A stretch of 55,881 nt of DNA, counting the filler, from Sphacelaria rigidula (lineage: Eukaryota), in assembly GCA_964200075.2 (NCBI GenBank). It is 5 parts of 5 records of this genome, joined end to end, with 100 filler letters (N's around TTAATTAATTAA, not from the genome) between each part and the next. Parts side by side here need not be neighbours in the genome. Positions count along the whole stretch, not along the records: positions 44,787 to 55,881 come from CAXNAA020005394.1; 4 more parts are not named here. One strand, given 5' to 3'. Numbering within the stretch: the stretch's first letter is position 1; every line of letters begins with the position of its first letter. Shown here piece after piece: positions 1 to 55,881 of this stretch. A program made the translations under genes and the position numbers. The notes below the pieces were generated by a model. That model was not told the DNA's origin. It saw nothing but the letters and a program-made list of their open reading frames with translations, and ran no database searches.

Positions 1-231
1 ACCTGGGTTGTAACGCTGAAATGAGTCATGAGGATTCAGTCATCACGAGTCAATTTATCATACTAAAAGCAAGTAATTTCTTGACGAATCATTATTTGCC
101 TAACCGTGAAACCTTCGATGTTCGTCATGAAAATACCGAAGGCGTTGTAACCGGTACTCACAAATGAAGGTCATTGGCGAGCGCAACACTCCGGTACGCC
201 GTCGTCTTTGTATGCGTGGATGATGACGCAG

Positions 232-3200
232 GATCGTGAAAGCGGGACGCCGGGAATGGGACACGGTGGTGGGCACGGCGGGCATCAGCAGCAGTTCAAC
301 CATCACCATCAGCAGCAGCAGCAAATGGTAGGTCAGATGCAGATGCCCCCGATGGGCGCCTTCGCGGGACAGCCGTTCGCTCCCGGCCCGACGCCACTGA
401 TGGGGCAGCCCATGGGACACATGCAGATGCATCAGCAGATGCAGCACGGTGGTGGCGGCGGTGGTGTGCCGCAGGTGACCCCCCCATCATTAAACGACAG
501 TCAGCAGCAGTAGCAGCAACAGCTCTGTCATTTATCTACATGTGTCATATGTTTTTTGTGGTGTCGTATTGTTGTCCTCATCTGCCTGTCGAGCTTGCGG
601 TGCTTTGCCGAAATTAACTTGGAAATGCTCCGGTTTGCGTCCCGCTGCTGCTCTTGCTGTTGTTGTTGCTGCTGCTGCGGTGGGGCTACTGTGTGTGTGC
701 GCACGCGATTTTTTTCATGTTCATCTCGGAAACTAGGCAACGGGGAATCGCATTTACGTGGGGAACTTGGCCTGGACTGTCGAATGGCAGGAGCTGAAGG
801 ACCACATGCGCACAGTCGGAAAAGTGGTACACGCAGATGTGCTCCAGGACGGAGATGGCCGCTCCAAGGTATGTGCGTGCAGTCCTTCGAGGTTCTCGCA
901 ACACCACAAACTGTTCGTTGCGGATGTTTTGCTTTGTTCTTGTTTCCCCGGGTTGGTTGACCATGCCATTCGTTTCAAGCGGAAATTGCAAGCTTTTTGT
1001 GTACATTCTCCACTTGCAATCTGTGTGGCGATCGGATGAGAAACTAGATGAGGTGTTATTTTCGTTGTCTCCGTCGTCCCGGGAACTTTCTAGAGGGCGT
1101 AAAAAAAGCCTCTCGTCAAAGTTTTCCGCAGTATTATTTGTCTGGAGTATGATATTTATAGTTTCCGTTTCTCTTGTTTCTTTTCCTTCATTCTCCGTCA
1201 CCTCGCTAGGGCTGCGGCATTGTGGAATACGAGGATACGCGCGGCGCCAACCGCGCCATCCGAGAGCTGAACAATACCCCACTCAGCGGACGGCCCATTT
1301 TCGTCCGGGAAGACCGAGAACAGCCCAGCGGGCGCCAGGGAAGGCGTGGTGGTGGCGGTGGGGGTAACCAGCAATCGAATGGAGGCGGAGGGGGAGGAGG
1401 GGGGGGCGGGCCAAGTATTGCGGGTCGTCAACTGTACGTGGGCAACTTGTCGTTCGAGACCACTTGGGCGGACCTCAAGGTCGGTTGTTTGGCTGCGCTT
1501 GGTTGCTTGGTTGTACTCCGTTGTCTCGTGTCGGTTTTTGTTCCACCGGTGTACGAGCTGGGCCAGCCGAGAAGCGATTCCGCAGTTTGCAGGCCGATTA
1601 TACGGCCAATACGTGCAGCTGGACCCTGAAATTTGGTATGGATAATGAGTAGGGCATAATGAAAAAGTTACTGGCGTACACAGGGGATTTTTTTTTCTTC
1701 ATGAGTTTGGGGCATTTTACCGATATCTGAAAACTGATTATTGCCCCCAACTCATGAAAAAAAAAATCCCTCGTGTACGCCAGTAATTTTTTTCATCATG
1801 CCCTACTCATTGTCCATACCAAATTCCAGGGTCCAACTCCAAGTTGTGGCCGTATAATCGGCCGTTTAGTGACGGGATCAGAAGAAATTCGCGACAGTAT
1901 TTTGCAGGCCATTTGCCGGCCCATGTTTGGTGTTTGTGTATTGAAACTTTGTGTGGGGCGTGTCTAGGGCATAATCAAGAAAACAAAGTGGGTCAAGTTG
2001 ATTTTTTTCAATTTTCCACTGGTTTAGGGCGTTCTACCATAGTAAAGACCATATTTCACGAGAACGCCCTTACCTCTATGAAAAAAAGATGGAAGGCCCA
2101 TTTCTTTTTTTATTCGGCACTCTTCGGTGGTTCTCCACACCAAAATTCGTCGTCATCCACTAAATGCATCGATCGGGAGTTTCATATAGATTTTAGTATT
2201 GACGCTATCTCCCCTAGGTAAAGAAATTGGTCATGGGGTTTAATCAACGAGAAAATATGAGCCCAAACTTTTGAGCAGATGAACACCTTCCCCTTGGTTA
2301 GACGACTAATACGATATGCGGGTCATGGCCCAATTCGTCTGTGTCGATGAGATATTGCGTTCAAAGCTTCAATCCGTTTTTAGGCTGGAACAGCTCGTAG
2401 GAAGGACCGTATATTTATGCCGGTGAACTACGTATGCGCTTGAGTAAACGTTCGATCTTGAGTCGCCTGAGGATGGGACAGGCAGGTGCGGGGAAATAAT
2501 GCGAGCTTAATTGTAGACGTCTCGATAGCAAGTGTGGATTTTTCGCTACTAGTTGGGACATGACGCGTTGGCGGTTCTATGATACAAGGGGAGAACGTGT
2601 GCGTCACATGCGGCGCTCGTGAGCTGTCGTTTGTCTCGCACAAGTGGCAACCGGTGCGCAAATCGCCAAAACTTGATGCGTTGTGCCAACCATCGTATTG
2701 ATGACGTGATGTTGTCGGCGACACTCGTGATTCACTGTCACGTTTTTAACCCTTCCTCCGACCCACGAAAAAATAACCAAAAGACACGCTGGAGACAGCA
2801 CACCCAATTTCATGATGGAGCATAGAATCACACTTGTGGTGGCACAACTATACGCGCTACCTCCTCCAGAGAACTTCGGGTCATTCCTTCTTTTCCATAA
2901 CGCGCGACATGACGGTAAATATTTCCCTCAAAGTTACCACAGCAACAGTCCCTACTATGCAAGGATGATGATCATTTTCCTATTCGGGATCTGAAACGCG
3001 GACGCAAGGAACTCACCCCAGAATCGCTCATGATCAGTTTATTCGCACCTGCGGTCAAGGCGCGTGAGCTGTCATTATCAGCAGCCGGAACCAAGTACGG
3101 AGCTTCTCACGATATTGTGATCTTGACTACTTGTTGTGTTGTCCTCACCGTTGATCCTTATCGTTCGTATCAACTGCGTGAGGGTTAGGATGGGTGTCAC

Positions 3201-6200
3201 TTAGGTACTGGGTACCTTCCTGAATTGCACGCGCTTTGACCAGCGGTAAATGTAGCCAAACAAACACGAAATAATTGAGATGATCATCACGGGCTGCAGA
3301 GGCTTCGTTGCTTGGTGATTTCTATGTTGGAAATTCCTCGAAGGCCTGAAATCTTTCGAAACAGGATTGCACCCCGGTGCGGTGTGATGCCAGAGTGGAT
3401 ATCTGCGCAGTGTCCGGGACATTTCCAGGAAAATCCGAGTTTCCCAGCCACCCCGGACGATCGGGAACGTTCTGCGATTTTTTCCATGACTTTGAGAAAC
3501 CATGCCGTTCAAGACGGGCCAGAACTTCCTTGCACAAAGAAAAATATTCCTTTTTTTTCGACGATTTGAATCGAAGGTAGTGCCACCACATCCTCTGTCG
3601 TCCTCACGACACACGTCTCAGCTTACTGGGCGCCATGGATGGCAGGCAGTACGTTGACGCTTGCGTTGGATGTGTGCAGGGATGAAAGAAAACACCAAAG
3701 CACTCAAGACCCCGGCGTGAAAAGAGTTGGGGTAGTTCTGCTTGGCAGTTTTCACTTCCGCTTCGAGAAATAGAAGCTGTTCTCCCGAACGTCATCGGTG
3801 AGTTATATCGTGGCGACAATATTCTGGCTGTCTACACACAACCGAGTGGGAGACATCACTACTGTTCCGCAATGAACGTCTCGATACCCCAAGCGCGTCC
3901 AGAATACTAACTACTCGGTGCCTCCACGTCGTTCTCGTGGGGGTATTTCGTTGCCCAAATTCACGTGATGAGGAGCACACCGTCGGTTTAAGGTACATCC
4001 ATCCAGCAGTTCGTGTTGTCCAAACAAACGTCATTTTGATGACGCATGCGCAAGTCTTCGCATGTGGTTTTGAGTGACGCCTGAAAAAGCTGGTCAGAGC
4101 ACATGTGTCACAGCGTTACGTACTGATCCTGCTGCTGAGTGCAGCTCATGGGGTGGCCGCACAGCGTTGCGGTTACTGGGCGTAACGGCACAGTGGATGA
4201 AAATAACCCCGGCTGCACGCACCTTGGCTTGTTCGGGTGGCGTGCACTCGATCATTTGACTTTTTGTGGATGTGCGTGTGTTGCTTGAAGTCTACGCTGT
4301 CAACGATGAGTGCTAAATCTTGGAAATTCTAGGCAAAATAGTTGAGGCGTTGAGCAAACCGCCTGAAGAGTACGAGCGCAAGCTTTAAAAATCAAGAGAG
4401 TTGGCGGGGGTCCGAACAAGTGATGAAGCATGTGGTTTAATGCGATAATACGCGCGTCACCTCACCAGTTCTTGTAAGTTTGTTTGGTGGGTGCGAGGAT
4501 TAAAAATCTCGGTCCAGGTTGGAAGGAAGCTAGACAGAGTTTTTTTTTTTCCAGCTCACATCATGTCCGTTCTTCCTTGTATATCCGAGTTGGTCGTATT
4601 GCACATGGTGTTTTTTACCGTCTTGACTGAACGGATATTCTAACTGTTTGTCGATTTCACCCTTGCCACAGCATGCACGAAAGGTGCGTCGGGATCAATG
4701 CCTCGTGCTTCCCGCGCTCCATCGTCAAATTTTTGTCATCTTTTCGCGTTCGTAAATCGAACAAGGCTCACCGTAATGCGACCTAAATACGATCTCAATT
4801 TTTTTTTCTTGTAGCATACACAGGTTTCGGTGCATGTTTTCCTGTCTCATATTTTCGTATAGGGGGTGCCCATTTTCCGTGAGACATGTTCACAGTTTAT
4901 GTCTTCATCATGAGGTGGCCGTCACAGCCCAGGAAATCCGTGCATCCGATGCCAGCACAGCTGTAACCGGGGGGATGGATGCCCGTGCACAAGTGGTATT
5001 GCAGTCAGGTCAACGGCGTGTCCTGAGCGGATTTGATATGATGTGTTATAAGTACGTTCCTGGACGAGGAACCGAAATATCGTGCCTCCGATTCGTGTCA
5101 CTGCACAACTGCTCCACTTTTTTTGGTCAAGCACGGCGGCGCACGGCCGGTCCCAAGCTTCGATGTCTTGTCGATGGGAGCCTCAGACTCTTCATTCGTT
5201 CGTGTCCATCTTTTTTCTCTGCTTTGTTTCGAAACGCGTGCAGGACCACTTCCGCTCTTCCGGGGAGGTTGAGCGCGCCGACGTGATGATGGACAGCTCT
5301 CGTAGGTCCAAGGGGTGGGGGACCGTGCGCTTCAGGACGCCGGTGAGGGCAATTTTTTTCCATCAATCCTGATCGTCGTCGTCGTTGTCGTCCTCGTCCT
5401 CGTCTTCTCCTTCGTGGTCGTTGCCGTTACCGCTGAACTTCGCGCCCAACAAATTGATTGGCACTCTGGGGCACCCGTCTGTTGAACCGTTGGGACTCTC
5501 CCAGGCTCGGTGGGAAATGCGGTTTTTCAGAGAGGTTCACATGTGGTGTCGAACACTCTACTTGATCGGCAATGCCCTGGAGTAAAGGTTTTCTCAAGAT
5601 TTCTCTTCAGTCGTAGGTGAACACTCTGCTGATGTATGTCCACCCACTCATTTTCCGCTTTCCAAACTTTTCATTTTCTTGGAAGCAAATCCGATCGCCG
5701 AACCGTGAGCATGGTGTTTTCCAAGGTATTCCCGCATGCTCACCCATGATTTTGTGGTCTGTTTTAACAAATGACGCCCAGTATCTCTGTGGCGCCCTCC
5801 TTTTTGTTGCAGAAGTTGCTTTGTTAGCCTTGGCTATAGAAAAGGACTACTTCTTTTTGTATTTTGCTTCGCCACGTTACAAAAAATGACCATAAAACGG
5901 AAACAGCAAAACGCAATCTAGACAATTTTTTGTCTCAGCTTTTCACGCATCAGAGGGCTCCTCGGCACCCGGGCCTCGAAAATAGACAGAAAAAAAACAC
6001 GCTACTAGCGGATAATGGTCATGCGCATACAAAAGTCTCGCCTCCGGAAACTACTTTCCCTTTCTAGGCTAGATTTCGAACACGTATACTCGATCCAGTT
6101 TTTTTTCAAGTGTACCTTATCTGGGCCATCAGTCATCCCAGAAAATACTTATCCTGGGTCACTGTTTCCCACACTGTACCTAATGCGGCACACTGCGCGA

Positions 6201-9200
6201 AAGAGAATCCATCTGCCGACTCCAACCATTGCGCCCACACATGGCTCTTTTGCCGCCCATTTGCCGTCCACGGACGCCACAACGACCACACCCCTTCCTC
6301 CCGGGTAATGGTTCCCGAGTCTCTCCGCATCGACACAAGATCTGGACTCACACCTCACGACGCGTCGGTCTTTTGCGCTTGCGGAGTGTTTTGTAACATG
6401 TGCCGTTCAGGGTTGCTCCAAAAAACCCAACATTTTCGTCGAAACAGATCTGACTACCTTTCCCTCTAGTCCACCCTGCTGCAGTGAGTGCACAGCACCA
6501 GATAGAGCGACGAGGAACTGTTGGCTGTGGCCCGAAGCATCTATGACCGTAGATTCAGCGCCTCGCAGCCGCTACGGCGCGAGTAGGGCCGTGCGTCATG
6601 AACTGCGAACTTCACAGACTCACCGCTGATCGCTACAATACAAATGATCATGATCGAAAGAGGGTCACCGGTGTCAGTTTGCTGCCACATCGGCCGCCCA
6701 GCCGCTCATGACGTCAATGTTATTGGACCTGCGCGTGCATGTATGCATTCACCTCCAGTGCTCAGAGTCTGGACTGCGGGGTAGCCGCCTTGAGGGCGCA
6801 TCGACGGCATTTCCCGAAATTGCTTGTTACCATGTTCGTAACTTGTGCGGAGCCCAATTGTGCGGACGCTTAGCGCATATGTCGCCTGCGTTTTTTGTTC
6901 GACTCGTGCGCAAAGTTTCATGAGGGAACGCGAAGTCCCAGGCGAGAAATCCACAATGAAAGTTGTTTTGCAAATTGGGAGTTCACCGTGAGAAAGTATT
7001 CAAATAAACGAGATGCGTTTACGCCCTGGTTGCGCCGCATATCAGACGCGGTCACTCGGTGTCCCGGCTCGGATATTGTAATACGGTATTACAGTACTGC
7101 GCTGTCGGATGCAGTACAGGCAGTACATTGAATCAGCAGTTATACTGCACCTTATTTTAGTCTAGACGGAGTTTTACAATGTTGAAGGCACCAGCTGCAT
7201 CGCCATGCATGGATGCAAACGAGCATGCCGTTTTTATCTGTGCTGAAAGCAATCGAGGTACTTCTCAGGCGTATTGCTCACTCCATGTACTACACCCTAG
7301 GCGTGTTGACGGGCGGGAACACGAACCGTGGCCGCCAACTCTCGGCGTATCATGGGGCCCGTAAGGCACCCGTACCGAGCAACACCATGCACACCACCGA
7401 ACGCGGGACATGATGACGTTTTTATCCTGGCGCCGACGATCTAGCCTTCAACATAGCTTTTCAGATACACGGCGTGTTGGGCTGTGAGTTCTTCCCAGGG
7501 GGCTCCTCGCTCGTGTGGATTACACCTACTTTGGGGATGCTCTAAGCTGATATTTTATCCGATGATTCTTGTACGCGAAAATCAGCATACTTTTTTTTTG
7601 TGGCGAAACGCTGGTTGCAATCTGAGGCTGGGGTCATGTTCCATCGTATCAACCCGTCTGGGACCCTTTTTACCCCACAGCAGTGTGTCGGTGGCGGATG
7701 TCCATTAGTTATGTATTCAGGTCAAAGTCCGGATGGTCGAGTTATTATTTTTTGTTTTACTCACATTTTGTCAAGCGCTCCTGAGATTCCCTGCGTGCTT
7801 TTTTGGGTCGCCAGTCTAGACTAAAATGTAATAGTTACATCGACACATGATTGGGGGGGGGGAATTGGGAAGAAGCGCGCATGCCACATCGTGGTTAATT
7901 TCACGACGGCATTAAACCCGGCTGGGTCGTGGAGCCAGAGAAGGAGTTTTAGTCATGACTTCCGTCTATCCCTTCGCCGATGCCCTGGACTCTGTAGTAA
8001 ACATGTAGTGGGCGGGGACGAACAAGCTGTGTTTAGACAACTGATCTCCGTAGCTGAAAACTGCCCAGATCATGTAGGAAAGTATGCAGCGGCAGCGGCT
8101 GCTGCAGTCGAAGGGGGGTACTGTACTGTATATGTGCCGCAACATCCCATGCCCTTGGAAAAGAAATTGCCGCTTGCAGCAAAGAGGAAAATTGCGGCCC
8201 ACCCCGACCACAAGAGGCTGTGCGGCAAGGTAACAGGAACAATTACAACATTCGAAGCCGCAACTGGCGAGCAGCCCGCTGGTTGCAACATCCTGCTGAA
8301 AGCTCTATACGGTGACCCATACTGCGTGTTACATCTAAACATTACCTGATGCGCGCCCCACCCGGATGACAATTTGTATGTGCACATGAAAATTGATTCG
8401 ATGGAACTTGCGGTCTTTCTTCTAACTCTGCGGTTACACATGTGGATTTTCAGTGACATGAAGCCCCTGTTTCATGCCGATACCAGACACATCATTCCTA
8501 AGCAGCCTAATCGGTCGTTCTGGAGGCCCGGTCCCAAAAGGGTGAATGCTTGTGGTATTGGGGTTAATAACATGTGGTCGTTGCGGCTTTCGTGGACGGT
8601 AAATGGTGGAATTTCGAAGAAATCTTGGGCTGGTGTTGGCGGACGACGAATTATAGGATCAGGTCGCGAAATGGTGGATGACGTCACAATAGGATGTTAG
8701 AGGTGACCGAGAGAGCAAGAATTCACACCCCCACCTCCGCTCAGTTATCTTGAGTTCCCAAGCCCCAAAAGCACTCCGCGCTCGGCAATAATGAGCAAGG
8801 CGACAGTCATCGGTGCAAGACAGTCAAGTACAGCACAAGTGGTAGTTCTCGAACGTATTTGAATCAATTTGCCCGCCCACCGTCCTGTTACCCGAGAAGG
8901 GGTGGAATAAGGGTTGATCGGTGGATTCTCGTCCTTTATTCTTTTTCGTTTCGGTGGAGTGGTCGGGATATGTTCGGTCTCCATCTATGGTTTTTCTCCG
9001 CGTCCGCTTTGAAAAGTCCCGCCCCGCCCCTGTGCCATGGGGGGTGTACTCATGATCATGCATGCCATAGTCATAGGACCATTGACCTCGCATCCCTACA
9101 ATGCCGAGACGGAGCACGCCGGGTTTTCGCCGGACCAGGCTTGCACTCAAACCACCAAGCGCGAAGAGCCGTGTTGTGTTCGTCGAGTCGCATGAAGGGT

Positions 9201-10631
9201 GAGCTGCATCCTGCTTAGATTGTTCGGCCCGAAGCCTACTGATTACCTTGCAGTATGATGACAGCCAACAATGAGTGGAAGGGTGCGTCACCATCCCACA
9301 GGGGTTTGCGTCACCATCGCACAGGGGGTTTGAGCGCAGGCCTGGTCCGGCGAAAACCCCATTTAGCCTAGAAAGTGGAAGGGGTTTGCGGATACGAGAC
9401 TTCCTTCTGTTCGTGGCCATACTTCACGAGTAGCATGCTTATTACTATATTTTTTCTAAGCCCTGGTGCCGAGGAGCTTCCCCGATTGCTGTGGGCGAAA
9501 AGTTGGGAACAAAATTGGTCTAGACTGTGTGCTTTGCTGTTTTCGCGTTCTTGTTCATTCTCCGTACCTTTCATGGTCAAAATACAAGGAGGTACACCTA
9601 ATCTAGGCCATGACCCTGTTGTTTTCTCCCATCTAGTGTGAGGGTCGGGCGAATCATCGCTGATTCGAATCACCATGGCTTGATTGGTCGAAAGGATGAG
9701 AAAAAAAATAGACGTTCGATAAAACGAGTCGGAACGCAAATAATGCGCTATTCCGCTTGCCTGGGGGGCAGCGCTGGAAAGCACGACCCAAAGATGGATT
9801 CATTTGTCACCAGTCAATGACATTAGAAGCAATTCATTGGAGACGGATCATCATTCGGCCGACCCTTTACAAACATGTTGACGGATGTGCGCACTTAGCA
9901 GTACACTCGAAGTGAAGCACCGGCCATGAAGGTGAGGCATTGCTGTGGATGAATGAGGCTAGTTAATCTTTTTGGAACCCGCTGACGATTTCGTTTTTGG
10001 CGAGTCAACATCATTTTGACTCGAAAATGACTGAAAATGACGCAAAAGTCGTCCATGTGTCCCACAAGAGTTAACCGGCGTTGCGGCACAAGTTTTCCAT
10101 GGTTAACATAATTTTATTAGCATCGCTACCCCTAACCCGAATCTCAACCCTACGCATACCGAGAACCCTCGGACAAGGGCGGACAGCACATACGTTCCCA
10201 AGGCAAATTGCGGTCTTGGTGGACCCCAAATCGACGCCTGTGGCGCCGACTTCAACGAAAACGCTTCTGCGCACGCGAGGAACACACGGTAGTCTCAGTC
10301 CCACTAAAATTCCGAGTCTCGTTGTTCACACTCGAACCAAGCAGTATCAACCATGGATGGACACTTGTAGCCAAACGCCGGTAAACTTCACTGGGATGAA
10401 TGAACACCACGACAGCTTCCAACATATATCGAGGAACAATGCTGAATAAGCACTAAATGATATATCGCACAGGAGGAAGCCCAAACGGCGATTCAGGAGC
10501 TGAACGGGACCGAGCTAGGGTCCCGACAAATCGAGGTTAGGGAGGATAACAAGACCATTCCCAACGCCAGCAGCAACAACAACGCCGGCGCCTCGGCGAC
10601 TACCCAGACACCCGTTAGCAGCACCAACTGA
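232..10631 (+). CDS. Multi-RRM RNA-binding protein (Gbp2/Hrb1/hnRNP M-like), 5'-truncated by the contig start
   Basis: Spliced by hand with GT-AG sites, all phase 0. Exons: 232-474 (DRE..Q/M/G-rich linker), 737-868 (ATGNRIYVGNLAWTVEWQELKDHMRTVGKVVHADVLQDGDGRSK), 1210-1479 (GCGIVEYEDTRGANRAIRELNNTPLSGRPIFVREDRE...RQLYVGNLSFETTWADLK), 5244-5342 (DHFRSSGEVERADVMMDSSRRSKGWGTVRFRTP), 10473-10631 (EEAQTAIQELNGTELGSRQIEVREDNK...stop). Two complete RRMs with RNP2/RNP1. The first exon starts with DRE, the tail of a further upstream RRM. Confidence 0.92.
1592..1863. repeat. Foldback inverted repeat (MITE-like or long hairpin) in an RRM-gene intron
   Basis: Arm 1592-1714 (GGCCGATTATACGGCC...TTCATGAGTTTGGGGCA) is the near reverse complement of 1742-1863; loop ~27 nt. 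Confidence 0.85.
1990..2390 (+). repeat. Interspersed repeat, with a reverse-complement copy at ~21690-22075
   Basis: Colinear matches such as GGGTCAAG..GATTTTTTTCAAT, CACACCAAAATT, CGATCGGGAGTTTCATA and TTTAATCAACGAGAAAA between two unrelated contigs. Confidence 0.75.
4286..4474 (+). pseudogene. Degenerate bacterial/mitochondrial-type SSU rRNA fragment (probable NUMT)
   Basis: Ordered 16S-type motifs: GTCTACGCTGTCAACGATG, CCGCCTGAAGAGTAC, CGCAAG, AAAATCAAGAGAGTTGGCGG (cf. AAACTCAAAGGAATTGACGG), GCATGTGGTTTAATGCGA and CCTCACCAGTTCTTG. Only ~190 nt long, intronic, with mutations in universally conserved positions. Confidence 0.8.
5855..6075 (+). repeat. Repeat with an inverted copy at 9361-9590
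   Basis: TCTAGAC-AATTTT, GCTCCTCGGCACC and CTTTCTAGGCTA match the reverse complement of 9361-9590. Confidence 0.7.
6690..6965 (-). repeat. Interspersed repeat, with a copy at ~22900-23170 (+)
   Basis: Shared colinear blocks TTGTGGATTTCTC, AATGCC.TCGAT.CGCCCTCAA, CCAGACT and GTGAATGCATA. Confidence 0.65.
9039..9268 (-). mobile_element. Poly(C)-ended retroposon-like element, family A (one of the two longest copies)
   Basis: Other copies at 12112-12180, 13743-13990, 16497-16690, 18317-18408, 30895-30998 and 44787-44813. Copies share the (G)n-GTACTCATGA end (degenerate in some) and the core CATTGACCTCGCATCCCTAC..GAGACGGAGCACGCCGGG, and are truncated to different extents at the other end. Confidence 0.75.
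9967..10070. mobile_element. ~105-120 bp MITE with TTAA flanks (piggyBac-like)
   Basis: TTAA at 9963-9966 and 10071-10074. Homologous copies at 11855-11971 and 15880-15997 have CCC..TTGGAACCC/AAAGGG termini and degenerate TTAA flanks. Confidence 0.7.
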
Positions 10632-11097
10632 CGGAATAGTGACACTACAGCTACACTGATAGGACAAAGAGAAGAACAAATCTTCTCCTGCGATGGAGAA
10701 GAGGAAACAAGACCCTGCAACGTTGCTTAATCAGGAGGTATATAGCACTCGGGATCATGAATATATATATATACCAACAGTACATTTTTTATAAAACACT
10801 TTTTGTGGTACTAATCTAAGGTACACTAGTTACGCGTACCCAATCAATGTGCCTAATATATATTGTCATGATCATGGGTGTAGTAGGTATTTGGGTTTCT
10901 TGTCCGCGTACTTGATAGGTAGGTAGGTACGTTTGTACGTACTTTCGTAGATCGTACATTAGTTGTAGCTGAACTGTTGCAACCAACACAGCACCACCCC
11001 CAGCCTTTTTTTTTTTTTTTTTCGTTTTTTTTTCTTTGGTTCGGGTTTTCCTTTCTTTGTTTTTTTCCCCCCCCCCCTCTTCTTTCCCGTCTTTACA

Positions 11098-11197
11098 NNN
11101 NNNNNNNNNNNNNNNNNNNNNNNNNNNNNNNNNNNNNNNNNTTAATTAATTAANNNNNNNNNNNNNNNNNNNNNNNNNNNNNNNNNNNNNNNNNNNN
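11098..11197. other. Artificial contig linker
   Basis: 44 N + TTAATTAATTAA (stops in all frames) + 44 N. Confidence 0.99.
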
Positions 11198-13149
11198 GGG
11201 GGGGGGGGGGGGGGAAGGGGGAGTATTTTGGATCATGTCTTCTACAAAAAGGCACTTCAAATCGTCGTTGAAAGTAGCAACGGCTGGTCGAATGTCCTTG
11301 CTACCGACAAATAGCGCTCGTTCATACTGCTCAACACCGTTCTCACCACACTGCGAACGTGTTACGTCGTCTGATAAACTCATGGGCCTCTTCCCCGCGA
11401 GAGTAAGTCCCCCCTTCCTCCTTCTTCGCCAATGCTCCGTCTCGCAAGGAATACATGGTCAACGGTCAAAGGACCTATGTAAGCAACAAATGGTTACGTC
11501 CTCTCTTCCGCTAGTGTGGTGTAGCATGAATCCATTAGATATCCTTGTATTTTACTTCAGTATTCGGAGAAAATACGACAGATTTGAAAATTCTGCCAGG
11601 GACATGACCATCAGTAAGTTAATATTCGAGCCACACAGATTTAGGCACATGATTCTAACTTCACGATATCGAGTGGTGCCACGGCAGGGTGGTGTAAAAC
11701 ACATTGTGGAGGTTTGGACAGTTGGGACTACTCATGAGCCGAGTGAGAGAGCAGGCCACGATCAGCATTTCAAAGATCCACGAATATCTGTGAAAATAGG
11801 ATCGGGAACGTCCGGATCAGTATCTTTGTGAAGGTCCACCACCTTAGTTGTTCACCCTCTTGGAACCCGTTGACGATTCTTGCTTTTGTGAATGAGCTTC
11901 ATTTTCAGTCGTCCCAAAAGTCAAAATGACGCCGAGTCACGAAAAAAAATCGTCGGTCGCTTTCAAAAGGGTGAAGAGCGCCTCAAGGAACATCCAGGGC
12001 CATTAGATAGGGAATGTCCAGATCCAATCCTCATGCAGCTCTCGAAACTTTTTCCAAGAGTCCCTTGAGGAAAAACATCCAGGGCCAGATGTGCAACCCC
12101 TACATAACACACCGGCTTTGTAGGGATGCGAGGTCAGTGATCTTATGACTACGGCATGCGCGATCATGAGTGCCCCCCCCTACCATCACATGGACTCTAC
12201 TCGCATCGTGGGAGTCTTCTAGAAACATCCTTCGTATCCCGTTATATTCATTTTCGGCATTTCCGTCGCCATTGCGTATGGGTACATCCATGGTTGTATG
12301 TCTGTGGAGACAGACGATTACGAGACACGCGTACATGAACGAGGCATCAGTCCTAGTAAACGTAAGAAGCCCTCACAGACATGTTTTGCCACGGTTCCAT
12401 GCCAGCAACATCCGGCAGGTAGAGACACGGGAAAGAAAAAAAAAGTAAGGGCTTGTTCAGCCCCGGTCTTAGTTCATCACCCCCTGTAGTTCCCTCCGAA
12501 TGCTACCAGCGCAAAACCACGGCGTCAGGTTTCCAAGAGTTGGTCATCATTTACCTCGAAGCCCTTTTAGGCGTACATACCTGTACATATATCTCATCAC
12601 GCTCACAGTAGTGAAAAAAATACAGGAGACTTGAAAGATCTGCGCTGCCCGAGGCGTACAACGTTCATGTCTACGTTCACTTCGCTCTCCTAGTGACAAA
12701 ATTTCGAGTCCCATTTTTCATCAGCATTTCATGGTGCCGCGCAATACCGTCATGATCGGATGCGCATGAGCCGTAAGACGTATCAAACACGTGGCAGGAG
12801 CCATCATCACAGGAATTGTTTGCCACGATTACCCGTCGGCGCAAGTCGACAGGAAGGAAAGAAGGAAAGGCAGGCAGGCGAAAGATTTACCTCGTCCCAT
12901 CCTTGCTCACTGTTTCAATTTCAGTCAAAAACCTAACCCGTGACACAGTTGTCTTTTTTGCAAGCAAAATTTGATTACGCTAATTCATTTCTTACTAGAA
13001 TAGAAAATGGGCGACACACCTTGACTCAAGGGTTTACACGAGTCCAGGGGCGGGGTGGGGAGCTCAAGAAAGATAATTGTTGCTGTGATGAATGGCGCAC
13101 GGACAATAGTTACATCAAAGATTGATCTTCCCTCCGTTCTCCCACGTAC

Positions 13150-13398
13150 CAGCGTCCAGCAGCATGTTCACAACTTCCGCATGCCCCCCAGCGGAAGCTC
13201 CCATGAGGGCCGTGATACCGTCGCTGCGGCTGTTGCTGGCCGACGCGCCGTTCTTGAGTAGCTCCTTGACAACCTCTGCTCGGCCTTCCCCCGAAGCTAG
13301 CCAGAGGGCTGTCACGCCCGACTTCGCCTCTGCATCCACCTCCGCCCCCGCCTGATTTTATATCGTAGATTCAGAGAGTTGATGAAGACAAAAACAAT

Positions 13399-13457
<59 letters not shown>

Positions 13458-16400
13458 AACTGGAATTGGTGAAAAACAGAGCAACAAGGAAAAGGACGGC
13501 CTACTACTACAAAAAAAGTGAAATGAAAAAAACGTGAGCACGGTTATTTCTCGCGCCCTGTTCGCCTTTTCTCCTTCCGTCGCCCATTCTTCTTCATTTT
13601 CCCCTCTCTTTACTTTCCACTCATGAGCGAGCTCCTCCGATTAAGCTTGCCATGGACATCGTGTTTACTCTATGTACGCTCATCCAAAAACCACGGCTTA
13701 GATGCACAACGAATCAGTTTAAAATGAGTCCCCAGGTACGATAGGGGGAGGGGGGAGGGGGGGGAGGCGTACTCATGATTTTCCATGCTTCAGTCAAAAC
13801 CAATGAATTCGCGTCCCTACAAAACCGAGACGGAGCACGCCGGGTTTTCACGAGACCAGGCTCGCAATTTATCACCGAGCGCGGAGCGCCGTGATGCGTT
13901 CGGCGAATCGTATGAAGGGTGAGCTGCATCCTGCCAAGATTGTTCACCCGAAGCCTACTGATCATCTTGCATTTGGATGATCCAGACTACGACGAGTTGC
14001 CTCATTTCCTGGTATTGCCACCTTCGGAGACAGCCACGGCTTGAACACGGCCTCATGGGTGTCTCACCATTTGAACACTACTTAGTATAATTACCCCCCT
14101 TTGCGCGTAGTATAGGTTCTCGGCCGACGTCATGGTTACCGCAAAAAAAAGTCAGCAACCTATTACAGTTGCCTAGCTGAAGCAGTAAGTCACATGTTTT
14201 ACAGCGTCACTGCCAACCGATGCCAATCCTACAGGGGGTGGAGAGGGGGGGAAGGGGTGTTTTGGGGCATTGATTTTCACCAATTTCAACTTCAAATCGT
14301 TGTTGGAAGCAGCAAGGTTTGTTCGAACGCGCTTGCCACCAGTAAAAAAATATCATACCACGTGACACAGTTCTCACCCGAATACAAACGCACCGCCAGT
14401 AGTTAGGTCGTTCGACACACTTGTGAGCCCCTTTAGTTCGTAATCAAGAAACCTCCCCCCTTCCCCTCATCCTAGTTAAACGATTCACACACAAGATAGT
14501 TGCGAGAAAATGATCGCTACACTTGGGAGATAAATGATATCCACGAATGGCGCATCAAGTAGGGGCAAGATATTGTGAAGGTTCTTGTGTAGTGTATGGA
14601 AGAAACGTAATTAGCACCCAATTGTCGGAGGTGTCTCCACGATGAGTAGGAACGGTGCTCCGTCGAAAGAAATTAGACAATGGTCAAACGACCAAGGCAA
14701 GCAACGAATAGGTACTTCTCAACCCCCCCCCATCCCCAATCGTAGCGTCATTCTCGAATCGAAACACACGGATACCTTGAGAAGAGCCTTGACAACGTCA
14801 ACATGGCCCATGATAGACGCCTCCATCAGCCCAGAAATTTCGTCTTTGTCCTTCGCGTTCACGTCGGCTCCCTGCAGAAACACCGACCGCGGGTCAACGT
14901 TTGCGTGTTACCCACACAACTACGGATGAATCAACTACATTCGACGCATGGCGTTGAAAAAAATTACATTTACAAAGCTTCATACGGAGTCAGGATACTC
15001 CCAAGTTTTGTAAATAACAGACAAATGCACACCGCCAAAAGTTGACGCCTGGGAGGTGAGGTACAATCCGAATTCATCCACCAATGATTGATTCATGTTA
15101 ACGTCCACTCTCGCGTTCGGCTTTACTCAGAGTATATCGTTCCACCGGAGAAATACAGAGGAAAAACGCACCCTCAATCCCCAAGTGCAAATTATGCGTC
15201 CGTTCTCGTGTGATGAATCAAAATTGTGTTTTCGGCGTGGGGAGATGCCTGGAAGTGCAGGGTTCTTGTTTATAACACCTGACCAGACAGGGATATATAT
15301 GTATCGGGCATTGCAGGTCGAAGCTCGTGAGAGTAGGACTGCGCGCGCACTGCGCGAAGCTGACAGGGGGGTCTAGTGGGTCGAACCCCACGCTGCCTGA
15401 AGCAAAACTTTCCAAGGCTCTACGCACCTACCTCATATGATTGCCGTGAGACAGTATAGCTGAGCCTCTGCGTAATGGGAACACCAACCCGCTTGCGGGA
15501 AAAGTGTTCATTCAGGGTTCGTTCTTCCCTCAAGTGGACAGAAAAAATAACTACTGGGATAAGGTATGGCTTAGCGGGGTGATCGAGCCATGTTCCCAAC
15601 ATCCCATGTTGTTTCGAAAGACTATTTACCGAAACTATTTTGTTCATACTGTTGTACATACGCTACTCCTCGTCGATATCCCCTACAGAACACAACCTTG
15701 GTAATTTCAGGGCCGAAGCTCATGACAGCAGCGCGGCAGGTGCGCTGCGCCAAGTTGGTATGAGGTTCCAGTGGGTTCGACTCCCAGTGCCTCGAGTTGA
15801 GCGAAGCTTGCCACACGCTCGAGGCACCTTCCCCACATGACTGCCACCAGGCGGTCTAGTCGAGCGTCCGGATAATCAACCCTTTTGGAACCCACTGACA
15901 ATATTTGTTTTCGTGAATCGGCACCATCTCGACTTTAAAATGACTAAAAATGATGTCGTTCAAATAAAATAAAAATCGTCAATGGGTTCGGAAAGGGTTA
16001 AAACACGAATTCGGTAGCGGGTCAAGTTTGGGTGTGTTTTCCTTCTTTCTTCGGGGGAAAGAAAAAAAAGGCGGTGATCTTCACGTCACTGACTGCAGCT
16101 GCTGGCTTCTTGCCTTGCGAAACATGATTCACGGACAGCTCGGGGATGAGTATTTCCCCTCTCCACACACGAAACACACAACACTACTCCGATCTCACGC
16201 TTTTACCTTGTCCAGCAAGTGCTTCACGACTTCCAAATGTCCCTGCGATGCCGCTGCAACGAGGGCCGTCAGTTTGTCCCAGTCCTGACTATTCACGTCC
16301 AGACCGTCTTTGAGGTACGCCTTGACCGCATCCATGTCACCATCGGAGGCGGCCGTAATGAACCTGCGAGTCACGTACAACACGTTTCGTTTTCTCGTAC

Positions 16401-16924
16401 TCGACATACTTCTGTTGATAAAAAAAAGTGCGTGCTGGGCAGGAACAAAAGCAACATGACCTTCGTGATTCCTCATCCTCCCCCCTCCTATCCCCCAACA
16501 ATTTCAGCAGGATGCAGCTCACCCTCCAGGCGACTCACCGGACACATCACGGCGGCGCTTCACGCTTGGTAATCGAGTGCGAGCCTGGTCCGGCGAAAAC
16601 CCGGCGTGCTCCACCCCGACTTCGTGGGGATGCGAGGTCAATGCTCTCATGACTACGACATGCAAGGTCATGAGTACCCTCCACCCCCCCTGCGCGCCTT
16701 TTCCCTGACTTCATTTCCACTATGAACAAATGGGCACACCTGGCACCCGGGCTCATCATGAGGGAGATGTCCTCCTTCGACGCGAACTGAAGCGAAAGGC
16801 TGGCGTATCCCCCGTCGCACGGTCCCACCTTAGCGACCTCTCCATCCCTCTGTAGACAATTCAGGTTGCCCTCTCCTTCTGTCAGAATGTACCCGCTGTC
16901 CGTGTCGCCCAGGATGTTCCATGC
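13150..16924 (-). CDS. Ankyrin-repeat protein, internal exons only
   Basis: Exons on the minus strand: 16924-16740 (AWNILGDTDSGYILTEGEGNLNCLQRDGEVAKVGPCDGGYASLSLQFASKEDISLMMSPGAR), 16363-16207 (FITAASDGDMDAVKAYLKDGLDVNSQDWDKLTALVAAASQGHLEVVKHLLDK), 14871-14776 (GADVNAKDKDEISGLMEASIMGHVDVVKALLK), 13351-13150 (AGAEVDAEAKSGVTALWLASGEGRAEVVKELLKNGASASNSRSDGITALMGASAGGHAEVVNMLLDA). GT-AG sites with compatible phases; about 5 ANK repeats. Confidence 0.9.
13394..13458. repeat. (AAC)n microsatellite
   Basis: About 20 AAC units. Confidence 0.95.
15314..15878 (+). mobile_element. Two copies of a SINE-like repeat (15314-15510 and 15708-15878); third copy at ~55085-55310 (-)
   Basis: Colinear matches G(G/T)CGAAGCTC.TGA, CTGCGC.AAG.TG, CATATGA.TGCC and CGCTTG..AAGTGTT. 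The second copy has a B-box-like GTGGGTTCGACTCCC. Confidence 0.6.
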
Positions 16925-19900
16925 CTATGAGAAGCAAACACATGTGTTCCATCGAAAACAAAATGGGTAACAAGAAAAAAACAAGAAGGTGAAGTAACGG
17001 GCGGGAGAAGGGAGAAGGGAATAGGCGCTTAATCCGCCCATCGTGGGTGTGAGGGTGATTTTATTGACGTCACTCTATTTCTCATCTCTTAATTTTCCGT
17101 TTTCCCTTTCTCGACACAGGTTCTTTCAGAAGGTACTTCTATTCTCCATCTACCTTCGGTGTATCGGCCATGCACATGTGCGATAGCTCATTAAGTTATC
17201 ACGGTTCGGACGAATCGTTACCGGTTCGAATTACCAAATCCACAACTTTTCAGACCTGATTACTCAACAAAGAGGGGACACGTTTACTGGTGGCCACAAA
17301 GATATCCCCTCATTTTTTTGCACTATTCGACGTGCCTGGGCTGCGTGAACCTGGGTTGCAACGCTAAAAACAAAGCATTAGCATCGATTCATACGGTACG
17401 AACCAATCAGACTAAAATCGACTGATTTCCAGACGAGTCATGAATTCGCCCGACCCATGTAAGATACCGAGAAAAACTCATGATGGAGGACTCTAAGATC
17501 CATCATGCACAACACCAAACAGGTGACAGCAGGGTCAGAGAAGCCAACGCGCTACCGGGAGCAAATATGGGAAAAGGGGCAACATGAGATGAATCATGAT
17601 CCAGATCCGTACACTATTGGGTACTGATGTTCAGGTAACTCAGCTATTTGACGTGTACCATTATGTGGCCGGGACTGGATTTCGGTGAGATAGGTTCATG
17701 TGCGATAAAAAAACAAAACGAGCACGGTGAAGGGTATTCACAAAAAACCAAAATAAGCAATCATGTTAGCCATGTTACTACACTCGCGGTGATATCAATG
17801 GGCTTTCCTTACAGCTGGCCGTGCTTTTCGGAATTAGATAAATTGGGGTACTCTTTTCGGTGCGCCTTTCGGACGAGTATTCCACCTGCGCACCCGCGGC
17901 ACGCTCGCATGCGTGGTATAAATAAAAAACGTTTTTGCCAACAGAATATCAGTGGACGCACAACACGACCCGAACACAGCGCAGTGCAAAAAACAATCAC
18001 GAGAACATAAAAATGCTTCGTCTGGGGGTACCACACCTTTGCGCAGCATTTTTTGCAGGCGCCCAGCTCAAGAGCGGATTCTTCTCCTGCACAGCTGCTT
18101 CGATCCAAGCATGTGTCCTGCGCACGCACGCGAGGCGCACACAGCGCAGCACGGGCAACAAGAAGAAACCACAGGCATTTCGTCAAAAACGAAAAAAGAA
18201 ACTCACACACACACACACGACACATACTGGAAAATGACGAAAATATTACGTTGCCAAGAGGCGTATCAAGTAGAGCACGGAATCTACCGTACATTGCAAC
18301 GGTCGCAATAGTCGATGTATTCATGATCCTGCACGCCGTAGTCACACGGCCATCGGACTCGCATCCCTACAAAGCCGGGACGGGGCACGCCGGCTTGTCG
18401 CCGGACCATTCTCGGGCTGAGTGTGGGGTGGATGCTTGTGCCCGGAGTAACCGAGAAGCTTACGAAGCCAACCATGCGTGTATGAGACTTTCTGTGGGAA
18501 AATTTCAAGACAGGATGGAATCTCAAACAGGATGGAGAGGCGATTTCGATCATGCTGATTCGTCAACTTCATCCCGGAACGATTTCGCCGGCCAACAGTC
18601 AAGAAACGTACACAAGATTGCGGCGGGCGGCGTAGTTTTGGACGAAGGGGGGGGGGGGGTGAATCCCTGTTCCCGCATCAACCAAGAAGGTCAAGCGGGT
18701 TATTGACGGGGATTATCCCCTTTTGGAAACATCCTTAAAAAAAGGGTTTGCCCCAACAACGACCAGTTTGAGTGTTACCGCGAAAGCAGTTTGTACAGAT
18801 CGAAGCCCAGATCTGCACGCAGGTTCAGCGATGCGGCGATTTTGGAAGTGGTCTCTAGTCCAGCATCTGTACTAACGGACAAGACGCAGCAAGGCAACAC
18901 AACAATTTTACATCTAGCCCCAAAAAATCACGCACAGACCTCCAGCAATGACCCGCATTGAATCAGGCACTAGCTCCGGCCGATGTACACACATCTTTGT
19001 TAGACGGAAAAATCTTGTATTGGAGGAATCACGGTCGCGTGCGCGTCAAACTACAACCGAAAAATTGTCCTTCCCGGCCGTTTGTGTACGTATGCTATGC
19101 TCGCGTCCCACACAAATCATCGTTTTTCATTCAATTTTGAACATATTTGAGCAAGTTTAGCGGATAAGCAGCCACGGCTCAAGCTGTGTCTTTGGTTCGC
19201 GTGGGCACCAAATTCTTCAGGTTCAACTCTGTTGTGTTGGGTCGTATGGTGAGCCTTTGCATGTGCACCCGTTAACGGGATTCAAGGGTGTACACAAAGT
19301 CGCCCTTCCGAAGGGGATTGTGGGGCACGTTTTTTTTGGGGGGGGGTGCTATCGCGGCGATCAGGGGCCGTTTCTGAGAAGGTATTCTTCGGAAAAGGGA
19401 TCGTCTCTTTCGATAAGAACTTGCCTTGCGAAACCACTTATGCCCGTCTGAAACTTTCCGTAGAAAAAACTTCACCTAGGATGAAATCCCAAGACGAATG
19501 GAGTGGCCATTTGAATCGTGCCTGCCGATTGGTCCACTGGGTTGCGTCGTTCCCCTGCGGGATTTCACCAATATCCCAGATGCAGCTTGGCCGTGTTTGA
19601 TCGTTTGGGTGACGACTACTTGACCATAGAGGCACACGGGCAAAAGAGGCCTCTTCTGCTGTGTGTAGTCTATACAGCCCGCTTGCCCCCATCATGTCCT
19701 AAGATAGCTGTCCATCGTGTAGGGCGCTGTTGATCAACACGAACCAGGTGAAGGCGCAGGCTAGAGCAAATTATTGTGCCGTGAAAAAACGATGGCACGC
19801 ATATTTGCGAGGGTGTGTTGGGTGGGGTATTTCCGACATCTGGGTATTTCGAAAAATGGTATCACCACACGAGTACCCAAAACTCAAGTCGAGTATCACG

Positions 19901-22294
19901 ATCGTACCCAACTCTAGCCAATTTTCGGATAGGGGGTTGGAGATGGAACTACGACAACACGGAATTCGAGAGCGCATATTCCGAGGCATTCGCCTTACCC
20001 AACACGTCCTCGCTAATTTGTTCTACACCGTTTTCACCCGCTAATAGAAACATCTGGAATATACAGCAGAAGATCCACAAATGCACGTAGCCAGCAAAAA
20101 AATAACTACAGTTGATGCGTTGTGTCATGCCTTCAAGATCAAACATGCACGTGATGTGCCACCACTCTCTCGGGTACCGAGATTGCAACACTGAGACAGC
20201 ACAGCGTCGTCATCATGACGTTACTTCCTCCGTCCTGAGCTCGTGTGAACAATGCTTTTGACGGCTCGGGGAGATTTTCTCGCTGCAAATTTTCCAAAAA
20301 GTCCAACTCGCCCCTTGGAACCCATGTTGGACCGCAATCCATTTGATCGAAAAGAACACGCAAAGGAAGTTGTGTCGAGCGTCTGGATGGCTAACTAGCG
20401 ATCACTTCATCCGACGCGTGGGTGACTGCCATCATCCAGGCGTGGCATGGACAAGACTATCAGACCTGACTGTCGACCACGGGCGCTAGAAGGGTTGACA
20501 AGGCCGTCTTTGTAGTGTCTGAAATATTTTGGGGGCCAGACTGCACGAAGGGTTACTGCGGGCGGTGGGAAACTAATCCTTCCTTGGCACAAGACCCGTA
20601 CATGGGCATGATTTAATGGTGAATTAAATCATTTGCACGAAGCGCGAGTATGGCCAAGCGTTCAAGGTCGGCATGCCACAAACATTGAGGACTCATTTAA
20701 AACCAGGCGAAGAACTGAAACACAGGACATGTCTTATTTCACTGTACCGCAGCACACTCACTTCTTCTTTCATGTACTGTAGCGATTACTCTTTCATGGT
20801 GTGCTCAGACCTTGCGAAGGTGGTTTAGTCTGTGTTTTGTCTGTAGAAAAATAGTATTAAAGGAACGCAGTGCTGTCGGAAATTTCACGGTGACTCGACT
20901 GTAGTTTCGTCTTTCGTAAAATAAAGAAGGCGGAGCCCAGACCCATCATTTGCATAATATCAGACATGACTGGGTGAAGACACAATCAGCGCCGGTATAC
21001 GCCGCTCGACCGGCTGGGCCAGACCCCGTGCTCCAATGAAAGGAGCAACCCACGAAACAGTGAGGATATACTGCACTGCCAGGGTACTGATTGCATCCGG
21101 TAGCATGGCCGCTGCCGCTGGCATCGGCACCAGGATTCGCAGGTACGGAGGGACACAACCAGCATCGCACTAAGATGAGGATATATCGATACACGAGCAT
21201 CGCAATGACCCCCCTCGCGGCGGCAATGTACCACTCGCTGTTTGCTCGTCTGCTTGCTGCCTTGTCTATCTGCTGCTCCTCCATCCGTTCCGGCGAGACT
21301 GCTTATTCATGCTCTGTGTAGTACGCGCACCGCAGGTGTGACTCGAGTGTGAGAGCCGATCACAAGCATTCTCACTACATAAGTGACTACAGGGGTTGCC
21401 AGTGTTGAATATCGGGACGGGAAAAAAGCAGGTCGATACGATATTTTGAACTATCGACGAAAAAGCGTCGATACCGATATTTTTTTCGATGCTCGGAAAA
21501 TGACGCACCACGGATCGAGTATCGATACTCGATACGATACTGCTACCTTGCTAGGGACGCAGCTTGCAAGATCTAGTGGTACGACACGGGCAAACTAGCG
21601 ACCTGCCCCGAAGTGAGTGCACGCCAGATTGTATCAAGGTCCAATGGAGGTTAGAGCTTTCTCTTGAAAAAACGGTCTCCACCATACGAGCTAGACCAGC
21701 CTAAAAACGGATTCAAGCTCTAAAAGCAATATCTCGTCGATCCGCGTATCCTATGAATCGTCTTATCAAGGGAAAGGTGCCCATCTGCTCAAAAATCTGG
21801 GCCAATTTTTTCTCGTTGATTAAACCTCATGTCTATTAGTTCCTATACCTAGCGGAGATAGCGCCAAAACCAAAATATCTATGAAACTCCCGATCGTTGC
21901 ATTTAGCGGATGGCGACAAATTTTGGTGTGGAGGACCATAAAAGAGTTCCGGTAATACAAAAATGGGCCTTCATTTTTTTTCATAGAATTGAGGCGTTCT
22001 CGCGGATAAATGGTCTTTACCATAGTAAAACGCCATCAACCAGTGAAAAAGATTGAAAAAAATCATCTTGACCCACTTCTTCTGATCAATTATGCCTGGT
22101 CAACACAAAATTTCAATACACGAAAACCATACACGGGCCAATGAGTGGCCTGCGAAATACTGTTCCGAATTTCTACCGACCCAGTTCTGTAAAGGCCCAT
22201 GCTACCGCCAGTATTTAGAGTTGGACTCTGGTATCTTGTATGGACTATGTAGCCGGTCGCCCCGGTGGCTCAGTTGGTAACCTCGTAACCTTCT

Positions 22295-22394
22295 NNNNNN
22301 NNNNNNNNNNNNNNNNNNNNNNNNNNNNNNNNNNNNNNTTAATTAATTAANNNNNNNNNNNNNNNNNNNNNNNNNNNNNNNNNNNNNNNNNNNN
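22295..22394. other. Artificial contig linker
   Basis: 44 N + TTAATTAATTAA + 44 N. Confidence 0.99.
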
Positions 22395-24155
22395 TGTTCC
22401 TTCTGTAACTCATTACGTTTCTTCCATACATTACACAAGAAACTCTTACATATCTTATCTCCGTCCTGTTGGTGGGGTGTTTACCCTCCGTCTTTCCCTT
22501 TGCCGAGTTCTCGTTTATTTGCGAGCACGAGCACACCGGTTTTGCCGCCAATGTCACGAGAACATGAGAGCAATGCAGTTGGAAACAATTGAAACATTTC
22601 CTTGGCCTTGGTCAGCAGCAAACACCAGACCGTGCAATGAGCCGTTGGCCAGTTGAACGAGACACACACAGGGGCAAACGTCCCCACTGTGGGTCACGTG
22701 TGTAGGACCAGCAAAGGGGGGGGGCAAAATCCCTGTGATCATGCAACCCGTAGCAGAGAGTTCCCTCACAGGATGCACCTGCGAAGCACAGGCGCAGAGA
22801 TGTCCTTGTGTCAGGGATGACGAGGAGACTCGTACGAATACGCACCTCATGTATCTTTCGACGGCTTAGTACTGTATTTTCAGTACAAGTCAAGCGTTAC
22901 TTTGCTTGTGGATTTCTCCGCCGTGCCTGAACAAATCAGCCTGAAAATTGACACAGAGGTAGACCACAACACAGACAGCATATTTACGGATCGGCAGCAC
23001 GTTTTACGTGGTGCACCAGACGCACGAAGCAAATATGGCTCATGGGCAATGCCATCGATACGCCCTCAAAACGGAGTTCCTTCGGCCCAGACTGCGTGAT
23101 ACGTCAGTGAATGCATATATGGACAGGCAGATGCGCTCACTTCCACATGATGATCGGCTGAGTGGCTCTCGCCCCGGCAAATAAGCATCGATCCGTTTTG
23201 GGCACACTCTGGATGATGTGTCATTCTACGCGGTACCTATCTTGGTACCGCCTGTAGAGATACTCACGTAAGGAGGCACGGTCGTGCAAGCGTTGTTAGT
23301 GCTTTTACGCGCAATGTATATTATGTACATGTGCCATTTCACATTTTTCATCACTTTTGCCGAGTTGTCTCTGGCGGTAAGGTATTTTTTTCCCCACGCT
23401 TTCATTTGCAGTGCACTGAGAAGGCTCAGCGGTACATTACCGTTCAGGTTTGGGCGTCATCTGATACCTGTGGCGCGTGTTCTGGCCACCGGAAGTCGCT
23501 CAAACTGGCCCTCTTTCGCGGGGTGTCGATCCCGAACCACAAAAGCCTCTCCAAGATCGTAGAAAGCGTGACGGAATATATTTTCGACTTGCGTCACCCC
23601 CGAGGGGCCCGTACCAACCTCCCGGAGGGGAAACTCGTATAATATAAGATTTCTTCCTTTCTTGCTGTCTCGTACTCGCCCGTAGTTGGACCCTATGTTC
23701 ATTTTCACCTGGCCTCGCGCGTCGAGTTGGAAAGCCGGGTGCCACCCCCTGAAGTCCGAATGGCCACCTGGATCTTCTGAGGTTAACCATATGTATTCTC
23801 TCCCTTCTTTATTATACATCCCTGCCTTACTTGTATCGCGTTTTGTGAGTTTTTAATCTAGGTCTATTTTGTTATTTGGTTTTGTTTGATTTCATCGTAC
23901 CTTATTATAGGTGGCTAGCCTGTGACCACGGAAGGCGTCCAGATCAGATGCCCAGTACGAATGTACCACGCAGATATCGGAACGGTTTTTTAATATGAAG
24001 ACATCAACAACAACAACTCTATTCGTGTTTGTGGAACGACCTTGCACCTCCCCCCTCCCCCCTCCCCAGATCACAGTCGTGCAACAGTCGACGCTGAAGC
24101 GTATGCGGTGTTATGCTCCGGTGTGCGGGTTGCCATTTTGTTTCGTGCTTTGCAG

Positions 24156-27100
24156 ATGTACCAGCATCACAAGTACCAAGAGGAGCAGGCGAAGGCTCAG
24201 GCGACTCAGAGAATGATCGACGCGGGAGAAATGGTGCCGGGGGCGAATCTGACGCTTGACTCGCAGAACGAGCAGCAGGTGTTGCATTGGTGTTCAGAAA
24301 CATGAAGATTCATGGGCGTCGTTGATCGTTTGGTTTGGTCTGGCTTGGTTCGGTTTGGTTCGGTTTGGTTGGTATGTTTGGCGAATCAGCACGCGAATGC
24401 ATCATGAATATAAGTCATTGGTTGACGATGTGATGGATTGGTTGGTTGGTTGGTTGGTTGGTAAAATGGTTGATCCGATGGATCTATCGGTTAGCCAGAT
24501 AGCGGGCTGATTGATCGCAGCATATCATAACCAACCACGCTACGAAGCCAATCCAGTCGTACTGGTCACAACATACGCGTATGCGCCCAACCTATATCTG
24601 CATACCCCCCCCCCCCCCCCCCCCCTTTATTATTTTTCTTCTTCTGTTGGTGAAGACCCCCCCCCTTGTTTTTATAAGTTTTGGTNNNNNNNNNCACCTC
24701 TTCTAATAATTTACGTCTGACTGTGAGTAAGAACCCAGCCTCTAGTTTCAAGAGTTGAGGCTAGAAGTATCTCTCTCGGGCGCAGGTTGTTGCTGAAGTC
24801 ACGTTGAAGTTCTGAAGACATTGAACTCAGCAGGAGGGTAGAAAAAAAACGAAAACATTTCACCGTACTGTTGCTGATGTTTGTTTGGTTGTCTTCATTT
24901 TGTTGAATTCAGTTGCACTGTTTGTATCATGTGTTGTGTTGTCATCCTCATCTATTCTGGACGCGAGTCTTCACCTTTTTGGCGTATTTGCGTGTACGTC
25001 TCATCTGCCGGGGTCGCAGAAGGAGTCTCACAGCGGAGTTTTTTTTTTCGCCTTTTTTTCGTACTCCCACCTTTCCTTCTGCAGTGCTTGCCTTTTACTG
25101 TTATCGCGAGGAGGGTTCGATCGTCCCTTTATCTTGTCGACCGTGACGTCGAGATTTGTGTACTCAAGAGCATAGTCGCTCTCCGCTGCATGATGTGAGA
25201 AGAAAAAAAAATCCAGATCTTGTGACTTCGCCTCGAGATCCGAAGTCATGTCCCAACCGTCAGATGATTTCGAGGATATAGTACGAACCGAGCCACCGGG
25301 GCGACCGGGTGTATTTCTACGAACACCCTAAACATTTTCGTTCCGAGCCATGCTACGGTAGGGGTCGCAATTTTTTCAGCGAAAACGTTTCTCGGAGCAG
25401 CTCGGGGTGTTGTTGGACGGATCATTTTGAGAATCGGCATCACTTTCAGTATTTTTCGAATAAAAATGATGGCGATTCACGAAAAGGACCCTGCGTACAA
25501 ACGCCATGTTTCTGGGAGTCCGGTCCCTGAAGATTTGGGTTGCACAGTAAGCTCCATATATTTGAACTCCCACAAAAAAGGGACCCAGAAACCAAAAGTG
25601 CAACCCCTACCGTAGCATGGCTCTTCCCTTCATTTTAATACTCTTGTCGTACTGTAGGGTTGGCGAAGATCTTGGACCAAAACGCCCGCATGAATCGCAT
25701 CACATTTAATATGTCGCTCACAAAATATCCCCCCCCCCCCCCCAATCTCCCCAACTCTCGGCTTCTCTTCCAATACTCGAACAAATTTGCTCACTGCGTC
25801 CCACGTCGAGACAGTTCGAGCTTCTGTTGAAGCAGCTGACCGGTTCGCAAGACTCCATTCAGGCCAGCAAAGATTGGGTCGTGTCACGTCTGGGGCACTA
25901 CGCCCTGGCCATCGCGTGGCGCCTGAGAGCTTTCAGTAAGGAGACGGAAGTGGCTGCCGGGGGAGAGGGGCCGTTCGCCCTTCCGCGTCCCAAGGTACAT
26001 CATACACAATAGTAGTAACCCCTGTGCCCCTTTTCTTCTTCTTCTTCCCCCCCTTTTTTTTCTACCATACATTTCTAGCACATTCCCTTCAATCTCGAAA
26101 CAGATTAATTTTTAAATGAAACTGTTATCGTCTCCTGGTGAAGCAATAGTAGTGAGAGGTGATACTCGGAAGGCGAGTGCGTATGTCACCTCGGGTTCGA
26201 GAGGTCGGGCTAGTGTGAAGAAATAATAATGGTGAAAATAATGAACAATCTTCTCCTAGTACGGTACTATACCCCAGGCAAATGCACCTGTATTAGGTCG
26301 ATGGACCGATTATCGTGTGCCGTAACATGCGGCCGGGGGGGTACTCATTCGTTGTTTGCCTTAGTCATTTCACCATTGACCACTCATCCCTTTCGAGACG
26401 GAGCACCATGCCGTAGCAGGGGGTGGGCGTACTCATTTGTTGCTTGTCTTAGTCGTTTGACCATTGACCACGCATCCATTTCGAGACGGAACAAAGTAGC
26501 GGGGGAGAGATGAATAGGTCCATTGATCCCTTGAGATCACGGACTTGTCCCGAGGAAGGGGAAGGATCACAAGTGTGACGGAAAAAAAACCCCATGCGTT
26601 CACCCGGCGGCGGCGGGTAAGGGGGGGCAGAGGTTTGTGCAGCGAACCCTTTTCTCTTCCCTCCCCCTGTCGCGTGCGCCCGATGTGTTGTGATGTGACG
26701 TGACACGTGACGACGTGACGTGATGTGACGTGATGTGACGTGATGTGACGTGATGTGATGTGATGTGATGTGATGTGATATCAGTGTTAGACAGTATGTC
26801 AACACCTGCTCGCTGAGTGAATACCAACCTCCCGAAGGGAGGAAAAGAAACAAAACATAATAACGGGAAAAATGATGAGTTTTCGGCTTAATTAATTTAT
26901 TAAATATATATTTATATCTTGTCATTTTATTTTATTCTCTTATTTATTAGTTAGAACCACAACGGTATTTACCGGCACCACGACTGTGTAGGTGTACGTT
27001 GCACGCGTTGCATACCACCCCCTCTGAATTAAAGCTTCTGAGCAGTGAGAGACTTTCGGGCGATTTTTGTAGAGCAGTACTTGTGTGCCGGCATGCACAA

Positions 27101-30100
27101 GATTTACGTTGAATAGCATTTGCTGTAGACAGCACCTCTGGGCGATTCTCTTGTTAGGGACAAGATGAACGCTAGCAAAGCTGCTGTTCGTTGGTCGTGG
27201 GAAACAAAGACTTCTCGTGGATGTTGGGGGAAGCTTTTCTTTTTTTTAACCTCAAAACGTCAGGAACGTGCTGTGAACGTTTGCCGTTTTCCTTTTTTTT
27301 TATTTCATTTTTTATTCTTTATCGTTACCCTTTGATAAAACCACTTTTGTGTGTCGTGTGTGTGCGTGTGTTCCCCGACTAGTGATTGGGGTATGCCTGT
27401 GTTTGGTTCCCCATCGATGTAGTCACCCATGTACGCCACTACTGCTGTGGTGGTGAAGACCTTGTTTTTCCCTCCCCCCCCCCTCCCCCACAGACACACA
27501 CACAAATTTTTTCTCTCGTCTTATTTCTCGTTCATTTGTGCTGTTTCTTTCTTTTCGATTTTTTTTTCCTATTTTCTTTCTTGTCTTTTGTTCTTGTTCT
27601 ATTTTCAAATGATCTTCTTCTTATTTTTCTGTATATACATTTTTTCTCATGTGTGCATGTGTTTTTTTTCCTCATTATTTTTCGTCTTTTTTTATTTTTT
27701 CCTTTTATGGTGAAATCGCGATATGTGCCACGGCTGCTGTACGTTCGTATGCCACCGACAGGCTTGCGATAAGGTCATCCACGTCATGTACTTGGCCAAC
27801 GATGTCCTCTTCTCGATTCAGTTTCACCCGGCGGGCGACATTTTCCGGAAAGAGTGAGTGCAGCCGTGATTGTACAGAACTGTGGGCTGTTGCTACTTGT
27901 ACTGCTGCACCTGCTACGCGTATATATGTGACATCAGTCATAACATGGACTGCCAACGTAGATCGCTGTGAATGTTACTTATTTATTCATTCAAAATTTT
28001 AATTTTATTATTCTTATGATTCTGTATTTTTTGTTCTTTATTTTATTTTGTATTTCTGTTTCCTGAACGTTTCTCTGTTTATTTTTATTACTGCTCTCGT
28101 GTTCATTTGTTCTTGTGTTACATTGCTTCGAATATCTGCCGGTTTTTTTTTCGTTTTTTCGTCTCATCTTTCTTCCCTCTTCGGTATACCAAGCAACCTC
28201 TGCCTATGATTCTCTTACCATAATAGGTATGTTTTACTATTATCGTCTTCCCTTTTTTTCCCGTGGTAATATTAGTTTGCGTTTCTGGGATGTCGCTCAT
28301 TGCTTTTGGTGTTGCTGCTGCTGTTGTGAAGCGCACCCCAGCTCCCCTGCTTCCAAGTCTAAGCAGACATTTCTAACATCTGAAAACATCTTACCGGCCC
28401 GGCCCGGTCCGGTCCGGTCCGGTCCGGTCCGAACCGAACCGAACCGAACCAAAACTCGATGTATAAGGTGTTTGAGGCAGCTTCCTGGAGTGCTGCGGGC
28501 GGCGTGCACTCTCAACCCGGAGCTCAATGGCGGCAGTCTAGATAAGGTACAGCAGTGGCATCTTCAAAAAACACAATACATTGACCATGTATATACTTCC
28601 GTGTAACGAGTGTTTCTGTTTGTGGAACACATTTTCTCACCTGTTTTCATGACGTCTCTCCCTTGTTTTTTCTTGTGTTATCTTGCTTTGTTTTCGGGGT
28701 GTGGGGAAAGGCCGCTAAATAAGTGTTTCTATCTCATGTAGGAATAATGGTGACGGTTCTGGAAAGGCGAGCCTACGTCTGTGACCACGGGTTCGAGAGA
28801 TTGAGCTGATGTGCGAAAGCAATACATGGTGCAAAACACAATAATCATATTGAAGAGGAAATCGAAAAAAATGGGGGTATACTTATGGATTAATGAACAA
28901 AAGGGGGGTAGTGTACTTCCCTGTTCGGGTTGCGGCGCGGCACGTAGGCTGGACACCTCCAGAACACGTTCCAGTGCCTCTGCCCTACGCCCCACGTGCT
29001 TCGGCAGCATGCTCAACCTTTTCTCTATTTTACACACGGCAACAGACTTAACTATGGCACAAAGAAAAGACAGCGTTAGAGTACCCTATATTGTCAACAA
29101 ACTAGCCGGATATAACCGGCTCTCAGCAAAAAAGTTATATCGCACCCTTTGTTTGTCCACGTGCGTACCCTTTTATGTCCTTTGATGTACACGTGTATGT
29201 CCGTTTTCGCTCAATGGTGAGCTGCGGGCTCCGCGGGAGACAGCCAAATATACTCTTTGTACGTCAAAGAACATAGCAGGGTACGCGTGTAAACAAAGAA
29301 ATGATCCGATGTAACGTTTTAGCTGAGAATCGGGTATACCCGGCTGGTTTCTCGACAAAATAGGGTGGTGTAACAAGGTCTCCATCTCCGCGCCCCATAA
29401 TAGTTGAGCCTGTTGCCGTGTGTCAAAAACGAAAAAAAATGTGGGGCATGCTGCCAAAGCACGTTGAGCGTGCGGCTGAGGCGCCGGAACGTGCTTTTAA
29501 GGTGCCCAGCTCGCGTGCAGCATCGGGCCCCGAACCGGAAAGTGCGCTGCCCTTTCTTGTTCCGAAACCTGAAGCATATACCCTTTTTTGTCTTTTCCCC
29601 TAGTTGTAACCTTGGGTATGTATACTGTACGTCCACCTCGTGACCAACGACGGCTGCCTTTCGTGTTGAACCAGCTAGCTCATGTGCGGTGATCAATTAA
29701 TCAATCAAACTATCTGTCAATCAACCAACGTGTGTCGGTCCAGGTGGAACGCATCGTGCGTCTGTGGCAATCCAACGGAGTGTACACCCCCCAGGAGTGC
29801 GCTACGCTTCTCGCCGCTGCCGCTTCGGTAACGCTCAAGCACGCCACAGCCAAGGCCAAGGCGACTAAGGCTGCGAAGGGGCTGAGAGAGCGTGCCGACC
29901 GTGAAAACAGTAAGAACGGCGTCGCTGGAGGCGTCGCCGGAACGGGGAACGGGGTTGGTGTAGGCATCGGTGGCGTCATGGGTGTTGGTGCTGCGGCTGC
30001 AGGCCTGGGTGGGGTCCTCGGGGGTGTCAAGAAAGATGGGTCTGCCGCTGCTCTCGTGGCGAGCGCTTCGGGTTCAGGTGCGTGTTTATTTTTTACTCCC

Positions 30101-31904
30101 TGTGTGTGTGTGGAGGTACGTTCACGACGCGCCCTGGTGGACAAATCCTGCCATGGTTGGCCATTTTTTGCTTTTTTTTTTTTGTCAAACCCTAAGGCCA
30201 ACGCTAAGTCTGAGGCTAACCCTGATCCTAGCTCTAACCCTGACTAAATCTGACCCGGACCCTAAAACCCTGAACCCTATCTCAACTCCAACCCCACCCG
30301 GAGGCATATCGATATCCCTCGGGCAAGGGGTGGGAGGGGGGGGGGGCGTACTCATTTGTTGCTTGCCTTAGTCGTTTGACCATTGAGGGGTGGGAGGGGG
30401 TGGAGAGGATGCCCTAGGTGATGTGTGCGTTGACAGAGCTTGGAGCAACCCCCATACATCGTGGTAGGCGCCGATTTTCAGCGTAGTGCGTCCTGCGCAA
30501 ACTATGTGGGCACCTGGGACGCTATTTCGTTTGTTCGCGTCTGTGTTGTTGTTGTTGTTGTTGTTGTTGTCGTACTGGTCTACCTGATGCGTCTTCGTGG
30601 TCACAGACTAGCTACCTCAAATAAGGTGCAAAAAATAAATGAATAATTATAATGTATATATCCAATACATCATCAAAAACCCAGGTACATTGGCGGCCGA
30701 GATCTTGAAGGGGACGGAGTTGGGCGTGGCAGCCATGAGCGGGATAAACACCAACGATATTATGGATACCGCCGGGGGCACGGCTGCCGGCAGTCTTGCG
30801 GCGGCAAAGCAGGAAATGGAGGAAAATAGGAAGAAGGAAGAAGAGAGGCGCAAAGCGGAGGAGGTAGGTTTTCAGCGAGGGAAGGGGGGATATCGGGGGG
30901 GAGTGCAGTTATGATCTTGTATGCCGTAGTCATTTGATCATTGGCCTCGCACCCCTACAGAGCCGGGACGGAGCACGCCGGGTTTTCGCTGGACCAGACA
31001 GGGGGATAAGGGGGGATTTTTGTTCCTTCGTGCAACCTCCCAAGAGCGTGTCGGGCAAGGTATACCCGATACTGTAGGCTGCTGGAACGTCGTACATCTC
31101 TTGCCTGAGTCAGTCACAATGACCTGTATGGGCTTTAGAGAGGGGAGCAACAGCACTGGGCTGGCTGCTGATGCTGTGGGCTTGAGTCGGATCTCCACTT
31201 TTCAAAATACCACAATATCGGGTATACCCTATTCCGCATCCCCTTGGAGCCGTCTTCCGTCATGTAACTATTGATAAAATTAATTTCAACTATCTGATTT
31301 CGGGGTCGAGCTGGAGGAGAAGCCCCACTCTGCCAAACCTCCAAATTTCCATCACAGTTGTTACCAAATCCCTCATGTTCCTTCCTTTCCTTCCTTGGTT
31401 TCGCACTCTGGAAAATGACAAGAGATTACAGTGTCAAAAAAACGTACTGCGTACAGTATCAACTATTGGTGTATCGCACATATATAATCAGATTCCATAC
31501 TCTGCGCAGTACACTTTTTGATGATGAAATCTCTCGTCATGTTCCAGGGTGTGCTTGATTCTGTCCGCGCGTGTTTTCATGTTTACCCTGTATGCTGTTT
31601 ATTATCCCGCTGAAAAAAGGCGTTTGCACTCAAATTCCCCTCGCGAATAGTGATCATTCGATGCCAGGCGTACTTTTTTCTTCATCTGTCTGAAATGGAT
31701 TGGGGTATATATAAGCCAGTACCATGGAAGTATCCGGCATAAACCCCGCAAATTATGCTCTCCAACAATTTGTATCCCCTGCCCCGTGTTTTGCATTTTC
31801 CCACAGTTTCATGAGTTATTCTTGCCAACGTCCCATCACATTTTTTTTTTTTTTTGTGTATGCCCATCTTTGTCCCGCATTTGTCTCGTATTATCCCGCG
31901 TACC

Positions 31905-31963
<59 letters not shown>

Positions 31964-32383
31964 AGAAACACGCCGAAGAAATTCTGGAAAATTCTCTGAA
32001 GCGGGTGCAAGGCTTGGTCGATGCTGGGACGGAGGGGGGTTCTAAGGACGATGGCAAAGAGTCAGCTTTGGCACTTGCTATCCCGGCCATTCCTACCTTG
32101 GCGCCTGCCCCGGCGACCATGCCCTTGTGCCACACGCAGTTTGCTTGGAGGGGGGCGCTGTATCCCGTCATGTGAGCGTTGTTTCGTTTTTTATTTTTGT
32201 GTTTGAAACCTTCTTGAAATCATTTCCTCGCCTCTTCAACACACACGCGCGCTTTGTTTCTCCTATTGATAGAGTGAGAACTGAATTGCTGTGAGTCCCG
32301 TTCGTTGTGTGCAAGTGATCTGTTTTTCAGTTACTGTCTGTACGAGTACTGTAGAGACCTCTCGTAAATTTTCCCTGTTGTCG

Positions 32384-32424
<41 letters not shown>

Positions 32425-32432
32425 GGTGGTGG

Positions 32433-32486
<54 letters not shown>

Positions 32487-32665
32487 CATTGTTGCTGCTG
32501 TTGCTATCATTGTTGCTGTTGTTTTGTTCCATCAGGGGCAAGGGGAAGACTCAAACGCAGCAACAAAGCCAATTCCCCGTCGCGGCGGGGCTGAAGAGCA
32601 CGGCGCACGATGCGGCCAACAGCCTCGAGAAGCTCCCTGTCGGCACCATGGCCAACATTCTCAAG
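24156..32665 (+). CDS. CHERP-like CID (CTD-interacting domain) splicing/RNA-processing protein, both ends off contig
   Basis: Exons: 24156-24278, 25815-25994 (FELLLKQLTGSQDSIQASKDWVVSRL), 27762-27853 (ACDKVIHVMYLANDVLF), 28468-28546 (CLRQLPGVLRAA), 29744-30077 (VERIVRLWQSNGVY), 30685-30863, 31966-32171, 32536-32665 (EKLPVGTMANILK, cf. CHERP DLPAGLMAPLVK). All junctions are GT-AG and the phases join in frame. Confidence 0.85.
24925..25308 (-). mobile_element. tRNA-derived SINE copy
   Basis: Reverse complement of the element at 34550-34900: head CCGGTCGCCCCGGTGGCTC, body GAGCGACTATG and CGTCCAGAATAGATG. Confidence 0.75.
25345..25623. mobile_element. 279-bp MITE with GAG..CTC termini and 4-bp TSD (Sola-like)
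   Basis: TIR GAGCCATGCTACGGTAGGGGT-GCA / TGCAACCCCTACCGTAGCATGGCTC; TSD TTCC at 25341-25344 and 25624-25627. Confidence 0.85.
26335..26497 (-). mobile_element. Poly(C)-ended retroposon-like element, family B, two tandem copies
   Basis: (G)n-GTACTCATTTGTTGCTTG.CTTAGTCGTTTGACCATTGACCACGCATCC.TTTCGAGACGGA. Other copies at 11433-11505, 30341-30385, 33300-33490 (two) and 44650-44686. Confidence 0.75.
26685..26780. repeat. (GTGAT/GTGAC)n pentanucleotide repeat
   Basis: Direct inspection. Confidence 0.95.
28855..29600. repeat. ~740-bp foldback inverted repeat in a CHERP-like gene intron
   Basis: Arms ~28855-29205 and ~29240-29600 are diverged reverse complements, for example GCATGCTGCC.AAGCACGT, ACACACGGCAACAG, AGCCGG.TATA and TATGT.CTTTGA.GTACA. 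Confidence 0.8.
31905..31965. repeat. (GTT)n microsatellite abutting a splice acceptor
   Basis: About 19 GTT units ending GTTAG|exon. Confidence 0.95.
32376..32525. repeat. (GTT)n(GCT)n compound microsatellite
   Basis: Direct inspection; lies just upstream of the acceptor at 32535. Confidence 0.95.
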
Positions 32666-33490
32666 GTGAGTGAGACGTACTTTGTATCTTATTTATATTA
32701 ATATGTATATATACCTTTTTCAGTCATACTTCTGTCAAACATCCCTCACCCCCCTCCTCCCAGAAATGAGGTCGTTTGCCTCAAAGGATCAACCCATCTT
32801 CCCCCCCCCCCCCTATGAACCTTATCTGATAATTTTTTGGCGGGGGGGGAAACATGACGGTGGGGGGATGAAGAAAGGAGGACAAAAAAAAGGGCGCCGA
32901 GCGTTGAATCATGACTATCGCAGTATGAAGAACGGAAGCCAATAGAATGGGAAAAAAAAACATGTACTTCAAGTGATGATGATAGTGGTAAGTAGTAGTA
33001 GTAGTAGTAGTAGTAGTAGAAAGAGGAGGAGGAAGGGAAGGAGGAGAGAGGACCTAGTAGGGGCAGAGGTTGAATGTATGATGTGGAAAACAAAAATAGC
33101 ACAAATGGAAAAGAAAGACGCCTCATCAGCGCGAAAACCCTTGACAACAAATAGTGTCCATGTACTAAAATCAAGGTAAATCCACATGCTGCAATTGGAA
33201 AATAAAAGTGTTGAAGTTATCGAAAGTATGCATGCGGGGAAGGGATCCACAATAGTAATATCTGCAACGTTTTTGTTTCTTCCTTCCCCCCGCAAATCGT
33301 TGCTCCGTCTCGAAAGGGATGCGTGGCAAATGGTCAAACGACTAAGGCACACAACAAATGAGTACACCCCCTCCCCCCTTTCCTTTGCTCCGTCTCGAAA
33401 GGGATGCGTGGTCAATGGTCAAACGACTAAGGCAAGCAACAAATGAGTACGAACCCCCACCCCCCCCCCCCCCCCCCCCCCACCCCCCCA

Positions 33491-33590
33491 NNNNNNNNNN
33501 NNNNNNNNNNNNNNNNNNNNNNNNNNNNNNNNNNTTAATTAATTAANNNNNNNNNNNNNNNNNNNNNNNNNNNNNNNNNNNNNNNNNNNN
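33491..33590. other. Artificial contig linker
   Basis: 44 N + TTAATTAATTAA + 44 N. Confidence 0.99.
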
Positions 33591-34159
33591 CCCCCCCCCC
33601 CCCCCCCATCTGAGCATGACTCCAAGGGAGTGTCGCCGTGTGTCACAGCTACCTCGTTGTGCCGGAGGTGCGCTTAATTTTCCTCTTACAATGGGAAAGC
33701 TGCATATCTACGTCTTTGTCGCTCTCGTGTCGGGTATTTCCACCGGTAGAATGCGATGTATCGCACACGAACATCCTCGGGGGCACAAGGTGACTGAACT
33801 GGTGTCTCGATTCTGGGCTCTGGAGCACTACGTCAAGAGAAATGACGAGAAGTTCTACTCAACAAGTGTGCTAAAGACTGCCCACCGCTGACACACACCG
33901 GTCGGGGAACATCAAACGATCAAGATCCAAAACCAGTCAGGAGTACAGTAAGTGCGGGTGACGATAATTTTATGCACCAAAGGCAGTTGGACGAACCTTC
34001 CTTAGGTTTTCTCGCCCTTTTCCTTGCACATGGTATGCAGCATTCAACACGATCCAAATGCCCACGCCGCATCTAGAAGTAGAGAGCTTCCAAGAACAAT
34101 TTACATGAAACAAAACTACAATAGCATCGTCGTCACATGCGCGTTTGCGATCCGAAAAG

Positions 34160-37100
34160 GTCCACCGATGGTTCAAGAACGTAGATTGGGTAGCCTTGCG
34201 TGAGCAGCGCATTCGCCCCCCCTGGGTGCCTGCTGCGCATATGAAGCCCGGCCACACAGGCTGCTTTCTGACATGGAAAACGGAGCCTGAGATTTCAGAG
34301 AAGGAGCCTCCGTCTGAGCAAGTTCAGGGATACTCTAGGATAAAGCTTCCCGGAGGGTGTGCTCTACGTGCACCTCAGCCACAAAATGGTGAGAGATGCT
34401 GAGTACAGGGGCAGAGAGAGCAAAAAAAGGGGACGGGACATAAGTCGAGAGAATCTTGCTTCGTTGTTTTTTCAAGCGCGCCTTGAGTGAAAACGGCGAG
34501 TACACGGGAAAACCTAGGCACATTTTTTCTCACCAATACAGAATGCATTGCCGGTCGCCCCGGTGGCTCAGTTGGTAACCTCGAAACCTTCTGACGGTTG
34601 GGTCGTGGGTTTGAATCTCGGAACTATCTGGGATTATTTCTCACACAATGCCCAACAATGAAGAGCGACTATGTCGTGGGTACACAAAATTCGACTTTTA
34701 GGGTCGACGAAGGAAAGGGACTGTCGAACCCCTCTCGCGAAAAAAATAAGACAAACACCGCACAAGGAAGGCATTGTACGAAAACAAAATATAAATAAAA
34801 CCTCCTGTGTTGGTTTTCCTCCTGTGTGGCCTGCAGCTGATGCGCCCACATGTACCGAAAGGTGTAGACTGGCGTCCAGAATAGATGGGATGACGACGCA
34901 AGATGTCACGGTGGTGGTCAAAAACGCCAGACAAGGAATATATCCATTGTAGTGTGCTGTCTCCACCTCCCGTCGTCAATGCAAGATACGGATGAGTCAG
35001 ATGGATGTTATTCATTTTGCTGCTGTTAAGTTTGAGGTGTGCGCTAGCCCCCCTTTCACGCTAGTATGTCCTGCAGAGTTGGTCCATAACGGCAGACTCC
35101 ACTGCACGCCTACCATACAGTTTTCAGTGCCTTGATCTCACGCAGCATACTCCATCTTCCTGCCCGCAACTCCCACGACTCGCGGCGCGTATGTACCACG
35201 GGGTACGATCGAAGCGCCGTGGGATGATGCGATAGGTGCTGACTGCAGAAACCCCTTACTTGAATTCATCAGCTATGATTCACGCGCGAACTGCGCACCT
35301 CGTCGTGTACGTCTGTGATGCAGCGACAGGAAAACGAAAAGGAAACGGAAGCGCAAGCGACAATTTCCATCGTGTGGTGTTGGAAGCCCTGGCCAACCCG
35401 GCCACTGGGGCTCGGTGTAGCGCAATGCAAAGGCGAAGCGGTGGGGTTGGTGTTGGGGGTAGCGCAGGTGGCGGGGTAAGTGGCAGCAGAGGATCTAGGG
35501 ATTCCATTGTCATTGGAGGCACGACCAACGGTGGTAGCGGTGGAGGGGGCAACGCGAAACGGCGATTTCGATCCGCGGGTGAGGGGACAGGGACCAGTTG
35601 CTGACTACCATCTTAGCGAGAATAGGGTACCACACATGGAAGACGTTGTTGCGAACGCACGGACCAACGCGCCTGATAAACATTTTTAACGTTTTATCGA
35701 AAAAGCCCATGCATGTTCGTTAAGTAAAAACCTTCAGTGGCACTTTGCTAACTGTCTCTTGACTCCATGTGAAGGTTCAACTCTTCGAGGGTTTTGTTAG
35801 CAGTCAGGGGTTTTATACCGTTGTCACGAATCGGTGGTGGAGGTCTCGAGGCGAAAGGTGTCAGTCCATGAGCCCCCGAGCACTTTTGTGCTCATGCACG
35901 TTCGAGTAACAACGACTTGAACCGAGTTCGCGGTGCGCGCGTTTTGTAAACTGATCTCAACAAGCATAACTAAAATATGATACATGGAGCCTAGTCGACT
36001 GGAGTATGGTCTACACACCCGGAACACCCCCCCCAGCCTTATTTATAAGGCTAGACAAAAGAGCAATGCTACGATAGGGGTTGCGCTTTTTGTTTCTGGG
36101 TCTCTTTTTTGTAGTAGCCCAAATATATGGGGCTTACTGTGCAACCCGAATCTCCGGGGATCGGGCATGGAGATGAGCGCATGGGCCTCTTCGTGAATCG
36201 GCATCATTTTCAGTATTTTTCAAGCAAAAATGATGCCGATTCTCAAAATGACCCGTCTTACACCCCGAGGAACATTTTCGCTAAAAACGTGCAACCCCTA
36301 CCGTAGCACCACTCAAAAGTAACTAAGGGCTGAAAGGGTCGGAAGAAACGAAAGCCTCCGCATCATACGCCCGAAGGTAAAACGAGACAAACCCTGCATG
36401 ATATGCTTCTTGTAGCATCGGCGAACAGGCTAGTTGCTGCTATGCTTGTTGAGATCAGTTCCCAAAACGTGGTGTGAGTGTAGGATCCACAAGGCTCACT
36501 GAAGGAGTATGACCCGTTGAATACCAAGCATAACTAGGATATGACACATGGAGCCTAGTCGACTGGAGTATGGTCTACAAAGCCGGGACACCCCCTCAGC
36601 CTCATTTATAAGGTCAAACAAAGCAATAGTAACTAGGGGTTGGAACGGCCGGGAGAAACGAAAGCCTGCGCACCATGAGCCCGAAGGTTAAACGAGAAAA
36701 ATCTGCATAATTACGGTGCAGGGGAATACTCGTCACAAAGCTCATGTATTGGTAAACCCTGTTAAGCAGGGGGAAACCCCATCCTGTAGGGGAGGAAGAA
36801 ATCTCCAGCGCCCTTTCAGCCCTTAGTTATTTTGTTTGGCCTTATAAATAAGGCTGGGGGGATGTTTCGAATTCGTTGACCATACTCCAGTCGACTAGGC
36901 TCCATGTGTCATATTCTAGTTATGCTTGGTATTCGACGGGTCATACTCCTTCATTGAGTCTTTTGAACCCTACGCTCACACAACGTTTTGGGAACTGATA
37001 TCAAGAAGTATAACTAAAATATGACACATGAAGCCTAGTCGACTGGAGTATGGGCTACGAATCCGGAACATCGTCACCGGGTTTCCTCAAGTTTGATGCT

Positions 37101-38931
37101 TTCGTTAGTTTCGCGGGTTTAGTCCCGTTGCCGGGTTTCCCCAAGTTTGAGGTGTTATCCTGCCCGCTCTTGGTCAGGGCACACGCTCTCTGCGTTTTTT
37201 TCAGGGGTGGTGATTTTCTCCCGCTATGCGGGTTTTGATCCATCAAGAGTTTTCTTTTTCGCTTTCGTTTCGTGTCGTGTGCTAGTACATCGATCCGCGA
37301 GGATTACTTGAAAGGCGAGGAGGGGTGTCACGGATCGATCCGGTCCCAAAGGAGCATAGCGTCTTCCTCCAACTTCTGGGATTAGGATGTGTCGTGTTCC
37401 AGTTTCAAGCATCAGATGACGGCAAGCCCACGGCATCACTTCTTTCTCCAGACTTCGCTTCAAAACAGCCGATCATCGAAATTGAGGATGGAGCTTCTCA
37501 TTGAGGATAATAACCCGGAAAACTAAGATCTTTGCACCCACACCCATTTTTCGAGATATGGTTCCATTCTTTCATCTGCTGGTAGCTACTTACAAATACT
37601 ACACGCCATGAAAAATTGAATTCCGATTACCGAAATTTGGGGATTCTAGGTGGGAAAAAAAATGTTGAGGATTTAGGTGATCCGATTTCGGTCATCGGAA
37701 TCTATTTTTTTTTGGCGTGTAGTAGTTCTCAATAGCCACCAGCAGATGAATAAATGGGACCATAGTTCGAAGAATCGGCGCGGATGCGAAGATTTTAATT
37801 TTTCGGGATGTTATCCTCAATGAAAAGCTCCATCCTCAATTCCGATTATCGAATGTTTCCGGTGTAGACCTCAGGCACAAGCACCATCAATCAAAACAAG
37901 ACATGGCGACTCTGCAATGTCGGGACTTGTGTCATTCTGCTACTACTTGTACTACCTCATCACTGAGCACCAGCTGACCATAGTTCTAGTGAGCTTCTCG
38001 GGTGAAGGGTCTGCTTTGCATACGTCAAACACCTCACAGGCACTGTGTGGTACGCAGTTCATCACGCATTGAACCAGGTACCTGTGCACCTGGACACCCA
38101 CCACCTAGAAGCCTTGGCAGTACCCAATTTCAGCATCTTCGCCTTCCAGACCCGTTACAAAAACATAAAGACCGGTGGATATCATGTAGCATGAAAGTCG
38201 CGATTTTACGTTTGCACGCCGTCGAGCAGAGACGAACAGTGCATTCGGACAGCACTTCCACACAAGCCGCAGTCGCCCGTGACGGTTCCTCTCCTCATAC
38301 AAGCGACGATGCTCACGGTAGACCTCCGCGTTGACAGTTACGCATTTTCATGCCGCACTAAAGTCTTCCATGGATTCAACTAACCACATATACAGGTTGC
38401 AGGGTTGTGGCAGGCGCACATAACTTGGATGGACAGTCGGGGCGGCACCAAAAGGAGAGGAAGTCATCGTCAACGATGGGAGGTGGTGCTGGGCACACCA
38501 ATAATATTACAACCGCCGCGGTTAGTCCAAGGAGTCGCGGAGTTTCAGCGACGTCAGGAGGAGGGGGGTCACAGGCGGCGTCCAAGTTGCAGAGAGGTAG
38601 CTCGCCTCGAAGGCAGCGACAAAAAGGTAAAGGTACACATACAGATGAAAAGACGATCGACGCGACACGATCACCCGAAGTCCTTACTGTTGAACGAAGA
38701 GATGGGCAATCAATTGTTGAACGAGAAAATACCTGGCAATTCGTTGTGCAGTCTTTCAAGCCAAAGGGGAGGCTGATCTTTCAATTCAATCATTTTTCAA
38801 AATCTGATGTGCTGATCTTCACCGCACAACGCGTATCAATGGAGACGCTGTTCAAAATGCCACGCACATATACAACGCAGACGACGGTAAAATCGCCCTT
38901 GGGCATCAGACACGAAGTGAAGTGGTACTGA
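34160..38931 (+). CDS. 3' exons of an AGC-family (PKA/PKG-like) Ser/Thr kinase with a long low-complexity tail
   Basis: Exon 34160-34388 reads VHRWFKNVDWVALREQRIRPPWVP (end of kinase domain and AGC C-tail). It joins in phase 1 to 35324-35578 and then to 38396 onward. The 3' end is uncertain: either a donor near 38626/38632 or the stop at 38931. Confidence 0.7.
34550..34900 (+). mobile_element. tRNA-derived SINE
   Basis: Head GCCCCGGTGGCTCAGTTGGT (A box) ... GGTCGTGGGTTTGAATCTC (B-box-like), followed by a non-tRNA body shared with 24925-25308. Another head at 22252-22294 is cut by the contig end. Confidence 0.78.
35940..37075. repeat. Complex of direct and inverted partial copies of one unit
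   Basis: Core CATG(G/A)AGCCTAGTCGACTGGAGTATGG at ~35982 (+), ~36548 (+), ~36878 (-) and ~37028 (+), with extended flanking homology. Confidence 0.85.
36061..36314. mobile_element. Second copy of the Sola-like MITE
   Basis: GAGCAATGCTACGATAGGGGTTGC ... TGCAACCCCTACCGTAGCACCACTC, with TSD AAAA. The empty site is visible in the paralogous unit at ~36820-36850. Confidence 0.82.
37463..37858. repeat. ~395-bp foldback inverted repeat
   Basis: Arm 37463-37637 (AATTGAGGATGGAGCTT.TCATTGAGGATAA...TTCATCTGCTGGT...TACTACACGCCA) is mirrored at 37685-37858. Confidence 0.85.
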
Positions 38932-40596
38932 CTGCACTGATACCGCATTTTACTCCGCTACATATACACAACTAACTACACATCCCTTGCCGCGAGCATC
39001 GTAGCGCAGGTTTGATATATATTACATCAATAACTGAAGGATAAACAAAAAACCTGGCACCGCCCTGATGTACCATATACGCCGCCTGCGTACTTTACAC
39101 TTTGCGCCCATGAACACTCATACCTGCGCTCTACCCTGGTGGAATCTCGGAATAGACCCTGCAGAGACATTGATGTCACAAGGAGACAGCGGAACTTCGT
39201 CTGTGAGTCCACAAAGCTTCATAACAACCAGCTATACATGGGACACCAACGCATCACGAATCTTGATGCATGTGCAGTACGGATCAAGAGGGTCTAGTGC
39301 CTACAGTGTTGGATGGCGGCCCACAAAGTGTCGTCTATCGTCGGATTAACAACCAAACACCAAACACCCTACACGCCAAGATTAGATAGATCACCAGGGA
39401 AGGTTCGCGAAACGATTGCAACCGGACCCCTCTGAATGAAACTTGATTTGTCACCTCTACTCGTACTGCTGTCGAATGCTACACTTGCTGCGTTATTCAT
39501 GTCGCGGAACAAACAGCGCATGACCCCCCAATACGTTATTTTTTTGTGGCTACTTTGAAGTATATTCTGGGCGGGCAACAAATCAACTACTGCGTACATC
39601 GGGATAAGTCGCGTCCCAAACAAGTACGCTTGTGTGATTTTCGATCAGCCACTTGGCCGGTCGTGTGTAGTTATCCAGCATTCTTACCTCAACTACAAGA
39701 TTGCTGGACGCGATCCGGGCATCACGTGAGTGCGCGACGAAATACGTGCCAGCCCCTTGGTCGGCCACGCATTGCTACCCAAGTACCAGATCATTAAACG
39801 CAACGATCCCACTCCTTTAATCAGACATACACACGCGGAGATTACAACAAAGCAGGGGGATGCGAACCTACGAAACAACAGGGCAAGGTACGTACGAAGT
39901 CATCAGTTGCTCTCCCGGAGCTTCTAAACACCAAACCCAAAATAGCAGCAGTCACTATCGGCACTGAAAATTGCTTCAAACACAAGGACAAGTCGTCATT
40001 GTACAACACCTGCTACATTTCACAAAAGTTGACCAATTTTATACAGCGAAATAGTTTGCCCCGTGACCACCCACACATGAAGCCAATATATCAACGGCCC
40101 AGGCCGAACATGTCCGAATCGTCTCCCACGTTCTCATACACGCACCTTTTGCCATTTCAACTTCCAAAACAGCGCTCGAATTTACACAACCCATCGCAGA
40201 CCTTCCGAAGGTCCATCACTGACAACGGGTCCGTTGTTTGGAAGCAGCTCATCAAGAGCACCTCATTCCCTTCGTTTCTCCTCTCTTTACAACCCTCCCT
40301 GCCGCCGAGTTTCGCCACATCTCGCCAATGATGTGCGCCTCAAACACAGTCGCACCATCAACACCGAAAGGAGCCGCACGTATGGCCTGCACTCGTGGGA
40401 TGATAACCACATACCACGCGCCACACTTGGAGTACAACTCATCGTCCAGTCAAGTCGAACAAAACTGACCACCTGCCCTCTTGCGACCCCCGGCGCCCTC
40501 GCCTATCCCTCGCCACAAGACGATCAAGGCCTTAGCCCGTGCAAAGCTAAGTGAACGACGACGTTGACACCGACAACTGCAAAGGTCAACGCCACG

Positions 40597-42984
40597 CTAA
40601 CGCGTGCGGTGTAACCTGACAACCGACGGCGGATTTTCCGGAGACGACGAGGAACCGCGGCCCTTTACTGTCATCGTTTGCGGCGGCGAAGAAGATCGGC
40701 CGGCGCCAGGCGTGCCGAAGAGGCTCTCCATGGTCTCAGCGCCCCCGCGACGGCGGGTGGCAGGAGAGATGGAAGCAGGGTGCGGTCTCGTGACGAACGG
40801 CTTCATTACAAACGTCAGCAGTTGAGCCAGCTGATCTCCGAGGGAGTAGGATTGCGTTGGGCGCGTACCAGCCGTGCTCGGGCTCAGAGCCTGTTCACAT
40901 GTGTATGTGTGTGTGTGTGTGCGTGCATGTTCACGGGAATGTGATACCCGGACAGGTATTAGATGTTGGCGACGGTTTGAAGGACCGGTAGACATGAAGG
41001 AACGAGAAGAACGCGATTATTTTGAGGTTAATTTGGAGGGAGTCTCGACAACAGGACGGTCGCTTCTGCCAAGGCCTCAAACGGGTAGGTGCATAAAAGT
41101 ACTGGTCTGACTTCAGTGGTGTGTGCGTGGCGAGTATGAGCTCGAATACTGACGTCACACTTTGCGCTCGAGTACTGAACCACCTCGTCTGAGTGTGCTC
41201 AGGCAGATGAGAACAAGCTTCACCTGCTCCCTCCCTCTTTACAAGCCTTTAAAGTCGACCTCGACGTAAGTCCGCGAGGAAGACGCTTTTTCACGCTGCA
41301 TACGCTACGCTTGTGTTGGGTCACGTGTTCAGGCGGACCCCTACAGAGTCAACAAAGTACCTGAACATAAGTGAGTGATCAACTTCTCCTGCGGAACGCT
41401 GCGAAACGCTACTTATAAGCCCCCTCTCCCCATTCCCCCCCTACCCTTCCCGCCGTCCCTCGCGCGTGCCCCATATATGTTGTCTCTTCACCTTTCGCAT
41501 GGTGACCTTCGACGTCCGCACATTTTGCAGCAAGAACCCACTCGTGTCGTACCGGCGCGCAGCCCGGTCCACGAACAGGGGAACGAACCCCATCCCCTCA
41601 TAAAAATTCAAGGCGGCTTCGTTATCTTCCTCGACCTTTAGTTGGCAGTCCCGCCATGAAAGAGTAACACACATGCACACATACACACAGAGAGCGGTTG
41701 GTTTTTGAGGCGGAGCCACAACGGGAAGCACCTGAACCACTTTCTGGCTCTGGCAACGCCGTAGTAGGCTGCAAACGCTACGGCATTTCGCTCACGAGTA
41801 TTTTTGTCCCACCGTACCTTCCATTCTCAGCTATTTGAACGCACTCCGTAAATATTGTACCGCTGCCAGTCCTTCCGCGCGGGTGTTTTGTCAACAACTA
41901 TCGGAGACCACGCGCACTGCAACAGCACGGTGATGAAAAACATTCAACTTCCTCCGAAGCAGCGTCTCGAACCGGTGGCGAGGAAAAACAAGCAAACAAA
42001 AAAGTGCGCGCGAACTAACTTTTCATCAGATATCAGAGCTCTATAATACCTGGAGGATTACTTCTTCAAAATCCCACGTGTGTATCATGTCCTCGCACGC
42101 GTCCATCAACGCCGTACCGATACCGGACCGCCGATATTCTCGGTCGACGGCAAGGTTGGACACCACCGGCCGCGTGTCAGACAGCGGGACCCCGCTCCCC
42201 ATGCCGTACTTGGACCCGGCAACCGCCGACACCTCGATGAAGCCCACCATCTTATCGTTTCGCCTACACTCAGCATCAGCAGACAGGCACAACAGCGCGA
42301 TACCGCCATGGATTCACGTTCATGTTCGAGAGGTGGCGTAGAAGGACGAGAAGGTCTCCCTCATGTTTGTGAAGAAAGGATGAGGGTGGCGGTGATACCC
42401 ACCAATTATCTTGGAATGTGTTAGCAGCTTCATATCATTTCTTGTCCTTCCAAGCCACGGTAGGCTACGAACACTAAGTAAACAAGCAAGAAAGAAGAAG
42501 CAACAGCGCGCAGTACAGCCATGCTCGCACAACGTAAAGCATGCCCTGGGAGTACAAGGCAGCCGTGTGATTTGTTATACTCTCGAGAGCCCTTCCCTTC
42601 ATCGACCTGGCGAAACAGAAACGAGGGAGTTACGGCACAAAATCGCCCAACGACCAGTTCAGGCATCTAAAGGGCGATGAATCCTCGTGGGTAGGGGAGA
42701 GTGGCGCTGGGAAAACAAAGAAAACGGTCCGGGGAGCAAAGCGGGGGCTTGGGGGCGACAAAAAAGCTTACCGTGTGTCGATCGCCTTGAACATCACACT
42801 CTCCTCGCGGTTGCACCTCGACTCCAAATCTTGCCGCTGTTCACCCGCAAGCTGCCGTAGCTGGGCCGCCTTCCACGGGCTGTCCGCTTCGCCGAAAAAC
42901 ACCTGACGGCAAGACATAAAGACGAACGAACGCATCATTCTTCAGGTGATAACTGTAGTGTCATTTCTGCTCTCTCTCTCTCTT

Positions 42985-43023
<39 letters not shown>

Positions 43024-44525
43024 GGATGGGATGTATCCTGATTTCGTAGAAAACATCTTGGTGACAAACTATTCACGCCAACCGCATCGTCACACAATGG
43101 ACGAAGATTGTGATTGGAACGAAACAGTACATCGCCGTGCGTTTTCAGGAAACGCGAAACGAGCCGGATCACTTGACTGTTCGACCTTGAAAACGGAACA
43201 CACAGCACAATTCGGGAATGCAACATGATCTGTACACCAGTTGACCATGCCCATTACGCGAACCACACGGAGGAAGAAACAGTTGGCTCAGTCCATCTAG
43301 CGCATCAGGTCACTAGTTCAATATCGGTCGGGCGGGCTTTGGGCGAGTTCGGAATACATGTTTTTGGCGAAAAGATACAACGCATGAAAAAAACAGGCCA
43401 TTGCCACGCGTGCGTCGCGTGTCGTGATCCTTCCCCACATAAACCACGACCAGGAGAAGTTTTTGCCGTCACAGAACAACATGAACAGTCACGACAATCG
43501 CGCCTGCTGGACATACAGCGGTGCGTACACAAAGATTCCAGTACACAGATCGGAATTGTACATCACACTGAAAACGTGCGCTCGACCCTGAGTTATGTAT
43601 AGTACAAGACTACTCACGCCCATTACACTGGCTTTGAAGAACTGTTTTTTTTCAGAAACTCCCGCGGACCGTCCGTTTACCAACTAACGTCCATCTACTG
43701 ACAAGACCATCCTCCGAAGGTCGCGTCACCGTGCTACCGGCGGGAAAAATAACATAACAATTAGCACAGCCGCTTTCGGGATAAAACCACAACCAACCTT
43801 TATGCAGAGTGCGCCCGCTTCGTCAATATCATTCTGTCCAGCCACCACCACCCTAAACCTTCCTTGTTGCACCCCCGCACGACGTTTATCCGTCACAGGC
43901 TTGAACCACAGCTCTGCTTTTCTCCCTGCCCCCGCCGCCGCCACTTTCTCACCCCCCGCTGCAACTTTCCTCCTCTCCTGCCGAGCGGCAACGCGCGTCC
44001 CGTACCACAGCACTTCGCATTCTTCTGCTTGCTCTACGGCGGCTGCCGCTGCTTCACTTAGTTCCCTCGCTCTCGCTCCCGCCCTTGATTCCGGTGGCGC
44101 TTGTTGAGACCACATGACCGGCGCCACCTTCCTACCAACGTCCAGCACATCGTTTTTACAGCTACTACTACTGCCAGCATACGCGCGCCGTTGGGACGTC
44201 AAGTCCTCTTCGAGACCGTCCAGTAGACCAAGCGAATTGCTCGCGCCTCCGGCGCTCGTCGACGACGCACCTTCATTCACGCTGAAAAGTCCCGTTCTGG
44301 TGCCTTTACTACCGCTAGTCCCGCTACTACTGATGGTCGCGGTACTTTTTTCTCTGCCCCTGAACCAAAAGCACCCCCAGCCGCCACCAGGTACAAAAAA
44401 CCTCATGGAAGCACGAGAGGACGAAGAAGTCCGCCATCGACGTGACGACGGCGGAGCTGCTGATGATGACTTAGCGACAGTGTTGCACGAGCCAGGCCCG
44501 GATAACAAAAGGGACGGCTTGAACC
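40597..44525 (-). CDS. GNAT-family N-acetyltransferase; first exon off contig, possibly plastid-targeted
   Basis: Exons on the minus strand: 44525-43798, 42902-42772 (VFFGEADSPWKAAQL), 42263-42050 (MVGFIEV...PVVSNLAVDREYRRSGIGTALM, the acetyl-CoA binding motif A), 41635-41492 (VEEDNEAALNFYEGMGF, motif B), 40890-40597 (ALSP...stop). Phases are compatible. Confidence 0.88.
42970..43023. repeat. (CT)n microsatellite
   Basis: Direct inspection. Confidence 0.95.
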
Positions 44526-44686
44526 CTGGACACCCAAACGCGAGGCAATCTGAACGTCATCAGGGACAGTTGCGGGCGGAGCAGGGAACATGGGGTCGTC
44601 AGTCCGTGGGTGCGGGGTGGGTAGCGGGGTGGGCAGGAGAGGGACTGGAGGGGGGGGGAGGGGGGGGGGGCGTACTCATTTGTTGC

Positions 44687-44786
44687 NNNNNNNNNNNNNN
44701 NNNNNNNNNNNNNNNNNNNNNNNNNNNNNNTTAATTAATTAANNNNNNNNNNNNNNNNNNNNNNNNNNNNNNNNNNNNNNNNNNNN
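44687..44786. other. Artificial contig linker
   Basis: 44 N + TTAATTAATTAA + 44 N. Confidence 0.99.
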
Positions 44787-44989
44787 ATGATCATGAGTAC
44801 ACCCCCCCCCCCCTATAGTAGGATGACTCTGCGGCTAGATCAACCTATTATGCCTTTGAGCTGTCGACATTGAACACAGTACTCTTGGCCCTGTACCCAC
44901 CTTGCGCTGACCGGCTGTACACGTGGAGCGCCGTTGTGGGTCTTACGTTGACCCTTTTTCACTGCTTCTGCGTCGTGACTACATTATAG

Positions 44990-47900
44990 GGCAAGTATAC
45001 TGAGGCCGACCGTCTCTTCGAGCGATGTCAGGCGATGCTGGAGAAGGTTCTCGGCCCGGAGCACCTGACCTTGGCCGAAACGCTCGACGACCGTGCGGGT
45101 TTGTTTCAAGCTCAGGTTAGAGCCGATGAAACTTTGTCGTAGTAGTGTGTCGACCCTATGAACGACATTGTGTAGTGTTGATGTTGGTCGATCGTCCTGA
45201 GAACCAACGTTGACTGACAGAGTCAGTGCGGGAACGCCAGCCTGTTTTACCCCTGAGCCATCGGGATCGGGCGCAGGGCTCTTGACCCTGTAGACACAGC
45301 GCTCACCGGCTGCACATCAAGGTGGGGCGGTGTGTGTAAGCGTCTCGCAACCGTTGTGAATCCGACATTGATAGTTATGGGCTGCTTTCGCGTCATGAAC
45401 TGCATTCTATTGTTGACATACGGCATGCTGTGCTTTATGCAGGGCAAGTACGACGAGGCTGAGACACTCTACGAGCGGTGCCAGGTGATGAGAGAGAAGA
45501 TTCTCGGGCCGGAGCACCCGGTCTTCGCCTTCACGCTTCACAGCCGTGCGCAGTTGTCGAAAGCCCAGGTGAGAGCCGGTCGAACATTGTCGTAGTCGTT
45601 TGATGATGCGTGAAGAACGTTGTTTGGTGTTGGCATTGTTCACTGGTCCGGTGGGTAAGCTTAACTGACCAAGTGAGTGCGGCGAGGCCAGCCCGTTGTA
45701 TCTCTGAGCCGGCAAGACTGGGCAAAGTATAGACCCTGTACACATATCGCTCGCCGCCTGCACACGTGGGCGGGGCGGTAGCGTGAGCGTCTTGCAGCCG
45801 ATGTGGGTTCGACGTTCACCATTGCGGGATATTTCTGCGTCGCTTACTGCATTGCAGGGCAAGTACGCTGAAGCTGAGGAACGCTATGAGCGGTGCCAGG
45901 CGATCAGAGAGAATATTCTTGGTCCGGAACACCCAAGCGTAGCGGCAACGCTTGGGAGCCGTGCGGTGCTGCTTCAGGCTCAGGTGAGAGCCGATGGAAC
46001 TCCCTCGTGATCGTGTATCGTTGCGTGAAGGACACTGTGTGGTGTTGATGTTGTTTCCTGGTCCTGTGGGCAACGTTGACCGCAAGTGTCAGTGTGGCGG
46101 TGCCTGCCCGTTGTACCTCTGAGCGGTAGAGATCTGGCATGGTATCCTCGGCCCCGAACGTGTGGCCCTCTCCGGCTGTACAACTAGGCGGGGCGGTGAC
46201 GCGAGCTTCTGGCCGACGTTGTAGGTTCAGTATTGACTTTTACAGGCTGTCTCTACGTTTTGTACTCATTGCAGGGCAAGTATACCGAGGCCGAGGTACT
46301 CTACGAGCGGTGCCAGGCGGTGCAGGAGAAGGTTCTTGGCCCAGTGAATCCTAATTTGGCCACGACGCTTCACAACCGTGCGGGGTTGTTGCGAGACCAG
46401 GTGGGAGTAAATGTATATTTCTCGTTGTCGTGTGTCGACGTGTGAAACATTGTATGGTGCTGACATTCTCGCTCAACCTGTAAGCCAAAGTTGATTAACA
46501 GAGTGACTGCAGCAGGGCGAACCTGTTATAGCTCTAAGCCATCGAGATCGAGCACAGTGTCGTTGACTGTACACATAGCCGTTGGCGAGGCGGTAGCGCA
46601 AGCGTCTCGCTAAGGCTCCAGGTCCGATGCTGGCCGTCACAAGGTGCTGCTACGTCGTGTACTACATTGCAGGGCAAGTACGCCGAGGCTGAGACACTCT
46701 ACGAGCAGTGCCAGGCGATCGAGGAGAAGGTTCTCGGTCCGGAGCACCCACATTTGGCCACAACGCTGAACAACCTTGCGGGGTTGTTGCGAGACCAGGT
46801 GGGAGTCAATGTACCTTTCTCGTTGTCGTGTGCCGAGGTGTGGACGGCATTGTGTGGTGCTGATATTCTTGCTTCACCTGTGGGTTAAAGTTGACTAACA
46901 TAGTGACTGCAGCAGGGCGAACCTGTTATAGCTCTGAGCCATCGAGATCGAGCACAGTTATGGGGGGGGTGAATGGGGCCCGATTTTGGGCACTATATAT
47001 CGGTAAAATGGACCGACCACAATCCATTGCAGAAAAAATGACGCGTAATCGAGCCAATCGTATCAATCACAAATACACACATCATCTCCAAATAACGACC
47101 TCGCTCATATGAGATGTAGTCTAACTTCAGTACATATTTACAAGCCTGTGAGGGGTCGGTGTCGCGGAAATGTAGTTGCTCCGGCGACTGCACTGATAGA
47201 TTGTTGTGTGCTTGTTTCGTTTAGCTGTTGCACGCGGGACTTACACACCCACTACATTCCACCCAACATTCACTGTCCTTCTCAACATCAGCAGACAAGA
47301 ACACGAAAAGTGGCAGCAGTTGCGGGCGTCACCCCCAAAACCAACCCTACCTAACCCTTTACTCACATACCCCACAAACGAAGCAGCACAGAATATTCAG
47401 ACAATCAGCACATGTGTCGAGTATCGTGGAACCGGCGAGAATGATGTAGACGACGTTGACGAAGATAAAGCGATTCACGCTGTGCGTCTGGGCTGCTCAT
47501 TGCATACCCCGCACCTTCCTGTGATGGCGGGTTCGGAGAGCAATTACTCCATGGGCCCCATGGGCTCAGGATCGTGGCACGAGGGGAAGGAATCACTTTT
47601 GTATTCTCCACCCCTGAAAGCAAACCGTCAACGGCAAACTCCACCTCTGCGACACAAGACACAAGACGTTTAGAGCTATCAGTGTTGAACCGTCGTGTTG
47701 CCTTTTGTGTCATGCCGACCACCACGGCAGCGCAAAGGAGCGCTGCGTAATCAAGGTCCCCACATATCCACTTCACATTACATCGGCACAGAGCAAGTGC
47801 TGGAATGTGCATGTTGGCGCAAATACCCTTGCTCATTTTTGCTTTGTAGTATATAACCCTGAAACCAAGCATTCGATCGAAACTGCAACTTGCCAACCAC

Positions 47901-50900
47901 GATGTTTACATACTTCCTCTGTCTTATAAGTCTGTGCCGAATTGATTTTACGGCCACTTAACCGTGTCCGATGTCTTGGGCGCTAATTTTTTCGAAATCT
48001 TGAGCGATTTTTGGGTTGAAATCCATCTCTTTTTTTTTTCAGCTTGCGCTTAAACCATGCGGCCGAAGGGCCGGAAAACATTGAGTCGGCCCAAAAACGG
48101 CCATATTTTGTCCCTTTCCAGGGGGGCGGTGGGTGGGGCACTTAGCCTAAACCTCCCCTAAAAACACAAGAATTAGCCCAACCCTTGAGCTAACCCCCCC
48201 TATACTCAACCATCCATGACGTGTCCCCTATAATAAAACCAGTATAATAGTTACCCCACACTAAAACGAAGACACTTGGGGATCCCACACTAAAACCAAG
48301 ACACTTGCGGGGCAAAAACAACAACAGTAGGGCCCGAACCCAGCCCCCCTCTACTCAACGATCCATGTCGGGTCCCCCCATACTCGAACCAGTATAATAG
48401 TGAACCCACACTAAGACTAAGATACCTGGGGTTCCACATTAAAACCAATATACTTGGGGGGCCCACACTAAAACCAAGACACTTGTGGGCAAAAAAACAA
48501 CATAGTGCCCGAACCCACCCCCCCTCTACTCAACGATCCATGTCGCGTCCCCCTATACTCAAACCAGTATGATAGTGACCATACACTAAAACTAAGACAC
48601 TTGTGTTTCCACATTAAAACCAAGACACTTGCGGGCAAAAAAAGTGTCTGTTGGTGTTGGGGGAAAAAAAGGGTCAGGGTTAAAATATTCTCAAAAAGGG
48701 CCAAAATGGGCATATTTTGACCTAATTTTTGTGTGTAACACGGTCTTCGATTATTTTTTTTTTAGCCGACTTTGTATGTGTTTTGCCTTTCTAACGCACC
48801 GAACCAAAGGTTAAACGTCAACGTGTAAGTATCCAAACGAATTCACGCGCAATTCGGCACGGACTTATGAGACAGAGGAAGTATTGTTGTTAGTGTACAA
48901 AGGCGGTTGTGGCAACAAACATCGTGGCTGCTGCTATTAGTCAGTGAAGTGTGGTACACCGACGATGGTCAAAACCGCTTTTCACACGTGGGTTTCGGCG
49001 CTTGATCCGTCCGACGTACGCTCAGGCGGCTGTCACGTGTGACCTTGCCCACTTCAATTCGAGAGGTGGCGGGTATTTGCTGTTGTAACGCGAAGTCGCT
49101 TTGCACAGCCACACAGAGGAAACCAGCACGTGGCTTGTTATCGATGCACACAGGCAGTAGTGACAGCACATTTCCTCCAATTTGTTGGGAAAAGGAATCG
49201 ACCCTTGTACACAAGCGCATACAAGAAATAAGTACTACATGGCAGGACGTAAGATACATACACATCTTCCCCCATGTCGAACTGTTCACATATTGTTAAT
49301 AGTATTCACAGTCAGTTACGGGAAACATCATCGCTGTCTCTCGACTGTGAAAGGACCAAAGAACCGAGAAAAAACATTAGGCGCACCGACTTGGCTTATA
49401 CGCCCCGACACTCTGACGTGAAACGGACGCGTTGAGCCTTTCGGTGGCCACCTTGAGTCTTTTTTCAGCCTTCTCCACGCGTTGAGGCGCCGCCTGGAGC
49501 TTGCGTGCGGCTGTCACGGCACAGGATAAGTCTTGACCGGTATTTTCCTTGTACGTCGTGCATGCTGCGCAGGAGGTCGCTTCAATCCTGAGTTTCGAAA
49601 CACCGAGCTTTTCAGAATTCACCATTTTTCACCTCGATAAACGCTGCTGTTCCTGAAGCCGTAAGTGCCGATTTTTCAACGCAGATGTCTCGGCAACGAA
49701 GCAGGGGGTTGAACTGTGGTTTGATGCGTGCGCTTCCTACACACCAGAACTTTTCAGTGCCGCGGCGGATTCCCGTGACGCGCCGCGGGGCCCGCAGCAC
49801 TTGGCAAACCGCCAAAATGTAATGAAAACGCGTTCTGTTCGACGTTCGGGGGCGTTTCGGATCCGCTGTGGCGAATTGAGCAAGGCTGCCGCGGTGCTGA
49901 ATAGATCCAGTGTGTGCGCTGGGGGCTGCCAGGTTCCACAGACCAATTTGCTTCCCGTCTCGAGATTTGTGCGATGGAAAAATTACAGCTGTCGCATACT
50001 TAACGTGGGTAATGGTGGAGCGTGTGTTATGTTCGGCAGAGGTTCGGCAGAGGTTCGGCACAGGTCCGACCAGTCAATAACGTCTTTCATACGTCTTCAA
50101 TATCCCTCCACGTTCATATTTGTTTTTGTTGACAACAGAGTTCTGGTCGGTAAGGCCTTCATTCACCCCCATAACAGTGTCCTTGATCCTGTAAACGTAG
50201 CTGTTAGCGGGGCGGTCGCGCAAGCGTCTCGCAATATCCCTCCGCGTTCATATTTGTTTTTGTTGACAACGGAGTTTTGGTCGGTAAGGCCTTCATTCAC
50301 CCCCATAACAGTGTCCTTGACCCTGTAAACATAGCCGTTGGCGGGGCGGTAGCGCAAGCGTCTCGCTAAGGCTCTAGGTCCGACGTTGGCCGTCACAAGG
50401 TGCTGCTATGTCGTGTACTACATTGCAGGGCAAGTACGCCGAGGCTAAGACACTCTACAAGCGGTGCCAGGCGATCGAGGAAAAGGCTTTCAGCTCGGAG
50501 AACCCACATTTGGCCACAACGCTCAACAACCTTGCGGGTTTGTTGGAAGCTGAGGTAAAAGTTACGAAACTTCCTCGTAGTCGTGTGTCGACGTGTTGAA
50601 CGATGTTTGGTGGTGGAGATGTTGTTCGCTGGTCTTGTGGGCCAGCGTTGACTGACAGATTGTGTAGGGTAATGTCCCGCCGCCATACCTGTGAGCTGTC
50701 GAGATCCGGTATAGCACCCTGGCCATGTACACACAGCGCTCGCCGACTGCACACGAGGGTGAGGTGGCGGTCTGAACGTCTTTTCACCGTTCAAGGTCCG
50801 CCGTTCTAGGTCCACTTTTAACTGTTCTAGGCGGCTCCTACGCCACGTACTACATGACAGGGCAAGTACGCCGAGGCCAAGCCAGTCTACGAGCGGTGCC

Positions 50901-53900
50901 AGGTGATGCAAGAGAAGCTTCTCGGCCCGGCGCACCCTAGCCTGGCTGCGACGATCCACAATCGTGCGGGATTGTTGAAAGCTCAGGTGCGAGCCGATGA
51001 AGCTTGTTCGTTGTTGGGTGTCCGTGTGGGCGATATTGTGTGTTTTCGATGTTGTTCCCTAGTGCTGTGGGCCAGCGTTGACTGAGACGGCGGTCTCGGT
51101 TAGGCCATCCCGTTGTACCTCTGGGTCGTGGAGATCAGGCATTTTACTCTTGATCCTGTACATACTTGCTGCACACCTGGGCGGTATGGTGGCGTGAGCA
51201 TCTCTCCGCCGTTGAAGCTCTGGCCTTTACCGATCTGGGCTACTCCCGCGATCTTCACTACATCGCAGGGCAAGTACGCCGAGGCTGAGCCACTTTTAGA
51301 GCGGTGCCAGGCGATGCAGGAGAAGGTATTCGGCTCTGAGCACCCAAACGTGGCGGCAGCGCTGGGAAGCCGTGCGGAGCTGTTGCAAGCTCGGGTGAGA
51401 GCCAATGGAACTTTGTCGTAGCCGTGTTCACGCGTGAACGACATCGTGTGGTGTCGATGTTGTTATTTGGTCCTGTTGGACAACGTTTACCGAGAGAGTG
51501 CAGCAATGCTAACCTGTGGTACATCTGAGCCGTCGGGGTTTTGCATAGTACCTTCGACCCTGTATATATACGGTAGCGCTCGTCGGCTGCACATCAAGGC
51601 GGGGTGGTGGTGCGAGCGTCGCGCCACCGTTGTGGGTCCGCCGCTGACTGTTATAGGTTGCTCCTGCGTCATGGACTACATTGCAGGGCGAGTTCCCGGG
51701 GGCGGAGAAAATCTTCAAGCGGTGCCAGGTGATGCTGGAGAAGGTTCTCGGCCTGGAGCACCCAAGCTTGGCCACAACGCTTAACAACCTTGCGGGTTTG
51801 TTGCAAGCTCAGGTATGAACCGATGGAACTTCCTAGTTACGTATCGACGTGTGAGCGACAACATGCGTTTTTGAAGTTGTTCGCTGGTGCTGTGAGCCAA
51901 CGTTGACATAGAGGGCGCGTGCGGCGAGCCCAACTCATGGTACCTCTGAGCCGTAAAGACGAGGCAATCGGCGTCGTGTCTACGTTGCAGGGCAGGTACA
52001 TCGAGGCTGAGGTTCTCTACGAACGGTGCCAGGCGATCCAGCAGAAGGTTCTCGGCCCGAAGCACCCAAGTCTGGCCACAACGCTTAGCAACCGTGCGAG
52101 TTTGTTGAAGTGTCAGGTAAAGGCTAACGGAACTTCCTGCCAGTTGTGTGATTATGTGTAAACGTTTTTGTGTCGTGTTGGTGGTGTCCGCTGGTCTCGT
52201 GCGCCAACGTTGACTGAGGGTGAGTGTGGCGAAGCCAACTCGTTGCACCCCTGAGCCGACGTGATGCGCCATAGTTCCCTTGGCCCTGTACACACAGCGA
52301 TTCTCGGCTGCACATCTGGGTGGCGCGGTGGCGCGAACGTCTTGGTGCCGTTGTCGGTTCGACGTTGACTGCTACGGGCTGGATCTGCATCATGTACTAC
52401 ATTCCAGGGCAAGTACGCTGAAGCCGAGCCACTTTTCGAGCAGTGCCAGGAGATGAAGGAGATGATTCTCGGCATGGAGCACCCAAGCTTGGCCGCCACA
52501 CTCCGCAACCGTGCGGTGTTGTTGCAAGCTCAGGTGAGAGCGGATGGAGATTTGTTGGTGTCGTGTGTCGGCATATAAATGGCTTCGTGTGGTGTTGACG
52601 TTGTTCGCTGCTTCTGTGTGGTCGACGTTGACTGAGGGGGTGAGTGCGGCGAGGCCAACCTATTGCATATCTCAGCCGTCGATAGTGGGGATCGTATCAA
52701 TAGCCCTTCCTGTACACATCGCTCGCCGGCTGCACACCTGAGCGGGGTATTGCCCGTACGCCTCGCCGCCGTACTAGATCCGACGTCGACTGTTTCACGC
52801 TGCGTCTGCGTCCTTAACGACATTGCAGGGCAAGTACGCCGAAGCGGAGTCACTCTGCGAGCGAAGCCAGGCGATGCAGCAGAAGATTCTCGGCCCCGAG
52901 CATCCTGACTTGGCTGCAACCCTGTGTAGTCGGGCGAGGTTGTTGGAAGCTCAGGTGAGAGCCGTTGGAACCCCTCATCATCGTATGTCGACATGTCAAC
53001 GACACTGTGTAGCATCGGTGTAGTTCGCCGGTGCTGTGGGCCAACGTTGATTGACAAGGTGAGTGCCGCTAAGCTGAATAGAGGCACCTATGAGCGATCG
53101 AGATCTGGCATATTGCCCTTGACCCTGTACACGTAGGCCTCTCCCGCTGCACACCTAGGCTGGGCGGTGGCACGAGCGTCTCGCCGCCGTTGCGGGTTCG
53201 AGGTTGACTGTTATCGGTTGTTTGTGTCTCGTGCTACGGTGCAGGGCAAGTATGCCGACGCTGAGTCACTGTATGAGCGGTGCCAGGCGATCGAGGAAAA
53301 GGTTCTCGGCCCGGAGCACCCTAGCCTGGCTATAACGATCCACAATCGTGCGGGTTTGTTGCTAGCTCAGGTGCGAGCCGATGAAACTTGTTCGTTGTTG
53401 GGTGTCCGTGTGGACGACATTGTGTGTTTTCGATGTTGTTCGCTAGTGCTGTGGGCCAAAGTTGAACGAGAGGGCAGTCTCGGTTAGGCCATCCCGTTGT
53501 ACCTCTGGGTCGTGGAGGTCATGCATTTTTCTCTTGGCCCTATACATGATTGCTGCACACCTGGGCGGTATGGTGGCGCGAGCATCTCTCCGCCGTCGCA
53601 TATCCGACGTTGATGGTTACAAGATGCTCCTGCGTCGTGCACTGTATTACAGGGCAAGTACAACGAGGCTGAGCCACTTTTGGAGCGGTGCCAGGCGATG
53701 CAGGAGAGGGTTCTCGGCCTGGTGAACCCTGATTTAGCCGCAACGCTTCACAGCCGTGCGGGACTGTTGCAAGCTCAGGTGAGAGCCAACGGAACTTTGT
53801 CGTAGTCGTCTGTCAACTTGTACACGACATCGTGTGGTGGAGATGTTGTTATTTGGTCCTGTGAGCCAACGGTGACTCGGGAAATAAGTGCGGTGAAGTC

Positions 53901-55615
53901 AACTTGTTGTACATCTGAGCTGTCGAGTTCAGGCATAGTATTCTCGGCCCTGTCGGCACATTGCTCACCGGCTGCACATATGGACTAGCAATGGTGGAAG
54001 CTTCTGGTCCCCGATGTGGGTCCAATGTTGACCGTTACATGCTGCTCCTGAACCGTGTACTACATTTCAGGGCAAATACGCCGAGGCTGAGCCGCTATAT
54101 GAACGGTGCCAGGTGATCAAGGAGAAACTTCTTGGCCCCGACCACTCTGACTTGGCCGCCACGATCAACAACCGTGCGGGGTTATTGGAAGCTCAGGCGA
54201 GAGTCGGTAAAACGTTCTCGTGTTCGTGTGAAGGACATTGTGTGGTGTTGATGTTTGCTGATCCTGTGGGCCAGCGTTGTCTGAGAGGGTAAGTGCTGCC
54301 AGACGAATCCGTTGTACCCCTGAGCAGTCGAGATTGGGCATAGTATCCGTGGTCCTGTACACACATCGCTCACCGGCGGCACACCTGAACGGAGCGATGG
54401 CGCAAATGTCTCGCCGCCGTCATAAGTCAGACGTTGATTGTCACGCGATGCTTCTGCGTCGTTTCTACATTGCAGGGCAAGTACACCCAGGCTGAGCCAC
54501 TCTACAAGCGCTGCCAAGCGATACTGGAGAAGGCTCTCGGCCCGGAGCACCCGAACTTGGCCAGAACGCTTCAAAACCGTGCGTGGTTGTTGCAAGCTCA
54601 GGTGAGAGCCGATGTACCTTTCTCGTAGTCGTGTGTCGACGTGTTGACTGAGAATGTGATTACCCCGAGACCAATCCGCTGTACGTTTGAGTGGTCGAGA
54701 TCGGGAAGAGTACTCTTGGCGCTGTACACACATCGCTCGCCGGCTGTGCACCAGGGCAGGGTGGTGGCGGGAGCGTCTCGTCGCTATTGTGTCCGGCGTT
54801 TACTGTTCTAGGCTTGTTGTGCGTCGTACACTACATTGCAGGGCAAGTATGCTGAGGCTGAGCCACTTTACGAGCAGTGTCAAGCGATCGAGGAAAACGT
54901 TTTCGGTCCGGAGCACCCGAGCCTGGCCATGACGCTTCGCAACCGTGCGGGGTTGTTTCAAGCTCAGGTGAGAGCCGATGGAACTTTGTCGTTGTTGTGT
55001 GTTGGTTTGAACGACATTGTGGTGTTGATGTTTGCTGGTGGTGTTGACTGAGAGGGTGGAAGCGTGGAAGTCAACCCCTTTGTTTGTCCTTGACGGATGT
55101 AACAAACCCAACCTAACACTTACCTCCCAAGCGAGTTCGTGTCCCGATTAGCCAAATGCTCGGCTAGACTGCCTCGCGGCAGTCATATGGGGAAGGCGCC
55201 CCGGGCGTTCGCAAGCTTTGCTGAAGGCAGTGTGGGGGATGCTCCCACTAAACCACCTATCAACTTGGCGCTGTGCACGCGCCGCCATGCTCTCAGGAGC
55301 TTCGGCCCTAGAGAAAGCCATCCCTTCGTACCCCTTAGCCGTCGAGATCGGGCGTAGTACCCTTCGCCTTCGCACGCATCGGAGGCCGGCTGCACACAAA
55401 GGCGAGGCGGTAACCCGGGCATCTCTCCGCCGTTGTAGATCCGACGCTGACTGCTACAGGCTACCCCTGCGTCGTATACTGCACTGCAGGGCAAGTACGC
55501 CGAGGCCGAGCCACTTTTCGAGCGGTGCCAGGCGATGCAGGAGAAGGTTCTCGGCCCGGTAAACCGTGATTTGGCCGTCACGCTCCACAACCGTGCGAGG
55601 TTGTTGCAAGCTCAG
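44990..55615 (+). CDS. Array of 18 one-repeat-per-exon 42-aa TPR exons (kinesin light chain/TPR_10-12 type; probable NB-ARC-TPR-like receptor), open at both ends
   Basis: 126-nt phase-0 exons start at 44990, 45443, 45858, 46275, 46673, 50429, 50861, 51269, 51687, 51991, 52408, 52829, 53245, 53653, 54071, 54476, 54842 and 55490. Consensus GKYAEAEPLYERCQAxxEKVLGPEHPxLAxTLxNRAxLLQAQ. All have YAG acceptors; 17 have GT donors and 1 has a GC donor. No stops or frameshifts. Confidence 0.95.
46959..50173. mobile_element. ~3.2-kb TIR DNA transposon (decayed or non-autonomous) in TPR intron 5
   Basis: Termini TATGGGGGGGGTGAATG / CATTCACCCCCATA, flanked by ACAGT at 46954-46958 and 50174-50178. The paralogous intron 4 shows the empty site GAGCACAGTGTC. 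No intact transposase recognised. Confidence 0.85.
47913..48881. mobile_element. 969-bp Tc1/mariner-type (Stowaway-like) MITE nested in the TIR element
   Basis: TA + CTTCCTCTGTCTTATAAGTCTGTGCCGAATTG ... CAATTCGGCACGGACTTATGAGACAGAGGAAG + TA. Three internal tandem units at ~48195-48644. Confidence 0.85.
50099..50366. repeat. 134-bp tandem duplication spanning the transposon right junction
   Basis: Units 50099-50232 and 50233-50366 each contain the TIR, ACAGT and ~54 nt of host intron. Confidence 0.92.
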
Positions 55616-55881
55616 GTGAGAGATGTACCTTTATCGTGGTCTTGTGCCGACGCGTGAACGATATCGTGTGGTGTTGATGGTCCTGGATGATCCTGTGGGA
55701 CAACATTGACTGAGGGTGAGTGCGGAGAAGCCAACCTGTTATATCGGGCATACCCGTACTTGTGCGAGTCATCGCACACCCCCTGAACCGAACGTCAAAG
55801 CTCGATTACTCTATGACGAAGAGGGTGACAATGCCAAACGACGCGTTTTTGGACATCTATCGACGAGATATTTCCAGCGTC

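What the first reader, a model, noticed from the sequence alone, without database searches (positions are those of the whole stretch)
44990..55615. Modular TPR exon cassette array: candidate combinatorial immune/recognition receptor
Seen: 18 exons of exactly 126 nt, all phase 0 and all open, each encoding one 42-aa TPR unit, on a ~416-nt exon+intron period. Any exon can be skipped, duplicated or swapped without a frameshift. Homologous intron sequence continues upstream of exon 1 and downstream of exon 18, so the array is probably larger. Known: brown algal (Ectocarpus) NB-ARC-TPR and ROCO-LRR genes have one-repeat-per-exon arrays proposed as exon-shuffled pathogen receptors. The class is therefore described, but how it diversifies is not settled. 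Inference: this locus generates receptor diversity by alternative splicing and/or DNA rearrangement. The N-terminal NTPase domain is not in the window.
Basis: partly seen in the sequence, partly recalled or inferred. Interest (0 to 1): 0.88.

Follow-up and report, generated by a model that had tools for sequence, protein, structure and literature searches.

The report
Brown-algal TPR receptor exon array
This is a real run of 18 one-repeat exons from a brown-alga TPR gene of an already described candidate immune-receptor type, and the RNA data seen here show neighbouring exons spliced in order, not shuffled.

Summary
There are 18 open, phase-0 exons of exactly 126 nt on the + strand, with 18 AG acceptors, 17 GT donors and one GC donor. 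Each matches the exon profile built from these same 18 exons at E 1e-24 to 1e-28, and the six scanned hit Pfam TPR_12/TPR_10.

The window is five unlinked contigs of about 11.1 kb joined by N linkers. The array fills the last contig, 44787-55881, which is why no NTPase domain is nearby.

The exon motif and boundaries match the Ectocarpus NB-ARC-TPR exons of Zambounis 2012. The closest proteins are brown-algal NB-ARC-TPR proteins. Contig 1 encodes a protein identical to one NCBI names Sphacelaria rigidula.

Three probable RNA runs join 11 of the 17 neighbouring exon pairs at the predicted sites; a DNA run shows none of these joints. No exon-skipping joint fits this locus letter for letter.

Units are old copies, about 76% identical in exons and 63-68% in introns, with dN/dS 0.34. 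There are no inverted copies or pseudo-exons.

Both diversification ideas are already in print. Verdict: a new member of a known kind, of low to moderate interest.

The parts
44687..44786 (.). Artificial contig joiner (44 N + TTAATTAATTAA + 44 N). Everything before it is an unlinked contig.
   Evidence: the same joiner also starts at 11098, 22295 and 33491
44787..44989 (+). Start of the array contig. The first ~40 nt are a poly-C, high-copy repeat; the rest is the 3' part of an intron homologous to the array's introns, ending in the acceptor TATAG.
   Evidence: (X3 depth 24354 in the first bin)
44990..45115 (+). TPR exon 1 (126 nt, 42 aa)
   Evidence: spliced to exon 2 in X6, X7, X8
45443..45568 (+). 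TPR exon 2
   Evidence: joints 1-2 and 2-3
45858..45983 (+). TPR exon 3
   Evidence: joints 2-3 and 3-4
46275..46400 (+). TPR exon 4
   Evidence: joint 3-4
46673..46798 (+). TPR exon 5. With its flanks it is the closest copy of unit 6 (83% over 351 nt).
46799..50428 (+). Intron 5 (3630 nt), swollen by high-copy non-coding repeats from about 46967 to 50312. It contains a 975-nt element with inverted ends and two tandem duplications.
   Evidence: X3 depth 1200-8400 against 25-140 over the TPR units; none of 5 ORFs scanned inside it has a Pfam hit
47910..48884 (.). Element with 35-nt terminal inverted repeats (94% complementary), nested in intron 5. Contigs of X6 and X7 join 47910 to 48882, that is, copies of the surrounding repeat without this element.
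50429..50554 (+). TPR exon 6
   Evidence: joint 6-7 in one 278-nt contig with no mismatch
50861..50986 (+). TPR exon 7. The intron after it is 92% identical to the intron after exon 13 over 130 nt.
   Evidence: joints 6-7 and 7-8
51269..51394 (+). TPR exon 8
   Evidence: joints 7-8 and 8-9
51687..51812 (+). TPR exon 9 (starts GEF, the most divergent start)
   Evidence: joints 8-9 and 9-10
51991..52116 (+). TPR exon 10. It follows the shortest intron (178 nt).
   Evidence: joints 9-10 and 10-11
52117..52407 (+). Intron 10. It is spliced out, but is also present unspliced in a 347-nt contig in all three RNA-like runs, at similar depth.
   Evidence: table 8 records 13, 20, 28 and the joint 52113->52405
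52408..52533 (+). TPR exon 11
   Evidence: joint 10-11
52829..52954 (+). TPR exon 12
   Evidence: no joint listed for it (table cut)
53245..53370 (+). TPR exon 13
   Evidence: joint 13-14 in X6 and X7
53653..53778 (+). TPR exon 14
   Evidence: joint 13-14
54071..54196 (+). TPR exon 15, the only one with a GC donor. The GC-AG intron (279 nt) is removed in X6 and X8.
   Evidence: joint 54193->54473, which can be shifted by 3
54476..54601 (+). TPR exon 16
   Evidence: joints 15-16 and 16-17
54842..54967 (+). TPR exon 17
   Evidence: joint 16-17
54968..55489 (+). Intron 17 (522 nt). It holds a high-copy repeat from about 55146; 55146-55309 is 75% identical to 15709-15877 on another contig of the window.
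55490..55615 (+). TPR exon 18
55616..55881 (+). 5' part of a further homologous intron (to about 55745). A repeat begins at about 55753 and the contig ends in it.
   Evidence: loose ends at 55753 in X6-X8

Best explanation
The region is an internal piece, at least 18 repeats long, of the C-terminal TPR array of a brown-algal gene of the NB-ARC-TPR type. These are STAND NTPases put forward as pathogen sensors.

Shown here:
- Each 126-nt phase-0 exon encodes helix B of one TPR, an 8-residue linker, and helix A of the next TPR. Every helix hairpin is therefore completed across an exon junction.
- The locus is transcribed, and neighbouring exons are spliced in genomic order.
- The whole ~416-nt unit, exon plus intron, is the repeated module. 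Copies are old. The framework is under purifying selection.
- The most variable residues include exon positions 30, 33, 37 and 40, which are TPR positions 2, 5, 9 and 12.

Inferred:
- The array grew by unequal crossing-over of exon-plus-intron units in the germ line and then diverged.
- The spliced product is one long TPR superhelix whose groove binds a ligand.
- It sits behind an NB-ARC domain encoded beyond the contig end. Ligand binding would release that NTPase switch to oligomerise and signal, as in other STAND/NLR proteins.
- Diversity lies mainly among repeats and among paralogous genes, not in per-cell exon choice.
For: Anatomy: 18 of 18 exons are 126 nt and open, with 18 AG acceptors, 17 GT donors and 1 GC donor. 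The exon profile, built from these same 18 exons, finds them at E 1e-24 to 1e-28 and nothing else in the window. Pfam gives TPR_12 and TPR_10.

Register: exon residues 1-18 align to positions 15-32 of TPR_1 and TPR_2. In the relative P0003, TPR_1 positions 2-31 cover residues 955-984 and a G-K-Y start lies at 968.

Family: the consensus follows the Ectocarpus search motif from G-K-Y to the final Q, and that paper describes 126-nt, 42-aa exons. When the 120 listed hits were ranked by best per-exon identity, 8 of the top 10 carry PF00931 in the precomputed lists. Pfam re-scan found NB-ARC in 4 of 4 relatives checked, N-terminal to 42-residue-spaced repeats. One of these is P0008, which NCBI names Sphacelaria rigidula.

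Organism: the ORF at 1210-1482 is 100% identical to an NCBI protein named Sphacelaria rigidula, on a contig of 11097 nt, which is the length of the window's first piece.

Expression and order: contigs of X6, X7 and X8 join exons 1-2, 2-3, 3-4, 6-7, 7-8, 8-9, 9-10, 10-11, 13-14, 15-16 and 16-17 exactly at the predicted borders. Several do so with no mismatch. The DNA-like run X3 covers the region but has none of these joints.

History: exon nucleotide identity averages 76% (range 66-87%). Intron ends are 63-68% identical against 41% for shuffles. The introns align end to end. Mean dN is 0.224, mean dS 0.658, ratio 0.34, and 6 of 153 pairs exceed 1. The best unit pair is 83% identical, and a four-unit block at 50374-51954 matches 52774-54328 at 72.7%. 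Variable sites are exon positions 4, 8, 17, 27, 30, 33, 37 and 40.
Against: - The NB-ARC domain is not seen. The contig ends about 200 nt before exon 1, no genome is held, and nothing NB-ARC-like is in the window.
- Two of the ten closest relatives (P0005, P0051) list no NB-ARC. Brown algae also have repetitive TPR loci outside the NB-ARC family (PMC3341825).
- No protein identical to exon 2 is in the 5.8-billion-protein collection; the best match is 62%. The gene model is therefore unknown.
- Six of 17 neighbour junctions (4-5, 5-6, 11-12, 12-13, 14-15, 17-18) were not among the joints shown. Splicing across the 3.6-kb intron 5 is unproven.
- The three runs are only guessed to be RNA. They are short assembled contigs, which drop rare isoforms, so they cannot exclude exon skipping.
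- Non-neighbour joints do exist in them.
- Unspliced contigs across introns 9 and 10 show some processing variation.
- That TPR positions 2, 5, 9 and 12 line the binding groove is recalled from the TPR literature and was not tested here.
- No ligand or function has been shown for any member of this family.
Confidence: 0.68

Rival explanations
1. Combinatorial alternative splicing: the 18 or more interchangeable phase-0 exons are included in varying subsets, so one locus yields many TPR surfaces. 2023 for NB-ARC-TPR genes.
For: - All exons have the same length and phase, so any subset keeps the frame.
- The framework residues that pack helix A against helix B are conserved (G1, A6, Q14, A29, A36 and L38 are invariant). 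Hybrid hairpins should therefore fold.
- Alternative splicing of this gene family is reported in print: title and citing passages only. For ROCO LRR exons, passages of PMC11378527 were read.
- One exon has a GC donor.
- Contigs with introns 9 and 10 retained exist beside the spliced forms, and non-neighbour joints are present in X6-X8.
Against: - 11 of 17 neighbour junctions are seen, and no listed joint is a clean skip.
- The 'exon 6 to exon 18' joint starts 3 nt before the end of exon 6 and reads CAG where this locus has GAG. The 'exon 18 to exon 17' joint needs an extra G and reads an exon end of CGG. They therefore fit paralogues or alleles better than skipping at this locus.
- No 31-mer is shared between the 18 exons, so these joints are not assembly chimeras within the locus either.
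- Splice sites are uniformly strong, and no conserved intron structure of the docking/selector kind was found: RNAalifold gives -3.1 kcal/mol with a covariation term of +0.36.
- Contigs cannot show rare isoforms, so this is weak evidence against.
Confidence: 0.15
2. DNA-level shuffling: ongoing somatic or very frequent germ-line rearrangement of the exon cassettes generates receptor diversity. This is the hypothesis of Zambounis 2012.
For: - The array is a tandem repeat whose introns are homologous too, a ready substrate for recombination.
- There is one younger duplication (unit 5 / unit 6, 83%) and a 134-nt tandem duplication in intron 5.
- X3 holds a contig joining 45065 to 50510.
- The hypothesis is in print (PMC3341825, section 27 read).
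Against: - Units differ by 13-34% in exons, with dS about 0.66, so there has been no recent homogenisation or burst.
- There are no TPR copies on the minus strand and no inactivated exons in introns. Those were the signs of shuffling described in Ectocarpus.
- The eight X3 pieces listed are collinear with the window.
- The X3 45065->50510 joint has only 22 letters on its shorter side, 5 foreign letters, and a depth of 173 against 30-50 locally, so it looks like a paralogue.
- PMC11378527 states that no somatic recombinants or dedicated recombinases have been reported in brown algae.
- Short contigs cannot exclude rearrangement.
Confidence: 0.03
3. Same TPR array but a different gene type: a TPR-only protein, or one with another N-terminal module (TIR plus NB-ARC, or a non-NTPase domain), so it would not be a plain NB-ARC-TPR.
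For: - P0001 (Scytosiphon), among the closest relatives, has TIR + NB-ARC + TPR.
- P0005 and P0051 list no NB-ARC.
- Ectocarpus has other repetitive TPR loci.
- Many bacterial hits with similar repeats carry CHAT domains.
Against: - 8 of the 10 most similar proteins have NB-ARC.
- In Ectocarpus the genes with repetitive 42-aa TPR exons form one NB-ARC clade.
- Models lacking NB-ARC may simply be partial.
Confidence: 0.2
4. Decaying remnant: a pseudogene array broken by repeat insertions, with any transcripts coming from intact paralogues.
For: - A 3.6-kb repeat-filled intron splits the array 5 + 13, and there is a second repeat in intron 17.
- No predicted protein matches exon 2.
- The Ectocarpus family has many pseudogenes (P0004 is named 'likely pseudogene').
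Against: - 18 of 18 exons are open with intact splice sites, and dN/dS is 0.34.
- Spliced contigs match this locus with no mismatch, for example exons 6-7 over 252 nt.
Confidence: 0.05

Closest known systems
Ectocarpus NB-ARC-TPR genes with repetitive TPR exons (Zambounis et al. 2012, PMC3341825; Teng et al. 2023, Plant J, not held)
   Same: - 126-nt, 42-aa phase-0 exons, one per repeat, with the same start (G-K-Y) and end (Q) and the same internal motif.
- Exons lie on the coding strand only.
- The host is a brown alga.
- The nearest proteins belong to this family.
   Different: - A different order of brown algae; NCBI names an identical neighbour-contig protein Sphacelaria rigidula.
- NB-ARC is not seen.
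- There are no inactivated intronic exons here, whereas these were reported in Ectocarpus loci.
- The best per-exon identity to any listed protein is only 62-73%, and matches are not collinear, so no orthologue was found.
Kinesin light chain TPR domain (closest solved structures, e.g. 7ai4_A, 3nf1_A)
   Same: The same 42-residue KLC-type repeat, TPR_12/TPR_10. The exon profile matches KLC1/KLC2 chains at E 1e-37 to 1e-32, repeat by repeat.
   Different: - KLC has about six repeats behind a heptad coiled coil (recalled); this array has at least 18.
- The best full-length relatives here are NB-ARC proteins, not KLC.
Brown-algal ROCO LRR genes (PMC3341825; PMC11378527)
   Same: A tandem one-repeat-per-exon design in a candidate immune-receptor family of the same organisms. 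Alternative splicing of the repeat exons is reported.
   Different: 72-nt LRR exons in phase 2, an LRR fold rather than TPR, and copies on the non-coding strand. None of that is found here.
Dscam-type mutually exclusive exon arrays
   Same: Tandem arrays of same-length, same-phase exons that could in principle be chosen combinatorially.
   Different: No conserved docking/selector RNA structure in the introns, and neighbouring exons are joined to each other in RNA contigs rather than excluded.

Membership tests
Brown-algal NB-ARC-TPR (clade with repetitive TPR exons) | TPR domain encoded by tandem 126-nt (42-aa) phase-0 exons, one per repeat | tested here: met
   18 of 18 exons; definition from PMC3341825 passages
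Brown-algal NB-ARC-TPR (clade with repetitive TPR exons) | Exon motif from G-K-Y-x-E-A at the start to L-L-x-x-Q at the end | tested here: met
   Consensus of alignment A1 against the motif printed in the paper. The printed motif has 3 fewer unspecified residues in the middle.
Brown-algal NB-ARC-TPR (clade with repetitive TPR exons) | NB-ARC (PF00931) domain N-terminal to the TPR array in the same gene | not testable with these tools
   The contig starts 203 nt before exon 1. No genome is held. No NB-ARC-like coding is in the window, best E 0.25.
Brown-algal NB-ARC-TPR (clade with repetitive TPR exons) | Nearest relatives are members of the family | tested here: met
   8 of the 10 most similar of 120 listed proteins carry PF00931. 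NB-ARC was confirmed in 4 of 4 re-scanned.
Brown-algal NB-ARC-TPR (clade with repetitive TPR exons) | Signs of exon shuffling: inactivated or truncated TPR exons in introns (described for the family, not obligatory) | tested here: not met
   The profile search of six frames finds only the 18 intact exons. There are no minus-strand copies.
Brown-algal NB-ARC-TPR (clade with repetitive TPR exons) | Alternative splicing of TPR exons (claimed by Teng 2023) | tested here: inconclusive
   Only neighbour joints fit the locus. Contigs drop rare forms, and 20 joints were not shown.
Pfam TPR_12 / TPR_10 | Match to the family profile | tested here: met
   6 of 6 exons scanned (of 18) have E 2e-10 to 4e-6 for TPR_12. 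Three of the 6 pass the 30.1-bit cut-off as single repeats.
Kinesin light chain | About six TPRs behind an N-terminal heptad coiled coil | tested here: not met
   There are at least 18 repeats here. The repeat sequence similarity is real. The KLC architecture is recalled. The coiled coil cannot be tested because the 5' part is missing.
Dscam-like mutually exclusive splicing | Conserved complementary docking and selector sequences in introns; one exon chosen per cluster | tested here: not met
   There is no conserved structure in 15 aligned introns. Neighbouring exons are joined to each other.
Somatic cassette assembly (V(D)J or VLR-like) | DNA forms with different cassette content within an individual; recombination signals or donor cassettes | tested here: inconclusive
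   Listed X3 DNA pieces are collinear with the window, but they are only 196-401 nt long and come from another sample. No inverted or partial cassettes were found.

The most novel reading that the evidence does not exclude
The non-neighbour RNA joints and the retained introns 9 and 10 could be the first glimpse of regulated exon choice at this locus. On that reading, one brown-algal gene would read out many TPR groove combinations from 18 or more interchangeable half-hairpin exons, with each junction creating a hybrid TPR. This would be a Dscam-like somatic repertoire in a stramenopile. The data here do not exclude it, because only assembled contigs were available, six junctions were not shown, and rare isoforms are lost in contigs.
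Probability: 0.1. Interest if true: 0.7.

Novelty: new member of a known kind. Interest (0 to 1): 0.25.

Why it matters
Brown algae evolved multicellularity on their own, and their immune receptors are known only from sequence. This locus adds a clean, fully intact and expressed example, with at least 18 exons, from a lineage far from Ectocarpus. It shows three things:
- The repeated module is the whole exon-plus-intron unit.
- Exon borders cut each TPR between its two helices.
- Much of the variation sits on the residues expected to line the binding groove.

It also gives a concrete place to test the two published diversification ideas with long reads. It does not open a new class: the architecture (2012) and the alternative-splicing idea (2023) are already in print.

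Tried and rejected
1. The whole genome of the window is not held, so the 5' part of the gene could not be sought.
2. Earlier notes of this scan: nothing by place or by words.
3. No listed run is on record as RNA. X6-X8 are 'RNA?' by the tool's guess. I treat them as RNA only because they hold spliced forms that X3 lacks.
4. The bin 52557-52926, which holds most of exon 12, has almost no cover in X6-X8. No contig joins across it in the listed rows, so I draw nothing from it.
5. Conserved intron RNA structure: 15 introns were aligned and RNAalifold gave -3.1 kcal/mol with no covariation support. Rejected.
6. Degenerate or reverse-strand TPR exons: none found.
7. Transposon proteins: 5 ORFs within intron 5 and 1 ORF that starts in intron 17 and runs into exon 18 (55152-55562) were scanned, with 0 Pfam hits at E up to 0.01.
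8. An exact or near-exact predicted protein for this locus: exon 2 alone gave 58 hits, the best at 62% identity.
9. An orthologue among the 120 listed profile hits: none is collinear, and the best mean per-exon identity is 73%.
10. Teng et al. 2023 could not be read because it is not held. Supplements of PMC3341825, with the lists of positively selected TPR sites and inactivated exons, are closed, so my variable sites could not be compared with theirs.
12. Kinesin light chain as the gene's identity: rejected on repeat number and nearest relatives.

Full report
**What the window is.**
- Four identical joiners (44 N, TTAATTAATTAA, 44 N) cut the 55,881-base window into pieces of 11097, 11097, 11096, 11096 and 11095 nt. 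Most of the piece ends shown next to the joiners are homopolymer G or C runs.
- This is what a draft assembly sorted by length looks like when neighbouring contigs are strung together.
- The finding lies wholly on the fifth piece, 44787-55881. Nothing before 44787 is physically linked to it.
- No whole genome is held for the window.

**The observation.**
- A motif scan and a coordinate check find 18 units on the + strand at exactly the places given. Each is 126 nt and open.
- All 18 are preceded by AG. Seventeen are followed by GT and one, exon 15, by GC.
- A profile built from the 18 translations, run over all six frames of the whole window, recovers these 18 at E 4e-24 to 3e-28. It finds nothing else better than E = 1. 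There are no copies on the other strand, none inside introns and none on the other four contigs.
- Six exons scanned against Pfam all hit TPR_12 and TPR_10. Three of the six pass the TPR_12 cut-off as single repeats.
- The period is about 416 nt for most units, but the distances range from 304 to 453. There are two outliers: 3756 (intron 5, 3630 nt) and 648 (intron 17, 522 nt).
- The flanks are homologous to the internal introns. The 130 nt before exon 1 are 46-67% identical, and the 130 nt after exon 18 are 65-75% identical, against 41 +/- 14% for shuffles.
- BLAST matches to other units start at 44929 and run to 55745.
- The array therefore runs off both ends of its contig. Both ends lie in high-copy repeats (depth table and loose ends).

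**What the exons encode.**
- The 18 translations align without gaps at 76% mean column identity. G1, A6, Q14, A29, A36 and L38 are invariant.
- Exon residues 1-18 align to positions 15-32 of the 34-residue TPR_1 and TPR_2 models.
- In the relative P0003, TPR_1 positions 2-31 cover residues 955-984, while an exon-type G-K-Y start lies at 968.
- Each exon is therefore helix B of one TPR, an 8-residue linker, and helix A of the next.
- The closest solved structures are kinesin light chain TPR domains, at E 1e-37 to 1e-32.

**Which family.**
- The Ectocarpus paper on NB-ARC-TPR genes (PMC3341825; outline, passages and sections 22 and 27 read) describes 13 NB-ARC loci. Their TPR domains are built from 126-nt, 42-aa exons.
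- It prints a search motif that starts G-K-Y-x-E-A and ends L-L-x-x-Q. The consensus here follows it.
- A profile search of the large protein collection, restricted to longer proteins, scored 8000 candidates and listed 120. The top is dominated by brown-algal proteins: Scytosiphon, Ectocarpus, Sphacelaria and unnamed EukProt entries.
- I ranked the 120 by best ungapped identity to each exon. Of the ten most similar (62-73% mean), 8 carry PF00931 in the precomputed lists. None is collinear with the array, so no orthologue is among them.
- Pfam re-scan of four of them finds NB-ARC at residues 160-490 in all four, followed by repeats spaced 42 residues apart. One, from Scytosiphon, also has an N-terminal TIR domain.
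- The window itself holds nothing NB-ARC-like: tblastn of ten N-terminal parts gives a best E of 0.25.
- Exon 2 searched alone finds no identical protein, the best being 62%. This locus is therefore not represented by a gene model in that collection, at least not one that contains exon 2.

**Organism.**
- An RRM-protein ORF on the first contig (1210-1482) is 100% identical to an NCBI protein named Sphacelaria rigidula. That protein's contig is 11097 nt long, the length of that piece.
- P0008, an NB-ARC-TPR protein of the same named species, is a paralogue at about 70% per-exon identity.
- One DNA-like holder of the array is labelled 'algae metagenome'.

**Transcription and splicing.**
- Of 11 coded runs, I laid X3 (DNA-like, another study) and X6, X7 and X8. 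The last three are guessed to be RNA and each holds about a fifth of the sampled words, roughly the exon share.
- All are assembled contigs, so depth and absence mean little.
- In X6-X8, contigs join exons 1-2, 2-3, 3-4, 6-7, 7-8, 8-9, 9-10, 10-11, 13-14, 15-16 and 16-17 at the predicted borders. The skipped lengths are 327, 289, 291, 306, 282, 292, 178, 291, 282, 279 and 240 nt, equal to the intron lengths.
- Nine of these joints are seen in all three runs and two are seen in two runs. The GC-AG intron 15 is among those removed.
- X3 covers the same places with unspliced pieces and shows none of these joints.
- Several spliced contigs match with no mismatch, for example a 278-nt contig over exons 6 and 7.
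- That makes 11 of 17 neighbour junctions. The other six were not among the 15 joints printed, and 20 more joints were not shown.
- Unspliced contigs across intron 10 (347 nt, depth 14-18, against 18-35 for the spliced form) and intron 9 (one run) are also present.

**Joints that are not neighbours.**
- The RNA-like runs also hold these joints:
  - 50551->55487, nominally exon 6 to exon 18
  - 55613->54841 with one extra G, nominally exon 18 back to exon 17
  - 55559->44988
  - 51771->51264 with 36 foreign letters
  - 45461->46297
- Read against the exon ends, the first implies an exon ending in CAG where exon 6 ends in GAG. The second implies an exon ending in CGG where exon 18 ends in CAG.
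- They are therefore not clean products of this locus. The 18 exons share no 31-mer, so they are not within-locus assembly chimeras either.
- Transcripts of paralogous or allelic TPR genes are the simplest reading. I could not test this without the genome.

**History of the array.**
- Exon nucleotide identity between units averages 76% (range 66-87%). The 130 nt at the intron ends average 68% at the 5' end and 63% at the 3' end.
- Fifteen introns align end to end with 64% mean column identity.
- The duplicated module is therefore the whole exon-plus-intron unit, as expected from unequal crossing-over.
- Mean dN is 0.224 and mean dS 0.658, a ratio of 0.34. Six of 153 pairs exceed 1. Identity by codon position is 0.77, 0.81 and 0.69. 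The exons are under purifying selection and the copies are old.
- The youngest pair is unit 5 / unit 6, at 83% over 351 nt. Units 6-9 match units 12-15 as a block at 72.7%. The intron after exon 7 is 92% identical to the one after exon 13.
- The most variable residues are exon positions 33, 30, 8, 27, 17, 37, 40 and 4. Positions 30, 33, 37 and 40 are TPR positions 2, 5, 9 and 12 on helix A.
- From the TPR literature as I recall it, those positions face the concave binding groove. That step is recalled, not tested.

**Introns and repeats.**
- Intron 5 carries about 3.3 kb of sequence that is hundreds of times deeper than the TPR units in X3.
- Inside it lie a 975-nt element with 35-nt inverted ends (47910-48884), a 175-nt tandem repeat and a 134-nt tandem duplication.
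- Five ORFs inside intron 5, and one that starts in intron 17 and runs into exon 18, have no Pfam hit.
- RNAalifold on the 15 aligned introns finds no conserved structure: -3.1 kcal/mol with a covariation term of +0.36.

**Verdict on mechanism.**
- The best-supported reading is an internal part of a long TPR sensor array of a brown-algal NB-ARC-TPR-type gene. It was built by germ-line tandem duplication of exon-intron units. It is expressed and spliced in genomic order into one long superhelix.
- Linkage to NB-ARC and the sensor function are inferred from relatives and from what is established for STAND/NLR proteins.
- Combinatorial splicing and DNA shuffling remain possible but gain no support here.
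- Both are already in print: Zambounis 2012 for shuffling, and Teng 2023 for splicing (title and citing passages only). PMC11378527 states that no somatic recombinants have been reported.

**Novelty.**
- This is a new, well-preserved member of a known kind, from a second brown-algal order.
- The added observations are the exon register relative to the TPR hairpin, the unit-level homology of the introns, the direct neighbour-junction evidence and the absence of shuffling scars.
- I could not check whether these points are already made in Teng 2023 or in the closed supplements.

Noticed in passing
window 11098-11197, 22295-22394, 33491-33590, 44687-44786: The window is a chain of five separate contigs of about 11.1 kb, joined by 44 N + TTAATTAATTAA + 44 N. 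Most of the contig ends shown are poly-G or poly-C runs. Any reading that links features across these points is invalid.
   Followed up: yes
window 47910-48884: A 975-nt element with 35-nt terminal inverted repeats (94% complementary) lies inside the repeat-filled intron 5. Contigs in X6 and X7 join 47910 to 48882, which looks like copies of the surrounding repeat without the element. The skipped stretch begins with TA. It is probably a non-autonomous DNA transposon.
   Followed up: partly
window 48256-48635 and 50098-50365: There is a 175-nt tandem repeat (2.2 copies, with a 29-nt sub-repeat) inside the intron-5 repeat. There is also a 134-nt tandem duplication (94% identical) of the intron's 3' part just before exon 6.
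   Followed up: no
window 52088-52434 and 51784-52017: Unspliced contigs across intron 10 are present in all three RNA-like runs, at depth 14-18. One across intron 9 is present in one run at depth 7. Both occur beside the spliced forms. Retention of intron 10 would bring a stop 15 codons into the intron.
   Followed up: partly
window 54197-54475: Intron 15 has a GC donor, the only non-GT donor of the 18, and it is spliced out in X6 and X8.
   Followed up: yes
window 45411-45442: Intron 1 has 32 extra nucleotides at its 3' end compared with the other introns. The ancestral acceptor position reads CTAT instead of GCAG, and a new acceptor is used 32 nt downstream.
   Followed up: no
window 55146-55309 and 15709-15877: A repeat in intron 17 is 75% identical, in reverse orientation, to a stretch on the second contig. 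It is a dispersed repeat family of this genome and is very deep in X3.
   Followed up: no
window 1210-1482 (+): An exon of a two-RRM RNA-binding protein. It is 100% identical to an NCBI partial protein named Sphacelaria rigidula and 74-77% identical to Ectocarpus and other brown-algal homologues.
   Followed up: partly
window 44787-55881, runs X6-X8: Non-neighbour joints (50551->55487, 55613->54841 plus G, 55559->44988, 51771->51264 plus 36 letters, 45461->46297) recur in two or three runs. They do not fit this locus letter for letter. They are probably expressed paralogous TPR genes, but this is unproven.
   Followed up: partly

Follow-up and report, generated by a model that had tools for sequence, protein, structure and literature searches.

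A tandem array of TPR exons in the brown alga Sphacelaria rigidula raises the question of whether the differences among its repeat units lie on the ligand-binding face of the encoded domain, and whether they reflect diversifying selection on binding specificity, as a preliminary description had proposed. We analysed the window, a stretch of 55,881 nucleotides (filler included) in which five parts of assembly GCA_964200075.2 are joined end to end; the array lies in the part taken from CAXNAA020005394.1.

Exon organization of the TPR array

The window contains 18 intact TPR units of 42 codons, all on the plus strand, the same number as given in the preliminary description. Exactly these units were recovered by a regular-expression (regex) scan and by a profile HMM of the unit, run against six frames of the whole window. 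They score 71-85 bits with the HMM, and the two remaining rows of its output are both negative-scoring. The same six-frame search of the whole window found no degenerate or inactivated TPR exon copies on either strand. All 18 units (44990..55615) are 126 nt long with phase 0/0 borders; each has AG directly upstream, and the downstream dinucleotide is GT in 17 cases and GC in one. Every exon has a Pfam match to TPR_12 (E ≤ 4.5e-5). As isolated 42-residue pieces, 10 of the 18 reach the TPR_12 gathering score (30.1 bits) and 13 reach the cut-off of TPR_12 or TPR_10. The array-bearing piece (44787-55881) is cut at both ends, so 18 units is a minimum, and because it starts inside an intron the array probably continues upstream of 44787. 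The features are listed below; the TPR exons were identified by regex, HMM and Pfam.

44687-44786: filler between joined parts, N44-TTAATTAATTAA-N44
44787..44989, plus strand: 3' part of the upstream intron, ending in AG; 56-63% identity to other introns (MAFFT)
44990..45115, plus strand: TPR exon 1
45443..45568, plus strand: TPR exon 2
45858..45983, plus strand: TPR exon 3
46275..46400, plus strand: TPR exon 4
46673..46798, plus strand: TPR exon 5
46799..50428, plus strand: repeat-filled intron of 3630 nt between TPR exons 5 and 6
50429..50554, plus strand: TPR exon 6
50861..50986, plus strand: TPR exon 7
51269..51394, plus strand: TPR exon 8
51687..51812, plus strand: TPR exon 9, with the most divergent N-terminus (GEFPGAE)
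51991..52116, plus strand: TPR exon 10, directly after the shortest intron (178 nt)
52408..52533, plus strand: TPR exon 11
52829..52954, plus strand: TPR exon 12
53245..53370, plus strand: TPR exon 13
53653..53778, plus strand: TPR exon 14
54071..54196, plus strand: TPR exon 15, followed by the sole GC-AG intron
54476..54601, plus strand: TPR exon 16
54842..54967, plus strand: TPR exon 17
55490..55615, plus strand: TPR exon 18, after an intron of 522 nt
55616..55881, plus strand: start of a further intron (GT donor), 50-59% identity to other introns, reaching the window end

Protein identity between units ranges from 50 to 81%, and mean DNA identity is 76%. The residues at the exon junctions are near-invariant (Q42 in 16, G1 in 18, K2 in 16 and Y3 in 17 of the 18 units). 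The introns are 60-73% identical to one another, compared with ~50% for control stretches, and the intron identity of ~0.66 equals that of four-fold degenerate sites (0.66). Exon and intron were duplicated together, in units of ~415 bp. In the long intron at 46799..50428, inverted repeats of 35 nt lie at 47910-47944 and 48850-48884, a 175-bp unit is repeated in tandem at 48256-48635, and a segment of 134 bp is tandemly duplicated at 50098-50365; none of the five long ORFs of this intron has a Pfam match. Word depth in run X1 is 2,900-19,700 in this intron, against ~70-150 over most of the exon array.

Seven of the 17 introns are removed exactly at the predicted borders in public contigs from runs X5, X7 and X8, which were taken as RNA by guess, the run type not being on record. 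The joints seen in the public contigs connect exons 1-2, 2-3, 3-4, 6-7, 13-14, 15-16 and 16-17; the 1-2 joint is present in contigs of all three runs, the 15-16 joint in X5 and X7, and the 6-7 joint in contig pieces. Contigs of the DNA-like run X1 read from exon into intron.

These joints argue against reading the array as a pseudogene in decay or as a collection of inactive exon copies, an explanation that is strongly disfavoured and can hardly be correct. It could appeal to the 3.6-kb repeat-filled insertion that splits the array, and to the inactivated TPR exons described from introns at some Ectocarpus loci of the NB-ARC-TPR family in the excerpted text of Zambounis et al. (2012, PMC3341825). 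Unlike those loci, the S. rigidula array has no inactivated exons in its introns; each of the 18 units has an open frame and usable splice sites, and omega is 0.36 overall (M0, 18 units) and 0.24 at scaffold positions.

Helix assignment and unit variability

For the closest relative, P0003, six units (residues 573-824) were modelled with AlphaFold; the model has a pLDDT of 96.1 and 12 helices, with helices at unit residues 3-20 and 26-41 and a loop at 21-25. Because of these helix positions, each exon is predicted to begin with helix B, pass through a loop and end with the following helix A, the exon border falling in the turn that links helix A to helix B; the model thus agrees with the preliminary description. 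Such a border lies inside the TPR motif, unlike that of the Ectocarpus exons as presented in the excerpts of Zambounis et al. (2012, PMC3341825).

In Foldseek searches, the P0003 model matched the TPR domains of KLC1 and KLC2 at TM 0.7-0.8 and 4y6c at TM 0.72-0.84; the KLC1 match has a phmmer E of 1e-44 and is ungapped over 202 residues. The TPR consensus comprises seven positions, 4, 7, 8, 11, 20, 24 and 27. In the array these equal the conserved L32, R35, A36, L39, A6, Y10 and C13, with identical spacing, and the frequent Asn at TPR position 6 corresponds to N34, with Asn in 12 of the 18 units. When KLC1 contact residues from the JIP1 and TorsinA complexes, as given in the available text of Pernigo et al. 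(2018, PMC6214655), are carried over through the ungapped alignment, K340 falls at position 30, N259, N301 and N343 at 33, V305 and L347 at 37, and R266 at 40. Both the consensus spacing and the peptide contacts bear out the earlier mapping of positions 30, 33, 37 and 40 to helix-A positions 2, 5, 9 and 12. Placement on the groove or the convex face was based on the KLC1 contact alignment, published TPR positions and helical periodicity.

The array shares with kinesin light chain (PDB 6FUZ, 6FV0, 3ZFW, 3NF1) the 42-residue repeat, the fold and the Asn at unit position 34, and the KLC peptide-contact positions coincide with five variable unit positions. Position 33, which corresponds to the leading Asn of the 'NN' pair in KLC, is the most variable unit position in the array. 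According to the same excerpts (Pernigo et al., 2018, PMC6214655), KLC carries an N-terminal coiled coil and six TPRs, of which TPR5 and TPR6 are separated by a non-TPR helix, whereas the array has at least 18 uniform units and a coding sequence without interruption. NB-ARC-linked, 42-residue KLC-type repeats are also found in fungal NLRs (Podospora, PDB 4Y6C, 4Y6W). In Podospora, positively selected and polymorphic sites were placed on the concave side with a KLC2 template (3EDT), and the fungal repeats have >85% internal identity and vary in number (excerpts of Dyrka et al., 2014, PMC4986451), compared with a mean protein identity of 63% between the S. rigidula units; an organization of one exon per repeat is not described in those excerpts.

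The scaffold is nearly fixed, as previously stated: G1, A6, Q14, A29, A36 and L38 occur in all 18 units, and Y3, C13 and G22 in 17. The residue sets reported earlier for positions 30 (8 residues), 33 (8), 37 (7), 27 (6) and 40 (5) are exact. Entropy is highest at position 33 (2.64), followed by 30 (2.43), 8 (2.35), 27 (2.26), 17 (2.15), 37 (2.10), 40 (1.95) and 4 (1.79). Positions 8, 17 and 4, which had not been flagged, are thus comparably variable, and at least seven positions of the repeat contribute to the variation.

In TPRs generally, variability peaks at canonical positions 2, 5, 9, 12, 13, 33 and 34, which lie along the concave face (available text of Magliery and Regan, 2005, PMC1261162). 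The concave set of these authors (33, 34, 2, 5, 6, 9, 12 and 13) translates into unit positions 27, 28, 30, 33, 34, 37, 40 and 41. Mean entropy is 1.76 in this groove set, compared with 1.09 at nine outer-face helix-B positions and 0.69 at the other 25 positions (Mann-Whitney, p = 0.03 and p = 0.0012, respectively); the variation does concentrate on the groove face. Five of the eight most variable positions fall among the nine KLC1 contact positions (hypergeometric p = 0.006), and five (30, 33, 37, 40 and 27) belong to the generally hypervariable set, although two members of that set, canonical 13 and 34 (unit positions 41 and 28), lack this variability in the array. The entropy profile correlates with that of 766 units taken from other TPR_12 proteins, most of them bacterial (rho 0.62, p = 1e-5), and is largely the generic TPR_12 pattern. 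The general TPR statistic is drawn family-wide from unrelated proteins, whereas the array consists of paralogous repeats of one gene and is described by codon-level rates.

Selection on the codons

For position sets fixed beforehand, omega is 1.03 in the groove (p = 0.92 against 1), 0.42 on the convex face and 0.24 in the rest. Relative to the outer helix-B face, the nonsynonymous rate is 2.8-fold in the groove set (LRT 23.0, p = 1.6e-6). Our in-house likelihood code agrees with IQ-TREE (GY+F3X4), at lnL -1380.64 and -1380.43, respectively. The scaffold is under purifying selection, and the groove-facing positions evolve at an approximately neutral rate.

Site models that include a class with omega > 1 fit better. 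M2a was preferred over M1a with p = 0.045 on one tree (LRT 6.2) and p = 0.002 with separate trees for the exon halves (LRT 12.2); for M8 against M8a the values were p = 0.058 (LRT 3.6) and p = 0.001 (LRT 10.8). M2a assigns 2-3% of sites to omega 3.7-4.4, with site posteriors that are naive empirical Bayes values from 18 sequences of 42 codons and a tree length of ~8 substitutions per codon. Per-site tests at p < 0.05 single out positions 8, 40 and 20 only. Position 8 gives the strongest signal (p = 0.001 and 0.0006 in two analyses) and alone survives Bonferroni correction over 42 sites; position 40 follows (p = 0.013 and 0.004), and position 30 is borderline (omega ~1.7-2.9, p = 0.37 and 0.095). 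The sites that outpace synonymous change are 30 and 40, facing the groove, and 8 and 20, in helix B. The proposed diversifying selection at the groove codons therefore stands for position 40 and, at the borderline, for position 30, but not for 33 and 27, which are about neutral, or for 37, which leans to constraint (p = 0.007 and 0.063). Positions 30, 33, 37 and 40 pooled (omega 1.31-1.44) do not depart significantly from 1 (p = 0.43 and 0.30).

Position 8 lies in helix B, outside the KLC1 contacts, and a helical wheel would place it on the outer face. That the fastest position is on helix B could hint at a second interface on this face. The public runs list 13 exonic variants, 8 synonymous and 5 nonsynonymous, and all five of the latter are at variable unit positions (30, 37, 17, 8 and 30).

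Relaxed constraint alone, with variable TPR surface positions drifting neutrally and no adaptive diversification of binding, would account for the groove and pooled omega values and for the behaviour of positions 33, 27 and 37. It would also account for the same positions being the most variable in the 766 TPR_12 units and in TPRs generally, and the groove omega of 1.03 fits plain relaxation as well as it fits a mixture of constraint and diversification. We consider this explanation rather unlikely, while giving it some weight. Sites 8 and 40 are individually significant, and the gain in fit from the class with omega > 1 is seen in both model pairs. Exposure alone does not yield an omega of 1, because the exposed convex positions are constrained at 0.42. 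Selection models were likewise favoured for 124 Ectocarpus TPR exons, where M8 placed 4% of sites at omega 2.8; the selected sites there were 31 (M2, M8) and 15, 19, 22 and 31 (M3), in the numbering of that study (excerpts of Zambounis et al., 2012, PMC3341825).

The exon trees are poorly resolved and conflicting. For each exon half, the topology obtained from the other half is rejected (AU p = 0.0003 and 0.003), as is that of the flanking introns (AU p = 0.003 and 0.005), and well-supported clades differ between exon, exon halves and flanks. Gene conversion or recombination could thus have produced omega > 1 as an artefact, with mosaics forced on one tree causing false multiple hits, and the LRT indeed climbs to 14.9 on a mismatched flank tree. 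Yet separate exon-half trees strengthen the signal instead of removing it, and sites 8, 30 and 40 recur on every tree tried. In exon 8, which shows the clearest tree conflict, third positions match either partner at 13 of 21, so that conversion is not favoured. An artefact of this kind is improbable.

Gene family and a possible combinatorial reading

The best protein matches of the array are brown-algal, with 70-73% identity per unit for the top three (P0003, P0002 and P0001). Six brown-algal matches carry NB-ARC (PF00931): P0001, P0002, P0003, P0008, P0092 and P0096. P0002 also has TIR families, and residues 122-478 of P0003 match Apaf-1 (E 3.7e-21). A named Ectocarpus siliculosus NB-ARC-TPR protein is among the matches. 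A tblastn search with four NB-ARC-bearing N-terminal regions found no NB-ARC in the window, matching TPR exons only; the window piece has 203 nt upstream of exon 1, and the N-terminal part of the gene lies outside. The region is probably the middle of the TPR sensor domain of an NLR-like candidate immune-receptor gene of the brown-algal NB-ARC-TPR family.

A rival reading is that the gene encodes no NOD-type receptor but a long TPR scaffold with another role, whether made of TPRs alone or joined to a different domain. No N-terminal domain is present within the window, only TPR families are listed for seven of the 13 brown-algal matches, and bacterial TPR proteins, many of which bear the name CHAT-domain protein, make up most of the full set of matches. 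We nevertheless think a scaffold unlikely: the three closest proteins all carry NB-ARC, one of them with TIR families in addition, and some of the TPR-only brown-algal entries are labelled 'partial'. Repetitive 126-nt TPR exons moreover characterize a single clade of Ectocarpus NB-ARC genes in the excerpts of Zambounis et al. (2012, PMC3341825).

The NB-ARC-TPR family was first described in Ectocarpus, and one repeat per exon, exon shuffling and diversifying selection were published for it in 2012; Table 1 of that paper gives the ligand-binding mapping of the TPR genes as 'not determined' (excerpts of Zambounis et al., 2012, PMC3341825). As there, the S. rigidula array has 126-nt (42-residue) exons with one repeat each, on the coding strand only, in a brown-algal host, and its site models point to positive selection on a small minority of sites. 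The NB-ARC part is known in Ectocarpus, whereas the S. rigidula array is seen as TPR exons alone. Groove-lining variation is already known for the family and for TPRs generally.

We hypothesize that the A helices line up into one continuous concave groove, which would bind an extended ligand. N34 may be kept as a ladder of asparagines that bind the ligand backbone, as in KLC1, while positions 30, 33, 37, 40, 17 and 27 would make the pocket of each repeat distinct. If an exon were duplicated, lost or skipped, the groove would change but frame and fold would stay intact. Ligand binding by the TPR domain could then be signalled to an N-terminal NB-ARC ATPase encoded outside the window.

VLRs are LRRs assembled somatically from cassettes, and TALE repeats recognize one base each, read through two residues. 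The array resembles both in being a solenoid of repeats with candidate specificity at a few positions per repeat; the likeness is only an analogy. For the NB-ARC-TPR family, the comparison with VLRs is already in print, and alternative splicing or somatic recombination of the exons has been proposed (excerpts of Zambounis et al., 2012, PMC3341825).

Since the exons are symmetric (phase 0) and the Q|GKY junction is near-invariant, any exon could follow any other. Contigs of three runs contain joints that are not colinear with the window, one between an exon 6-like end and the start of exon 18 and one between the end of exon 18 and an exon 17-like start; these have short sides and may stem from paralogues, exons beyond the window or assembly. 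It is highly unlikely that the array is read combinatorially, with exons skipped, reordered or exchanged through alternative splicing or somatic recombination. If it were, one locus would yield many groove variants, and the array would be a brown-algal counterpart of an anticipatory receptor repertoire.

Anatomy of the exon array and its relatives

The window consists of five pieces of about 11.1 kb separated by linkers of the form N44-TTAATTAATTAA-N44, so that adjacent pieces are not each other's genomic context. The TPR array occupies the fifth piece (44787-55881). A regular-expression scan finds 18 units of 126 nt on the plus strand of this piece, and a profile hidden Markov model of the units, run over the whole window in six frames, recovers the identical 18 units (71-85 bits), no unit on the minus strand, and beyond the 18 just two rows, both with negative scores. 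Both ends of each unit fall between codons; AG precedes every unit, GT follows 17 of them, and GC follows one, at 54197. The introns measure 178-522 nt, apart from a 3630-nt one that separates units 5 and 6. All units match Pfam TPR_12 (E ≤ 4.5e-5), and 13 of the 18, scored as isolated 42-residue pieces, reach the curated score for TPR_12 or TPR_10. The copies have diverged too far for Tandem Repeats Finder to report the 415-bp period.

Features of the window
11098-11197, 22295-22394, 33491-33590 and 44687-44786: linkers; letters read only at 44687-44786, layout of N runs alike in the other three
47910-47944 and 48850-48884: 35-nt inverted repeats with 94% complementarity, on either side of 905 nt that include a 175-bp tandem repeat
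50098-50365: tandem duplication of 134 bp with 94% identity, shortly upstream of exon 6
50861-51394: units 7-8
51269-51394: exon 8
53245-53778: units 13-14
54197-54475, plus strand: GC-AG intron, the sole one in the array, missing from contigs of X5 and X7

Homology extends to the introns, which share 60-73% identity between units, compared with about 50% for controls. Their divergence equals that of four-fold degenerate sites (0.66 each), which indicates that exon-plus-intron units were tandemly duplicated long ago. A younger segmental duplication of two units gave the pairs 7-8 and 13-14: flank-tree support is 99 and 100, and the introns that follow units 7 and 13 are 84% identical. These pairings are absent from the exon-only tree. 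The 5' half of exon 8 is 90% identical to exon 14, the 3' half only 70%, and the 3' half groups with exon 3 (bootstrap 95). Third-position matches are equal for both partners (13/21 each), and exon 8 contains either a fast-diverged helix-A half or a short conversion tract. Across the 18 exons, four-fold degenerate third positions are fully conserved in codons 1, 15 and 36 and 87% conserved in codons 35 and 41 (mean 66%), which suggests constraint at the nucleotide level, for example from splicing signals, RNA structure or small-RNA target sites.

The entire 3.6-kb intron has very high word depth in X1, a DNA-like public run, and is therefore high-copy sequence. The segment 47910-48884 within it looks like a non-autonomous terminal-inverted-repeat element. 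None of the five long open reading frames of this intron has a Pfam match.

Exon borders were compared with contigs from three public runs of a single study, X5, X7 and X8, which we guessed to be RNA and used for joints, not for expression level. In these contigs, 7 of the 17 introns are missing, with the exons joined precisely where predicted; X1 contigs continue from exon into intron. Thirteen exonic variants, among those listed for the public runs, comprise eight synonymous and five nonsynonymous changes, the latter at unit positions 30, 37, 17, 8 and 30; they may be alleles or close paralogues. Non-colinear joints were also seen in X5, X7 and X8 (50551 to 55487, 55559 to 44988 and 55613 to 54841, with matching sides of 25-41 nt), linking an exon 6-like end to the start of exon 18, and the end of exon 18 to an exon 17-like start. 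Such joints could stem from paralogues, from exons past the end of the window, or from assembly across repeats.

The best protein matches are brown-algal and include a named Ectocarpus siliculosus NB-ARC-TPR protein; no protein in the database search is identical to the units of the window. The three closest proteins (P0001, P0002 and P0003) show 70-73% best per-unit identity and all carry NB-ARC, and residues 122-478 of P0003 match Apaf-1. A tblastn search with four NB-ARC-bearing N-termini found no NB-ARC sequence in the window, and we infer the domain architecture of its gene from these relatives. P0002, a close relative from Scytosiphon promiscuus, lists TIR families (PF13676, PF01582) alongside NB-ARC and TPR, and would be a case of TIR-NB-ARC-TPR architecture in a brown alga. 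When a degenerate 20-mer taken from the start of the exon was used to scan metagenomes, 125 stretches were returned. Among the multi-match loci checked in the 80 stretches listed, none has the algal-type spacing of about 415 nt; the spacings are multiples of 126 nt, thus intronless arrays, and we rejected these stretches as algal-type loci.

Variable residues and the TPR groove

The preliminary description had reported a nearly fixed scaffold in the units, with variation at positions 27, 30, 33, 37 and 40, and both reports are exact. G1, A6, Q14, A29, A36 and L38 are present in 18 of 18 units, and Y3, C13 and G22 in 17. Position 30 takes A, T, E, F, I, R, M and V; position 33 takes H, N, G, R, D, S, C and Q; position 37 takes G, V, R, Q, E, S and W; position 27 takes S, D, N, H, T and V; and position 40 takes Q, K, E, R and L. 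Three comparably variable positions had been omitted: 8 (entropy 2.35; P, T, V, S, R, E and K in the 18 units), 17 (2.15) and 4 (1.79).

A variable groove is a generic feature of TPRs. Between the array and 140 units from 13 brown-algal proteins, entropy profiles correlate with rho 0.53; the correlation is stronger with 766 units from the other, mostly bacterial, matches (rho 0.62, p 1e-5), and positions 37, 41, 40, 17, 30, 27 and 31 are the most variable in these comparison sets. Specific to this locus are an unusually free position 33 (entropy 2.64, compared with 1.48 and 1.89 in the two sets) and unusually fixed positions 31 and 41 (0.31 and 0.80, compared with about 3).

As a stand-in for the spliced protein of the window, we folded six consecutive units of its closest relative (P0003 residues 573-824; pLDDT 96.1). 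In each unit of the model, residues 3-20 and 26-41 are helical and residues 21-25 form a loop. An exon therefore begins in the turn between helices A and B and runs through helix B and the loop to the end of the next helix A, in line with the preliminary description. The border thus splits the motif, whereas the 2012 paper on Ectocarpus words the exon, in the portion drawn on here, as 'a TPR plus a linker' (Zambounis et al. 2012, PMC3341825). The model resembles the TPR domains of KLC1 and KLC2 (TM 0.7-0.8) and also matches the 42-residue repeats of Podospora.

Placement of the variable residues was judged in two ways, by published TPR positions and by mapping of KLC1 contacts, both based on sequence rather than coordinates. 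The canonical TPR consensus positions 4, 7, 8, 11, 20, 24 and 27 correspond, with identical spacing, to L32, R35, A36, L39, A6, Y10 and C13, and the frequent Asn of canonical position 6 falls on N34. From this register, positions 30/33/37/40 are helix-A positions 2/5/9/12, in agreement with the earlier assignment, and 27/28 are canonical 33/34. According to the part of Magliery and Regan (2005, PMC1261162) used here, the most variable TPR positions, on the concave face, are 2, 5, 9, 12, 13, 33 and 34, and the HOP ligand is contacted by positions 2, 5, 6, 9, 12 and 13.

Alignment of the P0003 stretch with KLC1 (6FUZ) needs no gaps. Contact residues were taken from the available account of the KLC1-JIP1 and KLC1-TorsinA complexes (PMC6214655), and the alignment letters match every named one, which verifies the register.

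KLC1 contacts named in the source and the unit positions they align to
Position 3: Y313
Position 17: R327
Position 30: K340
Position 33: N259, N301, N343
Position 34: N302, N344, N386
Position 37: V305, L347
Position 38: L348
Position 40: R266
Position 41: K309, N351

Of the eight most variable positions, five (30, 33, 37, 40 and 17) are among these nine (hypergeometric p 0.006). Positions 4, 8, 20 and 27, the last being canonical 33, are not among the named contacts. Helical periodicity would place 4 and 8 on the outer face of helix B, opposite its buried stripe A6/L9/Y10/C13. Compared with KLC1, the backbone-binding Asn at 34 is retained here, whereas its neighbour at 33 is free to vary.

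Codon-level selection

The 18 exons are short sequences with a tree length of about 8 substitutions per codon, and their overall omega is 0.36. Our GY94/F3x4 likelihood code was checked against IQ-TREE (lnL -1380.64 and -1380.43). Site models were run on exon and flank trees, and FEL additionally on an exon-plus-flank tree; mixture models kept branch lengths proportional to M0. Site posteriors are naive rather than BEB, and p values of likelihood-ratio tests (LRT) were taken without parametric bootstrap.

On the exon maximum-likelihood tree, M2a is preferred over M1a (LRT 6.2, p 0.045), with omega 3.7 for 3% of sites and site 8 alone in that class. M8 is preferred over M7 (p 0.0004), and the comparison with M8a gives p 0.058, with a positive class of omega 1.47 for 21% of sites; naive posteriors exceed 0.5 at sites 4, 8, 17, 20, 27, 30, 33, 37 and 40. 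The exon halves each reject the tree of the other half and the intron-flank tree (AU p 0.0003-0.005), and each half was therefore given a separate tree. With two trees, the support rises for M2a over M1a (LRT 12.2, p 0.002; sites 8 and 30 in the positive class) and for M8 over M8a (LRT 10.8, p 0.001; omega 2.07 for 17% of sites, namely 4, 8, 20, 27, 30, 33 and 40).

Tests at single unit positions (p for the single-tree and the two-tree model)
Position 8: positive; 0.001 and 0.0006
Position 40: positive; 0.013 and 0.004
Position 20: positive; 0.046 and 0.024
Position 30: omega 1.7-2.9; 0.37 and 0.095
Position 33: about neutral; not significant in either model
Position 27: about neutral; not significant in either model
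Position 37: toward constraint; 0.007 and 0.063

Only site 8 withstands correction over 42 sites. Diversifying selection had been inferred for the groove face, and dN/dS above 1 is indeed found at position 40, but the pooled positions 30/33/37/40 give omega 1.31-1.44 (p 0.43, 0.30), and taken singly, position 30 is not significant, 33 and 27 are near neutrality and 37 tends toward constraint. The clearest picture among the codon results comes from position sets fixed beforehand. Omega is 1.03 for the groove set (27, 28, 30, 33, 34, 37, 40 and 41), 0.42 for an outer set of nine helix-B positions and 0.24 for the remaining 25, and the nonsynonymous rate of the groove is 2.8 times that of the outer set (LRT 23.0, p 1.6e-6). 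At the codon level, support for adaptive diversification is marginal, and the signal peaks outside the groove, at helix-B position 8.

Relation to known NB-ARC-TPR genes

Brown algae are not known to have classical plant- or animal-type immune receptors, and the main candidates there are the NB-ARC-TPR and ROCO families. In Ectocarpus, the portion of Zambounis et al. (2012, PMC3341825) drawn on here describes 13 NB-ARC genes with repetitive 126-nt TPR exons and exon shuffling, and likens the system to vertebrate adaptive systems. Site models favour selection on these exons (M8, 4% of sites at omega 2.8); the selected sites 15, 19, 22 and 31 follow the numbering of that paper, whose register may differ from that of the unit positions used here. 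The same portion lists ligand-binding mapping of these genes as undetermined (PMC3341825). For a Podospora NB-ARC-TPR protein, selected and polymorphic sites are placed on the concave side in the part of Dyrka et al. (2014, PMC4986451) considered, and concave-side variability is described as general to TPRs in that of Magliery and Regan (2005, PMC1261162). A literature search, judged by titles and the beginnings of abstracts, found no structural mapping of brown-algal TPR exon variation.

Given this earlier work on Ectocarpus, Podospora and TPRs in general, as far as the sources were drawn on, the array is an already known kind of gene, correctly read: the observation of the preliminary description is confirmed, and its interpretation is partly supported. 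The points added are small, and consist of the exon frame, the mapping of KLC1 contacts in a brown alga, the retention of N34 with position 33 freed, and the signal at position 8. The locus is a clean further brown-algal example, with exon joints in contigs from runs guessed to be RNA. The analysis also supplies what the 2012 paper left undetermined, the position of the variable residues, which lie largely at KLC1 peptide-contact positions and offer concrete residues for mutation or swapping in binding assays.
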